A DNA stretch of 64,000 nucleotides, from positions 2,213 to 66,212 of the forward strand of contig CACZYB010000005.1 of the NCBI GenBank assembly GCA_902785275.1. Reading direction: 5' to 3'. Under the pieces are notes generated by a model. That model did not search any database and had not been told where the DNA came from. It saw only the letters and a list, made by a program, of their open reading frames with translations. The position numbers and the translations under genes are program-made. This document shows, one piece after another, positions 1-64,000 of the stretch (positions within the stretch are counted from its first letter, which is position 1; every line of letters begins with the position of its first letter). This DNA is from an uncultured Pseudomonadota bacterium (GTDB lineage Bacteria > Pseudomonadota > Alphaproteobacteria > Rs-D84 > CACZYB01).

Positions 1-592
1 GTTTCATTTCAGGATACAATGTATTAACTGTTTTAATTAATATATCAAAATCCTTTACATTTACTCCATCAATATTTTTTTCATAGTCTTCTCTAGCACT
101 TTTTATATTCATATATTTAAATTTTGCAGGTAATGTTAAGACCCCTTTATATTTTAATAAAATTTTTCTTATATTTTCTAAAGTTAACCCACAAAATTCT
201 AAATAATTTTTATCTGGATAAACAATACCTTTTGAAGAATAAGTTTTTTCACCTATACTCAATAAATTGAAATTTTTTCTTTTTAAAATAAAATGTCTTC
301 TATATTGCATTAATCCTATATAATCAGGATTTCCTAACTTATCGTAATTTTTCCAAGCCCAATATAAAGCTGTTAACTCTGAATAATATCTATTTTTACA
401 AGAAATATTATCCCCTGTATTATCTTTTAACATATTATCAAAAAAAGAATCATTTTTATTTATTATGCCATCTTTTGATATATTTTTAGCATCAACCCCA
501 ACTTCTATTGGATAAATAAAATCAGAATCTAATAAAAATGCAGGTTTATGATATGCTACTAAAATTTTTACACTAGGTTGTTTTTTATTCAT
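1..592 (-). CDS. DUF4422-family glycosyltransferase (putative galactofuranosyltransferase), C-terminus cut by the window edge
   Basis: Minus-strand ORF starts at ATG 592-590 (MNKKQPSVKILVAYHKP...). It is a paralog of the 1712-2590 protein (shared GDNIS..NxxYxELTALYW motif). It lies 14 bp downstream of glf in the same operon. Confidence 0.5.
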   Translation of the reverse strand, partial: MNKKQPSVKILVAYHKPAFLLDSDFIYPIEVGVDAKNISKDGIINKNDSFFDNMLKDNTGDNISCKNRYYSELTALYWAWKNYDKLGNPDYIGLMQYRRHFILKRKNFNLLSIGEKTYSSKGIVYPDKNYLEFCGLTLENIRKILLKYKGVLTLPAKFKYMNIKSAREDYEKNIDGVNVKDFDILIKTVNTLYPEMK

Positions 593-606
593 TTTATTTA
601 TCCTCT

Positions 607-1710
607 TTATATTTCCATATTTAATACACGTTCGATTGCTTTATCCATATCGTAATATTTGTAATCCCCAAGACGGCCAAGGAACATTAATTTAGGATCT
701 TTCTTTGCTTCATCCAAATATTTTTGGTATAGAGCTAAATTTTCTTCATTTATTATTGGATAATAACGTTCATTTTTTCCACGAACAAATGCTTCTGGAT
801 ACTCAAATGAAACAATTGTTTTATCCGATTTATCATCCAAGAAATATTTATACTCTCCAATTCTTGTGAATGTATAATTTTCTGGATAATTGATTACAGA
901 ATTTGATTGATAATATTCTTTATCATATTTTTGAAAATCAAGATTGATACTTCTGTATGGAAGTTCACCAAACTTGTAATCAAAATACTCATCTATCGCA
1001 CCAGTATAATAAAGTTTTTCGTATTCAATACTGTTTTTTATATCATTAAATGATGTATTTAGTTTTACTTTTATTAATGGATGATCAAGCATTTTTTCCA
1101 TCATTTTTGTATATCCATTTAAAGGAATACCCTGATATTTGTTTTGGAAATATCTATCGTCACGACTTACATATACAGGAACACGACCTGTAACCAATGG
1201 ATCCAAATCTTCAGGTTTTACGCCCCATTGTTTTAATGTGTAATCAAGGAAAATTCTTTTATAAATATAATCAGCAAGGAAATTTAAATCCTTATCATCA
1301 CACTTTCTTAATTCAAGAATAGGAACCTTTTTACCAAAACCAAATTTTTCAACCAATTTTTGTTGTAATTTTTCAGAAAGACAACTTGGGAAAACCATTT
1401 CCATAGAATTAATATTAAATGGAACCGGAATTTCAATTCCTTCGATAACAGCCTTAACCTTGTGCATATATGGGTGCCACTTTGTAAATTTTGAAAGGAA
1501 ATTCCAAACATCTTTGTTATCAGTATGAAAAATATGTGTACCATACTTATGAACACAAATATTTTCATCATAATAATCATAACAATTTCCACCAATATGA
1601 TCTTTATTATCAATAATTAAAACTTCTTCATTTTTTTCCTCTGCAATACGACGAGCAAGAGTTATACCTGTTATACCACAACCGACAATAATGTTTTTTA
1701 CTTTATCCAT
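607..1710 (-). CDS. glf: UDP-galactopyranose mutase
   Basis: N-terminal FAD Rossmann motif IIVGCGITGITLARR, and full-length similarity to Glf flavoenzymes (367 aa). Confidence 0.85.
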   Translation of the reverse strand: MDKVKNIIVGCGITGITLARRIAEEKNEEVLIIDNKDHIGGNCYDYYDENICVHKYGTHIFHTDNKDVWNFLSKFTKWHPYMHKVKAVIEGIEIPVPFNINSMEMVFPSCLSEKLQQKLVEKFGFGKKVPILELRKCDDKDLNFLADYIYKRIFLDYTLKQWGVKPEDLDPLVTGRVPVYVSRDDRYFQNKYQGIPLNGYTKMMEKMLDHPLIKVKLNTSFNDIKNSIEYEKLYYTGAIDEYFDYKFGELPYRSINLDFQKYDKEYYQSNSVINYPENYTFTRIGEYKYFLDDKSDKTIVSFEYPEAFVRGKNERYYPIINEENLALYQKYLDEAKKDPKLMFLGRLGDYKYYDMDKAIERVLNMEI

Positions 1711-1711
1711 T

Positions 1712-2590
1712 TTATGACCAATACTCCTTTCTATAGCCTAAAAACGTTAATATTTTTCTTTTTATATTTTTTAATTTAAACTTTAAATATTGTTTTAAAT
1801 TTGAATTAATCCAAATAACTGGACAATATTTAATTTTTATATCCGTTGTTTGTAAAAGATATTCCGTATATATGTTGAATAATCTTTCACCAAGATATCC
1901 ATATACTCTTTTTTGAATTACATCTCGTTTTTTAACATCAGACTGAATCTTTTTTTCTACTTCAAACAATATACTAAAAAGCCAATTACAATACCCATCT
2001 ATTATTTGTTTCTTACCAATGAACATATTATACGAATGCATATAGTTTCCATTTAAAACAGCATCAACAGTACTTGACATTTCCGGATATTTATTTTTGA
2101 TAATTGATACAGCTAAATCTAAATCAGAAATTATATGACTTCGTTTATAATGATTATAAAGAGACAATTTTAACCCTGTTTTTTTAGGTAGAATTAAATC
2201 ATAATTTTTCATCAATTTATTAATATTATCTTTATCTATACAATATTTTCTAAGAAAATTTTTTGAAAATTTATGCAACAAAATTTCTTTTGAAGCTACT
2301 TTTTCTCTTAAATCAAAAAATCTTCTATAATGAAACAACCCAACTATATTTGACTTTACATTTTTATACATCCAATACAATGCTGTTAGTTCGTTATAGT
2401 TTTGATTTTTACTTGAAATATTATCACCTATGTCATCACCAATAATATTTAAATCCAAAGAAGAAAGAGCTTTTCCAACTTGAATAGGAAAAAGGATGTC
2501 ATTTTTAAAAAAATCAGAATTTTTGTGATAACAAATAAAAATATTTGTACCTTTAAAATTATTTACTAATTTTTTAAAAATTTTCCCCAT
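1712..2590 (-). CDS. DUF4422-family glycosyltransferase, usually partnered with glf (putative Galf transferase)
   Basis: 292 aa, motif IGDDIGDNISSKNQNYNELTALYWMYKN. Gaps to neighbours are 1-2 bp (operon). Confidence 0.55.
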   Translation of the reverse strand: MGKIFKKLVNNFKGTNIFICYHKNSDFFKNDILFPIQVGKALSSLDLNIIGDDIGDNISSKNQNYNELTALYWMYKNVKSNIVGLFHYRRFFDLREKVASKEILLHKFSKNFLRKYCIDKDNINKLMKNYDLILPKKTGLKLSLYNHYKRSHIISDLDLAVSIIKNKYPEMSSTVDAVLNGNYMHSYNMFIGKKQIIDGYCNWLFSILFEVEKKIQSDVKKRDVIQKRVYGYLGERLFNIYTEYLLQTTDIKIKYCPVIWINSNLKQYLKFKLKNIKRKILTFLGYRKEYWS

Positions 2591-2592
2591 AT

Positions 2593-3159
2593 TTATTTTA
2601 CTTTCAACTTTCTTCTTTTTATAAACATGTGCAAAGTGCCACTATTGACACCAAGCATTTTTGCAATCTCTGTAACTTTTACTCCACAAGAAAGTAATTG
2701 TTTTATTTCTGATTTTTTCTCATCAAGACCAGACTTCCCTGTACCAACAGGTCTTCCCCTAGATTTACCTTGTTTTAACAAATTCTTTTGTATCTGAGCA
2801 TTTTTAAGAGAAAAAATACCCTTATAAACTTTTAAACAAATATCGATATTTCCCATAAAGGAGGATTGTGAAACAGTATCAATTTCTAACTTTTCCTTTA
2901 CAGAATAAATTTTTAATTTACGTTCAGAAAATATCTTTAAAGCCAACATAATATCTTCAAATCTTGAACCGAGTATAGAAACATCGGAAATCATAATGTC
3001 ATTCTTTTTTACGGGACAAGATAAAATATTTTTATCAGTTGGAATTTTTTCAAATTTTATATCAGAAATCCCTAATTTTGTAGCATATCTCAAAATCATC
3101 TCTTTTTGCTCAGCAAGAGATGTGTATATGTTCGATTCTGTAATATACCCAGTAATCAT
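2593..3159 (-). CDS. Small serine-recombinase-family protein (resolvase/invertase fold) with degenerate catalytic motifs plus a C-terminal HTH
   Basis: N-terminus MITGYITESN aligns to GYxRVST but has T at the R8 position. The SRLGR box is replaced by SILGSR. The C-terminal HTH (TEIAKMLGVNSGTLHMFIKRR) is retained. Confidence 0.6.
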   Translation of the reverse strand: MITGYITESNIYTSLAEQKEMILRYATKLGISDIKFEKIPTDKNILSCPVKKNDIMISDVSILGSRFEDIMLALKIFSERKLKIYSVKEKLEIDTVSQSSFMGNIDICLKVYKGIFSLKNAQIQKNLLKQGKSRGRPVGTGKSGLDEKKSEIKQLLSCGVKVTEIAKMLGVNSGTLHMFIKRRKLKVK

Positions 3160-3213
3160 ACTCTTCTAAAACCTTTGTTTTCTGTAACTTTATAGAGATT
3201 TTCTCTCTACATA

Positions 3214-3346
3214 AACCAACGTCTATTTGATACATTTGTTTCAATATAATCCTAATAGGCAGAAAAGTCAATAAAATTCTAGGAATATAATCAAAAAATC
3301 AAGTACTTTCAATACACTCATAACACTATATCAAATAGACGTTGGT
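3214..3346. promoter_or_regulatory. Candidate invertible DNA switch: inverted repeats 3214-3232 and 3329-3346 (18/19 match) flank a roughly 96-bp segment. A third partial copy of the site lies at 3368-3382
   Basis: AACCAACGTCTATTTGATA is seen directly, and TATCAAATAGACGTTGGTC is its reverse complement. The core TAGACGTTGGTCTA is itself palindromic (TAGAC-4-GTCTA). The segment sits between two divergent serine recombinase genes. Confidence 0.5.
3243..3270 (-). promoter_or_regulatory. Sigma70-like promoter inside the invertible segment, currently pointing leftward into the invertase-GT-glf-GT operon
   Basis: Minus-strand reading gives TTGACT (3270-3265), a 17-nt spacer, then TATATT (3248-3243). 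Confidence 0.4.
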
Positions 3347-3466
3347 CTAGATGATATAGTATAACATCTAGACGTTGGTCTAGTTGATATAGTCGATTTT
3401 CATAGCAAAACACTGGCAAATTCTGCTAAATCTTATATCCGTAAAACACAAAAATAGGAGTAAAAA

Positions 3467-4054
3467 ATGATTTATGGATATACCAGAGTTTCAACTGAAC
3501 TACAAAACATCGAAAACCAACATCACGAAATTTTAACATTTGCAAATATGTATAAAATTAAAATAAATCAATGGGTTGATGAAGTAATTTCTTCAAGAAA
3601 ATCATTAAAGGAAAGACGACTTGGTAAACTCTTAAAACATCTCAAAAAAGGAGATATTTTGATTGCTTCGGAACTTTCAAGGCTTGGTAGAAATTTACTT
3701 GAAGTTATGGGAATTTTACAAAGCTGTTTAGAAAAAGGTTGCCAAATTTGGACCTTAAAAGAAAACTATAAACTTGGTGCGGACATTCAATCAAAAGTCC
3801 TTGCATTTGCTTTTTCATTGGCTGCAGAAATCGAACGACAACTTATTTCTCAACGCACAAAAGAGTCACTAAAAAGGGTAAAAGATGAAGGCAAACACCT
3901 TGGCAGACCATTTGGTCATTCATACAAAAAGCTTGCATCTAAACATGATAAAATCAAAGAATTATTGGAAAAAGATGTTTCCAAGACAGAGATTGCAAAA
4001 CTATTAAACTGCTCTTGGATAACTCTTCATCGGTATATACAAAAAGCGTTGTAA
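3467..4054 (+). CDS. Serine recombinase, Hin/Gin/resolvase family (canonical active-site motifs)
   Basis: MIYGYTRVSTELQ, DEVISSRK, GDILIASELSRLGRN, and a C-terminal HTH. There is an RBS, AGGAG, 8 nt upstream. Confidence 0.8.
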   Translation: MIYGYTRVSTELQNIENQHHEILTFANMYKIKINQWVDEVISSRKSLKERRLGKLLKHLKKGDILIASELSRLGRNLLEVMGILQSCLEKGCQIWTLKENYKLGADIQSKVLAFAFSLAAEIERQLISQRTKESLKRVKDEGKHLGRPFGHSYKKLASKHDKIKELLEKDVSKTEIAKLLNCSWITLHRYIQKAL

Positions 4055-4204
4055 AATAACCTTGTCCCCACATGGATACAAGATTGCGACATCATAAAAA
4101 AAGCAAACTCCTAAAACAGTTTTTGCAATATTTTTAAATTGTTATGAGAAGTTTTCACAAAATCCGAATTCTACATTTATATAAATGAAAATGTAGGAGA
4201 AAAA

Positions 4205-4363
4205 ATGACAAGTAGTTTTAATCAATTAAAAGAAATAATTAAATCTCAATATCCCGAGAATTCTTTTTCTGATTTTGAATTAGAAGAAGCAACAAAAAGG
4301 ATTATTCAATTTTTTACCATTGGAGCAAAAATGGTAGAATCTTGCGAAAAAAAATTAAAATAA
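4205..4363 (+). CDS. Hypothetical 52-aa protein (island cargo)
   Basis: AGGAGA RBS sits 6 nt upstream of the ATG. It is not in the ORF track (below 60 aa). No recognisable domain. Confidence 0.25.
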   Translation: MTSSFNQLKEIIKSQYPENSFSDFELEEATKRIIQFFTIGAKMVESCEKKLK

Positions 4364-4421
4364 TCGCTTACAAATCATTTTATTCCCGACATAATATTAA
4401 TTAAAAAAAGGGAGTTTAAAA

Positions 4422-5963
4422 ATGTCATATTCTTATTTAAAGAAAAATATAAAAACACAACCTATGCAAGCTGTATTATTTACAAGAGTTTCATCTAGAG
4501 AACAAGAAAGAGGAGACTCTATTGATGCTCAAATGAAGACGGTTAAAGATTATTGTATTCAACACAATATACCTATAATAAAGGAATATAAAATAACTGA
4601 ATCATCATCACATGGTGAAAGAAAAAAGTTTTATGAAATGATTAAATTCATAAAACAACAAAGTGGTAAAATATTAATTGTTGCAAACACTATTGACCGA
4701 ATTCAAAGAAGATTTAAGGAATATATATATTTAGACGAATTACGTCTTGAAAACAAAATTGAAATGTATTTTGTAAGAGAACATTTAACTATAAATTCAA
4801 AATCAAATAGTTATGAAATAGGAACTTGGACACAGGGTGTAATGTGGGCTCAACAATATGTTTTACAATCAAGTGATAATATTAAACGAGCAAATGAAGA
4901 AAGTCGTAATAAAGGAAGATGGTTACACATGGCTCCAATGGGTTATATGAATTATAGAGATGAAACAGGTTTAGCTATGGTTAAAATAGACCCAATAAAA
5001 GGACCACTTGTTAAAAGAGTTTTGGAAGAATATTCTACTGGAAACTATACATTATCAAGGCTTTTAGTATTTGCAAATAATATAGGATTAACTACAAGAC
5101 AAGGTAAAAAACTCAATTTAAAGACATTAGATAATATGATAAGAAATCCTTTTTATTACGGTATTATGAGAACTATTGATGTATTACGACCTCATACATG
5201 TGGAAATTTAATAAGTAAAGACTTATACGATAAAAACCAAGAAATATTGTCTGGTAAATCTAGGCAATTTTTAACTAAACAAGCAGATACATTCTTATTT
5301 AATGGATTATGCTTTTGTGCAACATGTGGTTGTATGATAAGTCAGGAAAGACATACAAAGAAAAATGGTAAGGCTTATACATATTTAAGATGTTGCCATC
5401 ATAAAGGTAATTGTAATCAACCAATAGTTAATGAAGAAGTAATACTTGACCAGATAAAAACAGAAGTTTTTGATAAATTTAAAGTAAATAACAAAATGCT
5501 TGAATTATTAAAGGCAGAAGTTAAGAAAAACATTGAAAAGGAATATTCTGAAACATTACTTATGAAAACACAGATACAAAAGAAGTTAGACGAAGTAGTA
5601 TATCAAAAGAGTAGGTGTGTTGATTTACTTATAAATAATACGATAGATAAGAAAGTTTATGATATGAAAATGAATGAACTAAACGATAGGGAAGTAAGTA
5701 TGAACTACAAACTAGCTTCTTTTGATACAGTAAATAGTGAGATAAATCAAATAGTTAATGGGGTTATAGATTTCGCAAACAATATGGGTAAATACTTTGA
5801 AAGTTCGGATTTTTCTTTAAAAAAGGAAATTTTACAAATTTTAATTCCGAACTCTTTATTGGATTCAAAAAAGTTAGTATTATCAATAACTAAACCATTC
5901 GATGCTATGCTGAAAAGTAAGGATTATGTAAAGTGGTGCGCCATAGGGGAGTCGAACCTCTAA
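4422..5963 (+). CDS. Large serine recombinase (integrase/transposase type)
   Basis: 513 aa. N-terminal resolvase catalytic domain (AVLFTRVSSREQ), a recombinase domain, then a Cys-rich zinc-ribbon region (CFCATCGC...CCHHKGNC) and a coiled-coil tail. Its 3' end overlaps the tRNA-Arg 3' end. Confidence 0.85.
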   Translation: MSYSYLKKNIKTQPMQAVLFTRVSSREQERGDSIDAQMKTVKDYCIQHNIPIIKEYKITESSSHGERKKFYEMIKFIKQQSGKILIVANTIDRIQRRFKEYIYLDELRLENKIEMYFVREHLTINSKSNSYEIGTWTQGVMWAQQYVLQSSDNIKRANEESRNKGRWLHMAPMGYMNYRDETGLAMVKIDPIKGPLVKRVLEEYSTGNYTLSRLLVFANNIGLTTRQGKKLNLKTLDNMIRNPFYYGIMRTIDVLRPHTCGNLISKDLYDKNQEILSGKSRQFLTKQADTFLFNGLCFCATCGCMISQERHTKKNGKAYTYLRCCHHKGNCNQPIVNEEVILDQIKTEVFDKFKVNNKMLELLKAEVKKNIEKEYSETLLMKTQIQKKLDEVVYQKSRCVDLLINNTIDKKVYDMKMNELNDREVSMNYKLASFDTVNSEINQIVNGVIDFANNMGKYFESSDFSLKKEILQILIPNSLLDSKKLVLSITKPFDAMLKSKDYVKWCAIGESNL

Positions 5964-6012
5964 CCTTCTGATCCGTAGTCAGATACTCTATCCAATTGAG
6001 CTAATGGCGCAA
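5936..6012 (-). tRNA. tRNA-Arg (anticodon ACG)
   Basis: The reverse complement reads GCGCCATTAGCTCAATTGGATAGAGTATCTGACTACGGATCAGAAGGTTAGAGGTTCGACTCCCCTATGGCGCACCA. It has a 7-bp acceptor stem, a GTTCGACTCC T-arm and an anticodon loop CTACGGA. Confidence 0.8.
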
Positions 6013-6136
6013 TTAAGAAAACAGTGCTATTATACACCCAAAAATCTAAATTTCAACAAAAATAATATTTTTCTTGTACGGCTTCAATAAATATGCTAAA
6101 ATTCCCACAGTAATCACATATGGAGAGGAGTTGAAA

Positions 6137-7162
6137 GTGTATAGACAAAATAGACGAATTGGAGGAGGTAAATCCCTTGGAAATTTAGGTAAATTCTTGC
6201 TTTCAGTGGCTTTGATGTCTTCTATTATAATAGGTGAGGGTGCCATAGCAGGAAGAAAAAAATCTTCAAATACTTCTCAATCAAGTAAAAGGTCAGGGTC
6301 CAGTCAAAAATCAAACTCTGTATCAAATAAATCCAGCAAAAGATCCGGTTCAAGTCAAAAGGCAACTTCTGTAAGTTCAACAAAAAGAGCAAATGTAACC
6401 CAAAGGGTTTCTGCTAGAATAAAGAAAATCAGTACCCCGGAAAATAACACAGAAAATTCATCGGAAAATACTTCTAAAACTGCATGCACATATGCTTGTC
6501 CTGTTTGTAAATCTAGTGCATCTGGTGCTAAAAATAGTTTTTCCAAAAAAGATGTGGAGAGTCTTCCTCTTTGTACTAATGGTTTTGAATCAGAATCTTA
6601 TGGTGTGAGTTTCGGAAGTGTTTTCAAAAATAAAACTTTTACATTTAATGAAGATAATTCTTATAAGCTTTCCGATTTAATAAATCTTAATAAAATACCA
6701 GATAATGCATCTTTGAATATTAGATATTCTGTTTGTGGAATGAAATTACTTACAGAAACTGAATTAAATGAACAAAAAAAACATCTTGCTCAAGGAGGTA
6801 GCTTTATGGTTGGCAGGTCTGATTTTATTACCTATGCCTTTGAACAAAATGATAGTAATTTTACCTCATATCATGTTTGTAGAGATATAAAAAGAAGTTC
6901 TGATATTACGATAAAAAAATCAGATTTAGATAAATATTATTTCTATGTTGATGGGGGTGATCCAAGAATGAGTGCGACAGCTTGTCCTAAAGGAAATAAT
7001 GGTATTAGAGGATACTTTTTTTACAATGGAGATGATGATAAACTTATTGATGAATTTGATAATTGGGTAGAGAAAAATACAAAGATTGTAAAAGATGAAG
7101 ATGGAGAAGATGTTGAATTAAGCCCAAATATTGATTTTTCATACGTAAAGTTTGTTAAATAA
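6137..7162 (+). CDS. Hypothetical secreted or membrane-anchored Cys- and Ser-rich protein with tandem SSKRSGSSQK repeats
   Basis: GGAGAGGAG RBS lies 6 nt before GTG 6137 (the longest ORF starts at 6074). There is an N-terminal hydrophobic anchor (LGKFLLSVALMSSIIIG), a low-complexity S/K repeat block and multiple Cys pairs (CTYACPVC, CPKG). Confidence 0.5.
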   Translation: MYRQNRRIGGGKSLGNLGKFLLSVALMSSIIIGEGAIAGRKKSSNTSQSSKRSGSSQKSNSVSNKSSKRSGSSQKATSVSSTKRANVTQRVSARIKKISTPENNTENSSENTSKTACTYACPVCKSSASGAKNSFSKKDVESLPLCTNGFESESYGVSFGSVFKNKTFTFNEDNSYKLSDLINLNKIPDNASLNIRYSVCGMKLLTETELNEQKKHLAQGGSFMVGRSDFITYAFEQNDSNFTSYHVCRDIKRSSDITIKKSDLDKYYFYVDGGDPRMSATACPKGNNGIRGYFFYNGDDDKLIDEFDNWVEKNTKIVKDEDGEDVELSPNIDFSYVKFVK

Positions 7163-7183
7163 ATTTAAAATCATAATGATGTA

Positions 7184-7215
7184 AAAAAATCCTCCATAAA
7201 ACAGGAGGATTTTTG
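7184..7215. terminator. Bidirectional intrinsic terminator (A6-TCCTCC-ATAAAAC-AGGAGGA-T5)
   Basis: GC-rich hairpin flanked by an A-run and a T-run between convergent genes. Confidence 0.6.
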
Positions 7216-7236
7216 ATTTAAAGAGTAGGGGAAAAA

Positions 7237-8166
7237 CTATAATCTTGTCATCTTTGTGAATTTTTCAATACGTTTTTCCTTTGCCTGTTTAGGTGTTTTT
7301 AAAAGCTTTTTAAGCTCAGCAGAAATCGCTTCTTTTACATTTGCAATAGTCTGTTCCTTATCACGTTGAGCACCACCCACAGGTTCTTCGATAATATTAT
7401 CAATGATTCCAAGTTCAAGCAAGTCATGTGATGTCATCTTTAATGCCTTTGTCGCATCTTCTTTATGATCCTGACTTCTCCAAAGAATAGAAGCACATCC
7501 TTCCGGTGAAATAACCGAGTAAACTGAATTTTCAAGCATCATAACAGAGTTTGCCACAGCAACAGCTATCGCCCCACCAGAACCACCTTCACCAATCACA
7601 ACACAAATACTTGGAACATCCAAATCAAAACATTTCTGTATTGATGAAGCAATTGCCTGTGCCTGACCTCGTGCTTCGGCATCTGCACCAGGGAAAGCAC
7701 CAGCAGTATCAACCAAGAAAATAACAGGAAGCTTGAATCTGTTTGCAAGATCCATCAAACGAATTGCCTTTCTGTAACCTTCTGGTTTTGACATACCAAA
7801 GTTGTGTTTAAGACGTGTTTCTGTATCGTGACCTTTTTCTTGTCCAATAACCATAACAGGAGTATTGTTAAGATATCCCATGCCGCCGATAATCGCATTA
7901 TCATCAGCAAACATTCTGTCGCCAGAAAGTTCAATAAAGCCATCAATCATATTGTTGATATAGTCAATGGCATGTGGACGATCAGGGTGTCTTGCAACCT
8001 GTACACGATTCCATGACGAAAGATTAGAGTAAATTTTTTCTAACTCTTCATCTCTTTTTTCAGAAAGTTTTTTTATTTTTTTTGTATCGGGCTTCTTTTC
8101 GTCTTGAAGCTCTTTAATTTTTGCATCCAATTCTTTTATATCTTTTTCAAAATCTAAATAAATCAT
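7237..8166 (-). CDS. accA: Acetyl-CoA carboxylase carboxyltransferase subunit alpha
   Basis: 309 aa, conserved with AccA across the full length (LDFEKDIKELDAKI..., GGAGFPGADAEARGQA). Confidence 0.9.
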   Translation of the reverse strand: MIYLDFEKDIKELDAKIKELQDEKKPDTKKIKKLSEKRDEELEKIYSNLSSWNRVQVARHPDRPHAIDYINNMIDGFIELSGDRMFADDNAIIGGMGYLNNTPVMVIGQEKGHDTETRLKHNFGMSKPEGYRKAIRLMDLANRFKLPVIFLVDTAGAFPGADAEARGQAQAIASSIQKCFDLDVPSICVVIGEGGSGGAIAVAVANSVMMLENSVYSVISPEGCASILWRSQDHKEDATKALKMTSHDLLELGIIDNIIEEPVGGAQRDKEQTIANVKEAISAELKKLLKTPKQAKEKRIEKFTKMTRL

Positions 8167-8175
8167 TTTCGATTC

Positions 8176-9117
8176 CTATTTGTTGTGCATAAGCATTGTA
8201 AGTACGTTTGCCAAAGTTTCTTTTAAATCTTTTCTGTGAACAACGATATCAACCATTCCTTGATCCTTTAAATATTCCGCAGTCTGGAATTCAGGAGGAA
8301 GTTTTTGTTTAATTGTTTGTTCAATAACACGTTTTCCAGCAAAACCAATAAGTGCTCCTTTTTCTGCAATATGAATATCTCCAAGCATTGCAAATGATGC
8401 GGAAACACCACCCATTGTTGGGTTTGCAAATATTACGATATAAGGAAGCCCTGCATCGCGAACTTTGTTTATTGCCATAGTTGTTCTTGCCATTTGCATA
8501 AGTGATAACATACTTTCTTGCATTCTTGCACCACCAGAAGCAGGAATTGCAACCAAAGCAGCATTCTTTTTTACAGCCAATTCAGAAGCTTTGATAATTG
8601 CTTCACCAACGTATGTTCCCATACTTCCACCCATAAATTCAAAATTAAAGGCAAAAATAACAGTATCTTGACCACCAACTTTACCATATGCAACAGCAAT
8701 AGCATCATCAGCCTTAGTTGCACTTCTATATTGAGAAAGTCTGTCTTTATACTTTTTTAAATCCTTAAAATTCAATGGATCTTCTTTTACTTTGTTAAGT
8801 TCAACTTTTGTATATTTGCCATCATCAAAAAGACTTTCAAATCTGTCATCAATTTGTAAAAAAAGATGATAGTCACATTTTGTGCAAACATTAAGATGAT
8901 TATGCAAATCTTTTCTATACATCAATGTCCCGCATTTAGGGCATGGAAGCCACATATTTTCAGGAACATCCTTTATTTTTGAAAACATTGTTTTTATTTT
9001 TGGTCGTAAGACACTATTAAGCCAATTCAATTTAAAGCTCCTTTTTCTTTTTAAATGATCTTGTTTTGTTATAAACTTTGTTTGCCAATACCCCAGCAAT
9101 AAATGAAATAAATGCAA
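8176..9117 (-). CDS. accD: Acetyl-CoA carboxylase carboxyltransferase subunit beta. The start is uncertain, probably internal near 9030-8988
   Basis: N-terminal zinc ribbon CPKCGTLMY...CTKCDYH plus a carboxyltransferase domain. The longest ORF overlaps the upstream small membrane gene. Confidence 0.85.
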   Translation of the reverse strand: MHLFHLLLGYWQTKFITKQDHLKRKRSFKLNWLNSVLRPKIKTMFSKIKDVPENMWLPCPKCGTLMYRKDLHNHLNVCTKCDYHLFLQIDDRFESLFDDGKYTKVELNKVKEDPLNFKDLKKYKDRLSQYRSATKADDAIAVAYGKVGGQDTVIFAFNFEFMGGSMGTYVGEAIIKASELAVKKNAALVAIPASGGARMQESMLSLMQMARTTMAINKVRDAGLPYIVIFANPTMGGVSASFAMLGDIHIAEKGALIGFAGKRVIEQTIKQKLPPEFQTAEYLKDQGMVDIVVHRKDLKETLANVLTMLMHNK

Positions 9118-9268
9118 GTATTATTGTATAAAGGTATACAGGCATTTCAATTCCCATTTTTATAGGAAAAACATTAAGTACTACAGGATTCTTATTTTCT
9201 GTTGAAAACAAGAATATTAAGAAAAATAGACCCCCGAGGAAAATCCAGTTTATTAAATATTTTATCAT
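9032..9268 (-). CDS. Small two-TM inner membrane protein (LapA/DUF1049-like)
   Basis: 78 aa with two hydrophobic helices and a basic C-terminus. It sits immediately upstream of accD. Confidence 0.35.
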   Translation of the reverse strand: MIKYLINWIFLGGLFFLIFLFSTENKNPVVLNVFPIKMGIEMPVYLYTIILAFISFIAGVLANKVYNKTRSFKKKKEL

Positions 9269-9278
9269 TTTTTTCTTT

Positions 9279-9563
9279 TTATATCTTGTTATTTATCTTT
9301 TCTGCAAGAAGTTTACCAGCTTTAAACTTTACAGAAACTCTTTCTGGAAGGTTGATTTTTGCGCCACCTTTAGGGTTGCTTGCCATTTTAGGAGCAAGTT
9401 TTTTAGGAGAGAATACCCCAAAACCCCTAAGTTCAATTCTGTGGCCATCAGCCAAAGATGATGAAATTTTATCAGTTAATATATCAACAATCTTTTCAAT
9501 ATCACGAATTAAAAGATTACCTTTTTTTTGATATATAAGTTTTATAATATCACTTCTAGTCAT
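9279..9563 (-). CDS. Nucleoid-associated protein of the HU/IHF family (IHF-like)
   Basis: 94 aa, RIELRGFGVF and the beta-arm motif SVKFKAGK. Confidence 0.85.
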   Translation of the reverse strand: MTRSDIIKLIYQKKGNLLIRDIEKIVDILTDKISSSLADGHRIELRGFGVFSPKKLAPKMASNPKGGAKINLPERVSVKFKAGKLLAEKINNKI

Positions 9564-9633
9564 TTTTTTTCCTAATCTAAGGTTTGTTCATGCAATATTA
9601 AAGCAATTATTTTTAGTTTTTTCAAGTACTTTA

Positions 9634-10722
9634 TTAACCCATCGCACTTTGAACCTGATTTTGCATATCAAATACGCCTAAAAGAACCCATGCAATAACA
9701 CCAGAAACAAGCAAAAGAGCAAAGGAATTCAAAATACCGGCTTCCTTTTTTATATTTGCAATACTTGATTCAAGATATTCTGTTGCAACACCGTTCAAAG
9801 CTTCTTCAAAATTATCAAGTTCTGAATAAATTTCCAAATCACCAATAAGTTCATCTTCTGGGAAATGCATATTACTCTTTTTCAATGCAGTTCCAAGGTT
9901 ATCACCGTTTTTAATAAACATTAATGCTTTATCAATTCTTTCTTTCAAGTAAGGGTTTGCATTCTGACGAAGAGATTGCATAGATCTTGCAATAGGTGTT
10001 CCAGATTCGACCAATGCAGCCAAACTCATAAGCCAAGACACGCCACTGAACATTCTGTAAAGAGACCAAGGTGGCATTTTATCAAATGTTACACGTAGTG
10101 GACCTGTGAAGTTTGAAAATGAAAAATAAATTGCACCTATAACTCCCGCCAAAGCAAGAGGAAATGTCCACCAATAAACTCTAACAAATCCTGATAATGC
10201 CACCAAACTTTTTGCACTTCCTGTCCATTGGGCATTTTTTGCAAATTCCAAAAGAGGAGGAACCATATATATACCAACACCAACAACGATAACCATACTA
10301 AGTATCATCATCATAACAGGGTAAGTAACCGCACTAACCAATGGTTGTATAATTCTGTTTGAACCTTCGGAAACCTTAATAACGTTAATCAACGCTTTTT
10401 CCAACTTTGACACATCACCAACAGAAAGCATCAATTTTTCACGCATAGGAGCCCAACCTTCAATAGCTGATGAGAAAGGAAGACCTTTTTCCAATTCTTT
10501 TGACCAAGCAGCAACAGCAATAGCCATAGGTTCATCAACATTCTGGCCATCTTTTGACTCAATCATCCATATACGATCAAGTGCATCCATCAATGTAAAT
10601 CTGTTTCTTAAAAGCGCAGCCAATTTATAATAAATTTGAAGACGTTTTTCATTGTTCATCAACACCATAATTTGTGAAGCTTTTAATAACAATTCATTCT
10701 TTGGAATCCTTTTTTCAGCCAT
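9634..10722 (-). CDS. Type II secretion / type IV pilus inner-membrane platform protein (GspF/PilC family; TcpE/PilR-like)
   Basis: 362 aa, polytopic, GspF-type fold. It is adjacent to the ATPase. Confidence 0.75.
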   Translation of the reverse strand: MAEKRIPKNELLLKASQIMVLMNNEKRLQIYYKLAALLRNRFTLMDALDRIWMIESKDGQNVDEPMAIAVAAWSKELEKGLPFSSAIEGWAPMREKLMLSVGDVSKLEKALINVIKVSEGSNRIIQPLVSAVTYPVMMMILSMVIVVGVGIYMVPPLLEFAKNAQWTGSAKSLVALSGFVRVYWWTFPLALAGVIGAIYFSFSNFTGPLRVTFDKMPPWSLYRMFSGVSWLMSLAALVESGTPIARSMQSLRQNANPYLKERIDKALMFIKNGDNLGTALKKSNMHFPEDELIGDLEIYSELDNFEEALNGVATEYLESSIANIKKEAGILNSFALLLVSGVIAWVLLGVFDMQNQVQSAMG

Positions 10723-10733
10723 AAATCAACCTC

Positions 10734-12347
10734 CTAGTAAACAGCATCGGTATCAAGCATACCGCACCATCTTTCTACTTCATCAACCGCAATTATACCT
10801 CTAAGCATTTTTCCAATAGCATCTTCCTTAAGAGTTCTTCCACTAAGTTCATTAGTCCAATAATGAACTGCCTCACCTTTACTTCCAGAAACAAGTTTTT
10901 CCAAAAACTTTGCATCAGGAATAATAATTTCTGCAGCAACAATACGACCAACAATACCTTTTTTATTACAAAATGGACAACCAGGTCCCTTTATATAGGA
11001 TTGCTCTATACCATATTTACCCAAAGCTCTTTCCAATCTTGCATATGCAGGATGTTCAGGATGATCCTTGATTGGTTGACGACATTTAGGGCAAAGCTTT
11101 TTGAAAAGTCGTTGAGATAACAATCCACGGATAAGTTCAGGATCCTTTAATTTAAATGCATCAATTCCCATATCCAAAAGTCTGTTAACAATAGCAGGTG
11201 CAGAGTTAGCGTGAAGTGTTGACCAAACATTGTGTCCAGAAAGAGCTGCCTTAAAGGTCAACTCTGCAGAAGAAAGGGTTCTGATTTCTCCGACCATAAT
11301 TGCATCAGGGTCAGAACGAAGAGATGCAGCCAAAGCAAGGTTAAACGCATTTTCCTTTTCTTCTTCTGTTGTCGCATTGGTAACAGGCATTTGTCTTGCA
11401 CCTGGAATAGGGTATTCAGGAGGATCTTCCACTGTTATAAGATTAAGTTCATAATTCTTTTCCTTAAGCATCTTAATCATAACACGCTGTAATGTTGTTG
11501 ATTTACCAGAACCGGTAGGACCAGCGATTATACAAAGTCCTGTTGGAAAAGAACGCATTCTTAAAAGCTTATCATCTTCGTAATCCGAAAATCCTAATTC
11601 TTTTAGGTTATCTGCAGAAGATGTTGAAGAATTTGCATACAAAAGTCGCATAACAAGGTATCTTGTACCGAATGCAATAGGGTTAAACTGAAGTCGAATA
11701 GAAAGCACGTTTTCAGGCAAATATAAATCCTTTTCACCACGAAGAGGTGTACTACCTAATTTCTGTCCGGCCTGGAATTCATTCTGTGCATAGTTTGAAT
11801 CTGAAATATCGGCAGATGCGAAAACAGAACGAACGAAAGCTTCTCCCCAATTTTTATCATATTCAAGAATTGTTTGCATACTACCTGCAATTCTGAACAT
11901 AACAGTAGTATGGTCCGCAACAACAACGTGAATATCGGAAACCCTTTGTTCAGAAGCGCGATAAATAATATCAACGAAATCCTTCTGCATTTGGTTGTTC
12001 GACATTGCGTCTTCTTTTGATACAGTTGAAGTATCTGTTTTTATCGCAGTCGAATAAATGGTATTTAACAAACTCATCGCAACATAAGTTGGTCTGTTAA
12101 TAACACCACCTTTCTTTCTAACCAAAGACTGGAAGCTTAAAACTCTACCATCAAATTTATGAGTGTTAGATACAAGAAATGTTCCATCAGAAAACAATGC
12201 AAGCAAACTTTGTGTATCTGTACCAACAGGAAATTTTCCGTTTGGACCAGATTCTAACTTATTATTATTCGCAAAAAGTTTTGCAGCAGCATCCTTAGGA
12301 TTCATACCTTCATAAGGATTTTCTTGCTCTAATACTTCATCACTCAT
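10734..12347 (-). CDS. Type II/IV secretion assembly ATPase (GspE/PilB family; TcpT/PilQ-like)
   Basis: Walker A GPTGSGKSTT, Asp/His boxes and a C-terminal tetracysteine CPKC...CPFC. Confidence 0.85.
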   Translation of the reverse strand: MSDEVLEQENPYEGMNPKDAAAKLFANNNKLESGPNGKFPVGTDTQSLLALFSDGTFLVSNTHKFDGRVLSFQSLVRKKGGVINRPTYVAMSLLNTIYSTAIKTDTSTVSKEDAMSNNQMQKDFVDIIYRASEQRVSDIHVVVADHTTVMFRIAGSMQTILEYDKNWGEAFVRSVFASADISDSNYAQNEFQAGQKLGSTPLRGEKDLYLPENVLSIRLQFNPIAFGTRYLVMRLLYANSSTSSADNLKELGFSDYEDDKLLRMRSFPTGLCIIAGPTGSGKSTTLQRVMIKMLKEKNYELNLITVEDPPEYPIPGARQMPVTNATTEEEKENAFNLALAASLRSDPDAIMVGEIRTLSSAELTFKAALSGHNVWSTLHANSAPAIVNRLLDMGIDAFKLKDPELIRGLLSQRLFKKLCPKCRQPIKDHPEHPAYARLERALGKYGIEQSYIKGPGCPFCNKKGIVGRIVAAEIIIPDAKFLEKLVSGSKGEAVHYWTNELSGRTLKEDAIGKMLRGIIAVDEVERWCGMLDTDAVY

Positions 12348-12357
12348 TTTTCATACC

Positions 12358-13278
12358 TTAGTTAAGATTCATAACTTTTATCTTACTACCATTCTTCAAA
12401 AGAACACTTGTTCCTCTGATATCTTCAACAACCCATTGATCAATAACAGAACCTTTCTTAACTTTGAAAGTAGTTTTCTTTTCTGTGTTTTCAACGTTTG
12501 CAACCAAGTTACCACCAGCACCAATAATAGATTTAACAGTATACTTTTCTTCAAAAGGAGTTTCTTCCTTTTCTTTTTGAGCAATACCAGCACCCAAACC
12601 ATTACTTTGGATAGATTTACCTGTTGATAAGCTCATAAGAGTAGTTAAAGCCTTAACATCTTCTGGATTTGTTAAATCAGCATTATTTATCTTTTCAAGG
12701 AGCTTTTTGTTTATTTCTTCTTCTTGATTCTTTTTCTTCTTTTCTTCAGCATCCTTTTCATCTTGTTGCTTTTGCTTCTTTATTTCTTCAGCCAACTTTC
12801 TTTCTTGTTCTTGTTGTTTAATCTTTCTCTGTCTTGCATCTTCTTCAGCACCAGCAGCAATTTTTTTCTTTTCAGCCTTTTGTTTTTCCAAATCAAGCTT
12901 AAGTTTTCCTTGCTCAATTTTAAGTTTCATAAGAGCATTTTCTCTTTCAATATTTGAAATCTGTTGGAAAGTATTTGCAGTAATATCATCTAACTTATAC
13001 ATTCCATCAGGATCATCCAAACCTTTTTCATTTTCATAAAGTTCATCTGAACCATATCCTTCTTCAAATTCTTCATCTGAAATTTCTGGCTCTTCTGAAG
13101 TTTCTTCACTAGCTTCATCATTTTCTTCTGCGCCTGCATCATCGCTATTATCTTCTTCTTCGATATATTCTTCTTCATCAGATTCGCTTTGAGCAAAAAC
13201 CTTTGTTGAATTATTAAAAGTAAATGCAAAAGAAAGCATAATAAGCAATAATAATAATTTATTTGAATTTTGTTTCAT
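12358..13278 (-). CDS. Periplasmic secretin-interacting protein (PilP/GspC-like C-terminal beta domain). Signal peptide, acidic low-complexity region and a coiled coil
   Basis: The signal peptide, D/E-rich stretch, KQK coiled coil and C-terminal IIGAGGNLVANVEN...GSVIDQWVVEDIRGTSVLL resemble a PilP/GspC HR domain. Confidence 0.4.
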   Translation of the reverse strand: MKQNSNKLLLLLIMLSFAFTFNNSTKVFAQSESDEEEYIEEEDNSDDAGAEENDEASEETSEEPEISDEEFEEGYGSDELYENEKGLDDPDGMYKLDDITANTFQQISNIERENALMKLKIEQGKLKLDLEKQKAEKKKIAAGAEEDARQRKIKQQEQERKLAEEIKKQKQQDEKDAEEKKKKNQEEEINKKLLEKINNADLTNPEDVKALTTLMSLSTGKSIQSNGLGAGIAQKEKEETPFEEKYTVKSIIGAGGNLVANVENTEKKTTFKVKKGSVIDQWVVEDIRGTSVLLKNGSKIKVMNLN

Positions 13279-13319
13279 TTTTCCCTCTCCTTACAAAATT
13301 TTACTTTGTTATACTAACA

Positions 13320-14804
13320 CTATTTTTTTTCATTCGTAGTTCCAACAGGTGCCGGAGCAACATTTGTACCATTTGCACCGCCAGTAGGTGTTTGTGCCGC
13401 AACTGGCGTATTTGTTACTGGAACGTTTATCCCAGTTCCAGCAGTATTTCCTGCATTCTGCTGTTCAGTAGTTGCAGGTTTATTTTTTTCTTCTTCAGCT
13501 TTTTTCTTTGCTTCTTCATCTTTTTTAATTTGTTCAGGTGTAAGTTCATAAACTTTACCAGCATATTCCCAATAATGCTTTTTTTCATTCCAAACGATAG
13601 AGTCTATTTCAACACCGTTCACATCTTTCAAAAGCTTTACCCAGCTTAAAGGAAGTCTGTAAGCAACATCTGTGAATTTAAAACTTGTGTATGGATAATT
13701 TCCTGAATATGAAGGATTTTTTGGATCCTTTACCACAGTAGTCTTATTTTCAAGCTTTAATCCAGAAATCTTCAAAGAATGAAATATACCGTTCAATTTC
13801 TTTTGAATTTCCATCTTTTGTAAATTTGGCTTTGAAGATATATGCTTCATAGAAGGTATAGGTAATATACCAAGTATAGTATTATAAGCACTATCACTTG
13901 CCGAAAGTTTCATATTTTTAGATAGAGCGCCAAATTTTTGTGCTTCAAAAATCCAACCGGCACTACCATAAGTTCTCTTCCAAACAGAAGATAATTGCTT
14001 TTCCTTACATGTCGAATCTTGCAAATTCCAACCAGGAACAGTTGCAGTAGAATTAACAATAAGAACAGTACACTTTTTGGCAAAATCCTCTGGATCAACC
14101 AACATCTCCCATGGAGCAGGAGGTGGAGGAGGTGGAGGTGGAGGAGGCATAGATTTTCTTATCTGTTCCAATCTCTTCTGTTCTAAAAGCTTTCTTCTAA
14201 GTTCAGCCTTTTCCTTTTGTTTTGATTGATATTGCCATGCAACAAAACCAACCAAAGCAAGTATTAAAATGTTTTTTGTAAGATTACTATCAAGCTTTCT
14301 CAAATCTATGGCTTGACCACGAGCAAGCAAGTCTTCTGCAGACATTTCTGTGGTTTCATCAATTCCCCAGCTTGCAGGAGCAATCTTATATCCCCAATCT
14401 GGGATAGAAAGCATAGATTCGAATGCTTCTTTTGCATCATTTTCATCAGTGTAAATAGTATCTTCTTCGGAAAGAATAAGGTTATTTCTGATAGTTATAA
14501 ACCACCAACCTTCTTTAACCTTAAATACACATATTGCAGATGATTTGTCTCTAAGTGCATTAGCTATACCAGAAGCACCTGATGGCATACCAGCCTTTTG
14601 ACCATAGGATGTGTAACCCAAACCGTATTGAGTAGCAGCACCCTTTTTCAAACAGTAAAGATTTGCATTAGTAACAACAGTCTGAATAGTTGCCTTAATT
14701 TCTTTAAGGTAATTTTTTTCATCCTGCACAGGCTGCCAGAACAAACCTACCGCATAGGTTTTACCAGCAACTTCAATGGTTTTTATTTCTTTACTTTTAG
14801 CCAA
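13320..14804 (-). CDS. Bitopic inner-membrane assembly protein (PilO of the R64 thin pilus / GspL-like architecture) with a Pro11 tract
   Basis: A cytoplasmic domain of about 170 aa, a single TM (ILILALVGFVAWQY), a coiled coil, PPPPPPPPPPP, and a periplasmic domain with a T/N/G-rich tail. Confidence 0.35.
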   Translation of the reverse strand: MAKSKEIKTIEVAGKTYAVGLFWQPVQDEKNYLKEIKATIQTVVTNANLYCLKKGAATQYGLGYTSYGQKAGMPSGASGIANALRDKSSAICVFKVKEGWWFITIRNNLILSEEDTIYTDENDAKEAFESMLSIPDWGYKIAPASWGIDETTEMSAEDLLARGQAIDLRKLDSNLTKNILILALVGFVAWQYQSKQKEKAELRRKLLEQKRLEQIRKSMPPPPPPPPPPAPWEMLVDPEDFAKKCTVLIVNSTATVPGWNLQDSTCKEKQLSSVWKRTYGSAGWIFEAQKFGALSKNMKLSASDSAYNTILGILPIPSMKHISSKPNLQKMEIQKKLNGIFHSLKISGLKLENKTTVVKDPKNPSYSGNYPYTSFKFTDVAYRLPLSWVKLLKDVNGVEIDSIVWNEKKHYWEYAGKVYELTPEQIKKDEEAKKKAEEEKNKPATTEQQNAGNTAGTGINVPVTNTPVAAQTPTGGANGTNVAPAPVGTTNEKK

Positions 14805-14827
14805 TTTTACCCCTCAATAAAATTTTT

Positions 14828-16387
14828 TTAGTAGCTTGGCATACCCCACTCGCTATTAGAATTTTCTTCTGTATCAAGTGGTGATGTTATCACTTGAGGT
14901 GTTAACATAACAACCAAGATTTCACGTTGTGTTTCTGTCTTTTGAGAACCACCAACATAAGTAAATGTATTTGAACCCAAACCATTACTTGAATTAGAGT
15001 TAGAAATCTTTTCAAATCCAGTAAGCACAGCTGTTTGACCAGATTCCATAACAATTTCTTGCATAAAGTTTCTTTGGGCAATCTTTGGAAGTTGAACCGC
15101 TGTACTTCCGATAACCTTGTTTTCAACTTCAATAAGTTCCTTCAAAGACATATTGAACATAAGCATCAACTTACCATTTTCAAGAATATTTGGCATAAGT
15201 TGCATACTAAATCCAACAGATTCTTCTTGTGGAGTAACTTCTGTTGTTGAATTTGTGTTTTCAGTCAAAGTAGAAATACTACTGATGTACTTGAATGTCT
15301 GGATGTTGTTAATTGGAACAACACGATTGTTTCTAGCAGTAACAACAGCAGATGTAACAAGTGAAGTTTTACCTTGACTTGACAAAGCTTTAATTGCAGC
15401 AGATGTTGGATTATCTTCTGTTCCAGCCCACTTTGACTTTGCTCCTTCAAGTATAGCAAATGACAAACCATCAGCAGCAGTATTAGATGTCGATGTTTTC
15501 AATACATAGCTTGAGTCGAACAAAGCACTTAAATTCAAACCAAAATTATTATCCTTTGAAACAGAAACTTGAAGAACTTTAACTGTAATAGCAACTTGCT
15601 TTACAAATCTTCTGTTTTGTTCTTTTATATATGATTCTACTTTCTGTAATGTCTTAGGAGAAGCAGTTACAGTAACCGAACTTGTAGAAGGGGACATCTT
15701 AACTTCACCTTCTTTTACTATTGTCTTAAGAACATCAGCCATTTCAGCCCATTCTTTTATAGCAGCAGTAGTAGATAAAGTAGCCGAACCTTCACTTCCA
15801 GATGAAATACTTGAAGTATATGATGCTTCAGTAGCCAATGTATAAACTACAAAAGTTCTTGTCTTGAATTTATAGAACACAATCTTTCCACCTTCGTATG
15901 CCCAACTTAAGTTAGCCTTTAATGCCAACATATTCAAAAGGCCAGAAAGTGAACCTGTATATGAAACACTCATATCTTTTAAGTCATCTTTTTTGATTGA
16001 GTCTTCTATTTGTACAGAAATACCAGTTAAATAGAATATCTGGTTTGTAATTTCATTGAAAGAAACTTCTGATTCGGTCATCAATGTGATACCTTCATCA
16101 GATTCGAATTGTTTTGGAAGAGGATCATTATGTTCTGCAACGAAACTTGAATCACCAAGCCAAATATCATCACTTACAGAAATAATATCCTTATTTATTG
16201 GTTTTCCAGGAACTTTTGCTCTGTCCAAAGCATCTTGAGTAGTATCAAAATCATTAGAAACGGAACTTGACACATCCTGAGCCATTTCTTTGTTATATAA
16301 ACATCCAGTTAAAGCACCGCTCAAAGCAAGAACTGTTAAAAGAACTTTTTTACTAATTTGCATCATTTTCCTCCAATGTTTTAACAA
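14828..16387 (-). CDS. Secretin (GspD/PilQ/TcpC-PilN family) outer-membrane channel
   Basis: 519 aa with a signal peptide. The C-terminal secretin domain ends in ...REILVVMLTPQVI. The S/T-rich N-domains are typical of type IVb secretins. Confidence 0.8.
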   Translation of the reverse strand: MLKHWRKMMQISKKVLLTVLALSGALTGCLYNKEMAQDVSSSVSNDFDTTQDALDRAKVPGKPINKDIISVSDDIWLGDSSFVAEHNDPLPKQFESDEGITLMTESEVSFNEITNQIFYLTGISVQIEDSIKKDDLKDMSVSYTGSLSGLLNMLALKANLSWAYEGGKIVFYKFKTRTFVVYTLATEASYTSSISSGSEGSATLSTTAAIKEWAEMADVLKTIVKEGEVKMSPSTSSVTVTASPKTLQKVESYIKEQNRRFVKQVAITVKVLQVSVSKDNNFGLNLSALFDSSYVLKTSTSNTAADGLSFAILEGAKSKWAGTEDNPTSAAIKALSSQGKTSLVTSAVVTARNNRVVPINNIQTFKYISSISTLTENTNSTTEVTPQEESVGFSMQLMPNILENGKLMLMFNMSLKELIEVENKVIGSTAVQLPKIAQRNFMQEIVMESGQTAVLTGFEKISNSNSSNGLGSNTFTYVGGSQKTETQREILVVMLTPQVITSPLDTEENSNSEWGMPSY

Positions 16388-17078
16388 CTAATACTCTGTT
16401 TCCTAAGAAGAACTTAGCCAAAGGCTGAGGAGTAGCTCTTGAGAAATTTCTTATAATAGCAACAGAAACATCTTTAAATCTTCCTCTGAATATAGCAGAA
16501 GCCTTCAAAGGATACTCTCGTTTTGTATTCCAAACAAGTTCCCAACCTTCAATATCAGCCCATTGTTGCAATACTTCACGAAGTGTCATACCTTCTTTAG
16601 CAACCCAATCACGAACAGCATCTTGAGCAACTTTGTTTTCTTCTGTTTCTTGAACAATTTCTTTTGTTTCAACATATTCAACCAATGTTGGATATCCAGG
16701 AGGCATAGAAGCAGACAAAACTCTTACACCATCATCAACAACCAATTCTTTGTTTGCAAGAGGCATATTTGAATCATCTGGTGGAATGATCCCTTCAACA
16801 ACAGGAGGATTTCCAGCAGGAGGAGTATAGTTTGGACCACCAGTCCAACCAGTTTCAGCTTCTACAGTAGAAGTTTTTACTTCTTCACTTTCTGGGTAAA
16901 CATTAGCCAATGTTTCAATGTTTGAACTTGCATCTGTATAAGGCATAGGCCAAACGCGTTCCTTTTCTTCGGCATAATCTTCCTCAGGTTCAACACCCCA
17001 ATCTGCAAAAGAAGATTCAGGCAAAACGAACATTGCTAGCATTAAAGCAACAAGGGATAATCTTGATATTTTTCTCAT
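16353..17078 (-). CDS. TcpQ/PilL-family periplasmic protein (secretin partner)
   Basis: Signal peptide. The C-terminal GMTLREVLQQWADIEGWELVWN...YPL...FRGRF...AIIRNFSRATPQPLAKFFLGNRVLVV matches the TcpQ_C/PilL consensus as I recall it. Confidence 0.4.
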   Translation of the reverse strand: MRKISRLSLVALMLAMFVLPESSFADWGVEPEEDYAEEKERVWPMPYTDASSNIETLANVYPESEEVKTSTVEAETGWTGGPNYTPPAGNPPVVEGIIPPDDSNMPLANKELVVDDGVRVLSASMPPGYPTLVEYVETKEIVQETEENKVAQDAVRDWVAKEGMTLREVLQQWADIEGWELVWNTKREYPLKASAIFRGRFKDVSVAIIRNFSRATPQPLAKFFLGNRVLVVKTLEENDAN

Positions 17079-17177
17079 AACTCTCCACCTTTTCTATAAA
17101 TTTTTTTTCTTTCCTAGCTATAAGACTATATTTAAAATTTTGTTTTTGCAACAAAAATAATAAAAAGTTAAATATTT

Positions 17178-18260
17178 TTAAAAATTTACTATAAAGCCCG
17201 TAGCTGCCAATACCCCAATCGAAGCAGGTTCATTTTCTGCATCATAGGCAATTCTTCCAGCAGATACTGAAAAATCAACACCATCGGTTAAGGAATATTT
17301 TGTTGAAAGTAGGGATAAAGACAATCTATCCTTTCCATCAATCGCCAACAATCCATCAACACAAGATTGATGATTTGAAAGACTTATTGCAAATGGGCCA
17401 ATTTCATATGCGATTCCATAATTAACGGCATATCCATCTTGTGAAACCAATCCAAGTACATCATTTTCTACTATATTCTTATAAGATGCAGTAAATTGAA
17501 GTCCACGAACATAATATTTTGCACCAATGGAATATTCTTCTCTTCTTTTAGCATTAGACAAAGGAAGATTTGTTTCATCAAACCTACCATACCCCAAAGT
17601 CATTGCAAAATTAACATTGTCTACATATGAATATTTAAGAGAAGCGGTATATCCTCTTTTATATTTCGAATATTCTATGGTATTATCCCCATTTGTATCA
17701 TTTGCCCCTGGAATATAACTTCCGGCAATCTGTAAACCATGAAATGCAGGGGATACATAGTTAATTTTATTAGATTCTTCATCTGTATTTATAGCAGTAG
17801 AGTTTATAAATACAAAATTATCAGGTGTAAGTATATAATCTAATCCTTCAGAGTCATCAATATCCAATATACCAACATCAGGAGTAGTAATATGCATCTT
17901 TCTTGAAATATTTTTTGCACGACCTATTTCAAATCTACCATAATTACCTTCGGAATAGACATATGTTTCTTTATAAACATTATCTTTCTTTCCATTTTTA
18001 TTATCAGGATGTGTTTTAAGTTCTATATATGCACCGACCTTATTATTTCTATTAATCTGGAATTCTGGATTGATATGAATTTCACCATATCCTGTAACAT
18101 CAAACTTATTTGCATTTCCTTTTGCAATACTGTTATATATAGTATAACCAGCCAATTCTCCATCAAGAGATATTGAAAGGTTATCCTTGTCATATATAGT
18201 AGCCGAGTAAGCAGAGGACGAAATTAAACACCCTAAAAATAACAAAAAACTTTTTTTCAT
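17178..18260 (-). CDS. Outer-membrane beta-barrel porin
   Basis: Signal peptide, alternating amphipathic beta strands and a C-terminal aromatic residue (..FIVNF). Confidence 0.5.
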   Translation of the reverse strand: MKKSFLLFLGCLISSSAYSATIYDKDNLSISLDGELAGYTIYNSIAKGNANKFDVTGYGEIHINPEFQINRNNKVGAYIELKTHPDNKNGKKDNVYKETYVYSEGNYGRFEIGRAKNISRKMHITTPDVGILDIDDSEGLDYILTPDNFVFINSTAINTDEESNKINYVSPAFHGLQIAGSYIPGANDTNGDNTIEYSKYKRGYTASLKYSYVDNVNFAMTLGYGRFDETNLPLSNAKRREEYSIGAKYYVRGLQFTASYKNIVENDVLGLVSQDGYAVNYGIAYEIGPFAISLSNHQSCVDGLLAIDGKDRLSLSLLSTKYSLTDGVDFSVSAGRIAYDAENEPASIGVLAATGFIVNF

Positions 18261-18319
18261 AGAAATTATTTCCTTTCCGTAATATAGTTATAGCATAAAT
18301 CATAAAAGGGAAAAGTCAA

Positions 18320-18889
18320 ATGTTAAGTAATGATTTAATTACAATAAAGGGAAAAATATTACTTCTCGTATGTTGTGCCCCATGTTGTGCTGGCGCTGTG
18401 GATTTTATTGCAAAGCATAAATTGGATATTACTTTATTCTTCTATAATCCAAATATTTATCCCGAAGAAGAGTATATAAAAAGAAAAAACGAAGTAATTC
18501 GTCTTGCTAAACTTTACAATATTTCTTTTATTGATACGGACTATACTCCAACCGATTATCAAAAGGTAACAACAGGGCTTGGTTCTTGTCCTGAACGTGG
18601 AGAACGTTGTTTTATTTGCTTTTCGCTAAGACTTTTAAAAACTGCAATATATGCACGTGATAATGGATTTGACTATTTTACTTCGACACTTGGTTTTTCC
18701 CGCTGGAAAGATTTAAATCAGGTTGATACCGCTGGGTTTAATGTTGAAAAGAAAACAAATGTTCCGTACCTTGATGTAAATTGGCGAAAAGGTGGTATAC
18801 AGGATAGGGCTCGTCAGGTTATAAAAGAAAATTCTATATACGAACAAAATTATTGTGGTTGTATCTACAGTTTTAAAAACAAGAAATAG
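18320..18889 (+). CDS. queH: Epoxyqueuosine reductase QueH (DUF208)
   Basis: CCAPCCAG motif and C-terminal CGCIYS cysteines. Confidence 0.7.
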   Translation: MLSNDLITIKGKILLLVCCAPCCAGAVDFIAKHKLDITLFFYNPNIYPEEEYIKRKNEVIRLAKLYNISFIDTDYTPTDYQKVTTGLGSCPERGERCFICFSLRLLKTAIYARDNGFDYFTSTLGFSRWKDLNQVDTAGFNVEKKTNVPYLDVNWRKGGIQDRARQVIKENSIYEQNYCGCIYSFKNKK

Positions 18890-19039
18890 ATTTTTTATCT
18901 TCGATTCGCTATCTATTTATCTTTTTGTTTTTTCTTTATTTTAAAAATATAACAAAAACTATATATTTTATTAATTTTTACTTGATTTTAATCCTAATAA
19001 ATCTATAATCAAAAAGATTTAACATAATTAAAGGTTTTT

Positions 19040-19903
19040 GTGATGAAAGACTATAGATTAGCTGTTCATATCCATATCTTTTACAAACATATGTGGAAGG
19101 AGATAAAGTCATATCTTAACAATATTACGATTCCTTATGATTTATATGTTACATTGGTTGATGATGATAAAAATTTAATTTCCGATATAAAGATTTTTCA
19201 TAAAGAGGCAAAGGTTTGGATTGTTGAAAATCGTGGTTATGATGTTGGACCATTTATTGATTTTCTTAATAAGATAAACCTTAATGATTACGACTATATC
19301 TTAAAGTTGCATACAAAGGGGCATTCTGGAAAGAATAAATTTACTGATTTATTTAAAGAAAGATATGTTTATTTTGAGCATAAGGATTTATGGAATGATT
19401 TATTGATAAAATCTTTGGTTGGAACAAAAAATATCTTTGAAAAAAATCTAAGCCATTTTTCAAAAGATGAAAAACTTGGTATGATTGGTTCGAAGTATTT
19501 AATTTGTAATTTATCAAAATCATATAAAAAATCTTTACCTCAAATACCCGGATTAAAATATCCAAAGGCATCAGATATTAAGTTTATTGCTGGAACAATG
19601 TTTATGGTAAAAAGCCCACTTCTTCAACCAATAAAGGATAATTTTAAAATCTCAAATTTTGAGCCTACTGATGGTAAAGTAAAGGATAAAGCTTTGGCTC
19701 ATTATATCGAAAGATTGTTTGGTTGTGTTGTTTTATCTCAAGGCTGTAAAATTAAGGGGTTTGATAAATCATGGATTATGCGAATAATTCAACCTCTTAA
19801 TTTCGCAAAAAAATTCATCTTTGACTTCACAAAAACATGTCAAGGATACTATAAAATAAAAATTTTTAGAATACAAATATTGAAGTTTAAGGAGTTGTGG
19901 TAA
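19040..19903 (+). CDS. Rhamnan-synthesis protein F (RgpF)-like rhamnosyltransferase
   Basis: N-terminal AVHIHIFYKHMWKEI...PYDLYVT, typical of RgpF. It sits upstream of rmlACDB. Confidence 0.6.
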   Translation: MMKDYRLAVHIHIFYKHMWKEIKSYLNNITIPYDLYVTLVDDDKNLISDIKIFHKEAKVWIVENRGYDVGPFIDFLNKINLNDYDYILKLHTKGHSGKNKFTDLFKERYVYFEHKDLWNDLLIKSLVGTKNIFEKNLSHFSKDEKLGMIGSKYLICNLSKSYKKSLPQIPGLKYPKASDIKFIAGTMFMVKSPLLQPIKDNFKISNFEPTDGKVKDKALAHYIERLFGCVVLSQGCKIKGFDKSWIMRIIQPLNFAKKFIFDFTKTCQGYYKIKIFRIQILKFKELW

Positions 19904-20898
19904 TGAAATGTTATTTTTGTCTCACAGAACCTGATGATGCAAATTCAATATATCTTGATATGTTGTATGTTTCTCTGAAATCAGCAAGAAAAAATACATC
20001 TTTGGATTTATATGTTCTATACGATGGATCAGAAGATGGTAGGTGTTATTCCATACTAAAAGAATTTAATGTAAAAATAATAAAACATAAATTTTCTCAC
20101 AAAGATTACTTAAAAAAGACTTTCCCTGAGAATTATATTATGAAACTTTGTGGACATAAAGTTTCATATGAAAAAATTGCAGGAACTTTTATGCGTTTTG
20201 ATATACCTTTTGTAGAAAAGGAAGATGATTTTGTTTTTTATTCTGATATTGATGTTATTTTTTTAAAAGATTTTTCTCATGAAAATTTTGATAAACCTAA
20301 ATATTTAGCAGCAAGTTCGGAATGTGATAAAAATTTGAATAATATTTCTTACTTTAATGCTGGTATTATGTATTTAAATGTTAAAAATATGAGAAAAATA
20401 TCAAGCAAAGTTTTTAATATGTTAAAAAATGGGGTTAGAAATAAAAGTGGAGTTTTTGATCAGGGATATCTAAATCAACTTTGTTTTGATAAAATGACAA
20501 TTATGCCAATTGAATATAATTGGAAACCTTATTGGGGAATTGGTAAAAATGTCCATATTGTACATTTACATGCTATGAAACCAGGTGGAACATCTAAAAA
20601 TTCTGGTTTTACCATGAATGACACTATTCTCTATGAAATGTTGAAAGGTCATTTTGAAGATATTGAAGGGTATGTGTATTATTTGATTTTATATTATAAA
20701 TTACTTGGAAAAGATGGAAGTAAATGGTTATCTTCATTTATTTCTTTAATATATACGACTACAGTAAATGTACTATCCGGAAATGTAGAATCAGTTATTT
20801 ATTATAGAAAATATAGAAAATATAGAAAAATATACAAAGTTAGTTTATTGATTATAATTTTTCTACTTTTGTTTATTTGTTATAATTTAGGAGTTTAA
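19897..20898 (+). CDS. Family 8 glycosyltransferase (LPS/glycan alpha-glycosyltransferase) with a C-terminal TM anchor
   Basis: DIDVIF DxD motif and YFNAGIMYLNV. There is a C-terminal YRKYRKIYK repeat followed by a hydrophobic tail. Confidence 0.65.
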   Translation: MVMKCYFCLTEPDDANSIYLDMLYVSLKSARKNTSLDLYVLYDGSEDGRCYSILKEFNVKIIKHKFSHKDYLKKTFPENYIMKLCGHKVSYEKIAGTFMRFDIPFVEKEDDFVFYSDIDVIFLKDFSHENFDKPKYLAASSECDKNLNNISYFNAGIMYLNVKNMRKISSKVFNMLKNGVRNKSGVFDQGYLNQLCFDKMTIMPIEYNWKPYWGIGKNVHIVHLHAMKPGGTSKNSGFTMNDTILYEMLKGHFEDIEGYVYYLILYYKLLGKDGSKWLSSFISLIYTTTVNVLSGNVESVIYYRKYRKYRKIYKVSLLIIIFLLLFICYNLGV

Positions 20899-20899
20899 A

Positions 20900-21739
20900 A
20901 TGCAAAAAAAAATATTAACAGTTATTGTAACATCATATAACTATGAAAAATATATAAAAGAAAATTTGGATGCTTTAACTAATCAAACCTGCAAAGATTT
21001 TGATATTATTGTAATAGATGATGGTTCTTCTGATAATAGTGTTAATATTATAAAAAAATATTTAAAGAGACATAAAAACATAAAATTTTTACAACATGAA
21101 AATGGTGTAAATAAAGGGTTGTGTAAAACAACATTGGTTGCTTTGGAACATGTCGATACAGAATACGTCGCTTTTTGTGAATCTGATGATTATTGGGATA
21201 TCGATCATGTTAAAAATTTATTATCTTTTATAAAAAAACATCCAGAGGCAAATATGATTTTTAATAAATTAGAAGTTAAAAATTATTCAAGTAATCCAGA
21301 ATATGATAGTTATACAAATTCGACAAATATATCTTTAGCAAAATTAAGTGGAACAAATATTTTTAAACTTATGACATCTAATTATATGCCAACGTTTAGT
21401 TCTGCTTGTATAAAAACATCAGAGTTAAAGAAGTGTGATTTTAATTCATTTTATCCTCAGTATCTAGATTTTTGGTTATGGAGGCAATTATGTTTAAAAA
21501 ACAAAATCTTTTTTGTAGATAATTCTATATCATATTGGCGCAAACATAATGAAAGTTATGATATGAAGGATAATATAAAGGATACAAAAAGTTTTTTAAT
21601 TGCATCTAATAATATTATATTAAAAAATTTAAACGTTAGCTTTATAACTAATTTAAAGTTAAACTTGTTTCGTTTTATTCTTTGTAAAAAATTATTTATA
21701 AAAAGACAAATAAAATTTATTATAAAGTATTACAGCTAG
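20900..21739 (+). CDS. Family 2 glycosyltransferase
   Basis: LTVIVTSYNYEKYI...IIVIDDGSSDNS motif. An A9 tract lies at codons 2-5. Confidence 0.7.
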   Translation: MQKKILTVIVTSYNYEKYIKENLDALTNQTCKDFDIIVIDDGSSDNSVNIIKKYLKRHKNIKFLQHENGVNKGLCKTTLVALEHVDTEYVAFCESDDYWDIDHVKNLLSFIKKHPEANMIFNKLEVKNYSSNPEYDSYTNSTNISLAKLSGTNIFKLMTSNYMPTFSSACIKTSELKKCDFNSFYPQYLDFWLWRQLCLKNKIFFVDNSISYWRKHNESYDMKDNIKDTKSFLIASNNIILKNLNVSFITNLKLNLFRFILCKKLFIKRQIKFIIKYYS

Positions 21740-21848
21740 TTCAACATAATCGTTTATTTATGTTGATTTTATTCCTATTGAGTTTTATAATTACTCAACA
21801 GTAATTGGTGGTTTAAATAATTCAACACAAATGAAAGGATTTATACAA

Positions 21849-22736
21849 ATGAAAGGTATTTTGCTTGCAGGGGGAAGTGGTACAAGATTGTATCCTTTAA
21901 CAAAAACTATGTCAAAACAATTACTTCCTGTTTATGATAAACCTATGGTTTACTATCCTCTATCAACATTGATGTTGTTTGGAATAAAAGATATTTTGAT
22001 AATCTCTACACCAAAGGATACTCCTAATATTGAAAATTTGTTTGGTGATGGTTCAAAGCTTGGTTTGAATATACAATATAAGGTTCAAGAAAAGCCAAAT
22101 GGTATTGCCGAAGCTTTTGTTTTAGGTGCTGACTTTGTTGGTGATGATGATGTATGCTTAATCCTTGGTGATAATATTTTTTATATGGGTGACCAATTCC
22201 ATACCTTCCGTGATGAAGTTGAAGAAAATAAAGGTAAGAAAGCAACAGTATTTGCATATCATGTTTCTGATCCTGAACGTTTTGGTGTTGTTGAATTTGA
22301 TAAAGATTTTAATGTTATTTCCATTGAAGAAAAACCTGCAAAACCAAAATCAAATTATGCATCTGTTGGACTTTATTTTTATCCAGGCGATGTTGTAAAA
22401 AAGGCAAAAAGTTTGAAACCATCTGCACGTGGCGAACTTGAAATTACAGACTTAAACAATCTTTACCTTGATGAAAAAAGATTGTCCGTCGTTCCAATGC
22501 GTCGTGGTAATGCTTGGCTTGATGCAGGAACTCCTGATAGTCTTATGGATGCGGGTCAGTTTGTTCAGATTATTGAAAAACGTCAAGCTTTGAAAATCGC
22601 ATGTATTGAGGAGATTGCATATCGTCGTGGTTTTATTAATGATGAACAATTACTTGCTTTAATTGATGAATTAAAGGCTGGTACATATAAAAGTTATTTA
22701 ATGAAAGTATATAGGGAAAAACATGAACTTTATTAA
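21849..22736 (+). CDS. rmlA: Glucose-1-phosphate thymidylyltransferase
   Basis: MKGILLAGGSGTRLYPLT. The second ATG has an AAAGGA RBS (the track ORF starts at 21831). Confidence 0.9.
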   Translation: MKGILLAGGSGTRLYPLTKTMSKQLLPVYDKPMVYYPLSTLMLFGIKDILIISTPKDTPNIENLFGDGSKLGLNIQYKVQEKPNGIAEAFVLGADFVGDDDVCLILGDNIFYMGDQFHTFRDEVEENKGKKATVFAYHVSDPERFGVVEFDKDFNVISIEEKPAKPKSNYASVGLYFYPGDVVKKAKSLKPSARGELEITDLNNLYLDEKRLSVVPMRRGNAWLDAGTPDSLMDAGQFVQIIEKRQALKIACIEEIAYRRGFINDEQLLALIDELKAGTYKSYLMKVYREKHELY

Positions 22737-23280
22737 AACTGATATTGATGGTGTTATAATTGTTGAACCTCGTTTATTTGAGGATGAAAGAGGTTATTTC
22801 TTTGAAAGTTATAACGAAGAAGAATTTGTAAAAAATGGTATTACAAACAAGTTTGTTCAAGATAATCAATCAAAATCTTCTTATGGTGTAATTCGTGGAC
22901 TTCATTGTCAACTTGGCGAACATGCACAGGCAAAGTTAGTTCGTGTTTTACAAGGAAAGGTTCTTGATGTTGCTGTTGATATAAGAAAGGGGTCTCCAAC
23001 ATTTGGTAAACATGTCGCTGTTGAACTTTCTGCTGAAAATAACAGACAGCTTTTTATGCCACGTGGATTTTTGCACGGTTTTGCAGTGTTAAGCGATACT
23101 GCAATTTTTGCATATAAATGTGATAACCTTTATTGTAAAGCTTCAGAATTTGGCATTCGTTATGATGATCCTGAAATTGGTATTAAGTGGCCTATTGAAA
23201 AGGATAAAATTGTTACATCAGAAAAAGATAGATTGGCAAATAAATTACAAGATATTTTGGATATGTATGAAAAGGAGTAA
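22723..23280 (+). CDS. rmlC: dTDP-4-dehydrorhamnose 3,5-epimerase
   Basis: Cupin motifs RGLHCQ, PRGFLHGF. Confidence 0.9.
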   Translation: MNFIKTDIDGVIIVEPRLFEDERGYFFESYNEEEFVKNGITNKFVQDNQSKSSYGVIRGLHCQLGEHAQAKLVRVLQGKVLDVAVDIRKGSPTFGKHVAVELSAENNRQLFMPRGFLHGFAVLSDTAIFAYKCDNLYCKASEFGIRYDDPEIGIKWPIEKDKIVTSEKDRLANKLQDILDMYEKE

Positions 23281-23282
23281 AA

Positions 23283-24104
23283 ATGATTTTAGTAACTGGA
23301 GGTAATGGACAGCTTGGAACTGAACTTTCAAAACTTTTGCCTGATGCAATTTTCACAGATGTTGCTGCTTTGGATATTACTGATGAACAGGCTGTACTTG
23401 ATTTTGTTAAATCTCATAATGTCGATACTATTGTAAACTGTGCTGCATATACTGCAGTTGATAATGCAGAGGATAATGTTGAACTCGCAACGAAAATAAA
23501 TGTTGATGGGCCAAGAAATCTTGCAAAAACAGGTGCAAAAGTTATCCATATTTCAACAGATTATGTTTTTGATGGTATGGGACATAAACCATATACCCCA
23601 GCTGATAAAACAAATCCTATTTCTGTTTATGGAAAAACAAAGCTTGCTGGGGAACAGACTGTTTCTGAAAATGCAGATGTTTATGCAATCATAAGAACTG
23701 CTTGGCTTTATTCTCCTTATGGTAAAAACTTTGTAAAAACTATGCGTATGCTTGGTGAAACAAAAGAAAGTATAAATGTTGTTTGTGATCAGATTGGCAC
23801 ACCAACCTATGCTGGTGATTTGGCAGAAGCTATTGTAAAAATCATTCCTCAATTATCAAAGGAAAATAGTGGACTTTACCATTTTACAAATGAAGGTGTT
23901 TGTTCATGGTATGATTTTTCAAGCGAAATTATGGAACAATCTGGATTAAAATGTAAGGTTAATCCTGTTCCATCATCAGCTTATCCTACAAAGGCAACAC
24001 GCCCATTTTACAGTGTACTTGATAAGTCAAAAATAAAAGAAACTTTTGGTATAGAAATAACTCATTGGAAGAAAGGATTGGAAAAATGTCTAAAACAATT
24101 TTAG
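23283..24104 (+). CDS. rmlD: dTDP-4-dehydrorhamnose reductase
   Basis: MILVTGGNGQLG Rossmann motif and an STDYVFDG motif. Confidence 0.85.
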   Translation: MILVTGGNGQLGTELSKLLPDAIFTDVAALDITDEQAVLDFVKSHNVDTIVNCAAYTAVDNAEDNVELATKINVDGPRNLAKTGAKVIHISTDYVFDGMGHKPYTPADKTNPISVYGKTKLAGEQTVSENADVYAIIRTAWLYSPYGKNFVKTMRMLGETKESINVVCDQIGTPTYAGDLAEAIVKIIPQLSKENSGLYHFTNEGVCSWYDFSSEIMEQSGLKCKVNPVPSSAYPTKATRPFYSVLDKSKIKETFGIEITHWKKGLEKCLKQF

Positions 24105-25096
24105 TAACTGGCGGTGCTGGATTTATTGGTTCAAATTTTGTACCATATTTCACACAAAAATATCCTGAATATCATATCATAAATCTTGATAAACTTACAT
24201 ATGCAGGAAATCTTGATAATGTACGTGAATGTGAAGGTATGGTAAATTATACCTTTGTAAAAGGCGATATTTGTGATAGAAAACTTATCGAAGAACTATT
24301 CGATAAATATGATATTCGTGGTGTAATTCACTTTGCCGCTGAATCTCATGTTGATAACTCAATTAAAAATCCATTTGCTTTTATCCAAACAAATATTGAA
24401 GGAACATTTACATTGATTGATGTTGCATATCATCATTGGATGGATGCTCCTAATAAAGTAAAAGCAGGATACGAAGATTGTCGTTTCCATCACATTTCAA
24501 CTGATGAAGTTTATGGTACATTAGAGTTTGGTAAAGGTATGTTTACAGAAGATACTCACTATGCTCCAAACAGTCCATATTCTGCATCAAAGGCAAGTTC
24601 AGACTTCGTTGTTCGTGCATATCATCATACATTTGGTATGAATACAACAACATCAAATTGCTCAAACAACTATGGTCCAAAACAACACAGTGAAAAACTT
24701 ATCCCAACAATTATCCGCAAGTGTTTAGCTGGGGAAAGCATTCCTGTTTATGGTAATGGAAAGAATATTCGTGATTGGTTGTATGTACTTGATCACTGCA
24801 AGGCAATTGATTTAATCTTCCATAAGGGAGTTTCTGGTGAAACATATAATGTCGGTGGAAGAAATGAACGAAATAACATTACTATTGTTGAAACAATTTG
24901 TAAGATTTTGGATGAAAAACGTCCTCGTAAAGAAGGTAAATATTCAGACTTGATTACATTTGTTCAGGATCGTGCCGGTCATGACCTTCGTTATGCAATC
25001 GATGCAACAAAGTTGGAAACACAACTCGGTTGGCGTGCCGATGAAACTTTTGATACAGGTATCATCAAAACAGTAGAATGGTACTTAAATAAATAA
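24086..25096 (+). CDS. rmlB: dTDP-glucose 4,6-dehydratase
   Basis: ILVTGGAGFIGS, YSASKASSD catalytic motif. The start is at the internal ATG with an RBS (the track ORF starts at 24065). Confidence 0.9.
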   Translation: MSKTILVTGGAGFIGSNFVPYFTQKYPEYHIINLDKLTYAGNLDNVRECEGMVNYTFVKGDICDRKLIEELFDKYDIRGVIHFAAESHVDNSIKNPFAFIQTNIEGTFTLIDVAYHHWMDAPNKVKAGYEDCRFHHISTDEVYGTLEFGKGMFTEDTHYAPNSPYSASKASSDFVVRAYHHTFGMNTTTSNCSNNYGPKQHSEKLIPTIIRKCLAGESIPVYGNGKNIRDWLYVLDHCKAIDLIFHKGVSGETYNVGGRNERNNITIVETICKILDEKRPRKEGKYSDLITFVQDRAGHDLRYAIDATKLETQLGWRADETFDTGIIKTVEWYLNK

Positions 25097-25108
25097 GAAA
25101 TAAAATAA

Positions 25109-25138
25109 AACCTCCATAAAACGAGGGTTATTTTTTTT
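25109..25138 (+). terminator. Intrinsic terminator after rmlB (CCTC-CATAAAAC-GAGG + T8)
   Basis: Hairpin plus T-run. Confidence 0.55.
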
Positions 25139-25215
25139 GCTATAATTAAAGTTTAAATTCATATTGCAAATGACGTTTTTATTGATATAATGGCTCGAAA
25201 TAAAAGGGAGTAATT

Positions 25216-26352
25216 ATGGAAATTTTACGTCATATTTGTTTATTATTTTTAAGTTCTTATATCATTTGGAAGGTTTGTGATTCTTTTCAACAGGCCTCTC
25301 GTTTCTTAGGTCGACATATGCCAAACGGAACTCGTGGTGCAACTATTAATGCGATAGGAAGTTCTTTCCCTGAATTTATAACATCATTTATTGCTATATT
25401 CGAGTATTCAAAAAATGATGGCGCAATGTTCGGTATAAGTAATACTACGGGGAGTGTTGTTTATAACATAACAATAATTCCATTTTTTGTGATATTTGCA
25501 TGTCTTATTTTTAAAAATTTACACAAGATAAAATTTGATAAAATAATTCTTATTCGTGATGGAGTATTTTTGATAACTACTCAAGTTTATCTTATGATGG
25601 TGCTTTCATCCGGAACAATAAGTATCTCATCTTCGCTTATCTTAATAGCTTTTTATGTTTTGTATTTGATTATTATTTTTAATTATCCAAAGCGTGCGAA
25701 GAATAAAGAGAAAACTGTGGATGATTTTTCACTTAAAAATTCAAAGCACATAGTTGTTGCTGTAAAAGACATGGATCTATTCAGAATATTTTTCGGCAAG
25801 TCGGAAAAGCAAAATTTTCTTAATTCCATGATAGTTCTTTTTTTAAGTATAGTGATTTTTTACTTTATGTGTGATATTCTTGTTTCAAGCAGTTATGCAT
25901 TAAGTTCTATTTTGAATGTTCCAAGTTATCTTGTCGCAATGACTGTAACAGCCCTTGCAACATCAGTTCCTGATACAATACTTTCAGTAAAGGATGCAAG
26001 AGCAGGGGAGTTTGATGATGCAATAACAAATGCCTTTGGTTCAAATATTTTTAATATAAGTTTTTGTATTGGCTTTCCTATATTTATCTATAACTTGCTT
26101 TATAACTCAAATTTGAATTTAAGCCTTACTTCAATAGATAGTATCAATCATCTTAAAAATATAAGTATTTTTTTGGTAATATTGGTTGTTGGAACTTTTA
26201 TTATAAAAAAGATAAGTTGGATTACAAAAGGTTTAATAATGCTCCTTGCCTATATAGCATTCTTAACATACGTCGGTTTGGAAATTGATAATTTTCATTC
26301 AAAAGATGAGACTATGCAACATCATCGTTATTTGGCGAATTTTTCTTCATAA
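25216..26352 (+). CDS. Ca2+/cation antiporter family membrane protein (CaCA / YrbG-like)
   Basis: Alpha-repeat motif GSSFPEF and about 10 TM segments. A TTGCAA-16-TATAAT promoter lies upstream. Confidence 0.55.
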   Translation: MEILRHICLLFLSSYIIWKVCDSFQQASRFLGRHMPNGTRGATINAIGSSFPEFITSFIAIFEYSKNDGAMFGISNTTGSVVYNITIIPFFVIFACLIFKNLHKIKFDKIILIRDGVFLITTQVYLMMVLSSGTISISSSLILIAFYVLYLIIIFNYPKRAKNKEKTVDDFSLKNSKHIVVAVKDMDLFRIFFGKSEKQNFLNSMIVLFLSIVIFYFMCDILVSSSYALSSILNVPSYLVAMTVTALATSVPDTILSVKDARAGEFDDAITNAFGSNIFNISFCIGFPIFIYNLLYNSNLNLSLTSIDSINHLKNISIFLVILVVGTFIIKKISWITKGLIMLLAYIAFLTYVGLEIDNFHSKDETMQHHRYLANFSS

Positions 26353-26791
26353 AATCGGACATAGAAATAACATTGCTGTCTTCATCAGAATATGAAAGCT
26401 CAGGTTCAACTTCTTCTATATGAATTTCCTCATCTGTAGGATTAAATGAAAGAGAGAAATTAGCCTCCGGATCAGAGAAAGCAACCAAAGAAGAAAATGG
26501 TACAATTATGTGATAGTTGTGATTACTAAACGATAATGTTACACCAAATTCTTTTTCTGATACGGAAAGATTCGAATATTCATGTTGAATAATAATAGTT
26601 AATGTTTCAGGATATTGCTTTTTCAAAAATTCAGGAACCACAACACCCCAAGCATTAGTTTTAAATGTAAGGTAAAAGTAATGACCATCCAAAAGTCCAT
26701 TCACAGCCGCCTGTTCCAAAGCGTTTTTCACAACAGAAAGAAGAGCTTTATCAAGCATATTGTTATAATTAAGATAACCATTATTTTTCAT
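26312..26791 (-). CDS. SspB-like ClpXP adaptor (stringent starvation protein B family)
   Basis: N-terminal ALEQAA..NGLLDGHYFYLTFKT...VVVP...IIIQHEY.NL follows the SspB pattern, and there is an acidic C-terminal tail. Confidence 0.4.
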   Translation of the reverse strand: MKNNGYLNYNNMLDKALLSVVKNALEQAAVNGLLDGHYFYLTFKTNAWGVVVPEFLKKQYPETLTIIIQHEYSNLSVSEKEFGVTLSFSNHNYHIIVPFSSLVAFSDPEANFSLSFNPTDEEIHIEEVEPELSYSDEDSNVISMSDFMKKNSPNNDDVA

Positions 26792-26918
26792 TTTTACATC
26801 TCCTTTTACCTGTAATCAAATATAAAACAAAGAAAAAATATTTGCAATAAAACTTTATACTTTCCTTTTTCGAAAAAATATTATATATTATACGGCATAT
26901 TAAATAAAGGACTTTATT

Positions 26919-27380
26919 ATGAAAGATTTAAAAATAGAAGAAATTACGCTTAATACCAGAGTTGCTGCGGTTCAATGCTCTTATTCCGTATTATTTATGG
27001 GTGAAAAACTGACAGCAAAAACAATGAAATATTTTAGAACAAAATCATTTTTATCGGAACAGGATACTGTTGATAACAAACAGATTGAAGTAAATGCAAA
27101 ACTTTTTGCCTATTTGGTAAAGGGGGTTATTAAAAATCAAGAAACATTGGATAAGGAAATTTCAAAGTATCTAAAGGTTGAACTTTCCAAAAATGATAGT
27201 TTGATTGTTTCAATCATTCGTGCCGGAACATTCGAGCTTTTGTTTAGGGATAATACTCCTGCACCAATCGTTATTTCCGAATATACAAAGATAGCAAACA
27301 AATTCTATTCTGAAAAAAAGACTGCACTTGTTAATGCAGTACTTGATAAAATTGCAAAGTCAAAATCAAAACCAGAGTAA
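26919..27380 (+). CDS. nusB: Transcription antitermination factor NusB
   Basis: 153 aa, all-helical, and the residue pattern is consistent with NusB. Confidence 0.6.
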   Translation: MKDLKIEEITLNTRVAAVQCSYSVLFMGEKLTAKTMKYFRTKSFLSEQDTVDNKQIEVNAKLFAYLVKGVIKNQETLDKEISKYLKVELSKNDSLIVSIIRAGTFELLFRDNTPAPIVISEYTKIANKFYSEKKTALVNAVLDKIAKSKSKPE

Positions 27381-27429
27381 ATATCATTACTTTAAAAAAT
27401 TACCCCCTTTTTTTTACAGGGGGTGTTTT

Positions 27430-28809
27430 TTACAAAGCTTTTTCACATTTTCCCGCCATCTCACTATCCTTCTTTGCCTTTGATGCTTGAAGAACAGAAA
27501 GTGCAGTCGAAGTACCACTTGTTCCTATTGTCACACCAGCTAAGATGTTGGATGCAAGATTTAAATTCTTTTCCTTTTTCTTTCCTTCATCACTGTTATC
27601 ATGACGAACATTATCACTATTTGCCATAAATGATGTTACGGTGCCGGCACCCGCAGTTGCTGTACCAATACCTGATACAATAGTGTTTGCAGTTGCAAGT
27701 TTTTTAAGGGATTGAATGTTGCTTTCATCATAACCGGTACATACGGAAAGTATCTCACCAGCCTTAACAACTGAAGCCTTTGTTGGTTCAAACTCATCTG
27801 CCTCCGCCATTGACTTTGCCAATTTCAAATCTTTCAAAGCATTGTTACAGTCAGACATTTTTTCCGCCAACTTTGACGCATTTAAAACTGAACCAATAGA
27901 TGTTCCAGTTGATACCGCAGATGTCACAGTAGCACCAGCCATAAGTCCAGTTCTTACATTACCAAAGGTTTTGGATTTTTTTTCATATAGACCTTGCAAT
28001 GTTTTGCTTTTGAAATTTTCTAATGTTATAGTTTCAAGGTCAGCAATAGTTGCTCTTGTAATGCTATTTAATTTTGTTGCTATTAAAGAATTTCTTCCTG
28101 TATCAAATGAATCTTTATAGTCTTGTAAAACATATTTTAATTCATCGTATTTATCTGAATATCTAACATCGATAAGATAATCAAGTTGTAATATCTCTTC
28201 TGCCTTTTGTGCTAAAACGCTAGTTGAAGTATTATCTTTTTGATTATAATCATCCAAATCTTGTTTTATACTTTCTAATTTCTTTTTCCATTCATCATAT
28301 TTGTTTGCATAATATTCATCAGACAATTCTATTTCTTCTGTTTTTTTATCGTTATTCTCTTTTATTGTACCAGATACCAAAGCATCAGCAGCAACCGCAG
28401 TACCCAAAGCTGATGATACAGTTGTTGCAACTGTCAAACCAAAGATAGTATCAATATTTGATTTAATACCAGAACAATAGTTTTGAACTGTACTTATTTT
28501 TGCATCTAAATCATTTTTTAATGTTTTACTAACACTTCTATATTCAGAAATTACTGAAGGTGTATCATTAATTGTTGGTCTAGTAGCATCATCAACAGTA
28601 ATATTAACAGTAGTTACTTCTGTATTATTATTTGCTTCTTTTATTTCAGTAGCAATATTGTTGTTAATATTATTAGCTTCAGTTTTTTTTACCGGTTTTG
28701 CAGACACCGCATATCTTTTGGTTTTATTTCTGTGATTACCTGCATTTACAACACAAATATTGCTTAATGTTAAAATTAAACTTAGTGTTAAAATAGAAAC
28801 ATTTCTCAT
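27430..28809 (-). CDS. Secreted or surface protein, A/T/G-rich with internal repeats (putative surface antigen)
   Basis: Signal peptide (ILTLSLILTLSNICVVNA) and repeated GTAVAADALVSGT / GTATAGAGTVTS / GVTIGTSGTSTA-like blocks. Confidence 0.5.
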   Translation of the reverse strand: MRNVSILTLSLILTLSNICVVNAGNHRNKTKRYAVSAKPVKKTEANNINNNIATEIKEANNNTEVTTVNITVDDATRPTINDTPSVISEYRSVSKTLKNDLDAKISTVQNYCSGIKSNIDTIFGLTVATTVSSALGTAVAADALVSGTIKENNDKKTEEIELSDEYYANKYDEWKKKLESIKQDLDDYNQKDNTSTSVLAQKAEEILQLDYLIDVRYSDKYDELKYVLQDYKDSFDTGRNSLIATKLNSITRATIADLETITLENFKSKTLQGLYEKKSKTFGNVRTGLMAGATVTSAVSTGTSIGSVLNASKLAEKMSDCNNALKDLKLAKSMAEADEFEPTKASVVKAGEILSVCTGYDESNIQSLKKLATANTIVSGIGTATAGAGTVTSFMANSDNVRHDNSDEGKKKEKNLNLASNILAGVTIGTSGTSTALSVLQASKAKKDSEMAGKCEKAL

Positions 28810-28835
28810 AAATTTACCTTCCCTTTTTATATATT

Positions 28836-28985
28836 AAAAAACGCCTTCGTAAACGAAAGCGGTTGGGGGCTAGAAAACGTCATAAAGTAATACGCAAGAA
28901 TGACCGTTTGTATATTGCTACACAAACACACCCCAACCTTACAGTTGGGATACGTATTACTTTTCAAAACGAGTTTTCTAGGCTC
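28836..28985 (-). ncRNA. Candidate structured cis-regulatory leader (attenuator/riboswitch-like) upstream of the surface-protein gene
   Basis: It is GC-rich relative to its surroundings. Nested helices: 28870-78 pairs with 28973-81, 28884-94 with 28953-63, and there are hairpins at 28906-11/28923-28 and 28932-37/28944-49. An alternative pairing 28861-68/28931-38 is mutually exclusive with the 28932-49 hairpin. The terminator hairpin at 28842-61 is followed by U6 (minus strand), then the RBS GGGAAGG, and ATG at 28809. Confidence 0.35.
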
Positions 28986-29074
28986 GCATACCCTTTCGGA
29001 TACTAAATTTTGCTAAAAAAATCTAACAAAACCTACGAATATAGTACTATAAAAAAATGATAAAGTCAAATATA

Positions 29075-29102
29075 TAAAAAAACTCCCCATAAAACGGGGA
29101 GT
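29075..29102 (-). terminator. Intrinsic terminator of ppaC (ACTCCCC-ATAAAAC-GGGGAGT, with U-run on the minus strand)
   Basis: Hairpin at 29082-29102 with an A7 run on the plus strand at 29075-81. Confidence 0.6.
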
Positions 29103-29124
29103 AATTTCTTCAAACTTTTTTTTA

Positions 29125-30045
29125 TTAAAGTTTTGTTTCAAGTGGTGGAACAACTTGTTTCTTACGGCTCATCATTCCATCAACCCAAGCACAGTGTTTT
29201 TCATCACACTTAATGCCAAATACATTTTCAATCGCAGGAATATCATCTGATACAACAAGCATTTCAGATCCTTCTTTCATAATATCTGTAATCAAAAGAA
29301 GAAGCGTGTTGTATCCGCCATCTTTGTGAAGTTTTTTCATTTCTTCTAAGATAGCAGGTTTCTTGCTTTCAGCCATTGAACCATCGATAAGTTCTATTTG
29401 ACCTATACCAAATTTTTTACCGTGGATATTGAAATCTTTGAAATCACGGTTGATAAGGTCAAGAGCAGAGTCATTTTCAATTGAAGACTTAACCTTTAAC
29501 ATTTCAAGGCCAAGATCAAGAGGTTTTTCAATACCTGCAATTTTTGCAAGTTCTTCTACTGCTTTTTTATCCCATTCTGTTGTTGTAGGAGATTTGAAAA
29601 GTACAGTATCAGAAAGTACAGCACAAAGCATAGCACCAGCAACTTTTGCAGGGATATTTTTACCTTCTGTTTTGAAAATGTTTGTTATAACAGTTGAACT
29701 TGAACCAACTGGTTGACCATAAAATTCAAGTGGTGTCGCATTTTTAAGACCGCCAAGTTTATGATGATCAGCAACAAAAACAATAGATGCTTTTTCAATA
29801 TCTTCAGGAAGTTGTGTTGGTTCTGTTGTATCAACCAAAGCAACAGTTTTACCTTCAACAGAAGTTATTGTTTCAGGAATATCTAATCCAAATTTTTCAA
29901 TAATGAATTTTGTTTCTGGGTTGATATCTCCTTGTTTGCATGCAATTGCATCAACTCCACGAGCTTTAAAAAGTTCAGCAACAGCAATTGTAGAAATAAT
30001 TGCATCGCTATCAGGGTTTGTATGTCCAAATACATATACAGTCAT
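29125..30045 (-). CDS. ppaC: Manganese-dependent inorganic pyrophosphatase (family II, DHH)
   Basis: VFGHTNPDSDAI, a DHH motif and the DHHA2 C-terminus. Confidence 0.85.
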   Translation of the reverse strand: MTVYVFGHTNPDSDAIISTIAVAELFKARGVDAIACKQGDINPETKFIIEKFGLDIPETITSVEGKTVALVDTTEPTQLPEDIEKASIVFVADHHKLGGLKNATPLEFYGQPVGSSSTVITNIFKTEGKNIPAKVAGAMLCAVLSDTVLFKSPTTTEWDKKAVEELAKIAGIEKPLDLGLEMLKVKSSIENDSALDLINRDFKDFNIHGKKFGIGQIELIDGSMAESKKPAILEEMKKLHKDGGYNTLLLLITDIMKEGSEMLVVSDDIPAIENVFGIKCDEKHCAWVDGMMSRKKQVVPPLETKL

Positions 30046-30084
30046 TTAATTTATCCTTTCGTTTAGTTATTAAATTTTTTATTT

Positions 30085-30870
30085 TTATTTCTTTTTATTG
30101 TATGGAGGTTTTGTATATCCCATTGATGACTTTGTGAAAATTTCAACACCATTTTTTGTAATACCCAAAGTATGTTCAAATTGTGCGGAAAGTCCACCAT
30201 CAATTGTTCTTGCAGTCCAATCATTATCTTCGATATACATTTCCCAAGAACCAGTATTTATCATTGGCTCTATTGTGAATACCATACCTTCTTTTAAGAT
30301 AACCTTATCATCCTTTGGTTCATAATAGTGAAGCACATTTGGTGCATCATGGAAAACTTTACCTGTTCCGTGACCGCAAAAATCACGAACAATAGAAAAG
30401 CCATGAGCTTCACCCATCTCTTGAATAACCTTTCCAATTTCAGAAAGTTTTTGACCTGGACGACAAATTGAAATTGCCTTCATCATAGATTCATATGTAA
30501 CATCGACAAGTTCTTTTGCTCTATCAGAAACATTACCAACAAGGAACATTCTGCTTGTATCACCATAGTATCCATCAATAATTGTTGTAACATCAATATT
30601 TACAATATCGCCGTCATTAAGAAATTCATTTTTGTTTGGAATACCGTGACAAATAACATCGTTAATAGAAATACAACAATGCTTTGGGTATCCGCAATAG
30701 TTAAGTGGTGCGCAAATACCACCTTGTTTTTTTGTGTGTTCTGCAATCAATTTATCCAAATCATAAGTTGATATTCCCGCACAAACATAATCTGTTATAA
30801 AATCCAAAGTTTCAGCAGCAGCACGACCTGCAACACGTAATCCTTCAAAATCTTTTTTATCGTAAATCAT
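30085..30870 (-). CDS. map: Methionine aminopeptidase type I
   Basis: Metal ligands in DGD..D...H..E..E context (FCGHGTGKVFHD...). Confidence 0.9.
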   Translation of the reverse strand: MIYDKKDFEGLRVAGRAAAETLDFITDYVCAGISTYDLDKLIAEHTKKQGGICAPLNYCGYPKHCCISINDVICHGIPNKNEFLNDGDIVNIDVTTIIDGYYGDTSRMFLVGNVSDRAKELVDVTYESMMKAISICRPGQKLSEIGKVIQEMGEAHGFSIVRDFCGHGTGKVFHDAPNVLHYYEPKDDKVILKEGMVFTIEPMINTGSWEMYIEDNDWTARTIDGGLSAQFEHTLGITKNGVEIFTKSSMGYTKPPYNKKK

Positions 30871-31011
30871 AATATACCTTTTTCTTTTTTATTTTTTCAA
30901 TATTAAATGATTATAAACATTTTCAAAAAAAAATAAAGAGTAAAAATACTTTACTTGCATCTTTAAAAATGATATACTTTAATTTGGTTTTAATAAAGAG
31001 GGAAAAATAAA

Positions 31012-32136
31012 ATGCTTGGTAAAAAAAATAATAAGAAAAAACGCATTGCAATTTTAACAGGTGGTGGAGATTGTCCTGGGCTTAATGTTGCAATAAAGGC
31101 AGTATCTCAATATGCAATGAATAAATATGGTTGGGAAGTTTTTGGTATCAAAAATGCTTTAAATGGCCTTCTTGATGAAATAAAATTTGATGGCGATGAT
31201 GCTGATGTTATTCAATTCCGTCCTTCATTTTCATTTGGTGAATATGTTCGTCAGGGTGGAACATTTTTGGGCTCATTCAAAAAGATAAAAGGTAAAAAAT
31301 TTAAGGATGTTAAAACAGATGAAGAATTGGTTGAAGTTATATTGCCATTTTTCAAAAAACATATAAAAGAACTTAACATTGACGGTATGATTGCAACAGG
31401 TGGTGATGGTACAATGTTTATGTTAAACTTCTTGTGTGAAAAGGTAAAAATCCCGTTCGTTGGTATTCCAAAAACTATTGATAATGATACACCAGGGACA
31501 GAAATTTCAATCGGATTTTCAAGTGCTGTTGATGCTTGCGTAAATGCATTGGATAGTATTTTCTGGACTGCAAAAGGTCACAGACGTGTTATTGTTACTC
31601 AAGTTATGGGAAGAAACACAGGTCATTTGGCGATGCATTCAGGTGTGGCTTCATGTGCAGATGTGATTTTGACACCAGAAATTCCTTATACTTTAAGTGG
31701 GGTTATAAAAAAAGTTAAATCATTAAAAACTTTGGAAAAACGTGATTACGCAGTTATAGTTGTTGCCGAAGGTGCAGGTGCAGAAAAGGGTAAACCTCTT
31801 CCTAAAAATGCAAATTACACAGTTGCAGAATATATTGCAAATGCTTTAGCAAAAGAAGGTATCGAAGCGCGTGCAGATAATCTTGGATATATCCAACGTG
31901 GTGGTCTTCCAAATGGATACGACAGAATGTTAGCATCAGAACTTGGTGTTATGGCTGTTGATTTGATGGCGGATGGTTATACTGCAGTTATGGCGGGAAT
32001 GAAAGATGGTAAACCAGCAAAAGTTTTACTTAAAAACGTATGTAAAAAAGAAACTCGTGGTTTGAACCTTTCTTCTCCAATTGTTAAGACAGCAAAAAAT
32101 CTTGGCATATACATTGGTGAACGTATAAAAAAATAA
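31012..32136 (+). CDS. pfkA: 6-phosphofructokinase (PfkA family; PPi- vs ATP-dependence not resolved)
   Basis: ILTGGGDCPGLN, GGDGT, MGRNTGHLA motifs. Confidence 0.85.
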   Translation: MLGKKNNKKKRIAILTGGGDCPGLNVAIKAVSQYAMNKYGWEVFGIKNALNGLLDEIKFDGDDADVIQFRPSFSFGEYVRQGGTFLGSFKKIKGKKFKDVKTDEELVEVILPFFKKHIKELNIDGMIATGGDGTMFMLNFLCEKVKIPFVGIPKTIDNDTPGTEISIGFSSAVDACVNALDSIFWTAKGHRRVIVTQVMGRNTGHLAMHSGVASCADVILTPEIPYTLSGVIKKVKSLKTLEKRDYAVIVVAEGAGAEKGKPLPKNANYTVAEYIANALAKEGIEARADNLGYIQRGGLPNGYDRMLASELGVMAVDLMADGYTAVMAGMKDGKPAKVLLKNVCKKETRGLNLSSPIVKTAKNLGIYIGERIKK

Positions 32137-32162
32137 TCGTTAAAAGTATAAATCTAAAATAA

Positions 32163-32192
32163 AACCTCCCAAAATGGGAGGTTGATTTTTTT
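32163..32192. terminator. Intrinsic terminator (ACCTCCC-AAAAT-GGGAGGT + T7) between convergent genes
   Basis: Hairpin plus T-run. Confidence 0.6.
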
Positions 32193-32403
32193 AAGATTTT
32201 ACTCTTTTGCTTCTTAGTATTTCTTTTAGTATCTTTATTCTTCTTGCATAAGAGAAATTTTCATCAAATTCAATCGATATTATACCAAGGCTATCAGCCT
32301 CTGCAAGAAGGGAATTATATTTCATCATATAAACTCTTTGTGATCTTTTCTTTTTCCCATTTTTATTTCTGTATGGAGCAGCATCCTTTTCTATAATATT
32401 CAT
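32191..32403 (-). CDS. Hypothetical small basic protein (70 aa)
   Basis: AAAGGA RBS plus ATG (MNIIEKDAAPYRNKNGKKKRSQ...). No recognised domain. Confidence 0.3.
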   Translation of the reverse strand: MNIIEKDAAPYRNKNGKKKRSQRVYMMKYNSLLAEADSLGIISIEFDENFSYARRIKILKEILRSKRVKS

Positions 32404-32552
32404 TTTAAATCCTTTTTCTTTGTGTGGTAACAAAGAAAAGTTATATCCAAAAAATTAATTTGTCAATGATAAAAATATTTAATTTTTAAAATATTTGATT
32501 TTTCCTAATTTATGTAATAAAATCCTTAGGTATTGGGATGAAAGGCTTTGTT

Positions 32553-32888
32553 ATGAGAAAAAAGGGTTGTGTACAAAAAAATAAAGAGAATATTAGAAAG
32601 AAACCTACAAAATCACAAAAAAAAATAGATTGGTTCGATTCTTTGTTAAAGGAATGTGTAACTATTGAAGATCGTTTGAAAAATGCTTCTCTTTTTGAGT
32701 TGGAACATTTGCTAAAAGAAGCAGAAACAAAACTTTTATTTATAAAAAACAAGATAAATCCTTATCCAGAGGACGGTTTATCAGGAAGTCTAGCCACAAA
32801 ATGGGAAGGTAAAATTTTTTTGGAAAAAATGGCTTGCGAGTCAGAAATATCATTTATAAAATCTAAAATAGAAGAAAAACAAAGGTAG
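32553..32888 (+). CDS. Hypothetical coiled-coil protein
   Basis: K/E-rich. The track ORF starts at 32538. The C-terminus ends ...EEKQR, like the next ORF. Confidence 0.3.
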   Translation: MRKKGCVQKNKENIRKKPTKSQKKIDWFDSLLKECVTIEDRLKNASLFELEHLLKEAETKLLFIKNKINPYPEDGLSGSLATKWEGKIFLEKMACESEISFIKSKIEEKQR

Positions 32889-32894
32889 GTTAAA

Positions 32895-33188
32895 ATGAAA
32901 ATAAATATACAAGAAGAAGCATATAATTTTTATGAAAAAGAATTTAATACAAAAAATAAGAAAAAAAGACACGATTCGGATCTTCTTTCTCAAAAAAGAC
33001 AACTTGGCTTGGCTCGTGAAGAATTGAGAAGAGTTCAAAATGAAAGATGTCCATATTCTTCATCAAATGTTTTGGGTGGTCCTGCATTTCAATGGTGTTT
33101 GGAACATGATGAAAGAATTGAGATCTGTGAACGAAATATTGCTGATATAAAAGCAAAAATGAAAGAACTTACTCAAAAACAAAGATAA
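32895..33188 (+). CDS. Hypothetical protein (97 aa, basic, Cys pair)
   Basis: An RBS is present. The C-terminus ends ...TQKQR. Confidence 0.3.
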   Translation: MKINIQEEAYNFYEKEFNTKNKKKRHDSDLLSQKRQLGLAREELRRVQNERCPYSSSNVLGGPAFQWCLEHDERIEICERNIADIKAKMKELTQKQR

Positions 33189-33224
33189 TCTTTTTATTTT
33201 TGTATTATAGATAAAGGATTTGCT

Positions 33225-34235
33225 ATGGAAGAAAGACTTTTAGATAGAAAAGAAATTGTGGAAGATGTTACTCGTGATGAAAATATCCGTCCACTTTCTA
33301 TTGATGATTTTATCGGCCAAAAAGGGATAAAAGAAAATTTAAAAGTTTTTATCCAGTCTGCAAAAAGTCGTAAAATTGCATTGGATCATTGTTTGCTTTA
33401 TGGTCCTCCTGGTCTTGGAAAAACAACATTGGCAAATATTATTGCAATAGAGCTTGGCGTTGGATTTCGTGCAACATCTGCACCTATGATTACAAAAACG
33501 GGTGATTTGGCTGCATTGCTTACAAATCTTCAACCAAACGATGTTTTGTTTATTGATGAAATACACCGTCTTTCACCATCTGTTGAAGAAGTCCTTTATT
33601 CTGCGATGGAAGATTTTAAACTTGATTTGATTATTGGTGAAGGTCCTGCGGCGCGTTCTGTTCGTATTGATATTCCACCATTTACATTGATTGGTGCAAC
33701 AACAAGAACAGGTCTTTTATCAACCCCGCTTCGTGAACGATTCGGTATTCCATTGGCTTTTGAATTTTATACCGATAATGATTTAGCAAATATTGTTAAA
33801 CGTGCGGGAAAAATATTAAACATTTCTCTTTCTGATAGTGGTGCAAATGAAATTGCAAAACGTTCACGTGGAACACCTCGTGTTGCAAATAGACTTTTAA
33901 AAAGAGTGCGTGACTTTGCTGTTGTCGATGGTAAATCGGAAATTGATGAAGCTGAAGCAAAAATCTCATTACAAAAGCTTTCTGTTGATGAATACGGTCT
34001 TGATAATTTAGATAGACGTTATCTAAATTTAGTTATCGAAAACTATGCTGGTGGTCCTGTTGGTATTGAAACACTTTCTGCGTTATTAAGTGAAGAAACT
34101 GATACAATAGAAGATGTTATAGAACCATATCTTTTACAGATTGGATTTTTGCAACGTACACCAAGGGGTAGGGTGATTACAGAAAAGGCTTATAAACACC
34201 TTGGACTCGAAAATCTTTTGACTAATAAGGATTAA
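33225..34235 (+). CDS. ruvB: Holliday junction branch-migration ATPase RuvB
   Basis: Walker [15 protein letters not shown], and sensor motifs. Confidence 0.9.
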
Positions 34236-34238
34236 AAA

Positions 34239-34694
34239 ATGGAAAATATAAAGGCATCAAGTGGTATTATAAAAGATAAAAAACATTATTATCCGGTACA
34301 TGTATTTTATAATCATACCGATGCTGGGCAAATTGTGTATTTTGCAAATTATCTAAGGATGACTGAGGAAGCTCGCGTGGCACTTTTCAATATGCTTGGT
34401 AACAAAGATATTGAAGGCTATAATCAGCTTAGAACTGTTGGAGATTTTGTTGTTCGTTCATGTAATGCTGAATATTTGAAATCCGCAGTCTTAAACGACG
34501 ATTTAGTTGTTGTTTCAAGCCTAAAGGAGGTAGGTAAAGTTCACATAACACTTACACAAGATATTTATCGTGATGATGAAAAATTGGTAACTGTTGAATT
34601 TAAACTTGTATTCGTAAAAATTATGCCCGACGGTTCTCACAAACCAAGTCGTGTTCCAGAATTTTGGTCAGATAAAATTTCTGAAATATACTAA
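34239..34694 (+). CDS. ybgC: Acyl-CoA thioesterase, YbgC/4HBT hotdog family
   Basis: 151 aa hotdog fold. It is in the ruvB-ybgC linkage typical of the tol-pal region. Confidence 0.7.
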   Translation: MENIKASSGIIKDKKHYYPVHVFYNHTDAGQIVYFANYLRMTEEARVALFNMLGNKDIEGYNQLRTVGDFVVRSCNAEYLKSAVLNDDLVVVSSLKEVGKVHITLTQDIYRDDEKLVTVEFKLVFVKIMPDGSHKPSRVPEFWSDKISEIY

Positions 34695-34703
34695 CTAAAT
34701 TTT

Positions 34704-35051
34704 TTATTTAGATTTCATATACTCAACTTTTCCAGCTATCTTTAAAAAACGATGAGCGTATTTTTCGTTTTTTTCACGTATGTTATAGTACTGTTTGAAA
34801 AGTTTTTCGTTTTTATCAATATTTGCACGATAAAAATCAAGAGAGTAGTTTGCAATTATATTGAACAAAGTGAAATCTTTTAAATATTTAATCGAAAGTT
34901 GAGTTAAAACAAAACTTGCCAAATTTAAAGATACTAAATCTCTTTCAATTCCATCTAAAATGCTATCATTGATATCCATTTTATTACGTAAAATATGTAA
35001 TTTTTTAACTATTATATCTAATTCATTAGTATCTTGAGCATTTAAATTCAT
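34704..35051 (-). CDS. Hypothetical protein
   Basis: 115 aa with no recognised motif. Confidence 0.3.
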   Translation of the reverse strand: MNLNAQDTNELDIIVKKLHILRNKMDINDSILDGIERDLVSLNLASFVLTQLSIKYLKDFTLFNIIANYSLDFYRANIDKNEKLFKQYYNIREKNEKYAHRFLKIAGKVEYMKSK

Positions 35052-35132
35052 GTTCCTATCCTTACATTGAAGTTAATCAATTTTTATAATATACAATAAA
35101 AGACTTTTGTCAATAAAAATTTATTCTTCTGA

Positions 35133-35729
35133 TTATATTACCTTTTTAATATTATTTAAAAGGTTTTCCCATGCATTATTTATACATTCTTTTCTGTGGG
35201 CTTCGTTACAGTCTTTTAAACAAAGGTTATCGGATACTATTTTTATCATATGAACATTTTCAATCATGCATGCAATATAATAGCCTTCCATATCTACAAC
35301 GCAGTCTTTTTCGGTCAATTCTCTGTTCTCAACAAAATCATCTGCCGTATATAATGTACTGTTTTTACAGATATTTTCATCTGCAAATACGGATTTTAGG
35401 GTAAAAGTTTTATTTAAATTCTTAACCTTCTGTGGTTCGAAAAGTCTTTTTGCGCAACTTATATCAATAATATCACCAACATTATATGATGGTGAACCAA
35501 CATATCCAATATTGATAAATTTATCATTTTTATCAAATAATTTCTCGTTAAAACAATTGGTTATGGTTTTTAAAACATTTCCAACTCCAACACCGGTTAC
35601 CAAAATAAATAAGTTATCAAATTTTTCTGATTTATAAAAATTTTTCTCTATTTTAAGATTGATATTGAATGATTTTTTTATGTATTCAGCCTCTTCTTCC
35701 ATTGCGACAAGAAATATAACTTTATTCAT
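35133..35729 (-). CDS. Nucleoside phosphorylase-family protein (MTA/SAH nucleosidase-like)
   Basis: VAMEEEAEYI, VTGVGVGNV, VVDMEGYYIA motifs of the PNP_UDP_1 family. Confidence 0.5.
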   Translation of the reverse strand: MNKVIFLVAMEEEAEYIKKSFNINLKIEKNFYKSEKFDNLFILVTGVGVGNVLKTITNCFNEKLFDKNDKFINIGYVGSPSYNVGDIIDISCAKRLFEPQKVKNLNKTFTLKSVFADENICKNSTLYTADDFVENRELTEKDCVVDMEGYYIACMIENVHMIKIVSDNLCLKDCNEAHRKECINNAWENLLNNIKKVI

Positions 35730-35969
35730 TTTTTTTACCTATTTTTATTTTTTTTTATAATTTTATAGGCTAATATGTGTTAAGAAAATATTCAATAATT
35801 TTGTTAAAAAATTATTTACAAAATATAATTTCCAAAAAGTTTTTTTATAAAAAGTCTAAAATTTGATTGACTCTTTCGTTTTTTAAGTTTAAGATAATTC
35901 CACTTTAATTTAATAGATTCTAAAATCTATTGTTTAACATATTGTAAAAACTAAAAAAAGGAAAAAAAT

Positions 35970-36341
35970 ATGCCAACTATAAATCAGTTGATAAAACATC
36001 CAAGAACTGATAAGGTTAAAAAATCTAAGGTTCCTGCAATGCAACAAAATCCACAAAAACGTGGTGTTTGCACAAGGGTTTACACAACAACCCCTAAAAA
36101 ACCTAACTCTGCTTTGCGTAAGGTTGCTAGGGTTAAATTAGTTAACGGTTACGAAGTTACTGCATACATTCCAGGTGTTGGTCATAACTTACAGGAACAC
36201 TCTGTCGTTATGATTCGTGGTGGAAGAGTAAAGGACTTACCTGGTGTTAGATATCACATTATTCGTGGTGTTCTTGATACTCAAGGTGTTGCAAACAGAA
36301 AACAAGCACGTTCTCTATATGGTGCTAAAAGACCTAAATAA
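35970..36341 (+). CDS. rpsL: 30S ribosomal protein S12
   Basis: MPTINQLI..., conserved. Confidence 0.95.
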
Positions 36342-36355
36342 TATAAGGAGCTAAT

Positions 36356-36826
36356 ATGTCAAGAAGAAAGAAAGCTGATAAACGTATCATCAATCCAGAT
36401 CCAAAATATGCAAATCTTTTGGTTTCAAAATTTATGAACTATTTAATGGTTGATGGAAAAAGAACTGTTGCAAGTGGTATTATGTATGCTGCTTTGGATA
36501 CAGTAAAAGCAAAAACTAAAAAAGATGAATTGGAACAATTTTTGGAATTGGTTGATAAAGTAAAACCTTCATTGGAAGTTCGTTCACGCCGTGTTGGTGG
36601 TGCAACTTACCAGGTTCCAACAGAAGTTCGTCCAGCAAGACGTGAAGCATTGGCTATTCGTTGGATTATCGAAGCTGCAAGAAAACGTGGAGAAAAAACT
36701 ATGGCAGAAAGACTTTCTGGCGAATTTATGGATATTCTCGCTGGAAACGGTGCTTCATTGAAAAAGAAGGCTGATGTTCATAAAATGGCTGAAGCAAATA
36801 AAGCTTTCTCTCATTTCAGATGGTAA
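36356..36826 (+). CDS. rpsG: 30S ribosomal protein S7
   Basis: Conserved sequence and position. Confidence 0.95.
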
Positions 36827-36856
36827 TTTATTAAAAAGGAAAATAAGGATTTTATT

Positions 36857-38938
36857 ATGGCAAGAACAACTGCTCTCGAAAATTATAGAAATATTGGTAT
36901 TATGGCTCACATTGATGCTGGTAAAACTACTACATCAGAGCGTATTTTATTTTATACTGGTAAAACCCACAAAATAGGTGAAGTTCACGAAGGTGCTGCA
37001 ACTATGGACTGGATGGAACAAGAACAAGAACGTGGTATTACTATTACATCCGCAGCTACAACTTGCTATTGGAAAAATCATAGAATTAACCTTATCGACA
37101 CACCGGGGCACGTTGATTTCACAGTTGAAGTTGAAAGATCATTACGTGTTCTTGATGGTGCTGTTGCTGTTTTTGAAGGTGTTGCTGGTGTTCAACCACA
37201 GTCTGAAACAGTTTGGAGACAAGCTGATAAATATGGGGTTCCTCGTATTTGTTTTATTAACAAAATGGATCGTATTGGTGCTAACTATGAATATTGTGTA
37301 GGTACAATTCGTGATAGACTTGGTGCAAACGCTGTATCTCTTTGTTTGGCAATCGGTGCAGAAGCGGACTTTAAAGGTATCGTTGATTTGGTAACAATGA
37401 AGGCTTTGGTATGGCATTCAGAAGATATGGGTGCATCTTACGATATTATGGATATTCCTGCTGAATTAGAAGAAAAAGCAAAAAAAGCTCGTACAGAACT
37501 TCTTGATGCTGTTGTTGAATTTGATGATAAAGCTATGGAAGATTACCTTGAAGGTAAAGAACCAGATGTTGAAACATTGAAAAAATGTATCAGAAAAGGT
37601 ACATTAGCAATGAAGATTTTCCCTGTATTCTGTGGTTCTTCTTTCAAAAACAAAGGTGTTCAGTATTTGTTGGATTGTGTTGTTGATTATCTTCCATCAC
37701 CTGCTGATATTCCAGCTATTAAAGGTGTAAATCCTAAAACAGATGCTGATGATGAAAGACATCCTGATGATAATGCTCCATTCTCAGCATTGGCATTTAA
37801 AATTATGAACGATCCATTTGTTGGTTCTCTTACATTTACTCGTGTTTATTCTGGTAAATTGGAAGCTGGTTCATACGTTTATAACTCAGTAAAAGATAAA
37901 AAGGAACGTATTGGTCGTATGATTTTGATGCATTCAAATAACAGAACTGAAATTAAAGAAGCATATGCTGGTGATATTATTGCTCTTGTTGGTTTAAAAG
38001 ATACAACAACTGGTGATACACTTTGTGAAGAAGCAAAACCAATAATTCTTGAAAAAATGGATTTCCCAGATCCTGTTATTGAAGTTGCTGTTGAACCAAA
38101 GACAAAAGCTGATATTGAAAAAATGGGTATTGCTTTACAGAAATTGGCTGTTGAAGATCCTTCATTTAAAGTTTCAACTGATCAAGAAACAGGTCAAACT
38201 ATTATTAAAGGTATGGGTGAACTTCATCTTGATATTATTGTTGATAGAATGAAAAGAGAGTTCAAAGTTGAAGCAAATATTGGTGCTCCACAAGTTGCAT
38301 ACCGTGAAACAATTTCAAAACCATATACAGTTGAATATACTCATAAGAAACAAACTGGTGGTTCTGGTCAGTTCGCTAAAATTAAAGTTTTACTTGAACC
38401 ATTACAACCAGGCGAAGGTTTCAAGTTTGAGAGTAAAATTGTTGGTGGTAATGTTCCTAAAGAATACGTTCCAGGTGTGGAAAAGGGTTTCGAACTTGCA
38501 AAAGAAACTGGTGTTTTGGCAGGATATCCATGTACAGACTTCAAAGCTACTTTGATTGATGGTGCATATCATGATGTCGATTCTTCTGTTCTTGCTTTCG
38601 AAATTGCTGCTCGTGCTGCATTCCGTGAAGGTATTCCACAGGCTGGTCCAAAGATTATGGAGCCAATCATGAAGGTTGAAATTGTTACACCAGAAGATTA
38701 TATGGGTGATATTATCGGCGATGTTAACTCACGTCGAGGACAAGTTGGAAATATGGATTCTCAAGGTAATGCTCGTATCATTACTGCTATGGTTCCACTT
38801 GCAAATATGTTTGGTTATGTTAATACATTAAGATCTATGTCACAAGGTCGTGCTCAATATACTATGGTATTTGATCACTATGCTGATGTTCCATCTAATG
38901 TTGCTGAAGAGATTCGTGCTAAAGCAGGAACCAAATAA
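36857..38938 (+). CDS. fusA: Elongation factor G
   Basis: [10 protein letters not shown]-domain motifs, 693 aa. Confidence 0.95.
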
Positions 38939-39091
38939 TTAACGGGGAATAGGGTCTTGTGTTTGCTCTATTTCCTTTAAATTGATATAAAATTGAATAA
39001 AAGAGAAAAAAATACTTGATTTTTTCTTTTATTTCAATTAGTATCATAAAACACTTTTGTGCTGTTTATAAAGTTAATAAGGAATTAAAAG

Positions 39092-39400
39092 ATGATAAAT
39101 TCTAATATAAGAATTAGGTTAAAAGCCTTTGATAATCAGGTTCTTGATGAATCTGTGCATGAAATTGTAAGTACCGCAAAAAGAACCGGCGCTGAAGTAG
39201 TTGGTCCGATTCCTTTGCCTACAAAAATTGAAAGATTTACTGTAAACCGCTCAACACACGTTAATAAAAAATCACGTGAGCAGTTTGAAATCAGAACTCA
39301 TAAAAGAGTTTTGGATATTATAAATCCAACTCCACAGACTGTTGATGCTTTAATGAACTTAAACTTGTCTGTTGGTGTTGATGTAAAGGTTGAATTGTAA
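39092..39400 (+). CDS. rpsJ: 30S ribosomal protein S10
   Basis: IRIRLKAFD... Confidence 0.95.
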
Positions 39401-39411
39401 GGGTGAATATT

Positions 39412-40152
39412 ATGAGAACTGGTTTAATAGCTTATAAAATGGGTATGACCCGTGTATTTGATGAAAATAATAAACATGTTCCTGTTACTGTTCTTAAAAT
39501 CGATAACTGTAAAGTTATTGATGTAAAGACTATGGCTAGAGATGGTTACACTTCTGTTCAACTTGGTGCTGGCGTTAAAAAGGAAAATAAAATTTCTAAA
39601 TCTTTAAAAGGACATCTTGCAAAGTCAGGTGCTCTTTCAAGAGAAATTCGTGAATTCCGTGTATCTGAAGATTGTTTGTTAAATATTGGTGATGAAATTT
39701 TACCTTCACATTTTGTAAAAGGTCAATTTGTTGATGTTGCTGGAAGAACAATCGGTAAAGGATATGCTGGTGGTATGAAAAGATGGAACTTCCGTGGTCT
39801 TGAAGATAGTCATGGTGTTTCTGTTTCACATCGTTCTCTTGGTTCAACAGGTCAGTGTCAAGATCCAGGTCGTGTATTTAAAGGTAAAAAGATGCCTGGA
39901 CATCTTGGTGATGTAAATGTAACAGTTCAAAATCTTGTTGTTGTTGATACAGACGATGAAAACGGATATATTTTAGTTCGTGGTGCTGTTCCGGGTGCAA
40001 CAGGTTCAGTTGTATGTGTTTACGATGCTGTAAAACGTGCTCTTCCTGCAGAAGCTCCTGTTCCTGCAAGCATTAAAAAATCGGCTAAAGTAGAAGCTCC
40101 AGCTGAAGAAAAAGTTGAAACAACTGCTGAAACAGTAGAAGCAAAGGAGTAA
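39412..40152 (+). CDS. rplC: 50S ribosomal protein L3 (with an Ala/Glu-rich C-terminal extension)
   Basis: MRTGLIAYKMGMTRVF. The ATG start has an RBS (the track ORF begins at GTG 39403). Confidence 0.9.
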   Translation: MRTGLIAYKMGMTRVFDENNKHVPVTVLKIDNCKVIDVKTMARDGYTSVQLGAGVKKENKISKSLKGHLAKSGALSREIREFRVSEDCLLNIGDEILPSHFVKGQFVDVAGRTIGKGYAGGMKRWNFRGLEDSHGVSVSHRSLGSTGQCQDPGRVFKGKKMPGHLGDVNVTVQNLVVVDTDDENGYILVRGAVPGATGSVVCVYDAVKRALPAEAPVPASIKKSAKVEAPAEEKVETTAETVEAKE

Positions 40153-40155
40153 GAA

Positions 40156-40779
40156 ATGAAAGTTGATGTTATTACATTAGATAATAAAGTAAAAGAACAA
40201 ATTGAATTATCTCAAGATATTTTTGGTATTGCTCCAAGAAAAGATATATTGTTCCGTGTTGTTAATTGGCAACTTGCAAAAAGACGTGCTGGTACACACT
40301 CTACAAAGGTTATTTCTGAAGTAAGTGGTACAACAAAGAAACCTTTTGCTCAAAAAGGTACAGGTCGTGCAAGACAAGGTTCTTTGCGTTCTCCACAAAT
40401 GCGTGGTGGTGCTACAATTTTTGGACCAGTTGTACGTGATCATGGTTTTTCTTTGCTTAAGAAAGTACGTGCTTTGGGCTTGAAAATGGCTTTGTCTTCA
40501 AAATTAGAAGATAAAAAACTTTTTGTTATTGATACAGAAGCAACTGCTACTTCAAAAACAAAAGATTTAAAAGCTAAACTTGATGCTTTTGGTTGGAAAA
40601 AAGTGTTGTTTGTTGGTGGTGAAACACTTGACAATAACTTTATGCTTGCTTTGAAAAATATCATCAATTCAGATGCTTTGCCTTCACAAGGTGCAAATGT
40701 TTATGATATTTTGAAACATGATACACTTGTTTTAACTAAAGACGCTGTTGAAAACTTAACTAAAAGATTGTCAAAGTAA
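40156..40779 (+). CDS. rplD: 50S ribosomal protein L4
   Basis: Conserved sequence and position. Confidence 0.9.
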   Translation: MKVDVITLDNKVKEQIELSQDIFGIAPRKDILFRVVNWQLAKRRAGTHSTKVISEVSGTTKKPFAQKGTGRARQGSLRSPQMRGGATIFGPVVRDHGFSLLKKVRALGLKMALSSKLEDKKLFVIDTEATATSKTKDLKAKLDAFGWKKVLFVGGETLDNNFMLALKNIINSDALPSQGANVYDILKHDTLVLTKDAVENLTKRLSK

Positions 40780-40790
40780 AGGATTAGAAA

Positions 40791-41111
40791 ATGGTAGATC
40801 AAAAAAAAGATGTAAAATTAACAGAAAAGATGTATGATATACTATTGAAGCCTATCATTACAGAAAAAACAACTTTAGTTGCAGAACAAGGTAAAATTGT
40901 TTTTGGTGTAAGAGATGATGCAACAAAAACTGATATTAAACAAGCAATTGAAAAACTTTACAATGTGAAGGTAAAATCTGTAAATATTACAGTTAAACCT
41001 GGAAAAACAAAAAGATTTAGAGGTGTTCTAGGTTCTACTTCATCTGTAAAAAAGGCTTATGTAACATTAGAAGAAGGTCATAATATTGATATTATGGCTG
41101 GTTTGAAATAA
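40791..41111 (+). CDS. rplW: 50S ribosomal protein L23
   Basis: Conserved sequence and position. Confidence 0.9.
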
Positions 41112-41124
41112 AGGATAAACGAAA

Positions 41125-41958
41125 ATGGCTTTGAAATTATTTAATCCAACTACACCTTCCCAAAGATCTTTGACTTTGGTTGATAAGAGTGAACTTTATA
41201 AAGGTAAACCTGTTAAACACCTTACAGAAGGTAAAAGAAAAACAGGTGGAAGAAACAATTTTGGACACGAAACCAATAGAAATATGGGTGGTGGTCACAA
41301 ACAAAGATATAGATTTATCGATTTCAAACGTGCAAAACGTGATGTTGTTGCAACAGTAGAAAGACTTGAATATGATCCAAATAGAACTGCGTTTATTGCT
41401 TTAGTAAAGTATGAAGATGGTGAATTGGCTTATATTCTTGCTCCACAAAGACTTGCTGTTGGCTCAAAAGTTGTTGCTGGTGAAAATGTTGATATTCAAG
41501 TTGGTAATGCTCTTCCATTAAAGAATATTCCAATGGGTACAATTATCCATAATATTGAAACAAAACCTGGTCATGGTGGTCAACTTGCTCGTTCGGCTGG
41601 TTGTTATGGTCAACTTGCTGGTAAAGATGCTGGTTTTGCTCAAATAAAGTTGAATTCTGGTGAATTGAGACTTGTAAGCTGTGAATGTTATGCAAGTATT
41701 GGTGCTGTATCAAATCCAGATCAACGAAATGTAAACCTTGGTAAAGCTGGAAGAAATAGCTGGCTTGGTCGTCGTCCACATGTTCGTGGTACAGCTATGA
41801 ACCCAGTAGATCACCCACATGGTGGTGGTGAAGGTAGAAACTTTGGTAAACATCCGGTTTCACCAACTGGTCAGCCAACTAAGGGTTATAAAACAAGAAC
41901 AAATAAGTTTACTGATAAGTTTATCTTGAAAAGTAGACATTTAAATAAGAAAAAATAA
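41125..41958 (+). CDS. rplB: 50S ribosomal protein L2
   Basis: Conserved sequence and position. Confidence 0.95.
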
Positions 41959-41971
41959 GGAGTAAGTTAAA

Positions 41972-42253
41972 TTGACAAGATCTGTTTGGAAAGGTCCATA
42001 TATACATCCATCTCTTCTTAAAAAAGTAGAGTTGGCTAACCAAAATAACGATAGAAAGCCAATTAAAACTTGGTCAAGATCTTCAACAATTTTACCAACT
42101 ATGGTAGGTTTGACTTTTGCAGTTCATAATGGAAGTAAATTTATTCCAGTTTTGGTTGCAGAAGAAATGATTGGTCATAAACTTGGTGAATTTGCATTGA
42201 CAAGAACTTTTAAAGGTCATAAAAAAGAAGCTGATAAGAAAGCTGCAAAGTAA
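41972..42253 (+). CDS. rpsS: 30S ribosomal protein S19
   Basis: Conserved sequence and position. Confidence 0.95.
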
Positions 42254-42264
42254 AGGATTAGAAA

Positions 42265-42690
42265 ATGGTTGAAAAAAGATATGGTATAAAAGATAATGAA
42301 GCTAGAGCTTTTTTAAGAATGGTAAAAGGCTCACCTCAGAAGTTAAATCTTGTTGCTCAATCTATCCGTGGACTTTCTGCTGATAAAGCTATTGAACAAT
42401 TGACTTTCTCTAAAAAGAGAGTTGCTTTAGATGTTAAAAAATTGGTTCTTTCTGCTGTAAGTAATGCTGAACATAACTATAAGCTTGATGTTGATAAACT
42501 TTATGTTAAAGAAGCTTATGTTGGTAAAGCTCTTGTAATGAAAAGATTCCATGCTCGTGCTCGTGGTCGTGGTGCTGCTATTTTGAAACCATTTTCAAAT
42601 ATGACAGTTATCGTTGCTGAATGTATCGCACCAGCAAAAAAAGATGTTAAGAACTCTAAACCTAAAACAGAAAAGAAAGAGGCAAAATAA
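42265..42690 (+). CDS. rplV: 50S ribosomal protein L22
   Basis: Conserved sequence and position. Confidence 0.9.
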
Positions 42691-43377
42691 ATGGGACAAA
42701 AGGTAAATCCAGTAGGTTTAAGATTAAATGTAAACAAGACTTGGGATTCAAGATGGTTTGCAGATAAAAATTATGCATCTCAACTTCTTGAAGATTTAAA
42801 AATCCGTGCTTTTCTTGATAAAGAATTAAAGAAAGCTAGCGTAAGTCGTGTTGTTATTGAAAGAGTTGCTAATAAAGTTAATGTTGTTATCTTCTCTTCT
42901 CAACCTGGTTTAATTATCGGTAAAAAAGGTGCTGATATCGATAATTTGAAAAAGAAAATCAGTAATATGATAAAAGCTGATGTTAATGTTAATATCGTTG
43001 AAGTAAGAAGAGCTGATATTGATGCTGTTATCACAGCAAAATCTATTGCTTCTCAAATCGAAAGACGTATTTCTTTCAAGAAAGCAATGAAAAAAGCTGT
43101 TCAAAATGCTTTACGTAGTGGTGCAAAAGGTATCAGAGTTAGTTGTGCTGGTCGTTTGAATGGTGCTGAAATTGCTCGTGAAGAATGGTATCGTGAAGGT
43201 CGTGTTCCATTGCATACACTTCGTGCTGATATTGATTATGGTTATGCACGTGCAGAAACAACTTATGGTGTTATCGGTGTTCGTGTATGGATTTACCGTG
43301 GTGATGTTGTTGGTAAAGAAGCTCTTGCAACATCAAGAAAAGCAAGTTCAACTGCAAGTGATAAAGCAGCAAACTAA
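42691..43377 (+). CDS. rpsC: 30S ribosomal protein S3
   Basis: KH domain motifs. Confidence 0.95.
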
Positions 43378-43403
43378 TATAAAATAAAAAAGGAAAATTA
43401 AAA

Positions 43404-43820
43404 ATGTTAATGCCTAAGAAAACAAAATTTAAGAAAGCTCATAAAGGAAGAATTCATGGCGAATCAAAAGGAGCAACTGAACTCGATTTTGGTTCATACG
43501 GTTTAAAAGCTTTAACACCAGAACGTGTTACAGCAAGACAAATCGAAGCTGCTCGTCGTGCAATGACAAGAGCTATGAAAAGACAAGGTCGTGTTTGGAT
43601 TAGAATTTTCCCAGATGTTCCTGTTTCTTCAAAGCCTGCTGAAGTTCGTATGGGTAAAGGTAAAGGTGCTATCGATCATTGGATAGTTCGTGTAAAACCA
43701 GGCCGTGTTATGTTTGAAGTTGATGGTATCTCCGAGGAATTAGCTAGAGAAGCTCTTTCATTGGCTGCATTCAAACTTCCTGTTAAAACAAAATTTGTAA
43801 CAAGAAAAGAAGTAGAATAG
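43404..43820 (+). CDS. rplP: 50S ribosomal protein L16
   Basis: Conserved sequence and position. Confidence 0.95.
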
Positions 43821-43829
43821 GGTGAAATT

Positions 43830-44045
43830 ATGAAAAGCAAACAAGATATTTTAAAATTTAAAACTGCAAGTAAAGAAGAAGTTTCATCTAAAATTTTGGA
43901 TTTGAAAAAGGAGTTAATGAATCTTCGTTTTCAACACACAACAGGTAGCTTGAAAGATTCATCTTTATTAAGAAAAACTAAAAAAGCAATCGCAACATTA
44001 AAAGGTTTTTTAACTAATAATGTTGATGTAAAAACAAAGAAATAA
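43830..44045 (+). CDS. rpmC: 50S ribosomal protein L29
   Basis: Size and position. Confidence 0.85.
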
Positions 44046-44056
44046 GAGGGTTAGAT

Positions 44057-44299
44057 ATGCCAAAAAGAATATTAGAAGGTACTGTTGTAAGCACTAAAAT
44101 GGATAAAACCATTGTAGTAGAGGTTGAAAGAAAATTTATGCACCCTTTATACAAGAAGTTTTTAAGAACAACAAAAAAGTATCATGCTCATAATGAAGAT
44201 GCTTCAATTAAAGTAGGTGATACTGTAAAAATCCGTGAAACAAAACCTATGTCAAAAACTGTTACATGGGAAGTTTACACTGAAACAAACAAAGATTAA
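44057..44299 (+). CDS. rpsQ: 30S ribosomal protein S17
   Basis: Conserved sequence and position. Confidence 0.9.
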
Positions 44300-44321
44300 T
44301 AAGGTATAAGGATTAAATAAA

Positions 44322-44690
44322 ATGATACAAATGCAATCTATTCTTGATGCTGCGGATAATAGTGGAGCTAAAAAAATCCAGTGCATAAAAGTGCTTGGTG
44401 GTTCACACATTCGTACTGCAAGTGTTGGTGATATTATTGTTGTTTCTGTAAAAGAAGCAATGCCAAAAGGTAAAGTTCAAAAAGGTAAAGTTTACAAAGC
44501 TGTTATCGTAAGAACTAAAAAAGATATTAAAAGACCTGATGGAAGTGTTATTCGTTTTGATTCTAATGCTGCTGTTCTTATTGGTGCAAACAAAGAACCT
44601 ATCGGAACTCGTATCTTTGGCCCAGTAGCTCGCGAACTTCGCGCAAAAGATTTTATGAAAATTGTATCACTTGCACCAGAAGTGCTATAA
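44322..44690 (+). CDS. rplN: 50S ribosomal protein L14
   Basis: [18 protein letters not shown]... Confidence 0.95.
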
Positions 44691-44705
44691 ATAAGGAGTT
44701 ATATT

Positions 44706-45023
44706 ATGCCTAAAATGAAAATAAAGAAAAATGATGAAGTTATAGTTCTTACAGGTAAAGATAAAGGTAAAACTGGTAAAGTTATTACTGCCATGCCAAA
44801 AGAACGTAAGGTTATTGTTGCTGGTGTAAACCAAGTTCAAAGACACAGAAAAGCTGATGCTCAAGGAAACAAAGCTGGCATCGTAACAAAAAATTTGCCT
44901 ATCGATGTATCAAATGTTGCAATTGTTGATCCAAAGACTGGAAAAGCAACAAAAGTTGGTGTAAAATTAACATCTGATGGTAAAAAAGTAAGATTCGCTA
45001 AAAAAAGCGGTGAAACATTATAA
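44706..45023 (+). CDS. rplX: 50S ribosomal protein L24
   Basis: KOW motif. Confidence 0.9.
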   Translation: MPKMKIKKNDEVIVLTGKDKGKTGKVITAMPKERKVIVAGVNQVQRHRKADAQGNKAGIVTKNLPIDVSNVAIVDPKTGKATKVGVKLTSDGKKVRFAKKSGETL

Positions 45024-45040
45024 ATTAAAAAGGTTAGAAA

Positions 45041-45583
45041 ATGGCAAGTAGATTAAAAGAATTATATGATACTAAAATCCGTGCTGAACTTAAAAAACAG
45101 CTTGGTTATAAAAATGATATGCAACTTCCAAAGCTCGAAAAAATCGTGCTTAATATGGGTGTTGGTGAAGCTGCTACTGATAAAAAGAAATTGGAGGCTG
45201 CTGTAAAAGATATGACAGCTATTGCTGGTCAAAAGGTTGTTATTACAAAAGCTAAAAAATCTCTTGCAAACTTTAAACTTAAAGAAGGTATGCAAATCGG
45301 TTGTAAAGTAACTTTAAGAAGAGATAGAATGTATGATTTCTTGGATAGACTTATAAATGTTGCTATGCCAAGAATCAGAGATTTCCGTGGTTTGAATGGT
45401 AAATCTTTTGATGGAAAAGGAAACTATGCTTTTGGTATCAAAGAACAAATCATTTTCCCTGAAATCGACTTTGATAAAATCGATAATATTCGTGGTATGG
45501 ATATTATAATTTGTACAACAGCAAACAATGATAAGGATGCAAAAGCATTACTTGCTGCTTTTAACTTCCCATTTTATAACTAG
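45041..45583 (+). CDS. rplE: 50S ribosomal protein L5
   Basis: Conserved sequence and position. Confidence 0.95.
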
Positions 45584-45598
45584 AAAGGATTTTATATA

Positions 45599-45904
45599 AT
45601 GTCAAAAGTTAGTTTAATCGAAAGAAACAAAAAAAGAATAAGAATGTCAAAGAGTTTAAATAACAAGAGACAAAAACTCCTTGACGTTGCAAGAGATAGA
45701 AATGCTAATCCAGAAGATATTTTTGAAGCAAATCTTAAACTTGCAAAACTTCCAAGAAATTCTGCGGTTGTTCGTGTTAGAAATAGATGCGCTCTAAGTG
45801 GACGTCCTCGTGGATACTATAGAAAATTCGATATTAGCCGTATCGCGCTAAGAGAATTGGCAAGTGAAGGAAAACTTCCTGGCGTAAGAAAATCAAGTTG
45901 GTAA
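45599..45904 (+). CDS. rpsN: 30S ribosomal protein S14
   Basis: 101 aa long form. Confidence 0.9.
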
Positions 45905-45930
45905 CAAAAAAACTAAAGAAGGATAATAAA

Positions 45931-46329
45931 ATGAGTTTTTCAGATACAATCGGAGATATGATAACAAGAATCAGAAACGGTCAAAAGGCTGGTCTTGCTT
46001 CTGTTAAATGTCCTGCTTCTATTCTTCGTGAAGGGGTATTAGAAGTTCTTAAAAATGAAGGTTATATCAAAGGATATGAAACTTCTGAAATAAGAAAAGG
46101 TGTAAAAGAATTGAGAATTGATCTTAAATATTTCGAAGGTCAAGGTGCAATTAAAGAAATTAAAAGAGTGTCAACACCAGGAAGAAGACATTATTCTAAA
46201 ACTGTTGATATTCCAAAAGTAAAAAATGGACTTGGTATTGCAATACTTTCAACATCTGTAGGTGTTCTTGCTGATTATGAAGCAAGAAAGAGAAATGTTG
46301 GTGGTGAAATATTGTGCTACGTATTCTAA
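45931..46329 (+). CDS. rpsH: 30S ribosomal protein S8
   Basis: MSFSDTIGDMITRIRNG. An AGAAGGA RBS precedes the internal ATG (the track ORF begins at 45898). Confidence 0.9.
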   Translation: MSFSDTIGDMITRIRNGQKAGLASVKCPASILREGVLEVLKNEGYIKGYETSEIRKGVKELRIDLKYFEGQGAIKEIKRVSTPGRRHYSKTVDIPKVKNGLGIAILSTSVGVLADYEARKRNVGGEILCYVF

Positions 46330-46358
46330 TAAAATAAGTAATTAAGAAGGAAATAAAA

Positions 46359-46895
46359 ATGTCAAGAGTTGGAAAACATCCAGTTGAAATAGTTGACGGT
46401 GTATCTGTAGAGATTAAAGAAGGTCAACTTATTGCAAAAGGTAAAGTTGGTGAAGCACGTGTAAAACTTTCTGATCTTGTTGATGTAAAGATCGAAGATA
46501 AAGAAATAAAAGTTTCTCCAAAGAATATTGAAAATGATCAATCTCGCATTATGTGGGGTACAATGCGTGCTCTTATAAACAATGCTGTTGTTGGTGCATC
46601 TGTTGGTTTTTCTAAAACATTGGAATTTAAAGGTGTTGGTTATAAAATCGCATTAAAAGGAACTAAACTTGATATGGTTATTGGTTTCTCTCATAATGTT
46701 GAATATGATTTACCAGCAGAAATCAAAGCGGAAGTTGTTTCTCCTACAGAATTGAAGCTTACATCTGCAAACAAGGAATTACTTGGTTTGGTTGCTTCTG
46801 AAATCCGTTCTTTCCGTGTTCCAGAACCATACAAAGGTAAAGGTATAAGATATTCTGATGAATACGTACGTAGAAAAGAAGGTAAGAAAAAATAA
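46359..46895 (+). CDS. rplF: 50S ribosomal protein L6
   Basis: Conserved sequence and position. Confidence 0.95.
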   Translation: MSRVGKHPVEIVDGVSVEIKEGQLIAKGKVGEARVKLSDLVDVKIEDKEIKVSPKNIENDQSRIMWGTMRALINNAVVGASVGFSKTLEFKGVGYKIALKGTKLDMVIGFSHNVEYDLPAEIKAEVVSPTELKLTSANKELLGLVASEIRSFRVPEPYKGKGIRYSDEYVRRKEGKKK

Positions 46896-46916
46896 TAAAT
46901 AGAAGGGACTCTTAAA

Positions 46917-47276
46917 ATGGATAGATTAAAAAAATTGTCTTTACAAAGAAAAGAAAGAAATAGATGGAATCTAAAGGAAGTTAATAAGTCTGATAGACCA
47001 AGACTTTCTGTTCATCGTACAAATATGCATATTTCAGCTCAAATTATTGATGATTTGAAGGGTGTAACAATTTGTGCATTTTCTACACAAAGTAAAGATT
47101 TTAAAAATGCTAAAACTTCAACTATAGAAGCAGCAGAAATTGTTGGTACAGAAATTGCAAAACTTGCTCTTGCTAAAAATGTAAAAGATGTTGTTTTTGA
47201 TCGTGGTGCTTATTATTATCATGGTCGTGTAAAAGCATTGGCTGATGGCGCAAGAAAAGCTGGACTTAATTTTTAA
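46917..47276 (+). CDS. rplR: 50S ribosomal protein L18
   Basis: Conserved sequence and position. Confidence 0.9.
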
Positions 47277-47299
47277 TTAGAAAAATAGGGAAAATGAAA

Positions 47300-47869
47300 A
47301 TGGTAAATCCTAAAGTTAAAACAAAAGAAAAAGATGAAGGTTTAGTAGATAGACTTATTCATGTAAACCGCGTAACAAAAGTTGTTAAGGGTGGTAAAAA
47401 TTTCTCTCTCGCAGCTATTGTTGTAGTTGGTGATGGTAAAGGTCGTATCGGATACGGTACAGGTAAAGCAAAGGAAGTTCCTGATGCTGTAAGAAAAGCA
47501 ACAGAACAAGCAAAACGTAATATGATTCGTGTTCCTTTAAAAGAAGGAAGAACTATCCATCACGATGTTATTACAAGATATGGTTCTGGTAAGGTTGTTC
47601 TTCGTTCTGCTCCTGCTGGTACTGGTATCATCGCTGGTGGTCCTATGCGTGCAATTTTTGAAGTATTGGGAATTCAAGATATCGTTTCTAAATCTCAAGG
47701 TTCTTCAAATCCACACAATATGTTAAAAGCAACATTCAAAGCTTTCGAAGAACTTTCTTCACCAAAGCTTGTTGCAAATCGTCGTGGTTTAAAAATTGGT
47801 GAAATTGTAGGCCGTCGTGACTTGAAAATCGGTGGTTCTATTGATACTGAAACAACTGAAGCTGAATAG
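47300..47869 (+). CDS. rpsE: 30S ribosomal protein S5
   Basis: Conserved sequence. The start is at the second ATG with proper RBS spacing. Confidence 0.9.
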
Positions 47870-47878
47870 GTGGTTTAA

Positions 47879-48067
47879 ATGACAACAAATAAAACTATAA
47901 AAGTAAAACAAATTGCAAGTGGTTGTGGTCATCTTAAAACTCAAATTGCAACTTTAAAGGGTCTTGGCCTTGGTAAAGTTAATAAGGAAAGAGTTTTGGT
48001 TGATACTCCTGAAATCAGAGGTATGATTAATAAAGTATCTCACTTGGTAAAAATAATTGAAGACTAA
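47879..48067 (+). CDS. rpmD: 50S ribosomal protein L30
   Basis: Size and position. Confidence 0.85.
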   Translation: MTTNKTIKVKQIASGCGHLKTQIATLKGLGLGKVNKERVLVDTPEIRGMINKVSHLVKIIED

Positions 48068-48082
48068 TAAGGTAGGGTTAAA

Positions 48083-48637
48083 ATGGAACTAAATACAATT
48101 AGAGATAATAAAGGTGCTAGAAAATCTCTTTTAAGAGTTGGTCGTGGTATTGGCTCTGGTAAGGGTAAAACTTCTGGTCGTGGAAACAAAGGTCAAAAGT
48201 CTCGTTCTGGTGTTGCTATTAAAGGTAAAGGCTTCGAAGGAGGTCAAACACCTATTTACAGAAGACTTCCAAAAAGAGGTTTTAATAATTCAAACTTTAC
48301 AAAAACTTTTGCTATTATCAATCTTGGTGATATCCAAACTTTGATTGATGAAAAGTTGGTTAAAGATACTGTAAATGCTGAAATTTTAAAAGATTTACAC
48401 GTTATTAATGGTGTAAAAGATGGTTTAAAAGTTTTGGCAAAAGGTGAACTTAAATCTGCTATTACAGTAGAAGCTGTTGCTTTCTCAGAAACTGCAAAAT
48501 CTGCAATTGAAAAAGTTGGCGGTAAAGCTGTTTGTGTTGCAAAACCAGAAGCTCCTAAAGCTAAAAAAGTAAAAGCTGAAAAAGCTCCTAAAACAACAAG
48601 AATAGCAAAAAAATTAGCTGCTAAAAAGGCAAAATAA
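48083..48637 (+). CDS. rplO: 50S ribosomal protein L15
   Basis: Conserved sequence and position. Confidence 0.9.
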   Translation: MELNTIRDNKGARKSLLRVGRGIGSGKGKTSGRGNKGQKSRSGVAIKGKGFEGGQTPIYRRLPKRGFNNSNFTKTFAIINLGDIQTLIDEKLVKDTVNAEILKDLHVINGVKDGLKVLAKGELKSAITVEAVAFSETAKSAIEKVGGKAVCVAKPEAPKAKKVKAEKAPKTTRIAKKLAAKKAK

Positions 48638-48668
48638 ATAATAATAAGTGAATAGGTAAGGGGTTACT

Positions 48669-50021
48669 ATGGTATCTTTGGCAGAAAAGCTTGCATCAAA
48701 TATTACTTTTGATGATTTTAAAAAAGCAACAGATTTAAAACGTAGGTTATTTTTCACCTTACTTATTCTTGTTATTTATAGATTAGGTTCGTTCATTCCA
48801 CTTCCTGGAATTGATGCATCTGTTGTAAAATCTTTTTTCAACAGTCAATCTAATGGTGGTATTTTAAGTATGTTCGATGTATTTACTGGTGGTTCTCTTT
48901 CAAGAATGACTATTTTTGCCTTGAATATTATGCCATACATTTCTGCATCTATTATCATTTCTCTTCTTGCAAGTATTACACCATCTATGATGGAGCTTAA
49001 AAAAGAAGGTGAAAGTGGTTATGAAAAAATGAATCAATATACACGTTACCTAACTGTATTTATTTGTATGGTACAGGCTTATGGTATTGCTGTTGGTTTG
49101 GAACATTTAGCTGGAAGTGATGGTGTTTCTGCTGTTATTAATCCGGGAATGTTTTTCAGATTCTCTACAATGGTAAGTCTTCTTGGTGGAACAATGCTTG
49201 TTATGTGGCTTGGTGAACAAATTACTGCACGTGGTATTGGTCAGGGAACATCTCTTATCATTTTCGTTGGTATTATCGCAAATTTGCCATCTGCAATAGT
49301 AAAAACTATTGAACTTGGTAAAGTTGGTCAAATTGAACCATTGGTTATGGTAGTTTTGATGATTTTGTTGGTTGCTGTTATTTTGTTTGTTGTATTTATG
49401 GAACAAGCTCAAAGAAGAATAATGATTCATTATCCAAAACAATCAGCAATGATGGGTGCATCTTCTTCATCACACCTTCCATTAAAACTTAACACTGCTG
49501 GTGTTATTCCTCCTATTTTCGCAGGTTCTATTTTAGCGATTCCTGCTATGTTGACATCATTTATTTCTGATAAATCACCAGAATGGTTGCAATTTGTTGC
49601 TGCACAACTTAACAGACAAAGTCCAGTTTACTTTGTTATATATGCTGCATTGATAATATTTTTCTCATTTTTCTATACAGCGGTACAGTTTAATCCTGAA
49701 GAAACAGCTGAAAACTTGAAAAATTACGGTGGTTTCATCCCTGGTATAAGACCTGGAAAAACAACTGCTGAATATTTAGATTATGTATTAACAAGAATTA
49801 CTGTTATCGGATCACTTTATTTGGTCGCTTTGTGCTTGCTTCCTGATTTCTTGATTGATAAGTTCAGTGTGCCATTCTATCTTGGTGGAACAACATTGTT
49901 GATTGTATGTAATGTTATAACAGAAACTGTTGCTCAAATACAATCATACTTGATTTCAAATCAATATCAGGGTATTCTTAAAAGTACATCTGGTAAAGTA
50001 AAAAATAGATTTGTGAGGTAA
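48669..50021 (+). CDS. secY: Protein translocase subunit SecY
   Basis: 10 TM segments, conserved SecY motifs. Confidence 0.95.
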   Translation: MVSLAEKLASNITFDDFKKATDLKRRLFFTLLILVIYRLGSFIPLPGIDASVVKSFFNSQSNGGILSMFDVFTGGSLSRMTIFALNIMPYISASIIISLLASITPSMMELKKEGESGYEKMNQYTRYLTVFICMVQAYGIAVGLEHLAGSDGVSAVINPGMFFRFSTMVSLLGGTMLVMWLGEQITARGIGQGTSLIIFVGIIANLPSAIVKTIELGKVGQIEPLVMVVLMILLVAVILFVVFMEQAQRRIMIHYPKQSAMMGASSSSHLPLKLNTAGVIPPIFAGSILAIPAMLTSFISDKSPEWLQFVAAQLNRQSPVYFVIYAALIIFFSFFYTAVQFNPEETAENLKNYGGFIPGIRPGKTTAEYLDYVLTRITVIGSLYLVALCLLPDFLIDKFSVPFYLGGTTLLIVCNVITETVAQIQSYLISNQYQGILKSTSGKVKNRFVR

Positions 50022-50025
50022 TTTT

Positions 50026-50679
50026 ATGAAAAAATATTTCACATTTATTGGCCCAATTGCTGCGGGAAAAGGTACTCAAGCCGAAATAATTTCTAAAAAA
50101 TATGGTTTGTTACATCTTTCAACAGGTCAAATCTTTCGTGATGCGATAAGTTCTGGAAGTGAGCTTGGCTTGAAGGTAAAAAATATTATTGATAGTGGAT
50201 TTTTGGTTCCAGATACTCTTACAAACGAAATTGTAAAGGATATGCTTGGAAAAATCGACTTATCAAAAGGTTTTATTTTGGATGGTTATCCAAGAACAAT
50301 CAATCAGGTTTATGCTTTAAATGATATTTTATCAGAAATTGGTATTGAACTTGATGATGCTGTTATGATAGAAATTCCAGAAGAAGATATTATTCGTCGT
50401 ATTTCTGGTCGTTTTGCTTGTGCAAAGTGTGGTCAAAACTATCATGATGAATTTAATAAAACAAAGACAGAGGGTGTTTGTGATAATTGTGGTTCTCATG
50501 ATTTTGTAAGAAGAAATGATGATAAACCAGAAATCATAAAAACAAGACTTCAACACTATTATTCTGAGGTTGAACCTATTGTTGAGTTTTATAAAAAAGA
50601 AAATAAGTTTTTAGAAATAAATGCAACCGGCCTTTCAATAGAAGAGGTTACTAAGAAATTAGAGGAGGCTTTATTTTAA
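50026..50679 (+). CDS. adk: Adenylate kinase (zinc-finger lid, C-x2-C...C-x2-C)
   Basis: GPIAAGKGTQ P-loop. Lid cysteines CAKCG...CDNCG. Confidence 0.95.
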   Translation: MKKYFTFIGPIAAGKGTQAEIISKKYGLLHLSTGQIFRDAISSGSELGLKVKNIIDSGFLVPDTLTNEIVKDMLGKIDLSKGFILDGYPRTINQVYALNDILSEIGIELDDAVMIEIPEEDIIRRISGRFACAKCGQNYHDEFNKTKTEGVCDNCGSHDFVRRNDDKPEIIKTRLQHYYSEVEPIVEFYKKENKFLEINATGLSIEEVTKKLEEALF

Positions 50680-50772
50680 AAAAATATTGACATATTGAAA
50701 AATATGCTTAATATATATACATCTTTTGATGTAAAAATGAACAATAACAATGTATAAACAAGGAGAATTAAT

Positions 50773-51150
50773 TTGGCTCGTATAGCAGGTGTTAATATAC
50801 CCACCGAAAAATGTGTTAATATTGCTTTGACTTATATCTACGGAATAGGTCCAGCAACTGCAGAAAAAATCTGTGCAGCATTAAAAATAAAACCAAGTGT
50901 TCGTGTTCATCAACTTACAGACGATGAAATCTTTAAAATTAGAGAGTATATCGATAAAAATTTCTCTGTAGAAGGTGATAAACGTCGTGAAGTTTCAATG
51001 AATATTAAGAGACTTCAAGATATGAGATGTTATAGAGGTATTCGTCATACTAAAAAACTTCCTGTTCATGGACAAAGAACAAAAACTAATGCCAGAACAA
51101 GAAAAGGTAAGGCGATTCCTGTTGCTGGAAAGAAGAAAGTTACAAAATAA
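50773..51150 (+). CDS. rpsM: 30S ribosomal protein S13
   Basis: [10 protein letters not shown]... Confidence 0.95.
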
Positions 51151-51166
51151 TTAAAGGGAATTAAAA

Positions 51167-51553
51167 ATGGCTGATATTATTTCAACAAAGAAAAAAGAAA
51201 AAAAGAATATCTCTAATGGTATTGCTTATATTCTTGCTACTTTCAATAACACAAGAATCACTATTACAGATATGCAAGGTAATGTTATTTCTTGGTCTAC
51301 TGCTGGTGCAAACAACTTTAATGGTGCAAAAAAATCAACACCTTATGCTGCACAAGTAACAGCTGAAAACGCAGGAAGAAAAGCTATGGAAAATGGTATT
51401 CGTTATTTGGATGTAAAGCTAGAAGGTCCTGGTTCAGGTCGTGAATCTGCTGTAAGAACATTACAATCATTGGGTATTACAATCAATGGTATTACAGATA
51501 TTACAAAGATTCCACATAATGGATGTCGTGCAAAGAAACCAAGACGTGTATAG
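51167..51553 (+). CDS. rpsK: 30S ribosomal protein S11
   Basis: Conserved sequence and position. Confidence 0.95.
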
Positions 51554-51578
51554 TCTTAATTAAAATTTAAACCATAAA

Positions 51579-52610
51579 GTGGGGGCAAAATTGATACAAA
51601 ATAATTGGCTAGAGCTTATAAAACCAGAAAAAGTTGTAATAGAAAAAGAAGATGCGAATAAAAATGTTGCAACTCTTGTTGCTGAACCTTTGGAAAAAGG
51701 TTTTGGTTTGACACTTGGAACTGCACTTCGTCGTATTCTTTTGTCTTCTCTTCAAGGTACAGCTGTTGTTGGAATTAAAATTGATGGTGTTTTACATGAA
51801 TTTGGTTCTATTCCAGGTGTAAAAGAAGATGTTGTTGATTTGGTTTTGAACGTAAAACAAATCGTTTTGAAATCAGATGTTGAACATCCAAAAAAAATGA
51901 CATTAAAAGTATCTGGTGCTCAAATCGTAACAGCAGGTATGATTGAAACATCAGGTGATGTTGAAGTTATCAACAAAGATTTAGTTCTTTGCCATCTTGA
52001 TAGCACAGCAAACTTGGATATGGAATTTTTTGTTGAAAATGGTAAAGGTTATAGAACAGCTGAAGAAAATAAAAAACCTGATATGCCAATCGGTTATATC
52101 GCTGTTGATTCTATCTTCTCACCAGTTCTTAACGTTGCTTCAAATGTTGAACAAGCTCGTGTTGGTCAGAAAACAGATTATGATAAACTTTTGATGACAA
52201 TCAAAACTGATGGTTCTGTAAAACCAGAAGATGCTCTTGCATTGTCTGCAAGAATCTTGGTTGATCAACTTGGTTTATTCATTAACTTTGAAGATCCAGA
52301 AGTTGTTAAGAAAGAAGAAGTTGAAGAAGAACTTCCATTCAATAAAGTATTGCTTAAGAAAGTTGATGAACTTGAACTTTCTGTTCGTGCAAATAACTGC
52401 TTGAAGAATGATAATATAACATACATTGGTGAACTTGTTCAAAAGACAGAAAACGATATGTTAAAGACTCCAAACTTTGGTAGAAAGTCTTTGAATGAAA
52501 TAAAGGAACAACTTGGACTTATGGGTCTTTACCTTGGTATGGACGTTCAAGGTTGGCCACCAGAAAATATAGAGGAACTTTCAAAGAAATTTGAAAATCC
52601 ATATAAATAG
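51579..52610 (+). CDS. rpoA: DNA-directed RNA polymerase subunit alpha
   Basis: The N-terminus [11 protein letters not shown]...[17 protein letters not shown] is the alphaproteobacterial pattern. There is a C-terminal CTD. Confidence 0.95.
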
Positions 52611-52620
52611 GTAACAATTT

Positions 52621-52812
52621 ATGGCAGACAAAAAAGAAGCAAGCATTTGGTGGACTATATTAAAGGTTATATTTGCCTGTTTGCTTCTTTGTGCTGTTAT
52701 GAACGGTTATTTTATGGCAGGAGCAAAATCTTTGGCTGATAAGGCTATCGGTGGAACTCATGCTCTCCTTAGTGCCGATATGTTAAAAGAAGGTGCAAAG
52801 GGAGGTAAATAG
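52621..52812 (+). CDS. Hypothetical small membrane protein (63 aa) inserted between rpoA and rplQ
   Basis: One TM helix (WWTILKVIFACLLLCAVMNGYF). The ORF has noticeably higher GC than its flanks, and its RBS is weak. Confidence 0.3.
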   Translation: MADKKEASIWWTILKVIFACLLLCAVMNGYFMAGAKSLADKAIGGTHALLSADMLKEGAKGGK

Positions 52813-52893
52813 AAAGTATTATTTGAAGAAATTCGGTAATGCAAAATTTAATCCGTGTTGCCAGTCAACACTACAAGCTAAAGAGGTCTAGAA

Positions 52894-53445
52894 ATGAGAC
52901 ATAATATGAGTGGTAGAAAACTCAACAGAACAAAGTCACACAGAAAAGCTTTGTTTTCAAACTTGGTATGTTCACTTGTTGAACATGAACAAATATCAAC
53001 AACACTTCCAAAGGCAAAAGATCTTCGTTCATTTGCAGATAAAATGGTTACAATTGCAAAGAAGAACACTTTAGCTGCAAGAAGACAAGCATTATCATTC
53101 CTTCGTTCAGAAGAAGTTGTTACAAAACTTTTTGATGTTTTAGCAAAAAGATATGAAAAAAGAAACGGTGGTTATACACGTGTTCTTAAAAGTGGTTTCC
53201 GTCATGGTGACTGTGCTCCTATGGCTGTAATCGAACTTGTTGACAGAGATGTTAAAGCAAAAGGTCTTCGTCAAAAACAAGATGTAGCTTCTAAAAAACA
53301 GGTTGAAAAAGAACCAGTTGAAAAGAAAGAAGCTGTAAAAGCTGAAACAAAGAAAGCAAAGGATGTTAAAGCGACCGATGTAAAAGCTAAAAAAACAAGC
53401 GCAACCCCAAAGGCTGCAGCTCACAGAAAAGTCATCGGAAAATAA
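52894..53445 (+). CDS. rplQ: 50S ribosomal protein L17 (with a lysine-rich C-terminal extension)
   Basis: [20 protein letters not shown]... Confidence 0.95.
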
Positions 53446-53455
53446 AGAATGAAAC

Positions 53456-53481
53456 GCCCCCAAATTTTTGGGGGCTTTTTT
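53456..53481 (+). terminator. Intrinsic terminator of the ribosomal superoperon (GCCCCC-AAATTTTT-GGGGGC + T6)
   Basis: Perfect 6-bp GC stem plus T-run. Confidence 0.65.
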
Positions 53482-53496
53482 GTAAGGAGAATTAAA

Positions 53497-53955
53497 ATGG
53501 TTTCTTATGTAAATGGTGGTAAAGTGCAAGAGTCTATATGCTATATTTTTTCTGATGATGTTAATCAAATAGATTATTTTGATAATCCTTCAAAAAATAA
53601 ATTAGTTTGTAAAATTGCTAAAATTAATACTGAACTTCGTAATATAAGGCAATATTTATTATCAAAGTATAATGTCGAAGTTTCCAGAATGGATTTGCTT
53701 GATCATAATAAGATTTTAATTCTTTCACAAAATTTTGAAAAAATAACAATCCCTACTGTTGAATTAGTGGAAGATGTAGAAGTTGTTGAAAATTTAAAAA
53801 AAGATTTATTGGTTATTGGAATGGGTGTTCTTGCAAATTTATCTTATGAGATTCCAAAAATAAAAGAAAAGGGACATGCTAAGTTTAGAAAAAAAACAAG
53901 ACAATTAGATAAGTTGAAAAATTTTCTATCAAAGAATTTTGGTAAGATTCTTTAA
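53497..53955 (+). CDS. Hypothetical protein (152 aa)
   Basis: AAGGAGA RBS 7 nt upstream of ATG 53497 (the track ORF begins at 53449 but would span the terminator). No recognised domain. Confidence 0.35.
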   Translation: MVSYVNGGKVQESICYIFSDDVNQIDYFDNPSKNKLVCKIAKINTELRNIRQYLLSKYNVEVSRMDLLDHNKILILSQNFEKITIPTVELVEDVEVVENLKKDLLVIGMGVLANLSYEIPKIKEKGHAKFRKKTRQLDKLKNFLSKNFGKIL

Positions 53956-54022
53956 AAAGTTTTCTTGCATATAAAAATTTATATAAGTAATATAGTCATA
54001 TAAAGGAAGAAGGAGAAGAATA

Positions 54023-55651
54023 ATGACAAAGTATATTTTTATAACAGGAGGAGTCGTTTCATCATTAGGAAAGGGTATTGCGTCTGCTGCGATTGGTTCC
54101 CTTTTACAGGCTCGTGGTTTTACGATTCGCCAAAGAAAAATGGATCCATATTTGAATGTTGATCCTGGTACAATGTCTCCTTTCCAACATGGCGAAGTTT
54201 TTGTAACAGATGATGGTGCAGAGACAGATTTGGATTTGGGACATTATGAACGTTTTACCGATTCGTCTTGTCATAAAAGTGATAGTATTTCTGGTGGTCG
54301 TATTTATTGGAATGTCCTAACTAAAGAAAGACAAGGTGAATACCTTGGTGCAACAGTTCAGGCGATTCCACACATCACAAACGAAGTTCAAAGTTTCATA
54401 AAATCTGATTTACATGGTGAAGATTTTGTAATCTATGAAATCGGAGGAACAGTTGGCGATATGGAAGGTGTTTTGTTCCTTGAAGGTATTCGTCAGTTTA
54501 TGAACGAAGTTGGTCGTGAAAATGTTTTACTTATTCATCTAACTCTTGTTCCTTATATTAAAACTGCGTCCGAAGTTAAAACAAAACCAACACAACAATC
54601 AGTTCGTAAACTTTTGGAAATGGGACTTTCTCCAAACATAATTATGTGTCGAAGCGATGTTCTTATTCCAGAAAATGAAAAAAGAAAAATAGCAATGTTC
54701 TGTAACGTTCGTCCAGAAGATGTGATTTCTGCACCTGATACAGATAATATTTATAAAATTCCAGGTGTTTATCATAATGAAGGTTTGGATGACAGAATTT
54801 TGAATTATTTCGGAATGCTTTCAACTGCAAATAAGCCTGACTTTACAAAGTGGGATAAGATAAAAGCAGTTCTTGGTAATTGGAAACATGATATAACAAT
54901 TGGTATTGTTGCAAAATATTGCGGATTCCCAGATGCATATAAATCTTTGAATGAAGCTGTTCAACATGCTGGAATTGTTAATGAAACAAAGGTTAACATA
55001 AAGTGGATAAATGCAGAAGAATTGGAAACAATGAACGATTCTCAAATTGCAGAAGTCTTCTCTGATGTTAATGGTGTTATTGTTCCTGGTGGATTCGGTC
55101 ATCGTGGTGTAGAAGGTAAAATAAAGGCTGCTGAATATGCACGTACCCACAATCTTCCATACCTTGGAATTTGCTTGGGTATGCAGGTTGCTGTGATTGA
55201 AATGGCTCGTCACTTGCTTGGTATAAAGGATGCTAATTCAACCGAATTTACAAAAGATTGTACACCAATCATTTCTCTTATTACAGAATGGGAAAAGGAT
55301 GGTAAAAAAGAAGTTCGTGATGAAAATACCGGAAAGGGTGGTACACTTCGTTTGGGTGCATATACATCAAAACTTTTACCAGATTCTCTTGCAAGCAAAA
55401 TTTATGGTGGTGCAACTGAAATTTCTGAACGTCACAGACATCGTTATGAAATGGATATAAAGTACGAAGAAGCATTAAAGGAAAAAGGTGTAATTATCAG
55501 TGGTAAATCACCAGATGGAACTTTGCCTGAAATTATCGAAATTCCATCACACAAATTCTTTATTGCAGGACAATTCCATCCAGAATTCAAATCTCGTCCA
55601 TTCGCTGCTGCACCATTATTTGATGCATTGGTAAAGATTTGTTTGAAATAA
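54023..55651 (+). CDS. pyrG: CTP synthase
   Basis: N-terminal synthase domain plus a C-terminal glutamine amidotransferase domain (GICLGMQ). Confidence 0.95.
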   Translation: MTKYIFITGGVVSSLGKGIASAAIGSLLQARGFTIRQRKMDPYLNVDPGTMSPFQHGEVFVTDDGAETDLDLGHYERFTDSSCHKSDSISGGRIYWNVLTKERQGEYLGATVQAIPHITNEVQSFIKSDLHGEDFVIYEIGGTVGDMEGVLFLEGIRQFMNEVGRENVLLIHLTLVPYIKTASEVKTKPTQQSVRKLLEMGLSPNIIMCRSDVLIPENEKRKIAMFCNVRPEDVISAPDTDNIYKIPGVYHNEGLDDRILNYFGMLSTANKPDFTKWDKIKAVLGNWKHDITIGIVAKYCGFPDAYKSLNEAVQHAGIVNETKVNIKWINAEELETMNDSQIAEVFSDVNGVIVPGGFGHRGVEGKIKAAEYARTHNLPYLGICLGMQVAVIEMARHLLGIKDANSTEFTKDCTPIISLITEWEKDGKKEVRDENTGKGGTLRLGAYTSKLLPDSLASKIYGGATEISERHRHRYEMDIKYEEALKEKGVIISGKSPDGTLPEIIEIPSHKFFIAGQFHPEFKSRPFAAAPLFDALVKICLK

Positions 55652-55680
55652 GAATAGTGATTCGAAAAAATCCTCCATCT

Positions 55681-55712
55681 GAAACGGGTGGAGTTTTTTT
55701 TTATCTTTGCAA
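55681..55712. terminator. Bidirectional terminator between pyrG and clpP
   Basis: A6, a hairpin CTCCATC-TGAAAC-GGGTGGAG (one GU pair), then T9. Confidence 0.55.
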
Positions 55713-55762
55713 ATAAAAAATCCACAATTTTACTTGTGGACTTTTACTTAAAATTTCTATTT

Positions 55763-56368
55763 CTACTTTATATCATTTCGATTCGTAATAACTTTATCAA
55801 TAAGACCAAAGTTCAAAGCTTCCTCGGCACTCATGAAGTTATCACGTTCCACAGCTCTTTCAACTTCCTCAATAGGTCTGTTACAGTGTTCACTGTAAAG
55901 TTTATTCATACGCTTGCGGATATTTAAAATTTCACGAGCATGAATTTCTATATCTGTAGCTTGTCCCTGGAAACCGCCAAGAGGTTGGTGAATCATAATT
56001 CTTGAGTTTGGAAGAGAAAATCTTTTTCCCTTTGCACCACCGGCAAGAAGGAATGATCCCATAGAGCAAGCCTGTCCGATACAAAGTGTTGCAACATCTG
56101 GTTTAATATATTGCATTGTATCATAGATTGCCATACCTGATGTAATTACTCCACCTGGGGAATTTATGTACATATAAATATCTTTATCAGGATTTTCGGA
56201 TTCTAGGAATAAAAGTTCAGCAACAATTAAGCTTGCTGATACATCATTAACTTCGCCATTTAAAAAGACAATTCTTTCCTTTAAAAGTCGGGAAAATATA
56301 TCATAACTTCTTTCTCCGCGTCCAGTTTGTTCCACAACCATAGGAACTAAATCCATTTTTTCATTCAT
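55763..56368 (-). CDS. clpP: ATP-dependent Clp protease proteolytic subunit
   Basis: [23 protein letters not shown]..., catalytic Ser in GQACSMGS. The start is at the internal ATG with an AAGGAGA RBS. Confidence 0.9.
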
Positions 56369-56518
56369 AGCATTCTCCTTAGTTAATTTACATAGGAACA
56401 TTATACATTTTTTTCTTGCAATTTAAAAGAAAAATATATAAAATAAAGATACATTCTTGAAATCGGAAAGAGTGGGAGCCTTAAAAGCCCCGCTTTTTTT
56501 AATAACTAAGGATATGAA

Positions 56519-57034
56519 ATGTTAATAAATGAAAAAATTGAAAGTATTTTAAGTTCTACAGCATCTGAATATGGGCTTTATATTGTTCAGGTTTCTTATG
56601 CGAGACAAACTTTGCAAATACTTGTTGAAAAAACTGATCTTTCTCCTGTTGGGGTTGATGAAATTGAAAAGGCAAGCAAGGCTTTTTCTGCTATTCTTGA
56701 TGTCGAAGATATTATAAAGGATAAGTATATGTTAGAGGTAAGCTCTGCTGGTATGGACAGACCTCTTGTAAAACTTGCTGATTATACCCGTTTCTGTGGT
56801 CGTGATGTAAAACTTGAGCTTAAAATGCCAAGAAATTCCGAAGATAATAGAAAACGTTTAAAGGGAAAAATTACAAAAGTAGAAGGTTCAAAAATATTTT
56901 TGGAAACTACTTTGGATGAAAAATTGCAAACTGTTGATTTTGAGTTTGATAACGTTTTGAAATGCAAACTTTTAATCTCGGATGATTTTATTAAACAACT
57001 TTTAAAAGAAGATAAAAACGAAAGGAAAAAATAA
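56519..57034 (+). CDS. rimP: Ribosome maturation factor RimP
   Basis: Size, and the typical rimP-nusA-infB linkage. Confidence 0.8.
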   Translation: MLINEKIESILSSTASEYGLYIVQVSYARQTLQILVEKTDLSPVGVDEIEKASKAFSAILDVEDIIKDKYMLEVSSAGMDRPLVKLADYTRFCGRDVKLELKMPRNSEDNRKRLKGKITKVEGSKIFLETTLDEKLQTVDFEFDNVLKCKLLISDDFIKQLLKEDKNERKK

Positions 57035-57035
57035 A

Positions 57036-58571
57036 ATGTATAAATCTTTATCTTTGCCAAGACCTGAGCTTGTTGCTATTGCTAATAGTGTAAGTTTAGA
57101 AAAAAATATAGATACAGAAATCGTATTTAAGGCTTTGGAAGCTGCTGTTGAAAAAGTTGCAAAAAATAAATACGGTTATGATTATAACATTATCGCTTCT
57201 ATCGACAGAAAAGATGGTAAAATAACAATTATAAAAAGATTAACTGTTGTTGGTGATAAGATTACTGATGAAAATGGAGAAGAAATTCCATTTGATGCAA
57301 ATACAATGATTTCTGTAAAAGATGCAAAGAAAAAAGACGCAACTTTGGAAGAAGGTTCTTTCGTTGATGAAGAATTACTTCCTGTTGATTTTGGTCGTTC
57401 AAATTTTCAGGCTGTACGTCAAATAGTTCTTCAAAAAATCAAATCAGCAGAAAAAGAAAAAGAATTTGCTGAATTTTCAGATAAAGGTTTGACTATTATC
57501 AATGGTATTGTAAAACGTAACGAATATGGTGTTGTTTACGTTGATATCAATGGTAAGGCAGAAGGTATTATCAAAAGAAATGAAGGTATTCCTCGTGAAA
57601 ATCTTCATGTTGGTGATAGAATTCGTGCTTTGATTTTGGAAGTTAAAAGAGATAACAGTGGTCCACAAATCTTTTTAACACGTTCACATCCAATGTTCTT
57701 GGCTAAACTTTTCGAAGCTGAAATTCCAGAAGTTTACGAAGGTGCAATTGAAATCAAATCTGTTGCTCGTGATCCTGGTTCAAGAGCAAAAGTTGCAGTT
57801 ATTGCAAAGGAAAGCTCTCTTGATCCAGTTGGTGCATGTGTTGGTATGAAAGGAAGTCGTATTCAAAATATCGTAAATGAACTTGCTGGTGAAAAAATCG
57901 ATGTTATTGAATGGACTGAAAATGTTGCATCATTGGCTGTAGAAGCTCTTTCTCCTGCAAAAATCGTTAAGGTTATTGTTGATGAAGAAGCAAAGAAAAT
58001 TGAAGCAGTTGTTGAAGATGATCAACTTTCACTTGCAATTGGTCGTCATGGTCAAAACGTTCGTTTGGCATCACAACTTATCGGTTGGGGTATCGATGTT
58101 ATGAGTGAAGATCAATCATCTGAAAAACGTCAAAAAGATGTTAAGGAAAGAACTGAAAAGTTCATCGCTGCTTTGGATATTGATGATGTTATCGCTCACT
58201 TATTAGTAGTAGAAGGCTTCTCTTCTGTTGAAGAAATTGCAATTGTTCCTATTGATGAACTTAAATCAATTGAAGGTTTCGATGAAGATGTTGCAACAGA
58301 ACTTCAATCTCGTGCAAAAGCTTATGTTGAAAAGCAACAAAAAGAATTTGAAGCTGAATCTCAAAAGATAGGTATTGATAATACTCTTGCTTCATTCGAA
58401 GGGTTAACATCAGAAATGATTTTAAAACTTGGTCAAAGCGGTGTTAAAACTTTGGATGATTTAGCAGATCTTGCTTCTGACGAACTTGTTGATATCTTGG
58501 GTGATATGACAGAAAAAGAAGCAGAAGAAATCATTATGAAGGCAAGAGCTCATTGGTTTGATGAAAAATAA
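57036..58571 (+). CDS. nusA: Transcription termination/antitermination factor NusA
   Basis: S1 and KH domains plus C-terminal acidic repeats. Confidence 0.95.
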   Translation: MYKSLSLPRPELVAIANSVSLEKNIDTEIVFKALEAAVEKVAKNKYGYDYNIIASIDRKDGKITIIKRLTVVGDKITDENGEEIPFDANTMISVKDAKKKDATLEEGSFVDEELLPVDFGRSNFQAVRQIVLQKIKSAEKEKEFAEFSDKGLTIINGIVKRNEYGVVYVDINGKAEGIIKRNEGIPRENLHVGDRIRALILEVKRDNSGPQIFLTRSHPMFLAKLFEAEIPEVYEGAIEIKSVARDPGSRAKVAVIAKESSLDPVGACVGMKGSRIQNIVNELAGEKIDVIEWTENVASLAVEALSPAKIVKVIVDEEAKKIEAVVEDDQLSLAIGRHGQNVRLASQLIGWGIDVMSEDQSSEKRQKDVKERTEKFIAALDIDDVIAHLLVVEGFSSVEEIAIVPIDELKSIEGFDEDVATELQSRAKAYVEKQQKEFEAESQKIGIDNTLASFEGLTSEMILKLGQSGVKTLDDLADLASDELVDILGDMTEKEAEEIIMKARAHWFDEK

Positions 58572-58604
58572 ATTATAAAAAAATAAAAGTAAAAGAGGTA
58601 TTTT

Positions 58605-61115
58605 ATGGCTGAAAAATTAACATTAAAACTTGGAACTAAACTAAGTTCTTCCGCATCACGTGGTGGTATCGAAGTTGAAGTTATTAAGAAAAGACGTGTA
58701 TTTTCAAGTACAGGAAATACCTCTGAAACTTCAACTCCAAAAACCATTTCTGCACAAGAAAAGGAACAAGCAGATAAACTTAAATCAATTCTTGAAAATG
58801 CAAGAAAGCTTGAAGAACAATCAAAAGTAGAGGCTGAAAAAGAAGCCGAAGTTGAACGTGAACGTCAACTTTTGATTGAAAAAGAAAGAAAAGAACAAGA
58901 AGAACTTCAAAAACAAGCACAAGCTCAGGTTCAAGCTCAAGCTCAAGTTCAAGAAGAATCAAACAAAGCTACTTCTGCTTCTTCAACTCCTAAAGAAGAA
59001 GAAAAAACAGAAGCTACTGAAAAAGTTAAATACAAAAAGAATAAAGATGCTTATGAAGATGACGATGATGAAATTGAAAATTCTAACAGTAAGAAAAAAT
59101 CATCTGATAAAAATAAATCTTCTAAAAAGTTTTCTGATAAGTCAGATAGAAAAATGAATTTCTCAAACGTTGTTGTTTCAAGTAGTGATCTTGATTTCGA
59201 TGACGACGATGATGAACAAGAAGAACATTCTGCATCTCTTGCATCTGCAATGGAATTTGTTGGTACACACCAACACAGACGTTCTTTTGCATCTATAAAA
59301 AGACAGAAAGAAAAAAATTATCGTAAGTTTATGGAACATCAAGAACCAAAAGAAGTTCAAAAAACTTATCATGAAGTGATTCTTCCTGAAACAATTACTG
59401 TTAAGGATTTGGCTATCCGTATGGCTGAAAAAAGCAGTGATGTTATCAAAACTATGATGAAACTTGGTATTATGGCAACAATCAACCAAGTTATTGATGC
59501 TGATACTGCAGAACTTATCGTTATGGAATTTGGTCATACTGTAAAGCGTGTGTCCGATGCTGATGCTGTAACATCAATTCTTTCTGATGCATCAGAAGAG
59601 GCAGTATGGCAACCAAGACCACCTGTTGTTACAGTTATGGGACACGTTGATCATGGTAAAACATCGCTTCTTGATGCGTTCAGACAAACTGATGTTGTAA
59701 GTGGTGAAGCTGGTGGTATTACACAACATATTGGTGCATACCAAATCACAAATAAAACAGGTAGAAAAATTACATTTATTGATACACCAGGGCACGAAGC
59801 TTTCTCTGCAATGCGTGCACGTGGTGTTAACGTAACTGATATTGTTATTTTGGTTGTTGCTGCAAACGATGGTATTATGCCTCAGACCGTGGAAGCTATT
59901 AACCATGCAAAGGCTGCAAAAGTTCCTATGATTGTTGCAATCAATAAAATCGATTTACCAGAAGCAAATCCAGAAAAGGTTCGTATGGAACTTTTACAAC
60001 ACGGTTTGGTTGTTGAAAAACTTGGTGGTGATGTTTTGGATGTTGAAATCTCGGCAAAGAAAAAACTTAACCTTGATAAATTGGAAGAATTGCTTCTTCT
60101 CCAAGCTGATGTTTTGGAATTAAAGGGTAATATTGCTGGTCACGCAACTGGTGCTGTTATCGAAGCAAAGATGGAGCAGGGACGTGGTTCAACTGCAACT
60201 GTTTTGGTTCAAAAAGGTATTCTTAAAAAAGGAGATATCTTTGTTTCCGGTTCATCCGTTGGTCGTGTTCGTGAACTTCTTGATGAATTTGGTAAAAAAG
60301 TTCAAAAAGCAGAACCATCACAACCTGTTGTTGTTCTTGGATTCGAAGGTACACCTGTTGCAGGTGACGACTTTGTTGTTGTTGAAACTGATGCAAAGGC
60401 TCGTGAAGTTGCAGAATACAGAAAACGTAAAGAAAAAGAAAAGCAAATGGTTGCTAAAAAATCTAACTGGCAAGAACTTTTCCAAAATATTAAAGAAGGA
60501 AAGGCTGAAACACTTCCAGTTATCATTAAGGCTGATACTCAAGGTTCAGCAGAAGCAATTGCCGATTCGCTTTTGAAAATTAAATCTGATAAAGTAAAAG
60601 TTCAGGTTATGCATTCTGGTGTTGGTGCGATTAATGAATCTGATATTACTTTGGCAAAAACTACTGGTGCTGTTGTTCTTGGCTTCAATGTTCGTGCAAA
60701 CACAAATGCAAAGGAACAAGCAAAACACGATGATGTTGATATTCGTTACTACTCTGTCATTTATAATATGATTGATGATGTAAAGGTATTGATGTCTGGA
60801 CTTCTTGCTCCTGTTATCAAAGAAAACTTTATCGGATATGCAGATGTGCTTCAGGTATTCAATGCTGGTAAGGCAAAGGCTGCCGGTTGTAAAGTTACCG
60901 AAGGTATTGTTAAGAAAGGTTGTGGTGTTCGTATGCTTCGTGATAACGTTGTTATATTCGAAGGTAAACTTGCTCAACTTAAACGTATGAAGGAAGATGT
61001 AAAAGAAGTTCGTTCCGGTATGGAATGTGGTATTTCTTTTGAAAACTTTAACGATATACTTCCTGGTGATAGATTAGAGTGTTTTGAAACCGAAGAGGTT
61101 AAGGCAACACTTTAA
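58605..61115 (+). CDS. infB: Translation initiation factor IF-2
   Basis: G domain [24 protein letters not shown]. Low-complexity N-terminal linker with a QAQAQV repeat. Confidence 0.95.
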
Positions 61116-61138
61116 TCAAAAAATAAAGAAAAGTTTTA

Positions 61139-61164
61139 AAGGAGGGTTAATCCCTCCTTTTTTG
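61139..61164 (+). terminator. Intrinsic terminator after infB (GGAGGG-TTAA-TCCCTCC + T6)
   Basis: Hairpin plus T-run. Confidence 0.6.
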
Positions 61165-61227
61165 TGATTTTATATTGAATAAATTCTTATTTTGTATTAA
61201 AATGAAAAAGTAAACAAAGGAGAAAAA

Positions 61228-61740
61228 ATGGATTTTTTTAATAAAAATTACAAAAAATATCTTGATAAAAAAGAAAAGATTTTACTTCACATACAACAGG
61301 CAAAAAGTTTTACTTTTTTACATGTGTTTGGTGTTTTTTTATTGACATTTTTTATGGCTACATTTTTTGCAATATTTGTAATAGCTAAGTTAAAAATAAG
61401 AGGATTTTTCCCTTTTAAATTTGGTCTTTGCATAAGTTTATTTGCTTCTATAATTTCTTATTTGAGATACAAAGGCGTACAATATCTAATAACAGAAAAT
61501 GGTATCTATAAAATTTCAGGTGTATTAAATAAAAAAATAAAATTTGTTCCATATAAAAAGATAACAGACAATGCTTTATCGATAAATATGTTTGAAGCAA
61601 TGTTTGGTGTTGGAACAATAAATATTTCCACAGCTGGCGGTACCAGAAGTTATAGAGGAAATTCTCAACCATACGAATTGATTATTCGACACGTGAAAGA
61701 CTATAATAAAACAAATCAATTGATAACAAAACATATATAA
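61228..61740 (+). CDS. Membrane protein with a bacterial PH (bPH_2/YdbS-like) domain
   Basis: Two N-terminal TM helices followed by ITENGIYKISGVLNKKIKFVPYKKITD... typical of DUF304/bPH_2. Confidence 0.45.
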   Translation: MDFFNKNYKKYLDKKEKILLHIQQAKSFTFLHVFGVFLLTFFMATFFAIFVIAKLKIRGFFPFKFGLCISLFASIISYLRYKGVQYLITENGIYKISGVLNKKIKFVPYKKITDNALSINMFEAMFGVGTINISTAGGTRSYRGNSQPYELIIRHVKDYNKTNQLITKHI

Positions 61741-61744
61741 ATTT

Positions 61745-61770
61745 TTCCCCATAATAGGGGAATTTTTTTT
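61745..61770 (+). terminator. Intrinsic terminator (TTCCCC-ATAATA-GGGGAA + T8)
   Basis: Hairpin plus T-run. Confidence 0.6.
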
Positions 61771-61833
61771 AAGATTTTATACTCCTATGATTTTTATATT
61801 TTCTTTCTATACTTTTATTTAAGGAGAAAGAGA

Positions 61834-62649
61834 ATGCAAAAATTTTACTTAAGAGTTTTGCCGTATGTGATAAGTCTTTTTGTCGGGGCTTTGATTTTTG
61901 GAGTTGTTGATTATATATCAAATCCAGATTGGCAAAATTTAATTTTAAATATTTCTGCGGGCCTTATCAGTGTGCCATTTATTTTTATTTGCTACGAATT
62001 GGTAAAAAATATTTCCGAACGAAAAATTAAAACAAAAGTTCGAACCTATGTGACATATCATTCCCAAAAAGTATTTCTTTCATTTATAAAATATTTTTAC
62101 ACTTGGTTTTTTCCAACTAAAAAGGAAACTATTTCTTTGGATGAAGATGATGTCGAACGTATATTAACATTGTCTCTTGTTGATATTGAGAAAATGCTTT
62201 CTGAAAAAATGTTGCTTGGATTCTTTATCTACAAAGATATAAACGAAGATATTCGTTCCCTAAGTGCTATTGTAAAAAATAATAACCTTACAGAATACGT
62301 TACTGATACCGAAATGATTCATATAATAAATATTTTAAGGAATATCACTCTTATCCGTCGAGAGATTCTTGATTTTATCGTTGTGGGAAAGGATAGGTCA
62401 TTAAAACTAAAGAAAGATTCTAATCCACACAATTTTGAACTTAAACTTTATTATAAAAGATTAAAAATTGATAACGGGCTTTTTGATAATGTTTCAACGG
62501 ACAGACTCCTTGAATACTTCAAAGTTCCAACCGAAACAATAGAGATTCTATCAAACCAAATTTTTGATCTTATTTCAGATATAAAAAATTTAATTACACT
62601 TATGGAAATAAATTTTTGGGATGACAGTAATTTATTTGAAAATAAATAA
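61834..62649 (+). CDS. Hypothetical membrane protein
   Basis: Two N-terminal TM helices, then a soluble domain with no recognised motif. Confidence 0.35.
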   Translation: MQKFYLRVLPYVISLFVGALIFGVVDYISNPDWQNLILNISAGLISVPFIFICYELVKNISERKIKTKVRTYVTYHSQKVFLSFIKYFYTWFFPTKKETISLDEDDVERILTLSLVDIEKMLSEKMLLGFFIYKDINEDIRSLSAIVKNNNLTEYVTDTEMIHIINILRNITLIRREILDFIVVGKDRSLKLKKDSNPHNFELKLYYKRLKIDNGLFDNVSTDRLLEYFKVPTETIEILSNQIFDLISDIKNLITLMEINFWDDSNLFENK

Positions 62650-62699
62650 TCCTTGCAAATTTTTAACACTTAGGATATCTTAGAAAAGTCTTAAACGAT

Positions 62700-62775
62700 G
62701 TCCCTATCGTCTAGAGGCCTAGGACACAAGATTCTCATTCTTGCAACATGGGTTCGACTCCCATTAGGGATACCA
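62700..62775 (+). tRNA. tRNA-Glu (anticodon read as CTC)
   Basis: GTCCCTATCGTCTAGAGGCCTAGGACACAAGATTCTCATTCTTGCAACATGGGTTCGACTCCCATTAGGGATACCA. The D-arm GTCTAGAGGCCTAGGAC is characteristic of tRNA-Glu. Anticodon loop TTCTCAT. Confidence 0.7.
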
Positions 62776-63034
62776 ACTTTAGCTTTTACTTATCTTGTAA
62801 AATCATCGAAAAATCAATGGATAAAAAGATTCTAGTTAAATTATTTCTATAGTTTGTTAAGTTTCTTTATTCTAAGCTTTAATTTGTAAAAATTAATTAT
62901 CTGATTTTACAAAATTTATTATGCGTAGTTAGTTAAATTTTCCTACAAAATTTCTTGCTTTTCAAGATAATAAAGAATATAGTAAAAGTGTAAAATTTTA
63001 AGGGAATTTTCAAGTTTGGTTTATGGGGGAGAAA

Positions 63035-64000
63035 ATGAAAAAAGTTTCAGTGTCAGTTTTAAGTTCTGTATTAGCTTTGCTTACAGCATGTGGTGGTAGT
63101 GGTAGTAATTTACCTGCATCTTCATTACCAACATCGACAAAGCCTACTTCTGATAATAGTAAAAAAACTGCAAAGTCAGATAGTAAGAAAACTGATAAAA
63201 CCGATGCTAAATTAGAAGAAATTCAAGTGGTAAAACCAGAAGATCCTCAAAAAACAGAAAATATTATTTCTGAAAATGAGAGTACAGAAAATACTTACCA
63301 GGATATTCTTTCAATAAAATCAAATAATCTCATTTCTATAATATCAACTGTGGAAAAAAGAATAAAACATGAAATTGATACTTCTGATTATGATGTTATT
63401 AAAAGTGCATACAATTCTGCAATTTCCGATTCTTTTACTGTATCCATACTTGAACCAAGTGAAAATATTTCTGATAACGAAAAGAAATATAATATTTTAA
63501 GTATGACATCAGATATGTTTTTAAAAGGGGAAACTATCTTAAAAAATTTTGAAAAGATATTAAAAGAGCAGGGGAAATCTTACCTTGCAAAGGAAGTTTT
63601 AATTCAATTTGTAAAAGCATTTAATTTGACAGATATAATTGATGTAAAAAGTGGTGTTACAGTTGCGGATATTGCTTCTGCTGTAACTAAGAATTATACA
63701 CAAATAAAAAATACAATTAACTCGGTAATAAATACTGATTTCAAAAGACAGACTGTAGATTTTTCAAAATATGATTTTAACGGTTCTGATTTGAGTTTCA
63801 TTTTTGATGATAATAATAATATTTCAAAAATAAGGTTTACACGAAACTTGGATGAAAATTTTGCAAAGAATTATGATGCATCGAATTCTGATAGAACCTC
63901 TTATAAATCTCTTATTACTCAAGATATTAGTCTTTCTGATTTTTATTCCTCTAATAAAGGGCTTATGATTGCAAAAAATAGTCAAAAATATAAAGTTCCA
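63035..64000 (+). CDS. Putative lipoprotein, 3' end truncated by the window edge
   Basis: GGGGGAGAAA RBS. Signal peptide with lipobox LLTAC-GGSGS, then an S/T/K-rich linker. Confidence 0.5.
   Translation, partial: MKKVSVSVLSSVLALLTACGGSGSNLPASSLPTSTKPTSDNSKKTAKSDSKKTDKTDAKLEEIQVVKPEDPQKTENIISENESTENTYQDILSIKSNNLISIISTVEKRIKHEIDTSDYDVIKSAYNSAISDSFTVSILEPSENISDNEKKYNILSMTSDMFLKGETILKNFEKILKEQGKSYLAKEVLIQFVKAFNLTDIIDVKSGVTVADIASAVTKNYTQIKNTINSVINTDFKRQTVDFSKYDFNGSDLSFIFDDNNNISKIRFTRNLDENFAKNYDASNSDRTSYKSLITQDISLSDFYSSNKGLMIAKNSQKYKVP

What the first reader, a model, noticed from the sequence alone, without database searches (positions are those of the whole stretch)
1..6012. Accessory island ending at tRNA-Arg: the large serine recombinase gene overlaps the tRNA 3' end, and the cargo is a glf galactofuranose module
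The 513-aa large serine recombinase (resolvase domain plus zinc-ribbon and coiled-coil integrase architecture) ends at 5963, inside the 3' end of the minus-strand tRNA-Arg(ACG) (5936-6012). That is the classic signature of an element integrated into a tRNA gene. Everything to the left is cargo: two Hin-like recombinases, a 52-aa ORF, and an operon of UDP-galactopyranose mutase plus two DUF4422 transferases (putative Galf transferases). The island continues past the window start. Galf is absent from animal hosts and is a frequent surface antigen, so a mobile, switchable Galf module may be host-interaction-relevant.
Basis: partly seen in the sequence, partly recalled or inferred. Interest (0 to 1): 0.7.

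Follow-up and report, generated by a model that had tools for sequence, protein, structure and literature searches.

The report
Serine-integrase tRNA island, switchable Galf operon
The left 6 kb of the window is the integrase end of a probable mobile island: its large serine integrase belongs to a widespread, barely described group that inserts at the 3' tips of tRNA and tmRNA genes, and the island carries a flip-switch promoter in front of a galactofuranose surface-sugar operon.

Summary
A 513-aa large serine recombinase (LSR, 4422-5963, +) ends 30 nt inside the 3' part of the minus-strand tRNA-Arg(ACG) (5934-6010). To its left lie a 52-aa ORF, a small serine recombinase, a degenerate copy of it, and a glf/DUF4422 operon that runs off the window.

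The overlap is a property of the whole LSR clade. In 50 of 76 evaluable homologous loci the ORF ends antisense in a tRNA or tmRNA 3' end, always in the same frame. Two loci show junctions that place the crossover in the last 9-15 nt of the RNA gene.

The "Hin-like" recombinase at 3467-4054 is an Mpi-family master invertase. The intergenic region 3212-3393 is an invertible promoter: the homologous promoter points the other way in three related lineages. The second "Hin-like" gene is a catalytically degenerate Mpi paralogue.

The order mpi, small ORF, LSR is kept at different tRNAs (Arg, Lys), so the switch probably travels with the integrase. The island's left end and an empty tRNA-Arg site were not found, because the contig ends 2.25 kb beyond the window.

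It is a new variant of known kinds, and the tRNA-targeting LSR clade is the more notable part.

The parts
1..591 (-). 5' part of a second DUF4422 (GT111-type, putative Galf transferase) gene. It is 336 aa on the parent contig. The operon continues leftwards with a GT4 glycosyltransferase and a sugar nucleotidyltransferase.
   Evidence: PF14393 7.7e-56 for the full ORF in L001
607..1710 (-). glf, UDP-galactopyranose mutase (367 aa)
   Evidence: Pfam GLF 2.4e-73; TIGR00031 437.6 bits against a cutoff of 303.75
1712..2590 (-). DUF4422 / GT111-type putative galactofuranosyltransferase (292 aa)
   Evidence: Pfam PF14393 1.5e-73; DUF4422 is the GT111 Galf-transferase fold per PMC12269835
2593..3159 (-). 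188-aa degenerate Mpi paralogue with an HTH, first gene of the operon. The catalytic Arg equivalents are lost (GYTRVS becomes GYITES; SRLGR becomes SILGS).
   Evidence: NCBIfam NF009949 E=1e-12 over the full length; alignment A4; only 5 clusters known
3212..3232 (-). Left inverted repeat (site A) of the invertible promoter. The core AGACGTTGGT lies on the minus strand.
   Evidence: 3 matches in the window against 0.00 expected
3233..3328 (-). Invertible segment carrying the promoter TTGACT-17-TATATT (3271 to 3243, minus strand). In this assembly it points to the 188-aa/glf operon (operon ON).
   Evidence: promoter scan; homologous promoter reverse-complemented relative to mpi in L115, L123, L125
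3325..3393 (+). Right inverted repeat, tandemly duplicated here (site B 3325-3358, site C 3360-3393). Each copy is a 34-bp pseudo-palindrome around TAGAC-GTTG-GTCTA.
   Evidence: relatives have a single right repeat
3467..4054 (+). mpi: Mpi-family master DNA invertase (small serine recombinase, 195 aa)
   Evidence: NCBIfam NF009949 266.6 bits (cutoff 272), full length; more than 120 clusters at 78-99% identity, two of them named Mpi family by NCBI; dN/dS 0.04-0.10
4205..4363 (+). 52-aa ORF, a conserved companion of this LSR clade (candidate directionality factor or regulator)
   Evidence: homologous small ORFs directly upstream of the LSR in L019, L020/21, L022/L035, L023, L120; no Pfam, NCBIfam or PHROG hit
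4422..5963 (+). Large serine recombinase (integrase), 513 aa. Its last 10 codons are antisense tRNA.
   Evidence: phrog_95 integrase 7e-58; dN/dS 0.16 against the L020 homologue
5934..6010 (-). tRNA-Arg(ACG), the attR junction. By analogy with L064 and Legionella, the crossover is predicted within about 5934-5948 (CCA and acceptor 3' strand). The T stem carries an A·C mismatch.
   Evidence: junction analogies

Best explanation
Positions 1-5963, plus at least 2.25 kb beyond the window start, are the integrase-proximal end of an integrated mobile element.

The integrase. It is a large serine recombinase of a clade that uses the 3' tip of tRNA and tmRNA genes as attB. The int gene sits flush against attP, so after integration its reading frame runs across the crossover into the antisense of the tRNA. 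TGG, the antisense of CCA, is read as Trp. The crossover lies in the last ~9-15 nt of the RNA gene (CCA and acceptor 3' strand). attP carries the same few bases, so the tRNA stays intact. A conserved small ORF (52 aa here) accompanies the integrase and may set directionality.

The payload. The element carries a self-contained phase-variation cassette. An Mpi-family small serine invertase flips a ~100-bp promoter segment bounded by inverted repeats (3212-3232 against 3329-3349/3362-3382). In the orientation assembled here, the promoter drives the operon: degenerate Mpi paralogue, GT111, Glf, GT111, GT4, nucleotidyltransferase. That operon makes a galactofuranose-containing surface glycan. In the other orientation the promoter points at mpi.

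Shown: the overlap, the clade-wide tRNA/tmRNA association, two loci with element junctions, the two promoter orientations across lineages, and the mpi-LSR linkage at different tRNAs.

Inferred: that this particular copy is still mobile, where its left end is, that Mpi performs the flip, the glycan product, and the role of the small ORF.
For: (1) Overlap and intact LSR. The gene is under purifying selection (dN/dS 0.16).

(2) Closer homologues in other genomes also end antisense in a tRNA. P0002 (83% identical) ends in tRNA-Arg(ACG) with a different host flank. P0005 and P0008 (55% and 53%) end in tRNA-Met. P0013 (39%) ends in tRNA-Glu.

(3) Protein tails of the form W..(D/E)SN are shared by most homologues down to 33% identity.

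(4) In 50 of 76 evaluable loci from metagenome and viral scans, ARAGORN finds a minus-strand tRNA or tmRNA overlapping the ORF end: Leu, Gln, Arg, Lys, Asn, Ala, Met, Glu, and tmRNA in 3. Rfam confirms tmRNA in L055, L064 and L088. GenBank and RefSeq records behave the same way, including Legionella adelaidensis at tRNA-Asn.

(5) Junctions. In L064, attL is the host terminator hairpin followed by TTGGAGGTGGAGAGA, and attR has TTGGAGGTGGGGAGA, 6 kb apart. In Legionella, a 105-nt remnant of an LSR 3' end finishes with AAGTGGCTCCCC and diverges exactly there, 12.4 kb left of the tRNA-Asn junction. The stretch between holds defence cargo.

(6) Composition: GC is 0.269, below every equal-size window in the rest of the window. 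Synteny with relatives stops at the accA stop codon.

(7) Mpi identity. The repeat motif occurs 3 times against 0.00 expected.

(8) Promoter orientation. TTGACTTTT-17-TAxAAT is on the minus strand in the window and L120, and on the plus strand in L115, L123 and L125, relative to a fixed mpi. Pairwise scores fall into two orientation classes. Example: window against L123 scores 44 reverse-complemented and 16 in the same orientation; shuffled versions of the window segment, measured against L115, scored 15.3 ± 2.4.

(9) Assemblies from other samples break at this switch: the ERR3275099 contig starts at the first bases of mpi, and L119 diverges from L120 at the site core.

(10) Linkage. mpi, small ORF and LSR are adjacent at tRNA-Arg (window, L119/120, L020) and at tRNA-Lys (L125). 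L125 also carries the DUF3768 + ~85-aa module seen in the LSR elements L019 and L023, to the left of mpi. dS for mpi (0.31) and for the LSR (0.28) between the window and L119/120 is similar.

(11) DUF4422 is the GT111 Galf-transferase fold, next to glf as in Kingella pamAB.
Against: - No left junction and no empty tRNA-Arg site were found. The contig ends 6.7 kb left of the LSR. No copy of the tRNA 3' end occurs in the window or in L001.
- A conspecific contig from another sample is identical across the tRNA and 67 nt into the LSR, so it also carries at least the LSR's 3' end and gives no empty-site allele.
- Relatives at 84-94% accA identity have accA followed by typA, with no tRNA-Arg there. 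The tRNA-Arg is therefore not in a conserved position, and a rearrangement must be assumed.
- Mpi orthologues (86-90% identical) occur without any LSR in other lineages, next to housekeeping-type genes. mpi could therefore be chromosomal.
- No replication, transfer or phage genes are seen in the 8.2 kb available.
- The LSR homologue in L125 is frameshifted, which shows that such copies can be stranded.
- Both promoter orientations were seen only between lineages, not within one population.
- Mpi scores 5 bits below NCBIfam's curated cutoff.
- About one third of the distant LSR loci have no tRNA at the ORF end.
Confidence: 0.6

Rival explanations
1. Only the small module 4055/4205-5963 (52-aa ORF plus LSR) is the integrated element, or the stump of one. 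mpi, its switch and the glf operon would then be ordinary, variable chromosomal surface-glycan DNA that happened to lie next to tRNA-Arg.
For: - Mpi is conserved at 78-99% identity in more than 120 clusters and occurs without an LSR in L115-118 and L123/124.
- There are no mobility genes between the LSR and the contig end.
- Polysaccharide loci are usually low in GC whether or not they are mobile.
- Elements of this family can be small: 6 kb in L064.
Against: - The order mpi, small ORF, LSR is kept at two different tRNA targets (Arg and Lys) and with different host flanks. This is hard to explain if mpi were simply a neighbour of one tRNA.
- In L125 the backbone genes of the LSR elements (DUF3768 module) lie beyond mpi.
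- There is no tRNA-like block and no LSR remnant in 4055-4204.
Confidence: 0.2
2. Nothing here is currently mobile. The region is a fixed, lineage-specific variable locus produced by rearrangement at the accA/typA hotspot. The LSR would be a relic or a domesticated recombinase whose overlap with the tRNA is only historical.
For: - The same arrangement is seen in every sample that holds this species.
- No empty site was found.
- Relatives show a variable spot between accA and typA, with 0-1.2 kb of unrelated ORFs.
- The L125 homologue is a pseudogene.
Against: - The LSR is intact, of full length, and under purifying selection.
- Its clade shows recent insertions of near-identical elements into different host backgrounds.
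- GC is an outlier.
Confidence: 0.12
3. The three sites at 3212-3393 are a res-type resolution and auto-repression site for a resolvase (as between tnpA and tnpR in Tn3), not an invertible promoter.
For: - There are three pseudo-palindromic sites just upstream of the recombinase gene. B and C are 33 bp apart and A is 121 bp away.
- A segment of ~100 bp is short for Hin-type inversion.
Against: - Relatives have only two sites, in inverted orientation.
- The sequence between them is reverse-complemented between lineages while both flanks keep their orientation.
- The best family match is the Mpi invertase.
Confidence: 0.06

Closest known systems
Genomic islands and prophages integrated at tRNA/tmRNA 3' ends by tyrosine integrases (P4-type islands, NBU1 at tRNA-Leu, SaPI-like and ICE examples)
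   Same: The integrase gene is at the element edge next to the RNA gene. The target is the 3' end of a tRNA or tmRNA. The RNA gene is restored by element sequence. Tandem accretion occurs at the same tRNA (Legionella locus). The cargo consists of surface and defence genes.
   Different: The enzyme is a serine integrase, not a tyrosine one. The shared attP/attB block is only ~9-15 nt. The int ORF itself crosses the junction on the opposite strand.
Characterised large serine integrases (PhiC31, Bxb1, A118/LI, TP901-1, SCCmec Ccr)
   Same: Same domain order: catalytic domain, recombinase domain, zinc ribbon with inserted coiled coil. The int gene is adjacent to attP. Integration is site-specific.
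   Different: The known ones target protein-coding genes or their ends. There is no sequence-level match to any solved LSR. A large LSR survey does not mention tRNA at all (PMC10083194). Only a statistical hint exists: 14 of 297 S-Int elements at t(m)RNA genes, described as 'not reported previously' (PMC7192596).
Bacteroides fragilis Mpi and the invertible promoters of capsular polysaccharide loci
   Same: A small serine invertase of the same NCBIfam family (266.6 bits). Short inverted repeats flank a promoter in front of a polysaccharide operon. The organisms are gut commensals. From memory only, the B. fragilis repeat core ARACGTWCGT resembles AGACGTTGGT; this was not verifiable in the held literature.
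   Different: The host is an alphaproteobacterial gut lineage, not Bacteroidales. mpi sits directly beside the switch, so the promoter alternately faces the operon or mpi. The segment is ~100 bp. The cassette appears to ride on an LSR element. The first operon gene is a degenerate Mpi paralogue rather than UpxY/UpxZ.
Salmonella T1 antigen locus (PMC11294581)
   Same: A Galf-containing surface glycan whose operon is switched by inversion of an upstream promoter.
   Different: The T1 switch uses a FimB-like tyrosine recombinase with 9-bp repeats, and the locus is chromosomal.
Kingella kingae pamABC and Klebsiella O2a WbbM galactan genes
   Same: A DUF4422/GT111 Galf transferase encoded next to UDP-galactopyranose mutase.
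   Different: Those loci are not reported as phase-variable or mobile. Here two GT111 genes flank glf, followed by a GT4 and a nucleotidyltransferase.

Membership tests
Large serine recombinase (serine integrase) | N-terminal resolvase-type catalytic domain with the nucleophilic Ser | tested here: met
   PF00239 1.1e-12 at residues 17-129. R22-V23-S24 are invariant in the 18-sequence alignment.
Large serine recombinase (serine integrase) | Recombinase domain plus zinc-ribbon domain with an inserted coiled coil | tested here: met
   PF07508 1.7e-8 and PF13408 3.4e-7. The AF2 model has helices 357-459 between zinc-ribbon strands. Foldseek gives full-length matches to serine integrase complexes, E = 1e-19.
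Large serine recombinase (serine integrase) | Catalyses attP x attB integration with a 2-bp crossover | not testable with these tools
   Only junction sequences in relatives are available. The central dinucleotide is not resolved.
tRNA-integrated mobile island | Integrase gene at the edge, adjacent to an intact tRNA whose 3' end is the junction | tested here: met
   the same arrangement in 50 of 76 homologous loci
tRNA-integrated mobile island | Second junction carrying a copy of the tRNA 3' end at the far side | tested here: inconclusive
   Not present in the 8.2 kb available, because the contig ends. Present in the relatives L064 and Legionella.
tRNA-integrated mobile island | Empty site in related strains | tested here: inconclusive
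   Relatives lack the island, but they also lack tRNA-Arg at this locus. The conspecific contig L025 is identical 67 nt into the LSR.
Mpi-family master DNA invertase | Sequence membership (NCBIfam NF009949 equivalog) | tested here: inconclusive
   266.6 bits against the curated cutoff of 272, with a full-length match. Homologues 87% and 82% identical to it are named Mpi family by NCBI.
Mpi-family master DNA invertase | Inverted repeats flanking a promoter that is found in both orientations | tested here: met
   Repeats. Two orientation classes across five lineages. Not shown within a single population.
Mpi-family master DNA invertase | Acts on many promoters genome-wide ('master') | tested here: not met
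   The only sites in this 64-kb window are the three at 3212-3393. The rest of the genome was not available, so this is a weak test.
Galf glycan biosynthesis module | UDP-galactopyranose mutase plus a Galf transferase | tested here: met
   TIGR00031 above its cutoff. Two DUF4422/GT111 genes. Transferase specificity is inferred from the family.
Tn3/gamma-delta type res site | Three subsites used for resolution between direct repeats | tested here: not met
   Relatives have two inverted sites with an inverted intervening promoter.

The most novel reading that the evidence does not exclude
This LSR represents a large, essentially undescribed family of serine integrases dedicated to the 3' tips of tRNA and tmRNA genes. 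It is found from gut Alphaproteobacteria and gut-metagenome elements at tRNA-Leu (hosts not identified) to Legionella.

The gene is built so that the reading frame crosses the crossover point. The integrated form ends after a few codons of antisense tRNA, and the excised form carries a different, longer tail encoded by the other end of the element. This could act as a built-in sensor of integration state.

In gut Alphaproteobacteria the family mobilises a complete phase-variation cassette (Mpi invertase, invertible promoter and a surface-structure operon), here one for a Galf glycan. The cassette includes a catalytically dead Mpi paralogue that may feed back on the switch.
Probability: 0.3. 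Interest if true: 0.78.

Novelty: new variant of a known kind. Interest (0 to 1): 0.62.

Why it matters
- Serine integrases are the main tools for large-cargo genome engineering, and their natural targets have been catalogued almost only among protein-coding genes. A widespread clade whose natural attB is the conserved 3' end of tRNA and tmRNA genes widens the known target range. It also gives testable attB/attP pairs, including one in a cultured Legionella strain.
- It bears on an open question raised by others: why tRNA genes seemed to be reserved for tyrosine integrases.
- For gut ecology, it suggests that a ready-made on/off switch for a non-mammalian sugar antigen (Galf) can move between genomes as one unit. 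That is relevant to immune and phage evasion by little-studied gut Alphaproteobacteria.

Tried and rejected
1. Searched for a copy of the tRNA-Arg 3' end in the window and on the parent contig, and for equivalent repeats within 10 kb of about 30 homologous loci. Only L064 gave one. The other elements are probably longer than 10 kb or share shorter blocks.

2. Looked for an empty site through conspecific contigs carrying the identical accA. The only alternative contig stops 67 nt inside the LSR and is identical up to there.

3. Tried to find the left boundary from identity drops between the window and L119/L120. There is no sharp boundary; mpi and the LSR have diverged to a similar extent.

4. 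Considered a crossover in the T loop or anticodon loop, prompted by the T-stem A·C mismatch and by tRNA-Ser half-genes in L098/L099. L098's right flank looks like host DNA rather than element DNA, and the L064 and Legionella junctions place the crossover in the acceptor 3' strand.

5. Compared near-identical tRNA-Leu elements to find their ends. They are mosaic and longer than the fetched flanks.

6. Tested whether the 341-aa ORF next to the tRNA matches the ORF at the same position in relative L002. It does not.

7. Looked for un-integrated copies in phage and plasmid records. All the hits examined were integrated at tRNAs.

8. Could not verify the remembered B. fragilis repeat consensus in the held papers.

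9. No Pfam, NCBIfam or PHROG match for the 52-aa ORF.

Full report
**The observation**

- The LSR ORF is 4422-5963 (513 aa).
- tRNA-Arg(ACG) is 5934-6010 on the minus strand (ARAGORN; Rfam 62.6 bits).
- The last ten codons of the LSR (K W C A I G E S N L stop) are the antisense of the tRNA's CCA end, acceptor 3' strand and T arm.
- Pfam finds Resolvase, Recombinase and Zn_ribbon_recom in the LSR, GLF in 607-1710 and DUF4422 in 1712-2590. A second DUF4422 gene starts at 591 and runs off the window.
- An AlphaFold model (pLDDT 82) has the long helical insertion expected of a serine integrase. It matches full-length serine integrase structures at E = 1e-19.
- GC of 1-5933 is 0.269. That is lower than any equal-size window in the other 57 kb (0.326 ± 0.017, minimum 0.283).

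**Where the window comes from**

The window is identical to an ENA metagenome contig of 73,430 nt. That contig extends only 2254 nt further left. It adds the rest of the DUF4422 gene, a GT4 glycosyltransferase and a partial sugar nucleotidyltransferase, then stops.

By accA, the nearest genomes are low-GC MAGs, several labelled Alphaproteobacteria and at least one from an animal gut. Their synteny with the window is continuous rightwards from accA and stops exactly at the accA stop codon, window position 7237. To the left of accA these relatives have 0-1.2 kb of unrelated ORFs and then typA. There is no tRNA there. So the island is absent from relatives, but so is the tRNA-Arg at this position. 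An 'empty tRNA-Arg site' was therefore not observed.

**The overlap is a clade property**

This is the main result.
- Look-ups of LSR homologues gave the same arrangement in other genomes. A homologue 83% identical ends 30 nt inside tRNA-Arg(ACG), with a different host flank. Homologues at 55% and 53% end in tRNA-Met. A homologue at 39% ends in tRNA-Glu.
- In a protein alignment, most of 18 homologues, down to 33% identity, end with W..(D/E)SN. This is the antisense CCA read as Trp, followed by the antisense T loop, in one fixed frame.
- A metagenome scan returned 80 loci out of at least 538 relatives, and a viral-contig scan returned 9.
- Among the 76 loci where the ORF end is inside the contig, ARAGORN finds a minus-strand tRNA or tmRNA overlapping the end in 50: Leu 21, Gln 9, Arg 6, Lys 3, Asn 3, tmRNA 3, Ala 2, and others.
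- Rfam confirms tmRNA targets, and finds weaker tRNAs in some of the remaining loci.
- One sub-clade, with the tail KWKDIAMENLEEFE, has no tRNA.
- GenBank and RefSeq records behave the same way, including Legionella adelaidensis NCTC12735 at tRNA-Asn.

**Junction anatomy**

Two loci show where the element joins the host.
- L064 (tmRNA target). A terminator hairpin followed by TTGGAGGTGGAGAGA lies 6 kb left of the tmRNA end, where the sequence reads TTGGAGGTGGGGAGA. This is host terminator plus the original tmRNA tip, then element DNA.
- Legionella. A 105-nt remnant of an LSR 3' end (95% identical) lies 12.4 kb left of the tRNA-Asn junction. It ends with AAGTGGCTCCCC and then diverges. At the tRNA the same bases continue into the tRNA. 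The 12.4 kb between them carries a DEAD-box helicase, an Eco57I-type methylase, AbiE, a tyrosine recombinase and the LSR. This is what tandem accretion of a second element into the junction of a first would leave.

In both cases the shared block is the last 9-15 nt of the RNA gene, so the crossover lies in the CCA and acceptor 3' strand.

It follows that the last few codons of the integrated int gene are host-encoded. The excised form would read into the other element end, which gives a longer tail in both reconstructed cases (inference).

**How new this is**

- A 2020 survey states that use of a t(m)RNA gene by a serine integrase 'has not been reported previously'. It found 14 of 297 such cases and asked for experimental proof (PMC7192596).
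- The large LSR catalogue of 2022 analyses only protein-coding targets and never mentions tRNA (PMC10083194).
- Other searches of the held literature found nothing more. I cannot exclude reports outside that library.

**The 'Hin-like' genes and the switch**

- The 195-aa protein (3467-4054) matches NCBIfam's Mpi master invertase model over its full length, at 266.6 bits against a cutoff of 272.
- It has more than 120 homologous clusters at 78-99% identity, mostly 195 aa long, two of them named Mpi family by NCBI. dN/dS is 0.04-0.10.
- The region between it and the divergent operon holds three copies of a pseudo-palindromic site with core TAGAC-GTTG-GTCTA. One is inverted (3212-3232) and two are tandem (3325-3358, 3360-3393). 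The motif occurs 3 times against 0.00 expected by chance.
- The ~100 nt between the inverted copies contain TTGACT-17-TATATT on the minus strand, pointing at the operon.
- Four other lineages have the same repeats and the same promoter upstream of mpi. In L115, L123 and L125 the promoter is on the plus strand, facing mpi. In the window and L120 it is on the minus strand. The flank between the right repeat and mpi keeps its orientation.
- All pairwise comparisons fall into these two classes. Example: window against L123 scores 44 reverse-complemented and 16 in the same orientation; shuffled versions of the window segment, measured against L115, scored 15.3 ± 2.4.
- Contigs from other samples break at this region.

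This is the pattern of an invertible promoter, as known for Bacteroides capsule loci. Both orientations within one population were not shown.

**The operon**

- The first gene (188 aa) is a full-length but degenerate Mpi paralogue. The catalytic arginines are replaced in all five known family members, while the helix-turn-helix is kept.
- It is followed by GT111 (DUF4422), glf, GT111, GT4 and a nucleotidyltransferase.
- DUF4422 is the GT111 Galf-transferase fold of WbbM and PamA, and pamA sits next to the mutase gene pamB in Kingella (PMC12269835).
- A phase-variable Galf glycan has a precedent in the Salmonella T1 antigen, which uses a tyrosine recombinase (PMC11294581).

**Is the switch cargo of the LSR element?**

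For:
- The order mpi, small ORF, LSR, tRNA recurs in L119/L120 (Mpi 99% identical). It recurs in L020, whose contig begins with the C-terminus of an Mpi homologue, at tRNA-Arg but with another host flank. It recurs in L125, where a 66%-identical but frameshifted LSR ends in tRNA-Lys.
- In L125 the DUF3768 + ~85-aa gene pair that is also present in the LSR elements L019 and L023 lies beyond mpi.
- Linkage across different tRNA targets argues that mpi moves with the integrase.

Against:
- Mpi orthologues occur without an LSR in L115-118 and L123/124.
- No transfer or replication genes are visible here.
- The left end is missing.

I put about 0.6 on the whole island model, and about 0.2 on a minimal or stump LSR module lying beside chromosomal mpi and glf.

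**The small ORF**

The 52-aa ORF has homologues directly upstream of the LSR in most of the close relatives examined, with the shared motif LYPE..L(T/S)D(Y/F)EL.E....LIQFFT(I/L)GAK. It has no database match. It is best read as part of the integration module. A role in directionality or regulation is a guess.

**Verdict**

The finding is real and mostly read correctly, with three corrections:
1. The signature is unusual, not classic, for a serine integrase.
2. The small recombinase is the switch enzyme, and its 'twin' is catalytically dead.
3. The island's extent and present mobility remain unproven.

The most valuable outcome is the clade-wide tRNA/tmRNA targeting by a large serine integrase family, with the crossover region defined at two loci.

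Noticed in passing
window 2593-3159 (-): The first gene of the switched operon is a 188-aa Mpi paralogue. It keeps the aligned Ser and the HTH but has lost the catalytic Arg residues. Only five clusters of this protein exist in 5.8 billion proteins, all with the same losses. It may bind the switch sites and feed back on inversion.
   Followed up: partly
window 3325-3393: The right inverted repeat of the switch is tandemly duplicated here (33-nt period, 88% identical). Relatives have one copy. Two alternative inversion partners are therefore possible.
   Followed up: partly
window 5934-6010 (-): The T stem of tRNA-Arg(ACG) has an A·C mismatch (AGAGG against CCCCT). The tRNA-Arg next to the 83%-identical LSR in L020/L021 has the matching T. 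A contig from another sample shows the same mismatch. This could be a scar of element-supplied sequence or a plain mutation.
   Followed up: partly
window 6137-7162 (+) and the accA end at 7237: A 341-aa Ser-rich ORF with no family match fills the space between tRNA-Arg and accA. Relatives carry unrelated ORFs of 0-1.2 kb at the same accA/typA spot, so this position is a small hotspot of variable genes.
   Followed up: partly
window about 9100-20000 (-): To the right of accD and HU lies a type IV pilus / type II secretion-like cluster (T2SSF, T2SSE, PilO-like, secretin, TcpQ, porin). It is conserved in the relatives.
   Followed up: no
L131 (Legionella adelaidensis NZ_LR134433.1) 35399-35503 and 47836-47940: A 105-nt remnant of an LSR 3' end next to IS3 transposase sequence, 12.4 kb upstream of an intact LSR at tRNA-Asn. 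This looks like tandem accretion of two serine-integrase elements. The record is labelled a plasmid but carries rho, uvrB and other chromosomal genes.
   Followed up: partly
L098 6171-6260 and L099 5939-6030: Two LSR homologues are followed by only the 3' half of a tRNA-Ser-like sequence (up to the anticodon loop), then unrelated DNA. L098's right flank holds a Moco riboswitch and what look like host genes. The origin of these half-tRNAs is unexplained.
   Followed up: partly
L053, L054, L057, L059, L063, L065, L078: A sub-clade of the LSR family (about 33% identical) ends with KWKDIAMENLEEFE and has no tRNA at the ORF end. It presumably uses another kind of target.
   Followed up: no
L125 8089-9645: The LSR next to mpi in this lineage is split by a frameshift (164 aa + 349 aa). 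The identical 349-aa product occurs in three samples, so this is a stranded copy at tRNA-Lys.
   Followed up: partly
L115 10906-10915: A further Mpi-type repeat core (AGACGTTCGT) lies downstream of mpi in L115 and L116, in front of a HAD/cytidylyltransferase operon. It is missing at that place in L117. This may be a second switch in that species.
   Followed up: no

Follow-up and report, generated by a model that had tools for sequence, protein, structure and literature searches.

A degenerate paralog of an Mpi-type DNA invertase heads a switch-associated glycan locus in an uncultured alphaproteobacterium

Introduction

Phase-variable surface glycans are central to the dealings of gut bacteria with phages and with host immunity, and detailed knowledge of the circuits that control glycan phase variation is almost confined to Bacteroides. 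In Bacteroides fragilis, the invertase Mpi flips the promoters of capsular-polysaccharide loci (PMC4747536). The capsule operons of Bacteroides, with several glycan loci per genome, are led by the regulators UpxY/UpxZ, which are made from these invertible promoters (PMC11685472). These regulators are NusG-like elongation factors and inhibitors acting on RNA polymerase.

Invertases of the Hin/Gin/Cin type are built, in this order, of a catalytic fold, helix E, a GRP arm and a helix-turn-helix (HTH). In serine recombinases, both the dimer and the tetramer interfaces are located on helix E. The resolvase TnpR of Tn3 and gamma-delta represses divergent promoters and binds non-catalytically at res sites II and III, where it helps to assemble regulatory complexes; among small serine recombinases, there is thus already a case of DNA binding in which no catalysis takes place. 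To our knowledge, such resolvases, moonlighting as repressors, are the closest precedent for a serine recombinase as a stand-alone regulator. Descriptions of inactive serine recombinase or Mpi paralogs were not found in the open-access literature that we searched, the coverage of which is incomplete.

Here, we analyze a 64,000-nt stretch of an uncultured pseudomonadotan genome (GCA_902785275.1, CACZYB010000005.1:2213-66212; hereafter, the window). A preliminary description of this sequence had identified, at the head of a switch-controlled operon, a protein resembling a DNA invertase without its catalytic arginines. We compare this protein with the intact invertase beside it, describe the family to which it belongs and the loci in which the family occurs, and consider what the protein may do.

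Results

The locus and its host

The features of the locus are collected in Table 1. The EF-G, L2 and NusA proteins encoded in the window fall into 90%-identity clusters, the named members of which are uncultured "Alphaproteobacteria bacterium" MAGs; the host is a gut or rumen alphaproteobacterium. The very short gaps between the degenerate, DUF4422 and Glf genes (2 nt and 1 nt) fit co-transcription. On contig L001, the genes 8568-9578 and 9578-10981 of which were mapped back to the window to place the gene truncated by its edge, a GT1 glycosyltransferase gene comes next in the operon.

Table 1. Positions of the features discussed in the text, counted from the first nucleotide of the window.
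Feature	Coordinates	Strand	Remarks
Start of the next operon gene (second DUF4422 protein)	1..592	-	runs off the window; mapped from L001
UDP-galactopyranose mutase (Glf)	607..1710	-	1 nt from the DUF4422 gene
DUF4422 glycosyltransferase-like gene	1712..2590	-	2 nt downstream of the degenerate gene
Degenerate (predicted non-catalytic) Mpi-family invertase paralog, 188 aa	2593..3159	-	first gene of the operon; ATG start
Recombination site A, gene-proximal	3205..3232	.	CTCTACATAAAC-CAAC-GTCTATTTGATA; 3212-3232 is the left arm (21 nt) of the inverted repeat
Invertible segment, 96 nt	3233..3328	-	two sigma-70-like promoters toward the degenerate gene; ON orientation
Promoter-like site TTGACT-17-TATATT	3271 to 3243		faces the degenerate gene
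Promoter-like site TTGAAA-17-TATATT	3312 to 3284		faces the degenerate gene
Recombination site B, invertase-proximal dyad	3329..3356	.	TATCAAATAGAC-GTTG-GTCTAGATGATA; 3329-3349 is the right arm of the inverted repeat
Hix-like dyad site C	3362..3389	.	TAACATCTAGAC-GTTG-GTCTAGTTGATA; direct orientation to B, 33 bp away
Canonical Mpi-family serine DNA invertase, 195 aa	3467..4054	+	every catalytic residue present
Conserved 52-aa ORF in the invertase-integrase interval	4205..4363	+	matches a 58-aa ORF in the corresponding position of L008 (45% identity)
Large serine recombinase (island integrase)	4422..5963	+	3' end overlaps the tRNA gene
tRNA-Arg(ACG)	5934..6010	-	probable site of integration and edge of the island

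Loss of the active site

The divergent neighbor scored 104.7 bits on the Pfam Resolvase model and 266.6 bits on the NCBIfam model "master DNA invertase Mpi family", slightly short of the 272-bit cut-off; every canonical residue ascribed to it in the preliminary description is present. That description had also taken the 188-aa protein to be a catalytically degenerate paralog of this invertase, and the alignment bears this out. The two proteins were aligned by BLASTP over 193 columns, with 30% identity (E=8e-16). In this alignment, GYITES of the degenerate protein is opposite GYTRVS of the invertase, such that Thr7 stands in place of Arg8 and Ser9 occupies the nucleophile position, and SDVSILGSR is opposite SELSRLGRN, such that Arg68 and Arg71 are replaced by Ile62 and Ser65, respectively. 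In helix E, the invertase motif AEIERQLISQRT corresponds to LKVYKGIFSLKN, and the Glu and Arg of this helix are absent from the degenerate protein (ERxxISxRT > YKxxFSxKN). In addition to the changes described before, BLASTP and the multiple alignment both placed a deletion of nine residues in the degenerate protein, corresponding to the invertase segment VISSRKSLK, which, by gamma-delta numbering, we take to be the Ser39-Arg45 active-site loop.

We also considered an alignment offset, in which Arg66, one position past the Arg71 column, would stand in for Arg71. This possibility was rejected because the position is not conserved across 26 family sequences (R in 9, K in 8, other residues in 9); the arginines are truly absent. 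As for the nucleophilic Ser, its retention holds for the window copy, where it is Ser9; however, it is without significance. The nucleophile column is Ser in only 4 of the 26 family sequences, with K, T, N, G and others in the rest. Arg8, Arg68 and Arg71 are all missing in 111 of 256 collected relatives, and among these the column holds Ser in 7 of 59 aligned residues. Retained recombinase activity, with Ser9 as the nucleophile and Arg66 or other basic residues in place of the lost ones, would account for the Ser or Thr that the window protein and its closest relatives have in the nucleophile column, and for the basic residue that follows LGx in these proteins. It is, nevertheless, a very improbable reading, given that Arg8 and Arg68 are absent, the active-site loop is deleted, the acidic and basic residues of helix E are replaced, and neither the Ser column nor the Arg66 column is conserved in the family.

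The degenerate protein scored 16.9 bits on Pfam Resolvase (PF00239), below the cut-off of 23.3, and 17.5 bits on HTH_23, the cut-off of which is 24.6. Its sole significant full-length match in NCBIfam was the equivalog model of the Mpi family (NF009949), with 48.2 bits versus the curated cut-off of 272. The sub-threshold Resolvase score notwithstanding, homology is clear from the BLASTP alignment to the neighbor. An AlphaFold2 model, computed with the family alignment as input, had a mean pLDDT of 90.5. Besides a beta-alpha-beta core, it contained one long helix at 101-129 and, toward the C-terminus, three helices at 146-182. The top 30 Foldseek matches of this model in the PDB were all small serine recombinases (Tn3/gamma-delta resolvase, Sin and Gin), the best being the complex of Tn3 resolvase with site III (5cy1); a PDB search with the sequence returned weak HTH matches only. 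The model thus has the catalytic-domain fold, helix E and the C-terminal HTH of small serine recombinases, in agreement with the fold proposed earlier, whereas the catalytic residues are lost and the Pfam score is too low for a member of that class. Judged from its sequence, the protein is best described as a divergent branch of the Mpi/Hin invertases that no longer has what defines a recombinase, namely, the catalytic residues and scores above the curated cut-offs.

A conserved family of degenerate proteins

A word-indexed search of 5.8 billion proteins returned only four close relatives, which are 66-71% identical to the window protein, have a length of ~188 aa, and carry identical substitutions in intact reading frames. 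A profile search of 1.84 billion representatives yielded 891 matches, among the best-scoring of which degenerate proteins predominate; the degenerate family comprises more than 100 sequence clusters. Three conserved motifs set its members apart (D[VI]SxLGxxFEDI, KExL and CLKxYKGILSxxNKxIQxNLLKxGKxRGRP), and an HTH ending in TLYxFIK comes after them; the short motif LKxYKGILSxxN and the GRP-HTH are typical of the family. In the 26 family sequences, G64, S117, G131 and G135 are invariant, K113 is found in 23, N120 in 24 and R136-P137 in 22, and the GRP arm is likewise kept in 22. A second subclade, known at NCBI as "recombinase family protein" from alphaproteobacterial MAGs, has the motifs IYALxxN and RxHQSLRS. 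The loop region of degenerate relatives is nine residues shorter than usual (median of 18 versus 27 residues); both subclades have this deletion, which suggests that they share a single origin.

Scanning genome contigs with a profile of the second subclade, we found the family in four alphaproteobacterial MAG species only, and the same scan with the alignment of close relatives gave no match. A search of viral contigs returned no family members; hence, the family is not a phage module. Altogether, the family occurs in uncultured Alphaproteobacteria and other bacteria. We also observed five long proteins of up to 957 aa (P0034, P0148, P0075, P0083 and P0157), in which the HTH of the degenerate protein matched 4-12 tandem stretches; these proteins seem to consist of repeated Hin-like HTH domains.

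The dN/dS values of the degenerate gene, compared to its orthologs in L095 and L096, are 0.18-0.24, and those in the second subclade are 0.06-0.27. The corresponding values for invertases are 0.04-0.08, with 0.08 for the invertase adjacent to the window gene. Such ratios indicate that the degenerate gene is under purifying selection. This result bears on the possibility, raised in the preliminary description, of a pseudogene: a decaying, functionless copy of the invertase would be expected to show sub-threshold Pfam scores and loss of catalytic residues, as seen here. However, the 188-aa frame is intact in relatives of 66-71% identity with dN/dS of about 0.2, the family extends over more than 100 clusters with conserved motifs of its own, and the predicted fold is highly confident. 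We therefore rejected the pseudogene reading, the chances of which are negligible, on the grounds of dN/dS, intact frames in relatives and family size.

Divergence of helix E and conservation of the DNA-binding part

The degenerate protein and its cognate invertase are identical in 4 of 33 positions of helix E and in 21 of 49 positions (43%) of the arm and HTH, such that the C-terminal domain is the part of the protein nearest to the invertase. Helix E is, at the same time, strongly conserved inside the degenerate family. This combination favors a homodimer of its own over mixed oligomers, together with retained DNA binding. It should be noted that the closeness of the C-terminal domains leaves room for DNA targets shared with the invertase. 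The recognition helices differ in the multiple alignment: invertases have SW[IS]TLHRYI, and degenerate proteins have NSGTLHMFI or CRxTVYNFV. The altered positions presumably are those of the base-contacting Ser174 and Arg178 of Hin.

The low similarity in helix E is also relevant to a dominant-negative role, in which mixed dimers or tetramers with the invertase would poison catalysis. The common fold and the side-by-side position of the two genes are in line with such a role. However, the helix that carries the dimer and tetramer interfaces has diverged from that of the invertase while being strongly conserved within the degenerate family, and family members exist without any invertase nearby, so that we consider poisoning of this kind improbable. 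The same divergence argues against formation of heteromers with the invertase in the manner of recombination directionality factors (RDFs).

The switch between the degenerate gene and the invertase

The 21-nt inverted repeat of sites A and B (95% match) surrounds 96 nt that contain the promoter-like sites, with the invertase gene adjacent; this is the organization of an inverton. The window has three copies of the site, versus zero expected by chance. Contigs L095 and L096 have the same switch architecture. In L095, the central four bases are altered on both arms alike (CACC/GGTG, versus CAAC/GTTG in the window), and a paired change of the center is what crossover sites require. In L096, a close relative, only one half of site C is conserved. 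Site C might be an accessory site, an operator of the invertase gene, or an alternative crossover site giving an inversion of 157 bp. The cores of the inverted repeats in the window (AGACGTTGGT) and in L100 (AAACGTTCGT) seem to resemble the Mpi consensus.

The ON orientation is seen in all five contigs with a switch of the window type, namely, the window itself, L001 and L002, and L095 and L096, which carry orthologs of the switch; OFF copies of the window's own switch were not found among assembled contigs. In the Logan sample ERR3275099 (L002, L104), the assembly break coincides with the start codon of the invertase and not with the inverted repeats. Natural inversion was detected at the switch of P0341, a family member 37% identical to the window protein: a 112-nt segment is inverted in L106 and L108 compared to L100, L101, L102 and L107, with the exchange point within an AACGTT core (L106:4800-5003 and L108:4800-5003, from different samples). 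Thus, switches ahead of family members do flip in nature. In L100, the best promoter-like match is split by the inverted repeat, with the -35 element within the segment and the -10 element outside, and a scan of the L007-type invertible segment for sigma-70 promoters gave no match. An apparent inversion between L007 and L008, in which the invertase ORFs are 195 and 253 aa long, was rejected, because the DNA is identical and only the start-codon call differs.

Genomic context of the family

We surveyed the context of the family in 17 distinct loci, of which 15 are informative upstream and 13 downstream. Glycan genes are located within a few bases 3' of the family gene in at least 11 of the 13 informative loci, and include DUF4422/Glf, GT2, GT1, GT8, Stealth, RgpF, DegT and cytidylyltransferase genes. 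The association of the family with glycan operons is solid. One clear exception is the gene 1649-2233 of L111/L112 (P0343), which is followed by DUF5131 and two O6-methylguanine-DNA methyltransferase-like (MGMT) genes, with no glycan genes.

The preliminary description had suggested searching other genomes for pairs of canonical and degenerate genes at switches. Such pairs do recur: a canonical invertase adjoins the family gene in 8 of 15 loci (the window, L096, L099, L100-102/L106-108, L109, L007, L011 and L012), mostly in divergent orientation and once on the same strand, and the L100-102/L106-108 switch is the one seen in both orientations. A segment flanked by inverted repeats lies between the invertase and the leader gene in 7 of these 8 loci, and in 5 of those 7 it contains a promoter-like match; here, the central-dyad sites of L007, L011 and L012, and the repeats and promoter of L109, were read by eye. 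The other seven loci (L003, L017, L019, L020, L097, L105 and L111) have no invertase next door, which suggests that the role of the family is not tied to a local switch. Five of them (L003, L017, L019, L020 and L097) have a fixed promoter-like sequence, as read by eye, with no flanking inverted repeats; in L017, L019, L020 and L097 this sequence is just 3' of a terminator-like hairpin. No convincing operator motif shared upstream of the switch-less loci was detected, the only candidate being ATCGTCAwTAA, common to L007 and L017. A genome can have more than one family locus, as in the MAGs RGIG4793 and RUG12396, with two each.

Comparison of L007, L011 and L012 shows how the components are combined. 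Between L007 and L011, the switch is almost the same and the invertases share 93% identity, whereas the degenerate proteins are only 57% identical and differ in the recognition helix. The invertases of L007 and L012 are 98% identical, and an identical 195-aa degenerate protein leads different glycan operons in L011 and L012. Recombination breakpoints are observed on both sides of the degenerate gene in these three loci (4170-5600 of each); the leader gene behaves as a cassette of its own.

These observations, and those on the switch, allow one to evaluate a role as a lock or accessory subunit of the switch, as proposed in the preliminary description. In this role, the protein would be bound at a hix-like site, whether A, B or C. 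From there, it would either obstruct the invertase, stabilizing the ON state from which it is itself made, or serve as a non-catalytic architectural subunit, comparable to resolvase dimers on res sites II and III. The triad of invertase, switch and degenerate gene recurs as a unit in diverged lineages, a third dyad site (C) lies beside B in the window, the arm and HTH are 43% identical to those of the invertase, every window-type contig is ON, and the Tn3/gamma-delta resolvase is already both a repressor and an accessory-site binder. On the other hand, seven loci have no adjacent invertase, with no inverted repeats around the promoter region in those inspected; the recognition helix is altered (NSGTLHMFI versus SWITLHRYI) at what we take to be the base-contacting positions of Hin (S174, R178); in the close relative L096, site C is conserved in one half only; helix E, the oligomerization helix, is 4/33 identical to that of the invertase; and identical switches are combined with degenerate proteins that are only 57% identical. 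On balance, we consider a lock or accessory role a serious alternative, although a rather unlikely one.

Integration at a tRNA gene

The large serine recombinase gene covers the 3' 30 nt of tRNA-Arg(ACG), and the G+C content is 26-28% to the left of this boundary and mostly 31-36% to the right. The overlap of the integrase with the tRNA gene, combined with the drop in G+C content, indicates that the switch and the glycan operon lie on a tRNA-integrated island. From these sequence features, the whole glycan locus looks like cargo of the island, the far end and att repeat of which would be located beyond the window. The distant loci L007 and L012 carry the same module, with a large serine recombinase of 43% identity, the 52/58-aa ORF of 45% identity and an Mpi-like invertase of 75% identity; the switch is present, and the degenerate gene is ~25% identical to that of the window. 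The 52-aa ORF and its L008 counterpart (3932-4108) might encode an excision or directionality factor of the integrase. Just beyond the tRNA boundary, there is a 362-aa Ser/Lys-rich ORF (6074-7162, plus strand) with a TTG start and no Pfam match.

Discussion

The locus shares with the Mpi system an invertible promoter ahead of a glycan locus, and the 195-aa invertase scores close to the Mpi cut-off. One difference lies in the leader gene, the product of which reaches 48 bits versus the required 272 and has no active site. In addition, the hosts are uncultured Alphaproteobacteria, not Bacteroidales, and each locus usually has its own copy of the invertase, whereas Mpi is one global enzyme. Compared to Hin, Gin and Cin, the domain order is the same and the sites in the window are likewise hix-like dyads, the half-sites of which measure 12 bp and are of the TATCAAA type; however, the segment is very short (~124 bp between site centers), no enhancer or Fis requirement was identified for it, and the degenerate protein is devoid of catalytic residues. 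In TnpR, one protein does both jobs, whereas here the non-catalytic job, if it exists, would belong to a separate, diverged paralog.

The position and logic of the degenerate gene are analogous to those of UpxY/UpxZ, although the proteins are unrelated: Pfam and NCBIfam searches with the degenerate protein matched no NusG/KOW or UpxZ domain. A further analogy is with FljA of Salmonella and with orientational control by FimE, where a regulator is made according to how the switch is oriented, and its synthesis signals the ON state in trans; there is no homology to the degenerate protein, however, and FljA acts on fliC expression and is not derived from the recombinase. RDFs of serine integrases are also small accessory proteins that bias a serine recombinase, but known RDFs do not share sequence similarity with their recombinases and work by protein-protein contacts.

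Our analysis shows that the catalytic residues are lost, that the fold is kept, that the gene is under purifying selection, and that it belongs to a family that leads glycan operons, often beside an invertase and a switch of a kind that does invert; DNA binding, dimerization, a regulatory role and its target are inferred. In the reading that we favor, and in which we place about as much confidence as doubt, the degenerate protein is a recombinase copy exapted as a homodimeric DNA-binding regulator without catalysis. It would be the first protein made from the glycan operon and would be directed at promoter or leader DNA. According to this scheme, an Mpi-type serine invertase would have been duplicated, and the copy would have lost the entire active site, retained the GRP minor-groove arm and the HTH, and had its helix E rebuilt into a family-specific, highly conserved helix. 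The product would act as a homodimeric, sequence-specific DNA-binding regulator; in the window, it would be made only while the invertible promoter faces the operon (ON). The DNA bound would be promoter or leader sequence, either at its own locus, at a sister glycan locus or at the invertase gene, and the protein would thereby couple expression of the glycan locus to a trans-acting signal.

A regulator with its own specificity is favored by the changes in the recognition helix, by the switch-less loci and by the mix-and-match of degenerate proteins with identical switches. There are, however, three observations that point in another direction. The triad of invertase, switch and degenerate gene, found in eight loci and moving as a unit on large-serine-recombinase islands, suggests a role connected to the switch; the ON state of all five window-type contigs is also what an ON-stabilizing factor would predict; and the C-terminal domain, as noted above, is closest to that of the invertase.

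A more speculative proposal, which we regard as unlikely, is that the family constitutes a dedicated control layer for Mpi-type switches. In this case, the protein would be made solely by a locus in the ON state. Its targets would be hix-like or leader DNA, both at that locus and at its sisters, and the effect would be to freeze orientations or impose a hierarchy among sister glycan loci of a genome.

Conclusions

A family of degenerate invertase paralogs heading glycan operons has apparently not been described before, and its existence is solid. More than 100 database entries named "recombinase family protein" or "DNA invertase" are almost certainly unable to recombine DNA. The family is compact and confidently folded and has a clear partner DNA, so that a role of a pseudo-recombinase at an inverton is directly testable. 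In an unrelated, uncultured lineage, we find the invertase type of Bacteroides together with a dead invertase copy in the leader position, where Bacteroides has UpxY/UpxZ. If the proposed control layer is real, it would parallel the UpxY/UpxZ circuit at the level of DNA, being made out of a dead recombinase copy, and would travel with the switch on integrative islands.

Follow-up and report, generated by a model that had tools for sequence, protein, structure and literature searches.

Described inversion systems and the locus studied here

A characteristic trait of gut Bacteroides is the phase variation of their surface glycans through Mpi-type promoter inversion, which shapes immune evasion, phage resistance, and colonisation. 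The repeats at Bacteroides polysaccharide promoters reportedly follow the consensus ARACGTWCGT, which is said to go back to Coyne et al. in 2003. The invertases Hin, Gin, Cin, and Pin act on segments of 1-4 kb, need a Fis-bound enhancer, and are encoded inside the segment or abutting it, and Tn3 resolution needs two res copies in direct repeat on one replicon, with a single orientation for all subsites. In B. fragilis, mpi works in trans on 13 distant regions (PMC4747536). The same species has the EPS switch IVp-I of Tsr19 (BF2766), which carries extra inverted-repeat copies whose number reportedly correlates inversely with transcription (PMC4747536). A capsule inverton of B. uniformis inverts 174 nt between 27-nt repeats (repeat CGTCCATTAAACGAACGTTTAAAAAAC, core TAAAC-GAAC-GTTTA; PMC12691588). 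Large inverton surveys have also been published (PMC11602134, PMC11892184). Our literature search found no description of Mpi-type switches in gut Alphaproteobacteria, nor of dead Mpi paralogues; a sequence-only reading of this DNA had known of no such switch in the lineage.

Here, we investigated a 64-kb window (the whole stretch of DNA that was analysed, 64,000 nucleotides) from an uncultured alphaproteobacterium. The GC content is 32% for the window and 25.7% for the operon at its left end. Between that operon and a divergent recombinase gene lies a 307-bp spacer, which is very probably an invertible promoter of the Bacteroides Mpi type, worked by a serine recombinase, that switches a galactofuranose/glycosyltransferase operon. 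The sequence-only reading had already proposed a promoter that the neighbouring canonical serine invertase inverts and that switches a glf/glycosyltransferase operon; the Mpi-family enzyme, the Bacteroides-like repeats, and the orthologues in both orientations described below all support that proposal. The spacer and the genes around it are:

1-592, minus strand: further DUF4422 gene, 3' part, cut by the window start
607-1710, minus strand: UDP-galactopyranose mutase (glf; Pfam GLF, 2.4e-73)
1712-2590, minus strand: DUF4422 glycosyltransferase-like gene (1.5e-73), its stop 2 nt from the pseudo-recombinase gene
2593-3159, minus strand: dead Mpi paralogue ("pseudo-recombinase"), 188 aa, first gene of the putatively switched operon
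3160-3466: spacer, 307 bp, between the divergent genes 2593-3159 (minus) and 3467-4054 (plus)
3467-4054, plus strand: Mpi-family small serine DNA invertase, 195 aa (Pfam Resolvase, HTH_7, NCBIfam NF009949)
4422-5963: large serine recombinase, 513 aa, 370 bp downstream of the invertase gene

The genes of the operon follow closely on one another, and a GT1 glycosyltransferase gene continues the series on the parent contig.

Like B. fragilis Mpi and the Bacteroides capsule promoters, the system has an enzyme of this protein family and a short promoter segment between inverted repeats, together with a surface-glycan cargo, an invertase gene outside the segment, and a gut habitat. Its repeats resemble those of the Bacteroides polysaccharide promoters, as a target site of Mpi should. 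The core pattern TARAC-NNNN-GTYTA is common to the switch here and the Bacteroides capsule invertons; compared with the B. uniformis repeat core (reverse complement), the core in the window matches at 11/14 positions and that of a relative (L016/L061) at 14/14. Unlike the Bacteroides systems, the host is an uncultured alphaproteobacterium of ~32% GC and not a member of the Bacteroidota. The promoter here is sigma-70-like whereas the Bacteroides promoter type is TAnnTTTG, the operon leader is a dead Mpi paralogue where Bacteroides has UpxY/UpxZ, and there are three sites in place of the two of a Bacteroides Mpi switch. Furthermore, unlike the targets of B. fragilis mpi, the switch lies directly upstream of the invertase gene, which it faces in one state, and no other target is found within 64 kb. 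The switch is most probably a member of the Mpi/Bacteroides invertible-promoter class; what is new here is the host lineage, the position beside the invertase gene, the three sites, and the controlled dead paralogue. With the Tsr19 EPS switch it shares extra repeat copies and a position adjoining its own invertase gene, but Tsr19 is a tyrosine recombinase and the enzyme here is a serine recombinase.

The architecture had also been likened to both Hin/Gin-type and Bacteroides-type switches. The Bacteroides Mpi part of that comparison fits better, and in size and layout the system is not of the Hin/Gin type. The enzymes belong to one superfamily, both use imperfectly palindromic sites whose 2-bp centre is asymmetric, and in both a promoter or gene is reoriented by inversion. 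However, the segment here is only 124-157 bp long and does not contain the invertase gene, nor is an enhancer evident at the locus. Additionally, in our reading of the sequence, the ATCAAA motif of the half-site is 2 bp more distant from the centre than that of hix. Bacteroides Mpi is the closer model, not Hin/Gin. As for the res sites of Tn3, gamma-delta, and Sin, they too consist of several recombinase dimer sites clustered in a divergent intergenic region. Unlike res, there is a single site cluster in the window, its left site (L) is inverted relative to the two right sites (R1 and R2), and orthologous segments are inverted; a Tn3-type res system was rejected for these reasons.

Recombination sites and putative promoters in the spacer

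The spacer contains three recombination sites and two promoter-like sequences, as follows:

3205-3235: site L, the recombination site on the left, with AA at its crossover centre (3218-3219)
3220-3341: segment predicted to be inverted by L x R1 (centre to centre), which holds the promoters
3271..3243, minus strand: promoter P1, TTGACT-17-TATATT, sigma-70-like (10/12 matches), leftward into the operon
3312..3284, minus strand: second promoter-like match (P2), TTGAAA-17-TATATT, leftward, less conserved than P1
3325-3359: site R1, a right recombination site in which GTTG lies between 16-nt palindromic arms, with its centre TT at 3342-3343
3360-3392: site R2, also complete and on the right, 33 bp from R1, with its centre TT at 3375-3376

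The sequence-only reading had described a 19-nt inverted repeat with a palindromic core, followed by a third tandem half-copy at 3368-3382. The inverted repeat is real, but its arms (3212-3232 / 3329-3349) are 21 nt long, complementary at 20/21 positions and spaced 96 nt apart. Its core is not itself a palindrome but TAGAC-GTTG-GTCTA, in which 5-bp arms TAGAC/GTCTA stand on either side of an asymmetric GTTG. The presumed half-copy turned out to be the complete site R2; R1 (3327-3359) and R2 (3360-3392) form 33-nt direct repeats with 88% identity. Site L reads CTCTACATAAAC-CAAC-GTCTATTTGATACAT, site R1 ACTATATCAAATAGAC-GTTG-GTCTAGATGATATAGT, and site R2 TATAACATCTAGAC-GTTG-GTCTAGTTGATATAG. R1 and R2 are each a palindrome with 14-16-nt arms flanking the non-palindromic GTTG. 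In site L, the inner half (CGTCTATTTGATA) is consensus-like and the outer half (GGTTTATGTAGAGAG, bottom strand) is degenerate, and its best partner is R1 (20/21). The central TT, which is AA in L, sets the polarity of each site, so that L is inverted relative to both R1 and R2. Measured from centre to centre, L lies 124 bp from R1 and 157 bp from R2, and R1 lies 33 bp from R2.

We searched the 64-kb window for further copies. The 21-mer (up to 3 mismatches) occurs three times, in each case within the spacer, with 0.00 expected from 100 shuffles, and the 14-mer core (up to 2 mismatches) likewise occurs three times, all within the spacer, with 0.16 expected. No further site pairs that could form a regulon were found in the window or in the flanks of the relatives' loci that were searched, and an Rfam scan of 2500-4500 gave no relevant match. 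A candidate record of past rearrangement, the likeness of GTTTRTGTAGAGAG in the outer half of the window's L to the inner half of L in locus L003, was dropped as over-interpreted, as the two share a binding consensus. For a serine invertase, 124 bp is a short segment, although 174-nt invertons are on record in Bacteroides (PMC12691588).

The near-consensus promoter TTGACT-17-TATATT that had been read as pointing leftward into the operon is present on the minus strand as P1. Overall, the number of promoter-like matches in this AT-rich DNA does not exceed chance (11 found vs 8.7 expected from shuffles). In relatives, TTGACT-17-TAnAAT is kept and faces either way. Promoter-like sites upstream of the operon lie only inside the segment, and no usable match was found between L and the left gene 2593-3159. 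On the plus strand, no promoter-like match occurs between R2 and the ATG of the invertase gene. The locus has the composition of an invertible promoter, namely inverted repeats, a short segment with an outward promoter, and an adjoining operon.

Folding of the predicted transcripts gave different results for the two directions. In the leftward transcript, the L site is weakly structured (-12.7 kcal/mol), whereas in the rightward transcript the R1-R2 pair forms a strong hairpin (-31.4 kcal/mol, z = -6). In a group of orthologous loci at 75% invertase identity, the right repeat together with a T-run is scored as an intrinsic terminator. The hairpin potential of the R1-R2 pair leads us to infer that expression at the locus may be graded by repeat number.

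Predicted inversion and its products

In the mechanism that we propose, invertase dimers would bind the three ~30-bp sites, with L facing R1 and R2 in inverted orientation, and a 2-bp staggered cut with strand exchange would occur at the asymmetric centre (TT vs AA). Synapsis of L with R1 would flip the 124-bp segment, and synapsis of L with R2 would flip 157 bp. The L x R1 flip (state B) is predicted to create the left junction CATAAACCAACGTCTATTTGATATAGTGTTATGAG and the right junction GAAACAAATGTATCAAATAGACGTTGGTCTAGATG; the L x R2 flip (state C) is predicted to create the junction CATAAACCAACGTCTAGATGTTATACTATATC and the left junction CATAAACCAACGTCTAGATGTTATACTATATCATC. A further state D would result from R1 x R2 acting on state C. 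Three sites would in this way give four states, which differ in whether one site or two separate the promoter from its target. The predicted junction sequences allow the ON/OFF ratio to be measured in existing metagenomes.

In the sequenced state, P1 (and perhaps P2) would read left through the weakly structured L from a start near 3236, and the transcript would cover the dead paralogue, two DUF4422 transferases, glf, and further glycosyltransferases. The sequenced orientation would accordingly be the ON state for a surface glycan that contains galactofuranose. Inversion would leave the operon with no promoter (OFF) and aim the promoter at the invertase gene, with the R1-R2 pair in between as a possible attenuator. 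It is uncertain whether the flipped promoter drives the invertase gene, because the R1-R2 pair forms a strong hairpin in that transcript; as judged from the folded sequence, the promoter may be insulated instead.

The adjacent gene encodes a probable Mpi-family invertase

The product of gene 3467-4054 matches Pfam Resolvase (PF00239) with an E value of 6e-30 over residues 2-143 and has a C-terminal HTH_7 (1.3e-4). It contains the catalytic Ser and Arg residues and the HTH of a small serine recombinase. The best solved-structure match is Gin (E 1.4e-12), and in an alignment with Gin the catalytic motifs RVS (GYTRVST), SRLGR, and ExER..RT (AEIERQLISQRT) are intact. The best NCBIfam model is NF009949, "master DNA invertase Mpi family," at 266.6 bits (E 1.3e-79), which is 5 bits under the curated cut-off of 272 bits; residues 1-193 align to positions 1-195 of the 203 in the model. 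Homologues P0041 (87%) and P0115 (82%) are Mpi family by NCBI naming, in records of MAGs labelled "bacterium" and "Alphaproteobacteria bacterium." The Mpi-family annotation of the protein is not new, as NCBI automatic naming recognises the family already.

The MAGs that encode relatives of the invertase are from uncultured Alphaproteobacteria in human (including Hadza), ruminant, and rabbit gut samples, and a scan of viral contigs found no relative. At 68% identity there is a group whose gene has no adjacent repeat pair, an arrangement that hints, on sequence grounds, at action on distant targets in those genomes.

Orthologous loci occur in both orientations

A pair of inverted repeats, spaced 95-130 bp and ending at about -98 from the orthologous ATG, recurs among gut Alphaproteobacteria MAGs in at least eight lineages. 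Their invertases share 59-90% protein identity, and the position of R2 is conserved at -97/-98 from the invertase ATG. Among close loci, the central tetranucleotide varies (GTTG, GGTG, GTTC), and the central dinucleotide is identical between partner sites in 9/9, as expected if strand exchange needs identical overlaps.

The 75%-identity orthologue was found in both orientations. Its 107-bp interior, bounded by perfect 26-bp repeats, lies one way in 10 of 12 near-identical human-gut contigs and is reversed in the other two (L049, 97.7 kb, and L057, 121 kb). The reversed interior is the reverse complement at 105/107 positions within the same flanks.

The sequence-only reading had suggested a search of related genomes for the opposite orientation, and we found it in the closest relative with a long contig (L072/L073; Mpi 90% identity). 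This relative has one L and one R site, and its promoter, TTGACT-17-TAAAAT, faces the invertase. The L x R1 flip predicted from the window aligns to L072 end to end, from the left junction to the ATG (score 130), with an identical left junction of 30 nt, whereas the window as sequenced aligns to L072 from R2 rightward only. When the interior was compared with L072 by itself, the score was 41 as the reverse complement and 18 in the forward direction, against 20 ± 2.8 (maximum 33) for shuffles. Interior similarity to L003, L004, L021, and L066 is marginally above shuffles, and we do not rely on it. The promoter faces the invertase in L072, L066, L074, L003, L004, and L021.

A strain of the same species (L079; P0001, Mpi 99%) shares the sequence of the window without a difference as far as the centre of L and again from the centre of R2 on. 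Between these centres it holds a diverged cassette with another centre (CACC/GGTG), which faces left too; the difference between the two strains therefore begins and ends exactly at the outer crossover points. Locus L080 has the 33-bp tandem site on the left of the segment, with a promoter that still points leftward; half-site by half-site, it equals what L x R2 and then R1 x R2 are predicted to make of the window's arrangement. L070 has the arrangement of the window, and its L matches R2 over 20 nt.

Four contigs (L019, L020, L056, L077) begin at the right repeat, as contigs do in assemblies when two orientations coexist. One orientation only was seen in the species of P0014 (23 contigs read, 4 places shown), and the more distant locus L081 has seemingly lost its right site. 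In general, the evidence from relatives for inversion at the switch is strong, though indirect.

Orientation in the strain of the window

The opposite orientation of the exact strain was not found by exact-protein look-ups for both flanking genes, all of which gave identical DNA. The 4/4 assemblies recovered (the window, L001, L064, and L065) are identical, with the operon ON, and consensus assemblies of this kind show the majority orientation only. The Logan assembly of run ERR3275099 passes straight through the switch, so a minority orientation, if present in that run, was not frequent enough to make the graph break. Among independent strains whose left gene is the dead paralogue, 5/5 are ON (the window, L070, L071, L079, and L080), and loci with other cargo mostly face the invertase. 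The ON bias of the paralogue loci may reflect selection, small numbers, or a locking role of the paralogue, and those five loci could be locked.

Alternative explanations

These observations raise the question of whether a once-active switch is now frozen ON in this strain, either with the paralogue occupying the sites or with the invertase barely expressed because its promoter is averted. The uniform ON state of the four assemblies of the strain and of the five paralogue-bearing strains would fit, as would the lack of a promoter-like match between R2 and the invertase ATG and the distant locus L081, apparently without its right site. We nevertheless consider a frozen switch improbable. The ORF and catalytic motifs of the invertase are intact, and all three sites have kept matched centres and consensus halves. 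In the pseudo-recombinase clade, the tandem site is found on either side (L070 vs L080), implying recent exchanges, and a uniform count from consensus assemblies reports the majority orientation alone. An Mpi-type promoter switch that probably still operates in the present strain is the reading that we prefer.

Three dimer-binding sites between divergent genes recall Tn3 res between tnpA and tnpR, and the recombinase gene is closely preceded by two almost perfect palindromes, R1 and R2, so the three sites might be operators or res-like accessory sites at which the recombinase and/or the paralogue represses the divergent genes, with no inversion. This is very improbable given that orthologous segments occur in both orientations and the nearest relative is inverted, that L is inverted to R1/R2 with matched asymmetric centres that co-vary, and that there is no second res copy in 64 kb; regulatory binding in addition to inversion may well occur. 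It is more far-fetched still that inversion is the work of another enzyme, such as the large serine recombinase at 4422-5963, with the small recombinase a bystander. The proximity of that 513-aa protein, encoded 370 bp downstream of the invertase gene, speaks for it. However, L066, L072, and L074 have the sites and the switch with no large recombinase at that position, and the sites track the Mpi-like gene at a fixed ~-98. The large serine recombinase was rejected as the responsible enzyme because it is absent there in relatives and the sites follow the Mpi-like gene.

The operon is led by a catalytically dead Mpi paralogue

The spacer had been described as flanked by two recombinase genes, and both are indeed resolvase-like, but the left one is catalytically dead. 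The paralogue is 30% identical to the invertase (E 7e-18). Its best NCBIfam match is Mpi, at 48 bits, and its Pfam Resolvase score of 16.9 bits is below the cut-off of 23.3. The catalytic motifs are replaced (RVS by TES, SRLGR by SILGS, and EIERQLISQRT by KVYKGIFSLKN), with loss of the Arg of RVS, both Arg of SRLGR, and the acidic and Arg residues of the E-helix. The full catalytic set of a small serine recombinase, Ser plus Arg, is not kept: across the paralogue family, the catalytic Arg is lost in 9/9 clusters and the Ser itself is replaced in three. We rejected the left gene as a second active invertase because the catalytic residues are lost across the family.

The protein nevertheless keeps the resolvase fold, E-helix, GRP arm, and HTH. 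Its new motifs (LKIYKGIFSLRN, GRP arm, HTH) are retained down to 39% identity. The AlphaFold (AF2) model has a pLDDT of 78.5, and its best PDB matches, over its length, are the Tn3, Sin, and gamma-delta resolvases, with the Tn3 site III and Sin regulatory complexes at the top. The motif losses, the conserved new motifs, and the AF2 fold together suggest that the paralogue is a conserved, catalytically dead, DNA-binding derivative of an invertase. By analogy, it is possible that it resembles the non-catalytic (architectural) recombinase subunits at res accessory sites. In L082, the paralogue also heads a GT2/CTP-transferase/GT1 operon that no invertase adjoins, so it behaves as a leader gene of glycan operons.

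A tentative proposal, which we regard as possible but rather doubtful, is that the paralogue is a pseudo-recombinase made in the ON state alone, which binds Mpi sites or pairs with Mpi subunits and so locks or biases the orientation or silences other loci. Together with the dual-use promoter and the three sites with four states, it would then form a self-regulating toggle, of a kind not described for Mpi systems. If this is true, the paralogue would give the switch a memory, in a role analogous to that of UpxZ or FimE but built from a recombinase. The conserved dead paralogue offers a testable route to the old question of how inverton orientation bias and memory are set.

Cargo of the switch in relatives

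The presence of an Mpi enzyme and its site type in gut Alphaproteobacteria suggests that the strategy has spread or been exchanged across phyla in the gut niche. The genes that lie behind the same switch differ among relatives. They include a Stealth-family gene behind the dead paralogue (L071), RgpF (L005), a sulfatase-family enzyme (L012), surface lipoproteins with lipoboxes beside SlipAM or LpoB genes (L066, L072, L074), and a C5 DNA methylase (L021). This cargo is the usual repertoire of phase-variable functions, including restriction-modification. In the 75%-identity group, whose segment is found in both orientations, the cargo is an Eco57I-type methylase followed by a helicase-like gene.

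Base composition and gene content around the switch

The switched glycan operon (window 1-3159) has a GC content of 25.7%, compared with ~33.7% in the neighbouring housekeeping genes (accA, accD, and type IV pilus/T2SS genes; window 7237-20000). This lower GC suggests that the glycan cargo was horizontally acquired. The interval between the invertase gene and accA (window 4205-7162) has a GC content of 28.9% and contains three ORFs:

52-aa ORF, within window 4205-7162
513-aa large serine recombinase, within window 4205-7162, with Resolvase, Recombinase, and Zn_ribbon_recom domains
362-aa Ser-rich ORF, within window 4205-7162, with no match in Pfam

The equivalent position is occupied by HAD hydrolase and CTP-transferase genes in the related contigs L066 and L074, and by different genes again in L072, the nearest long relative. 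The interval resembles a small insertion or integrative element specific to this strain.

Switch cargo and a terminator-like repeat in relatives

In two relatives, L048 and L021, we observed the switch preceding DNA methylase or restriction-modification (R-M) genes:

L048 681-2777 and downstream, minus strand: Eco57I-type methylase/R-M genes behind the switch
L021 273-1172, minus strand: C5 Dcm-type DNA methylase behind the switch

Both are candidates for phase-variable R-M systems (phasevarions) of gut Alphaproteobacteria. The start of the longest ORF in L048 overlaps the left repeat.

L048 is one of the human-gut contigs with an orthologous switch, whose invertase is 75% identical to that of the window. 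In L048 (2906-2947) and the other loci of this group, the right 26-bp repeat and its flanking bases form a 12-pair hairpin followed by TTGTCTTTTT. Read on the strand that runs toward the invertase gene, this element scores as an intrinsic terminator. Given this prediction, the right repeat may shield the invertase from the promoter in its flipped state.

Mpi-like and related loci with no clear adjacent repeat pair

The ~25 human-gut contigs of the 'Azospirillum sp. 51_20' type (L022-L046, L006, and L007; Mpi 68% identical) belong to a single species and all share one common arrangement. Next to the Mpi-like gene in these contigs, the inverted-repeat pair is absent and the upstream region is GC-rich. 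This invertase must either act elsewhere or be idle.

A more distant locus of the catalytically dead paralogue (52% identity) was found in L081 (GCA_965315125.1), where it is divergent from a 197-aa resolvase gene. The sole remaining site in 3776-4000 is a left-type half-site, CATAAACCAACG, with no clear right site in that stretch; L081 may therefore be a decayed switch.

Unusual assemblies

L078, a scaffold of the window's species (Mpi 99% identical), agrees with the same-species strain L079, starting at site L's inner half and continuing rightward. Its first 34 nt (1-34, CACATCATATATGGTTAGAATATATTAAGTAGAA) match none of the loci compared, and the break point lies 7 nt into the half-site, away from the crossover centre. 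The break might reflect a misjoin, or else mark where an unseen locus is joined on. Rumen MAG contig CACXFL010000103.1 carries the invertase gene twice, once in the stretch L008 (5691-18266) and once in L009 (21637-34212); the two copies are in opposite orientation and ~15 kb apart. The 420-bp regions upstream of the two genes, switch included, are identical. The pair stems either from a large inverted duplication or from an error of assembly.

What the first reader, a model, noticed from the sequence alone, without database searches (positions are those of the whole stretch)
9634..17078. Type IVb pilus / ICE thin-pilus-like machinery (TcpQ/PilL-secretin-PilO-PilP-ATPase-platform) without pilin or prepilin peptidase
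Six co-directional genes encode the following, in order. A TcpQ/PilL-like periplasmic protein (C-terminal GWELVWN...FLGNRVLVV). A secretin with an S/T-rich N-region. A bitopic membrane protein with a Pro11 tract. A signal-peptide protein with an acidic region, coiled coil and a PilP/GspC-like beta domain. A GspE-family ATPase with a tetracysteine motif. A GspF-family platform protein. The order matches R64 pilL-N-O-P-Q-R and tcpQ-C-R-D-S-T-E rather than type IVa or classical T2SS clusters. No pilin, pseudopilin or prepilin peptidase gene is in the window. For a reduced AT-rich alphaproteobacterium this is an unexpected, possibly undescribed, secretion or adhesion apparatus. It may have been acquired from a conjugative-element pil module.
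Basis: partly seen in the sequence, partly recalled or inferred. Interest (0 to 1): 0.7.

Follow-up and report, generated by a model that had tools for sequence, protein, structure and literature searches.

The report
Type IVb pilus assembly core operon
Six adjacent genes in an uncultured, AT-rich gut alphaproteobacterium encode the membrane-spanning assembly core of a type IVb pilus like the bundle-forming pilus of E. coli; it is a real, conserved, selected operon, but an ordinary member of a known kind whose pilin and peptidase genes must lie elsewhere in the genome.

Summary
Window 9634-17078 (minus strand) holds six tightly packed genes. Each maps to one component of a type IVb pilus (T4bP) machine, in the order bfpG-bfpB-bfpC-bfpU-bfpD-bfpE:
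- a TcpQ/BfpG-like secretin partner
- a lipoprotein secretin
- a PilO2/BfpC-like bitopic protein
- a PilP/BfpU-like protein with a GspC-HR/PilP fold
- a BfpD-like ATPase with all catalytic motifs
- a GspF-family platform

The window holds no pilin, prepilin peptidase, retraction ATPase, T2SS or Tad locus.

The operon is chromosomal and vertically inherited. The same six genes occur in the same order in all sufficiently long loci among 80 related species genomes, which are uncultured gut Alphaproteobacteria. dN/dS is 0.04-0.17, similar to the neighbouring accA and accD. In a sister clade (CAG:495, Ca. Scatocola) the platform gene is followed by 1-4 PilS/bundlin-type pilins and a BfpF-like ATPase. 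The window's clade has IHF-accD-accA there instead. Its pilin is therefore most likely unlinked, but I could not find it.

Recent acquisition from a conjugative element is not supported.

Verdict: a new member of a known kind, of modest interest.

The parts
16353..17078 (-). BfpG/TcpQ-like periplasmic secretin partner (241 aa). It has a Sec signal peptide and no lipobox. An acidic, Pro-rich linker is followed by a C-terminal N0-like TcpQ domain (residues about 144-233).
   Evidence: Pfam TcpQ 7.9e-17. PDB 9u5s_R, the partner chain of the BfpB secretin complex, 1.2e-12. blastp to BfpG 32% / 1e-15 and to Bosea TcpQ-family protein 43% / 2e-18. dN/dS 0.17 against L002.
14828..16387 (-). Lipoprotein-type secretin, BfpB/PilN-like (519 aa as listed from a TTG start). 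The true start is probably one of the ATG codons 7-8 codons downstream, at about 16363-16366. Lipobox LTGC at residues 26-29.
   Evidence: Pfam Secretin 7e-12 and Secretin_N. TIGR02520 PilN type IVB 6.7e-72. PDB 9u5s_A BfpB 3.5e-49. Lipobox. dN/dS 0.04.
13320..14804 (-). BfpC/PilO2-like bitopic inner-membrane protein (494 aa). It has a cytoplasmic N-domain and one TM segment at about residues 177-191. Next come a coiled coil, a Pro11 tract, a periplasmic domain and a low-complexity tail.
   Evidence: Pfam PAP_PilO 2.7e-15. PDB 3vhj BfpC N-domain 0.0017 over residues 11-163. Bosea PilO2 25% / 2e-32 and BfpC 21% / 4e-7 over nearly the full length. dN/dS 0.13.
12358..13278 (-). BfpU/PilP-like periplasmic protein (306 aa). 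It has a signal peptide, an acidic region, a long coiled coil and a C-terminal small beta domain of the PilP/GspC-HR type (residues about 240-306).
   Evidence: TIGR03021 pilP_fam matches 23 of 32 orthologues, best 3.3e-8; the window copy scores 0.015. hhalign to the BfpU family, probability 80%, E 1.3e-5. AF2 model with pLDDT 86-91 over the domain; top Foldseek hits are GspC-HR 3oss_C (rmsd 1.9 A over 63 columns) and PilP 2ivw, 3jc8_P, 2lc4 and 2y4y. dN/dS 0.14.
10734..12347 (-). BfpD/PilQ(R64)-like pilus extension ATPase (537 aa), with an intact Walker A, Asp box, Walker B, His box and CxxC...CxxC zinc motif.
   Evidence: Pfam T2SSE 4.9e-68. PDB 8dze BfpD 8.7e-94 over residues 27-529. Motifs. 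dN/dS 0.05.
9634..10722 (-). BfpE/PilR-like inner-membrane platform protein (362 aa, GspF family, two T2SSF repeats).
   Evidence: Pfam T2SSF 4.8e-23, two stretches. BfpE 29% / 2e-57 and Bosea platform 34% / 3e-77. dN/dS 0.05.

Best explanation
The six genes form one operon. It encodes the envelope-spanning assembly core of a chromosomal type IVb pilus of the bundle-forming-pilus (BFP) / R64 thin-pilus kind, in an uncultured AT-rich gut alphaproteobacterium.

Proposed working, by analogy with BFP:
- The GspF-family platform and the hexameric, zinc-binding BfpD-like ATPase extract mature pilins from the inner membrane and polymerise them.
- The bitopic BfpC/PilO2-like protein ties the ATPase and platform, through its cytoplasmic N-domain, to the periplasmic parts.
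- The BfpU/PilP-like protein reaches from the inner-membrane complex, through its long coiled coil, and docks its HR-type beta domain on the secretin N0 domain.
- The lipoprotein secretin forms the outer-membrane channel, ringed by the BfpG/TcpQ-like N0-like protein.

The substrate pilins and the A24 prepilin peptidase are encoded elsewhere in the genome. In this clade the pilin module and the BfpF-like retraction ATPase, both adjacent in the sister clade, have been uncoupled from the operon. The likely role is adhesion or aggregation to host mucosa, particles or partner cells in the gut.

Shown here: gene identities, order, intact motifs, conservation and purifying selection. Inferred: protein contacts, the existence of unlinked pilin and peptidase genes, and the biological role.
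For: - Every one of the six proteins is assigned to the corresponding T4bP component by HMM, PDB sequence match, profile-profile comparison or fold.
- The order is identical to bfpG-B-C-U-D-E and to TcpQ-secretin-PilO2-x-ATPase-platform in annotated E. coli, E. albertii and Bosea loci.
- ATPase motifs and the secretin lipobox are intact.
- The same six genes occur in the same order in every sufficiently long locus among 80 species-level relatives, and in two further metagenome/MAG contigs.
- dN/dS is 0.04-0.17 against a relative with dS of about 0.6-1.0, equal to that of accA, accD and IHF.
- Sister-clade loci carry, right after the platform gene, 1-4 pilins with a class III signal peptide (..EQSG|RSMVEMLGVLAIIGVLS..). 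These match Pfam PilS at 3.6e-16 and Bundlin at 2.6e-13. They are followed by an ATPase 34% identical to BfpF.
- Pilins of this family also occur as solo genes among housekeeping genes.
- Two solo pilins lie on 31-32% GC contigs whose tetranucleotide profile is closest to window-clade loci (weak evidence).
- The BfpB-BfpG structure and roles are taken from PMC12531336. T4bP models allow a loner peptidase and multi-locus systems (PMC6668835).
Against: - No pilin, minor pilin, prepilin peptidase, lytic transglycosylase or retraction ATPase was found in the 64-kb window, or within about 10 kb of the operon in the 18 window-clade loci.
- I could not obtain the rest of any window-clade genome, so the existence of a substrate pilin there is inference from purifying selection and from the sister clade.
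- The secretin scores below the TIGR02520 equivalog cutoff.
- The PilP-like protein is twice the size of BfpU/PilP, so details of the periplasmic linkage may differ.
- The function (adhesion) is by analogy only.
Confidence: 0.85

Rival explanations
1. The machine works mainly as a secretion device, or assembles only a short periplasmic pseudopilus, exporting a soluble or surface protein rather than building a long adhesive pilus. This would resemble a T2SS, or TCP and Cof, which export TcpF and CofJ.
For: - No retraction ATPase or major pilin is linked in this clade.
- The ATPase scores about equally to the GspE and PilB equivalog models.
- The gene-4 C-domain superposes best on GspC-HR.
- That T4b systems of the TCP/Cof type secrete proteins is established knowledge, recalled from memory.
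Against: - All six proteins match T4b-specific families (TcpQ, PAP_PilO, PilN-type secretin, BfpD) better than T2SS ones.
- No GspC/L/M or pseudopilin genes are present.
- Sister genomes pair the same machine with bundlin/PilS-type major pilins in very many variants, which points to an exposed filament.
- No candidate substrate gene is conserved next to the operon.
Confidence: 0.08
2. The operon is a recently acquired piece of a conjugative plasmid or ICE thin-pilus (pil) module.
For: - R64-type pil modules have the same core order, and thousands of conjugative plasmids carry homologues.
- Serine recombinases lie about 3.7 kb beyond the operon's downstream end.
Against: - The flanks are housekeeping genes: porin and QueH on one side, IHF, LapA, accD and accA on the other. 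The same flanks occur in all window-clade species.
- The recombinase island is absent from relatives that still carry the operon.
- The best plasmid ATPase hit is 39% identical, against 60-96% within the lineage.
- There are no relaxase, T4SS or shufflon genes in the window.
- GC is not deviant.
- Purifying selection equals that on core genes.
Confidence: 0.03
3. The operon is an evolutionary remnant. After loss of the pilin, retraction ATPase and peptidase during genome reduction, the six genes are inactive or on their way to decay.
For: The pilin, minor-pilin-like gene and BfpF-like ATPase that follow the platform gene in the sister clade are missing here. Relatives have been described as reduced-genome gut bacteria, but whether that description applies to this clade is unproven (PMC12306168).
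Against: - All six ORFs are intact in the window, and in nearly all of the 18 clade loci that are long enough, across ATPase identities from 95% down to 66%.
- dN/dS is 0.04-0.17.
- Catalytic motifs are intact.
- About 7.4 kb of useless DNA would not persist in a streamlined genome.
Confidence: 0.04

Closest known systems
Bundle-forming pilus (BFP) of enteropathogenic E. coli / E. albertii, bfpA-G-B-C-U-D-E-F-P-H-I-J-K-L
   Same: - The six window genes are collinear with bfpG-B-C-U-D-E.
- The best solved-structure matches are BfpD (8.7e-94), BfpB (3.5e-49), the BfpB partner chain (1.2e-12) and the BfpC N-domain (0.0017).
- The secretin is a lipoprotein and the partner protein is not, as in BFP.
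- Sister-clade pilins hit Pfam Bundlin, and their second ATPase is 34% identical to BfpF.
   Different: - Identities are only 21-35%.
- The locus is chromosomal and vertically inherited in Alphaproteobacteria, not on a virulence plasmid.
- No pilin precedes bfpG.
- No bfpF, P, H, I, J, K or L equivalents are in the locus.
- The BfpU-like protein is 306 aa against 164 aa, with an added acidic region and a long coiled coil.
- The BfpC-like protein carries a Pro11 tract and a low-complexity tail.
Uncharacterised T4b cluster on Bosea sp. RAC05 megaplasmid pBSY19_1 (TcpQ-secretin-PilO2-hyp-ATPase-platform-ATPase2-hyp-PilV)
   Same: It is the closest sequence relative found outside the lineage. Matches are ATPase 39%, platform 34%, PilO2 25% (2e-32) and TcpQ domain 43%. 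The order is the same and the host is also an alphaproteobacterium.
   Different: It has a linked second ATPase and a PilV-type adhesin. It lies on a 709-kb plasmid. It has not been studied experimentally, so it adds no functional information.
R64 / IncI thin pilus (pilI-V) and related ICE pil modules
   Same: It has the same core families and the order PilL(TcpQ)-..-PilN-PilO-PilP-PilQ-PilR. The pilin directly follows the platform gene, as in the sister clade. Sister-clade pilins hit Pfam PilS.
   Different: - pilM lies between pilL and pilN.
- PilL is a lipoprotein.
- The lytic transglycosylase, peptidase and shufflon adhesin PilV are linked.
- It is part of a conjugation system.
- Sequence matches are weaker than to BFP: ATPase 3e-52 against 7e-102, secretin match covering only 68% of the query, and PilO and PilP not detected by blastp.
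Toxin-coregulated pilus (TCP) of Vibrio cholerae
   Same: It has the TcpQ-TcpC secretin pair. It is a T4b machine that works without a retraction ATPase, as the window locus appears to. The TCP gene content is recalled from memory; the TcpC-TcpQ homology to BfpB-BfpG is stated in PMC12531336.
   Different: It has three genes (tcpR, D, S) between the secretin and the ATPase, against two here. The pilin and the peptidase (tcpJ) are in the same island. It was not compared by sequence here, because no TCP record was available in the collections searched.

Membership tests
Type IVb pilus system (TXSScan/MacSyFinder T4bP model of Denise et al. 2019, PMC6668835) | Assembly ATPase of the PilB/BfpD type (mandatory) | tested here: met
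   T2SSE 4.9e-68. BfpD (8dze) 8.7e-94 over nearly the full length. Motifs intact.
Type IVb pilus system (TXSScan/MacSyFinder T4bP model of Denise et al. 2019, PMC6668835) | Inner-membrane platform of the PilC/GspF family (mandatory) | tested here: met
   T2SSF 4.8e-23, two repeats. BfpE 2e-57.
Type IVb pilus system (TXSScan/MacSyFinder T4bP model of Denise et al. 2019, PMC6668835) | Secretin (mandatory) | tested here: met
   Secretin 7e-12. Best NCBIfam is the PilN type IVB secretin, 6.7e-72, which is below its equivalog cutoff. BfpB 3.5e-49.
Type IVb pilus system (TXSScan/MacSyFinder T4bP model of Denise et al. 2019, PMC6668835) | Major pilin with a class III signal peptide (mandatory) | tested here: not met
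   None was found in the 64-kb window or within about 10 kb of the operon in 18 clade loci. Pilins are present next to the operon in the sister clade. The rest of this genome could not be searched, so the feature is unmet for the window and undetermined for the organism.
Type IVb pilus system (TXSScan/MacSyFinder T4bP model of Denise et al. 2019, PMC6668835) | Prepilin peptidase of family A24 (mandatory, allowed as a loner gene) | tested here: not met
   None in the window: no GxGD-type motif in a multi-TM ORF and no tblastn hit to BfpP or an E. coli A24 peptidase. None near the operon in any of 80 loci, including the pilin-bearing sister clade. The model allows a distant loner, and the genome could not be searched.
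BFP-type / R64-type T4b core architecture | TcpQ/BfpG-family secretin partner encoded directly upstream of the secretin | tested here: met
   Pfam TcpQ 7.9e-17. 9u5s_R 1.2e-12. The genes overlap or abut.
BFP-type / R64-type T4b core architecture | PilO2/BfpC-family bitopic protein and a small PilP/BfpU-family protein between the secretin and the ATPase | tested here: met
   PAP_PilO 2.7e-15 and BfpC N-domain 0.0017. pilP_fam in 23 of 32 orthologues, hhalign to BfpU 1.3e-5, and a PilP/GspC-HR fold.
BFP-type / R64-type T4b core architecture | Lipoprotein-type secretin (N-terminal lipobox, no S domain) | tested here: met
   Lipobox LTGC at residues 26-29. The alignment to BfpB reaches the C-terminus, query 138-501 of 519. 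The LG domain itself was not modelled.
Conjugative thin-pilus module (R64 pil) | Linkage to a conjugation system (tra/trb, relaxase) and a PilV shufflon adhesin; pilM between pilL and pilN | tested here: not met
   The window genes are housekeeping or polysaccharide genes. There is no relaxase, T4SS or PilV, and no gene between the TcpQ-like gene and the secretin.
Type II secretion system / Tad (T4c) pilus | GspC/L/M plus pseudopilins (T2SS), or TadZ/RcpC/two TadB-C platforms plus Flp pilin (Tad) | tested here: not met
   No such families were hit. The accessory proteins are TcpQ, PAP_PilO and PilP types. The public PGAP name 'TadA' for the ATPase homologues is not borne out by the BfpD match.

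The most novel reading that the evidence does not exclude
In this AT-rich, possibly genome-reduced gut alphaproteobacterial clade, the T4b machine has been stripped to six core genes and uncoupled from its pilin and retraction modules. It may be the organism's main device for attaching to, or exchanging material with, a host or partner cell. That would be analogous to the pili of episymbiotic Patescibacteria. Alternatively it may have been repurposed to polymerise a pilin family unrelated to PilS/bundlin, or to secrete a substrate.
Probability: 0.12. Interest if true: 0.55.

Novelty: new member of a known kind. Interest (0 to 1): 0.33.

Why it matters
It gives an almost unstudied group of animal- and human-gut Alphaproteobacteria a concrete, testable surface organelle. 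It also corrects a misleading public annotation, because the ATPase is named 'TadA/Flp' in these MAGs.

The comparison across relatives shows two states of one chromosomal T4b system. In one, the core operon is linked to pilins and a retraction ATPase, and the pilin family is extraordinarily diversified (more than 8000 clusters at 90% identity). In the other, the core stands alone. Together they form a natural experiment on how pilus loci are broken up and on pilin variation in commensals.

It does not change what is known about how type IVb pili work.

Tried and rejected
1. Hunt for the clade's pilin.
- I ran regex and hydrophobicity scans of the window and of 80 loci, and tblastn with sister-clade pilins, the pilin-like 208-aa protein, the BfpF-like ATPase, BfpP, BfpH, BfpI-L and Bosea PilV. 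Nothing was found in the window clade.
- I then tried to link a pilin to a window-clade contig by matching the 'longest_contig' lengths of the ATPase hits (648222, 714895 and others) with those of pilin hits. There were no matches.
- That test is uninformative. Each list shows only 120 of more than 8000 clusters, and even sister-clade pilins and ATPases, which are adjacent, share no contig lengths in the two lists.
- A 50%-representative search, composition ranking and best-hit ranking did not separate a window-clade pilin subfamily.
- Contexts of four pilins with AT-rich amino-acid composition or long contigs turned out, by tetranucleotide profile, to be sister-clade-like.
- A metagenome DNA-pattern scan biased to AT-rich codons gave two solo pilins whose profile is closest to window-clade loci, but only at r of about 0.7. 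This is suggestive, not proof.

2. Taxonomy. I considered that the clade is GTDB order Rs-D84 (Ca. Enterousia; PMC12306168). I could not test it. No locus title says so, and the window has accA/accD, whereas that paper reports lipid synthesis to be absent. I therefore do not claim it.

3. The 6074-7162 S-rich protein as a degenerate pilin: rejected. It has an ordinary signal or anchor sequence, no E5, no homology to pilins, and is not conserved in relatives.

4. Promoter and terminator scans gave no more sites than chance.

5. The first peptidase motif (G.GD.K) was too strict, because BfpP has AGGDIA. I repeated the scan with [AG].GD in multi-TM ORFs and with tblastn.

Full report
**What is there**

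The interval 9634-17078 carries six minus-strand ORFs of 241, 519, 494, 306, 537 and 362 aa. They are separated by 10-41 nt or overlap slightly, so they form an operon-like block.

HMM searches assign five of them directly:
- Gene 1: Pfam TcpQ (7.9e-17).
- Gene 2: Secretin, with NCBIfam TIGR02520 'PilN family type IVB pilus formation outer membrane protein' as the best family (6.7e-72, although below its equivalog cutoff).
- Gene 3: PAP_PilO (2.7e-15).
- Gene 5: T2SSE (4.9e-68).
- Gene 6: T2SSF (4.8e-23).

Gene 4 alone gave only a weak pilP_fam hit (0.015). I therefore collected its positional orthologues from related loci and aligned 32 of them (A3).
- 23 of the 32 match TIGR03021 PilP, best 3.3e-8.
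- The family profile aligns to a small BfpU-family alignment (A5) with hhalign probability 80% and E 1.3e-5. The alignment covers the coiled coil and the C-terminal domain.
- An AlphaFold2 model of the last 92 residues has pLDDT 86-91 across the beta domain.
- Its best PDB matches are the GspC HR domain bound to GspD (3oss_C, rmsd 1.9 A) and PilP from Neisseria, Myxococcus and Pseudomonas. Foldseek E-values are weak (0.016-0.3), but the top eight hits all belong to this one fold family.

**Closest characterised relatives**

Against solved structures the best matches are all from the EPEC bundle-forming pilus:

| Window protein | Best PDB match | E-value |
|---|---|---|
| ATPase | BfpD (8dze), residues 27-529 | 8.7e-94 |
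| Secretin | BfpB (9u5s_A) | 3.5e-49 |
| TcpQ-like | Partner chain of the BfpB complex (9u5s_R) | 1.2e-12 |
| PilO-like N-domain | BfpC (3vhj) | 0.0017 |

I fetched annotated loci for the bfp operon (E. albertii), two BFP-like E. coli plasmid clusters and a Bosea megaplasmid cluster. All show TcpQ-secretin-PilO2-small protein-ATPase-platform-second ATPase. The window is collinear with bfpG-B-C-U-D-E.

An IncI (R64-type) locus has pilM before pilN and gives weaker matches. The ATPase scores 3e-52, the secretin match covers only 68% of the query, and PilO and PilP are not seen by blastp.

By pairwise blastp the ranking is Bosea cluster, then BFP, then IncI. ATPase identities are 39%, 35% and 33%.

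The paper on the BfpB-BfpG structure (PMC12531336) gives the mechanistic frame:
- BfpB is a lipoprotein secretin without an S domain.
- It is encircled 17:17 by the N0-like BfpG, a homologue of TcpQ.

The window secretin has a lipobox (LTGC, residues 26-29). The TcpQ-like protein has a plain signal peptide, as BfpG does. The ATPase has an intact Walker A, Asp box, Walker B, His box and two CxxC pairs.

**Where it comes from and how widespread it is**

The ATPase has thousands of relatives in metagenomes. The closest are 94-96% identical, and many are labelled Alphaproteobacteria or 'Rickettsiales bacterium' MAGs from ruminant, human (Hadza) and termite guts.

A scan of one genome per GTDB species found 283 loci, of which 80 were fetched. 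In every locus long enough, the six genes are present in the same order. Two arrangements exist.

- Window clade (L001-L018). ATPase identity is 66-95%. GC is about 30-38% in vertebrate-gut members and 54-59% in termite-gut members. The operon lies between a porin (with QueH beyond it) and IHF-LapA-accD-accA, exactly as in the window.
- Sister clade (L019-L080). It includes Proteobacteria bacterium CAG:495 and Ca. Scatocola, with ATPase identity of about 60-63%. The platform gene is followed by three things:
  - a roughly 208-aa pilin-like gene
  - 1-4 tandem pilins with the leader ..EQSG|RSMVEMLGVLAIIGVLS.. and two conserved cysteines (Pfam PilS 3.6e-16, Bundlin 2.6e-13)
  - a roughly 320-aa ATPase that is 34% identical to BfpF

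Neither clade has an A24 peptidase or a lytic transglycosylase near the operon.

**Is the pilin-less operon functional?**

Against L002, where dS is 0.6-1.0, the dN/dS values are:

| Gene | dN/dS |
|---|---|
| TcpQ-like | 0.17 |
| Secretin | 0.04 |
| PilO-like | 0.13 |
| PilP-like | 0.14 |
| ATPase | 0.05 |
| Platform | 0.05 |
| accA (neighbour) | 0.03 |
| accD (neighbour) | 0.06 |
| IHF (neighbour) | 0.06 |

More distant pairs give the same picture. The operon is therefore maintained by selection, which implies a substrate.

**Pilin and peptidase**

The window has neither. Its other genes are:
- housekeeping genes, including the ribosomal protein operon, SecY, EF-G, IF-2, NusA, CTP synthase, ClpP, RuvB and PFK
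- a surface-polysaccharide locus
- a small recombinase island

There is thus no T2SS or Tad locus that could explain the genes.

I could not reach the rest of any window-clade genome. The pilin family is very large: more than 8000 clusters at 90% identity, and 618 clusters at 50% identity with E below 1e-30.

Members also occur as solo genes among housekeeping genes. Those contigs resemble the sister clade by tetranucleotide profile.

A pattern scan biased to AT-rich codons found two further solo pilins on 31-32% GC contigs. Their profiles are closest to window-clade loci, at r 0.70-0.74. That is only a hint.

The T4bP detection model of Denise et al. treats the system as multi-locus and the peptidase as a loner (PMC6668835). 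Unlinked pilin and peptidase genes are therefore within the known range.

**Origin**

Recent acquisition from a conjugative element is not supported:
- The chromosomal flanks are constant across species.
- The GC content is ordinary.
- Identity to any plasmid homologue is below 40%.
- No conjugation genes are in the window.

The serine recombinases at 2593-5963 are strain-specific. They sit beyond tRNA-Arg, a non-conserved S/K-rich orphan gene (6074-7162), accA, accD, LapA and IHF, and are unrelated to the operon.

An ancient transfer into the common ancestor of both clades cannot be excluded. It would need phylogenies that I could not build here.

**Novelty**

Literature searches for this lineage together with pili returned nothing. 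A 2025 paper on reduced-genome gut lineages mentions type IV pili only for another group (PMC12306168). I could not show that the window belongs to the order discussed there.

PGAP names the ATPase homologues 'Flp pilus assembly complex ATPase component TadA', which is misleading.

The system is a new member of a well-known kind. Its distinctive points are:
- the clean separation of the six-gene core from the pilin and retraction genes in one clade
- the enlarged PilP/BfpU-like protein
- the very diverse pilin repertoire of the sister clade

**Verdict**

This is a type IVb pilus assembly core of BFP-like order, chromosomal, vertically inherited and under selection. Its pilin and peptidase are presumably unlinked, but I did not find them. 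Interest is modest.

Noticed in passing
window 607-6010: This looks like a strain-specific island. There are three serine-recombinase/resolvase-type ORFs: 2593-3159 (-), 3467-4054 (+) and 4422-5963 (+). The last is a large serine recombinase whose 3' end overlaps tRNA-Arg(acg) at 5934-6010. They lie beside very low-GC (26-28%) polysaccharide genes: UDP-galactopyranose mutase at 607-1710 and DUF4422 at 1712-2590. The large recombinase (the only island gene searched for) has no counterpart in related loci. It may be an integrated element or a variable glycan cassette.
   Followed up: partly
window 6074-7162 (+): A 362-aa Ser/Lys-rich protein with an N-terminal signal or anchor sequence and a Cys-containing C-terminal domain. 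It has no Pfam family and no homologue in the related loci, and it lies between tRNA-Arg and accA.
   Followed up: partly
window 19040-25096 (+): A surface-polysaccharide locus lies just beyond the porin and QueH genes. It holds an RgpF-like gene, GT8, GT2 and rmlA-C-D-B (dTDP-rhamnose synthesis). GC dips to 24-28% in the glycosyltransferase part.
   Followed up: partly
window 27430-28809 (-): A 459-aa secreted orphan protein with a signal peptide, a coiled-coil middle and Gly/Thr/Ala/Ser-rich stretches. It has no Pfam hit and may be a surface protein.
   Followed up: no
L019-L080 about 13300-15700; L084-L090, L092, L093: Sister-clade PilS/bundlin-type pilins are extremely diversified: more than 8000 clusters at 90% identity, 1-4 tandem copies after the platform gene, and solo copies scattered among housekeeping genes. 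The N-terminal 45 residues are nearly invariant and the C-terminal domains are variable. Some gene calls include a conserved N-terminal extension of about 40 aa (..ECSADTKLFFDDVYKSGTRGKK..), duplicated in P0342. This suggests a conserved 5' region usable for recombination or antigenic variation.
   Followed up: partly
public annotations of P0003, P0005, P0010, P0024 and others: The BfpD-like ATPase of this lineage is named 'Flp pilus assembly complex ATPase component TadA' in NCBI MAG annotations. The context and the BfpD match show it belongs to a type IVb system, not a Tad system.
   Followed up: yes
window 14110-14145 (-), inside the PilO/BfpC-like gene: The Pro11 tract is encoded by an imperfect CCT/CCA repeat. 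A similar poly-Pro tract is present at least in the high-GC termite-gut relative L012. It is probably a rigid periplasmic spacer, and in-frame length variation is possible.
   Followed up: no
L012, L014-L016 against L001-L011: The window clade spans a very wide GC range, 30-38% in vertebrate-gut MAGs and 54-59% in termite-gut MAGs. Over that range it keeps the same operon and, where enough sequence is available (L012, L015), the same downstream IHF-accD-accA flank.
   Followed up: no
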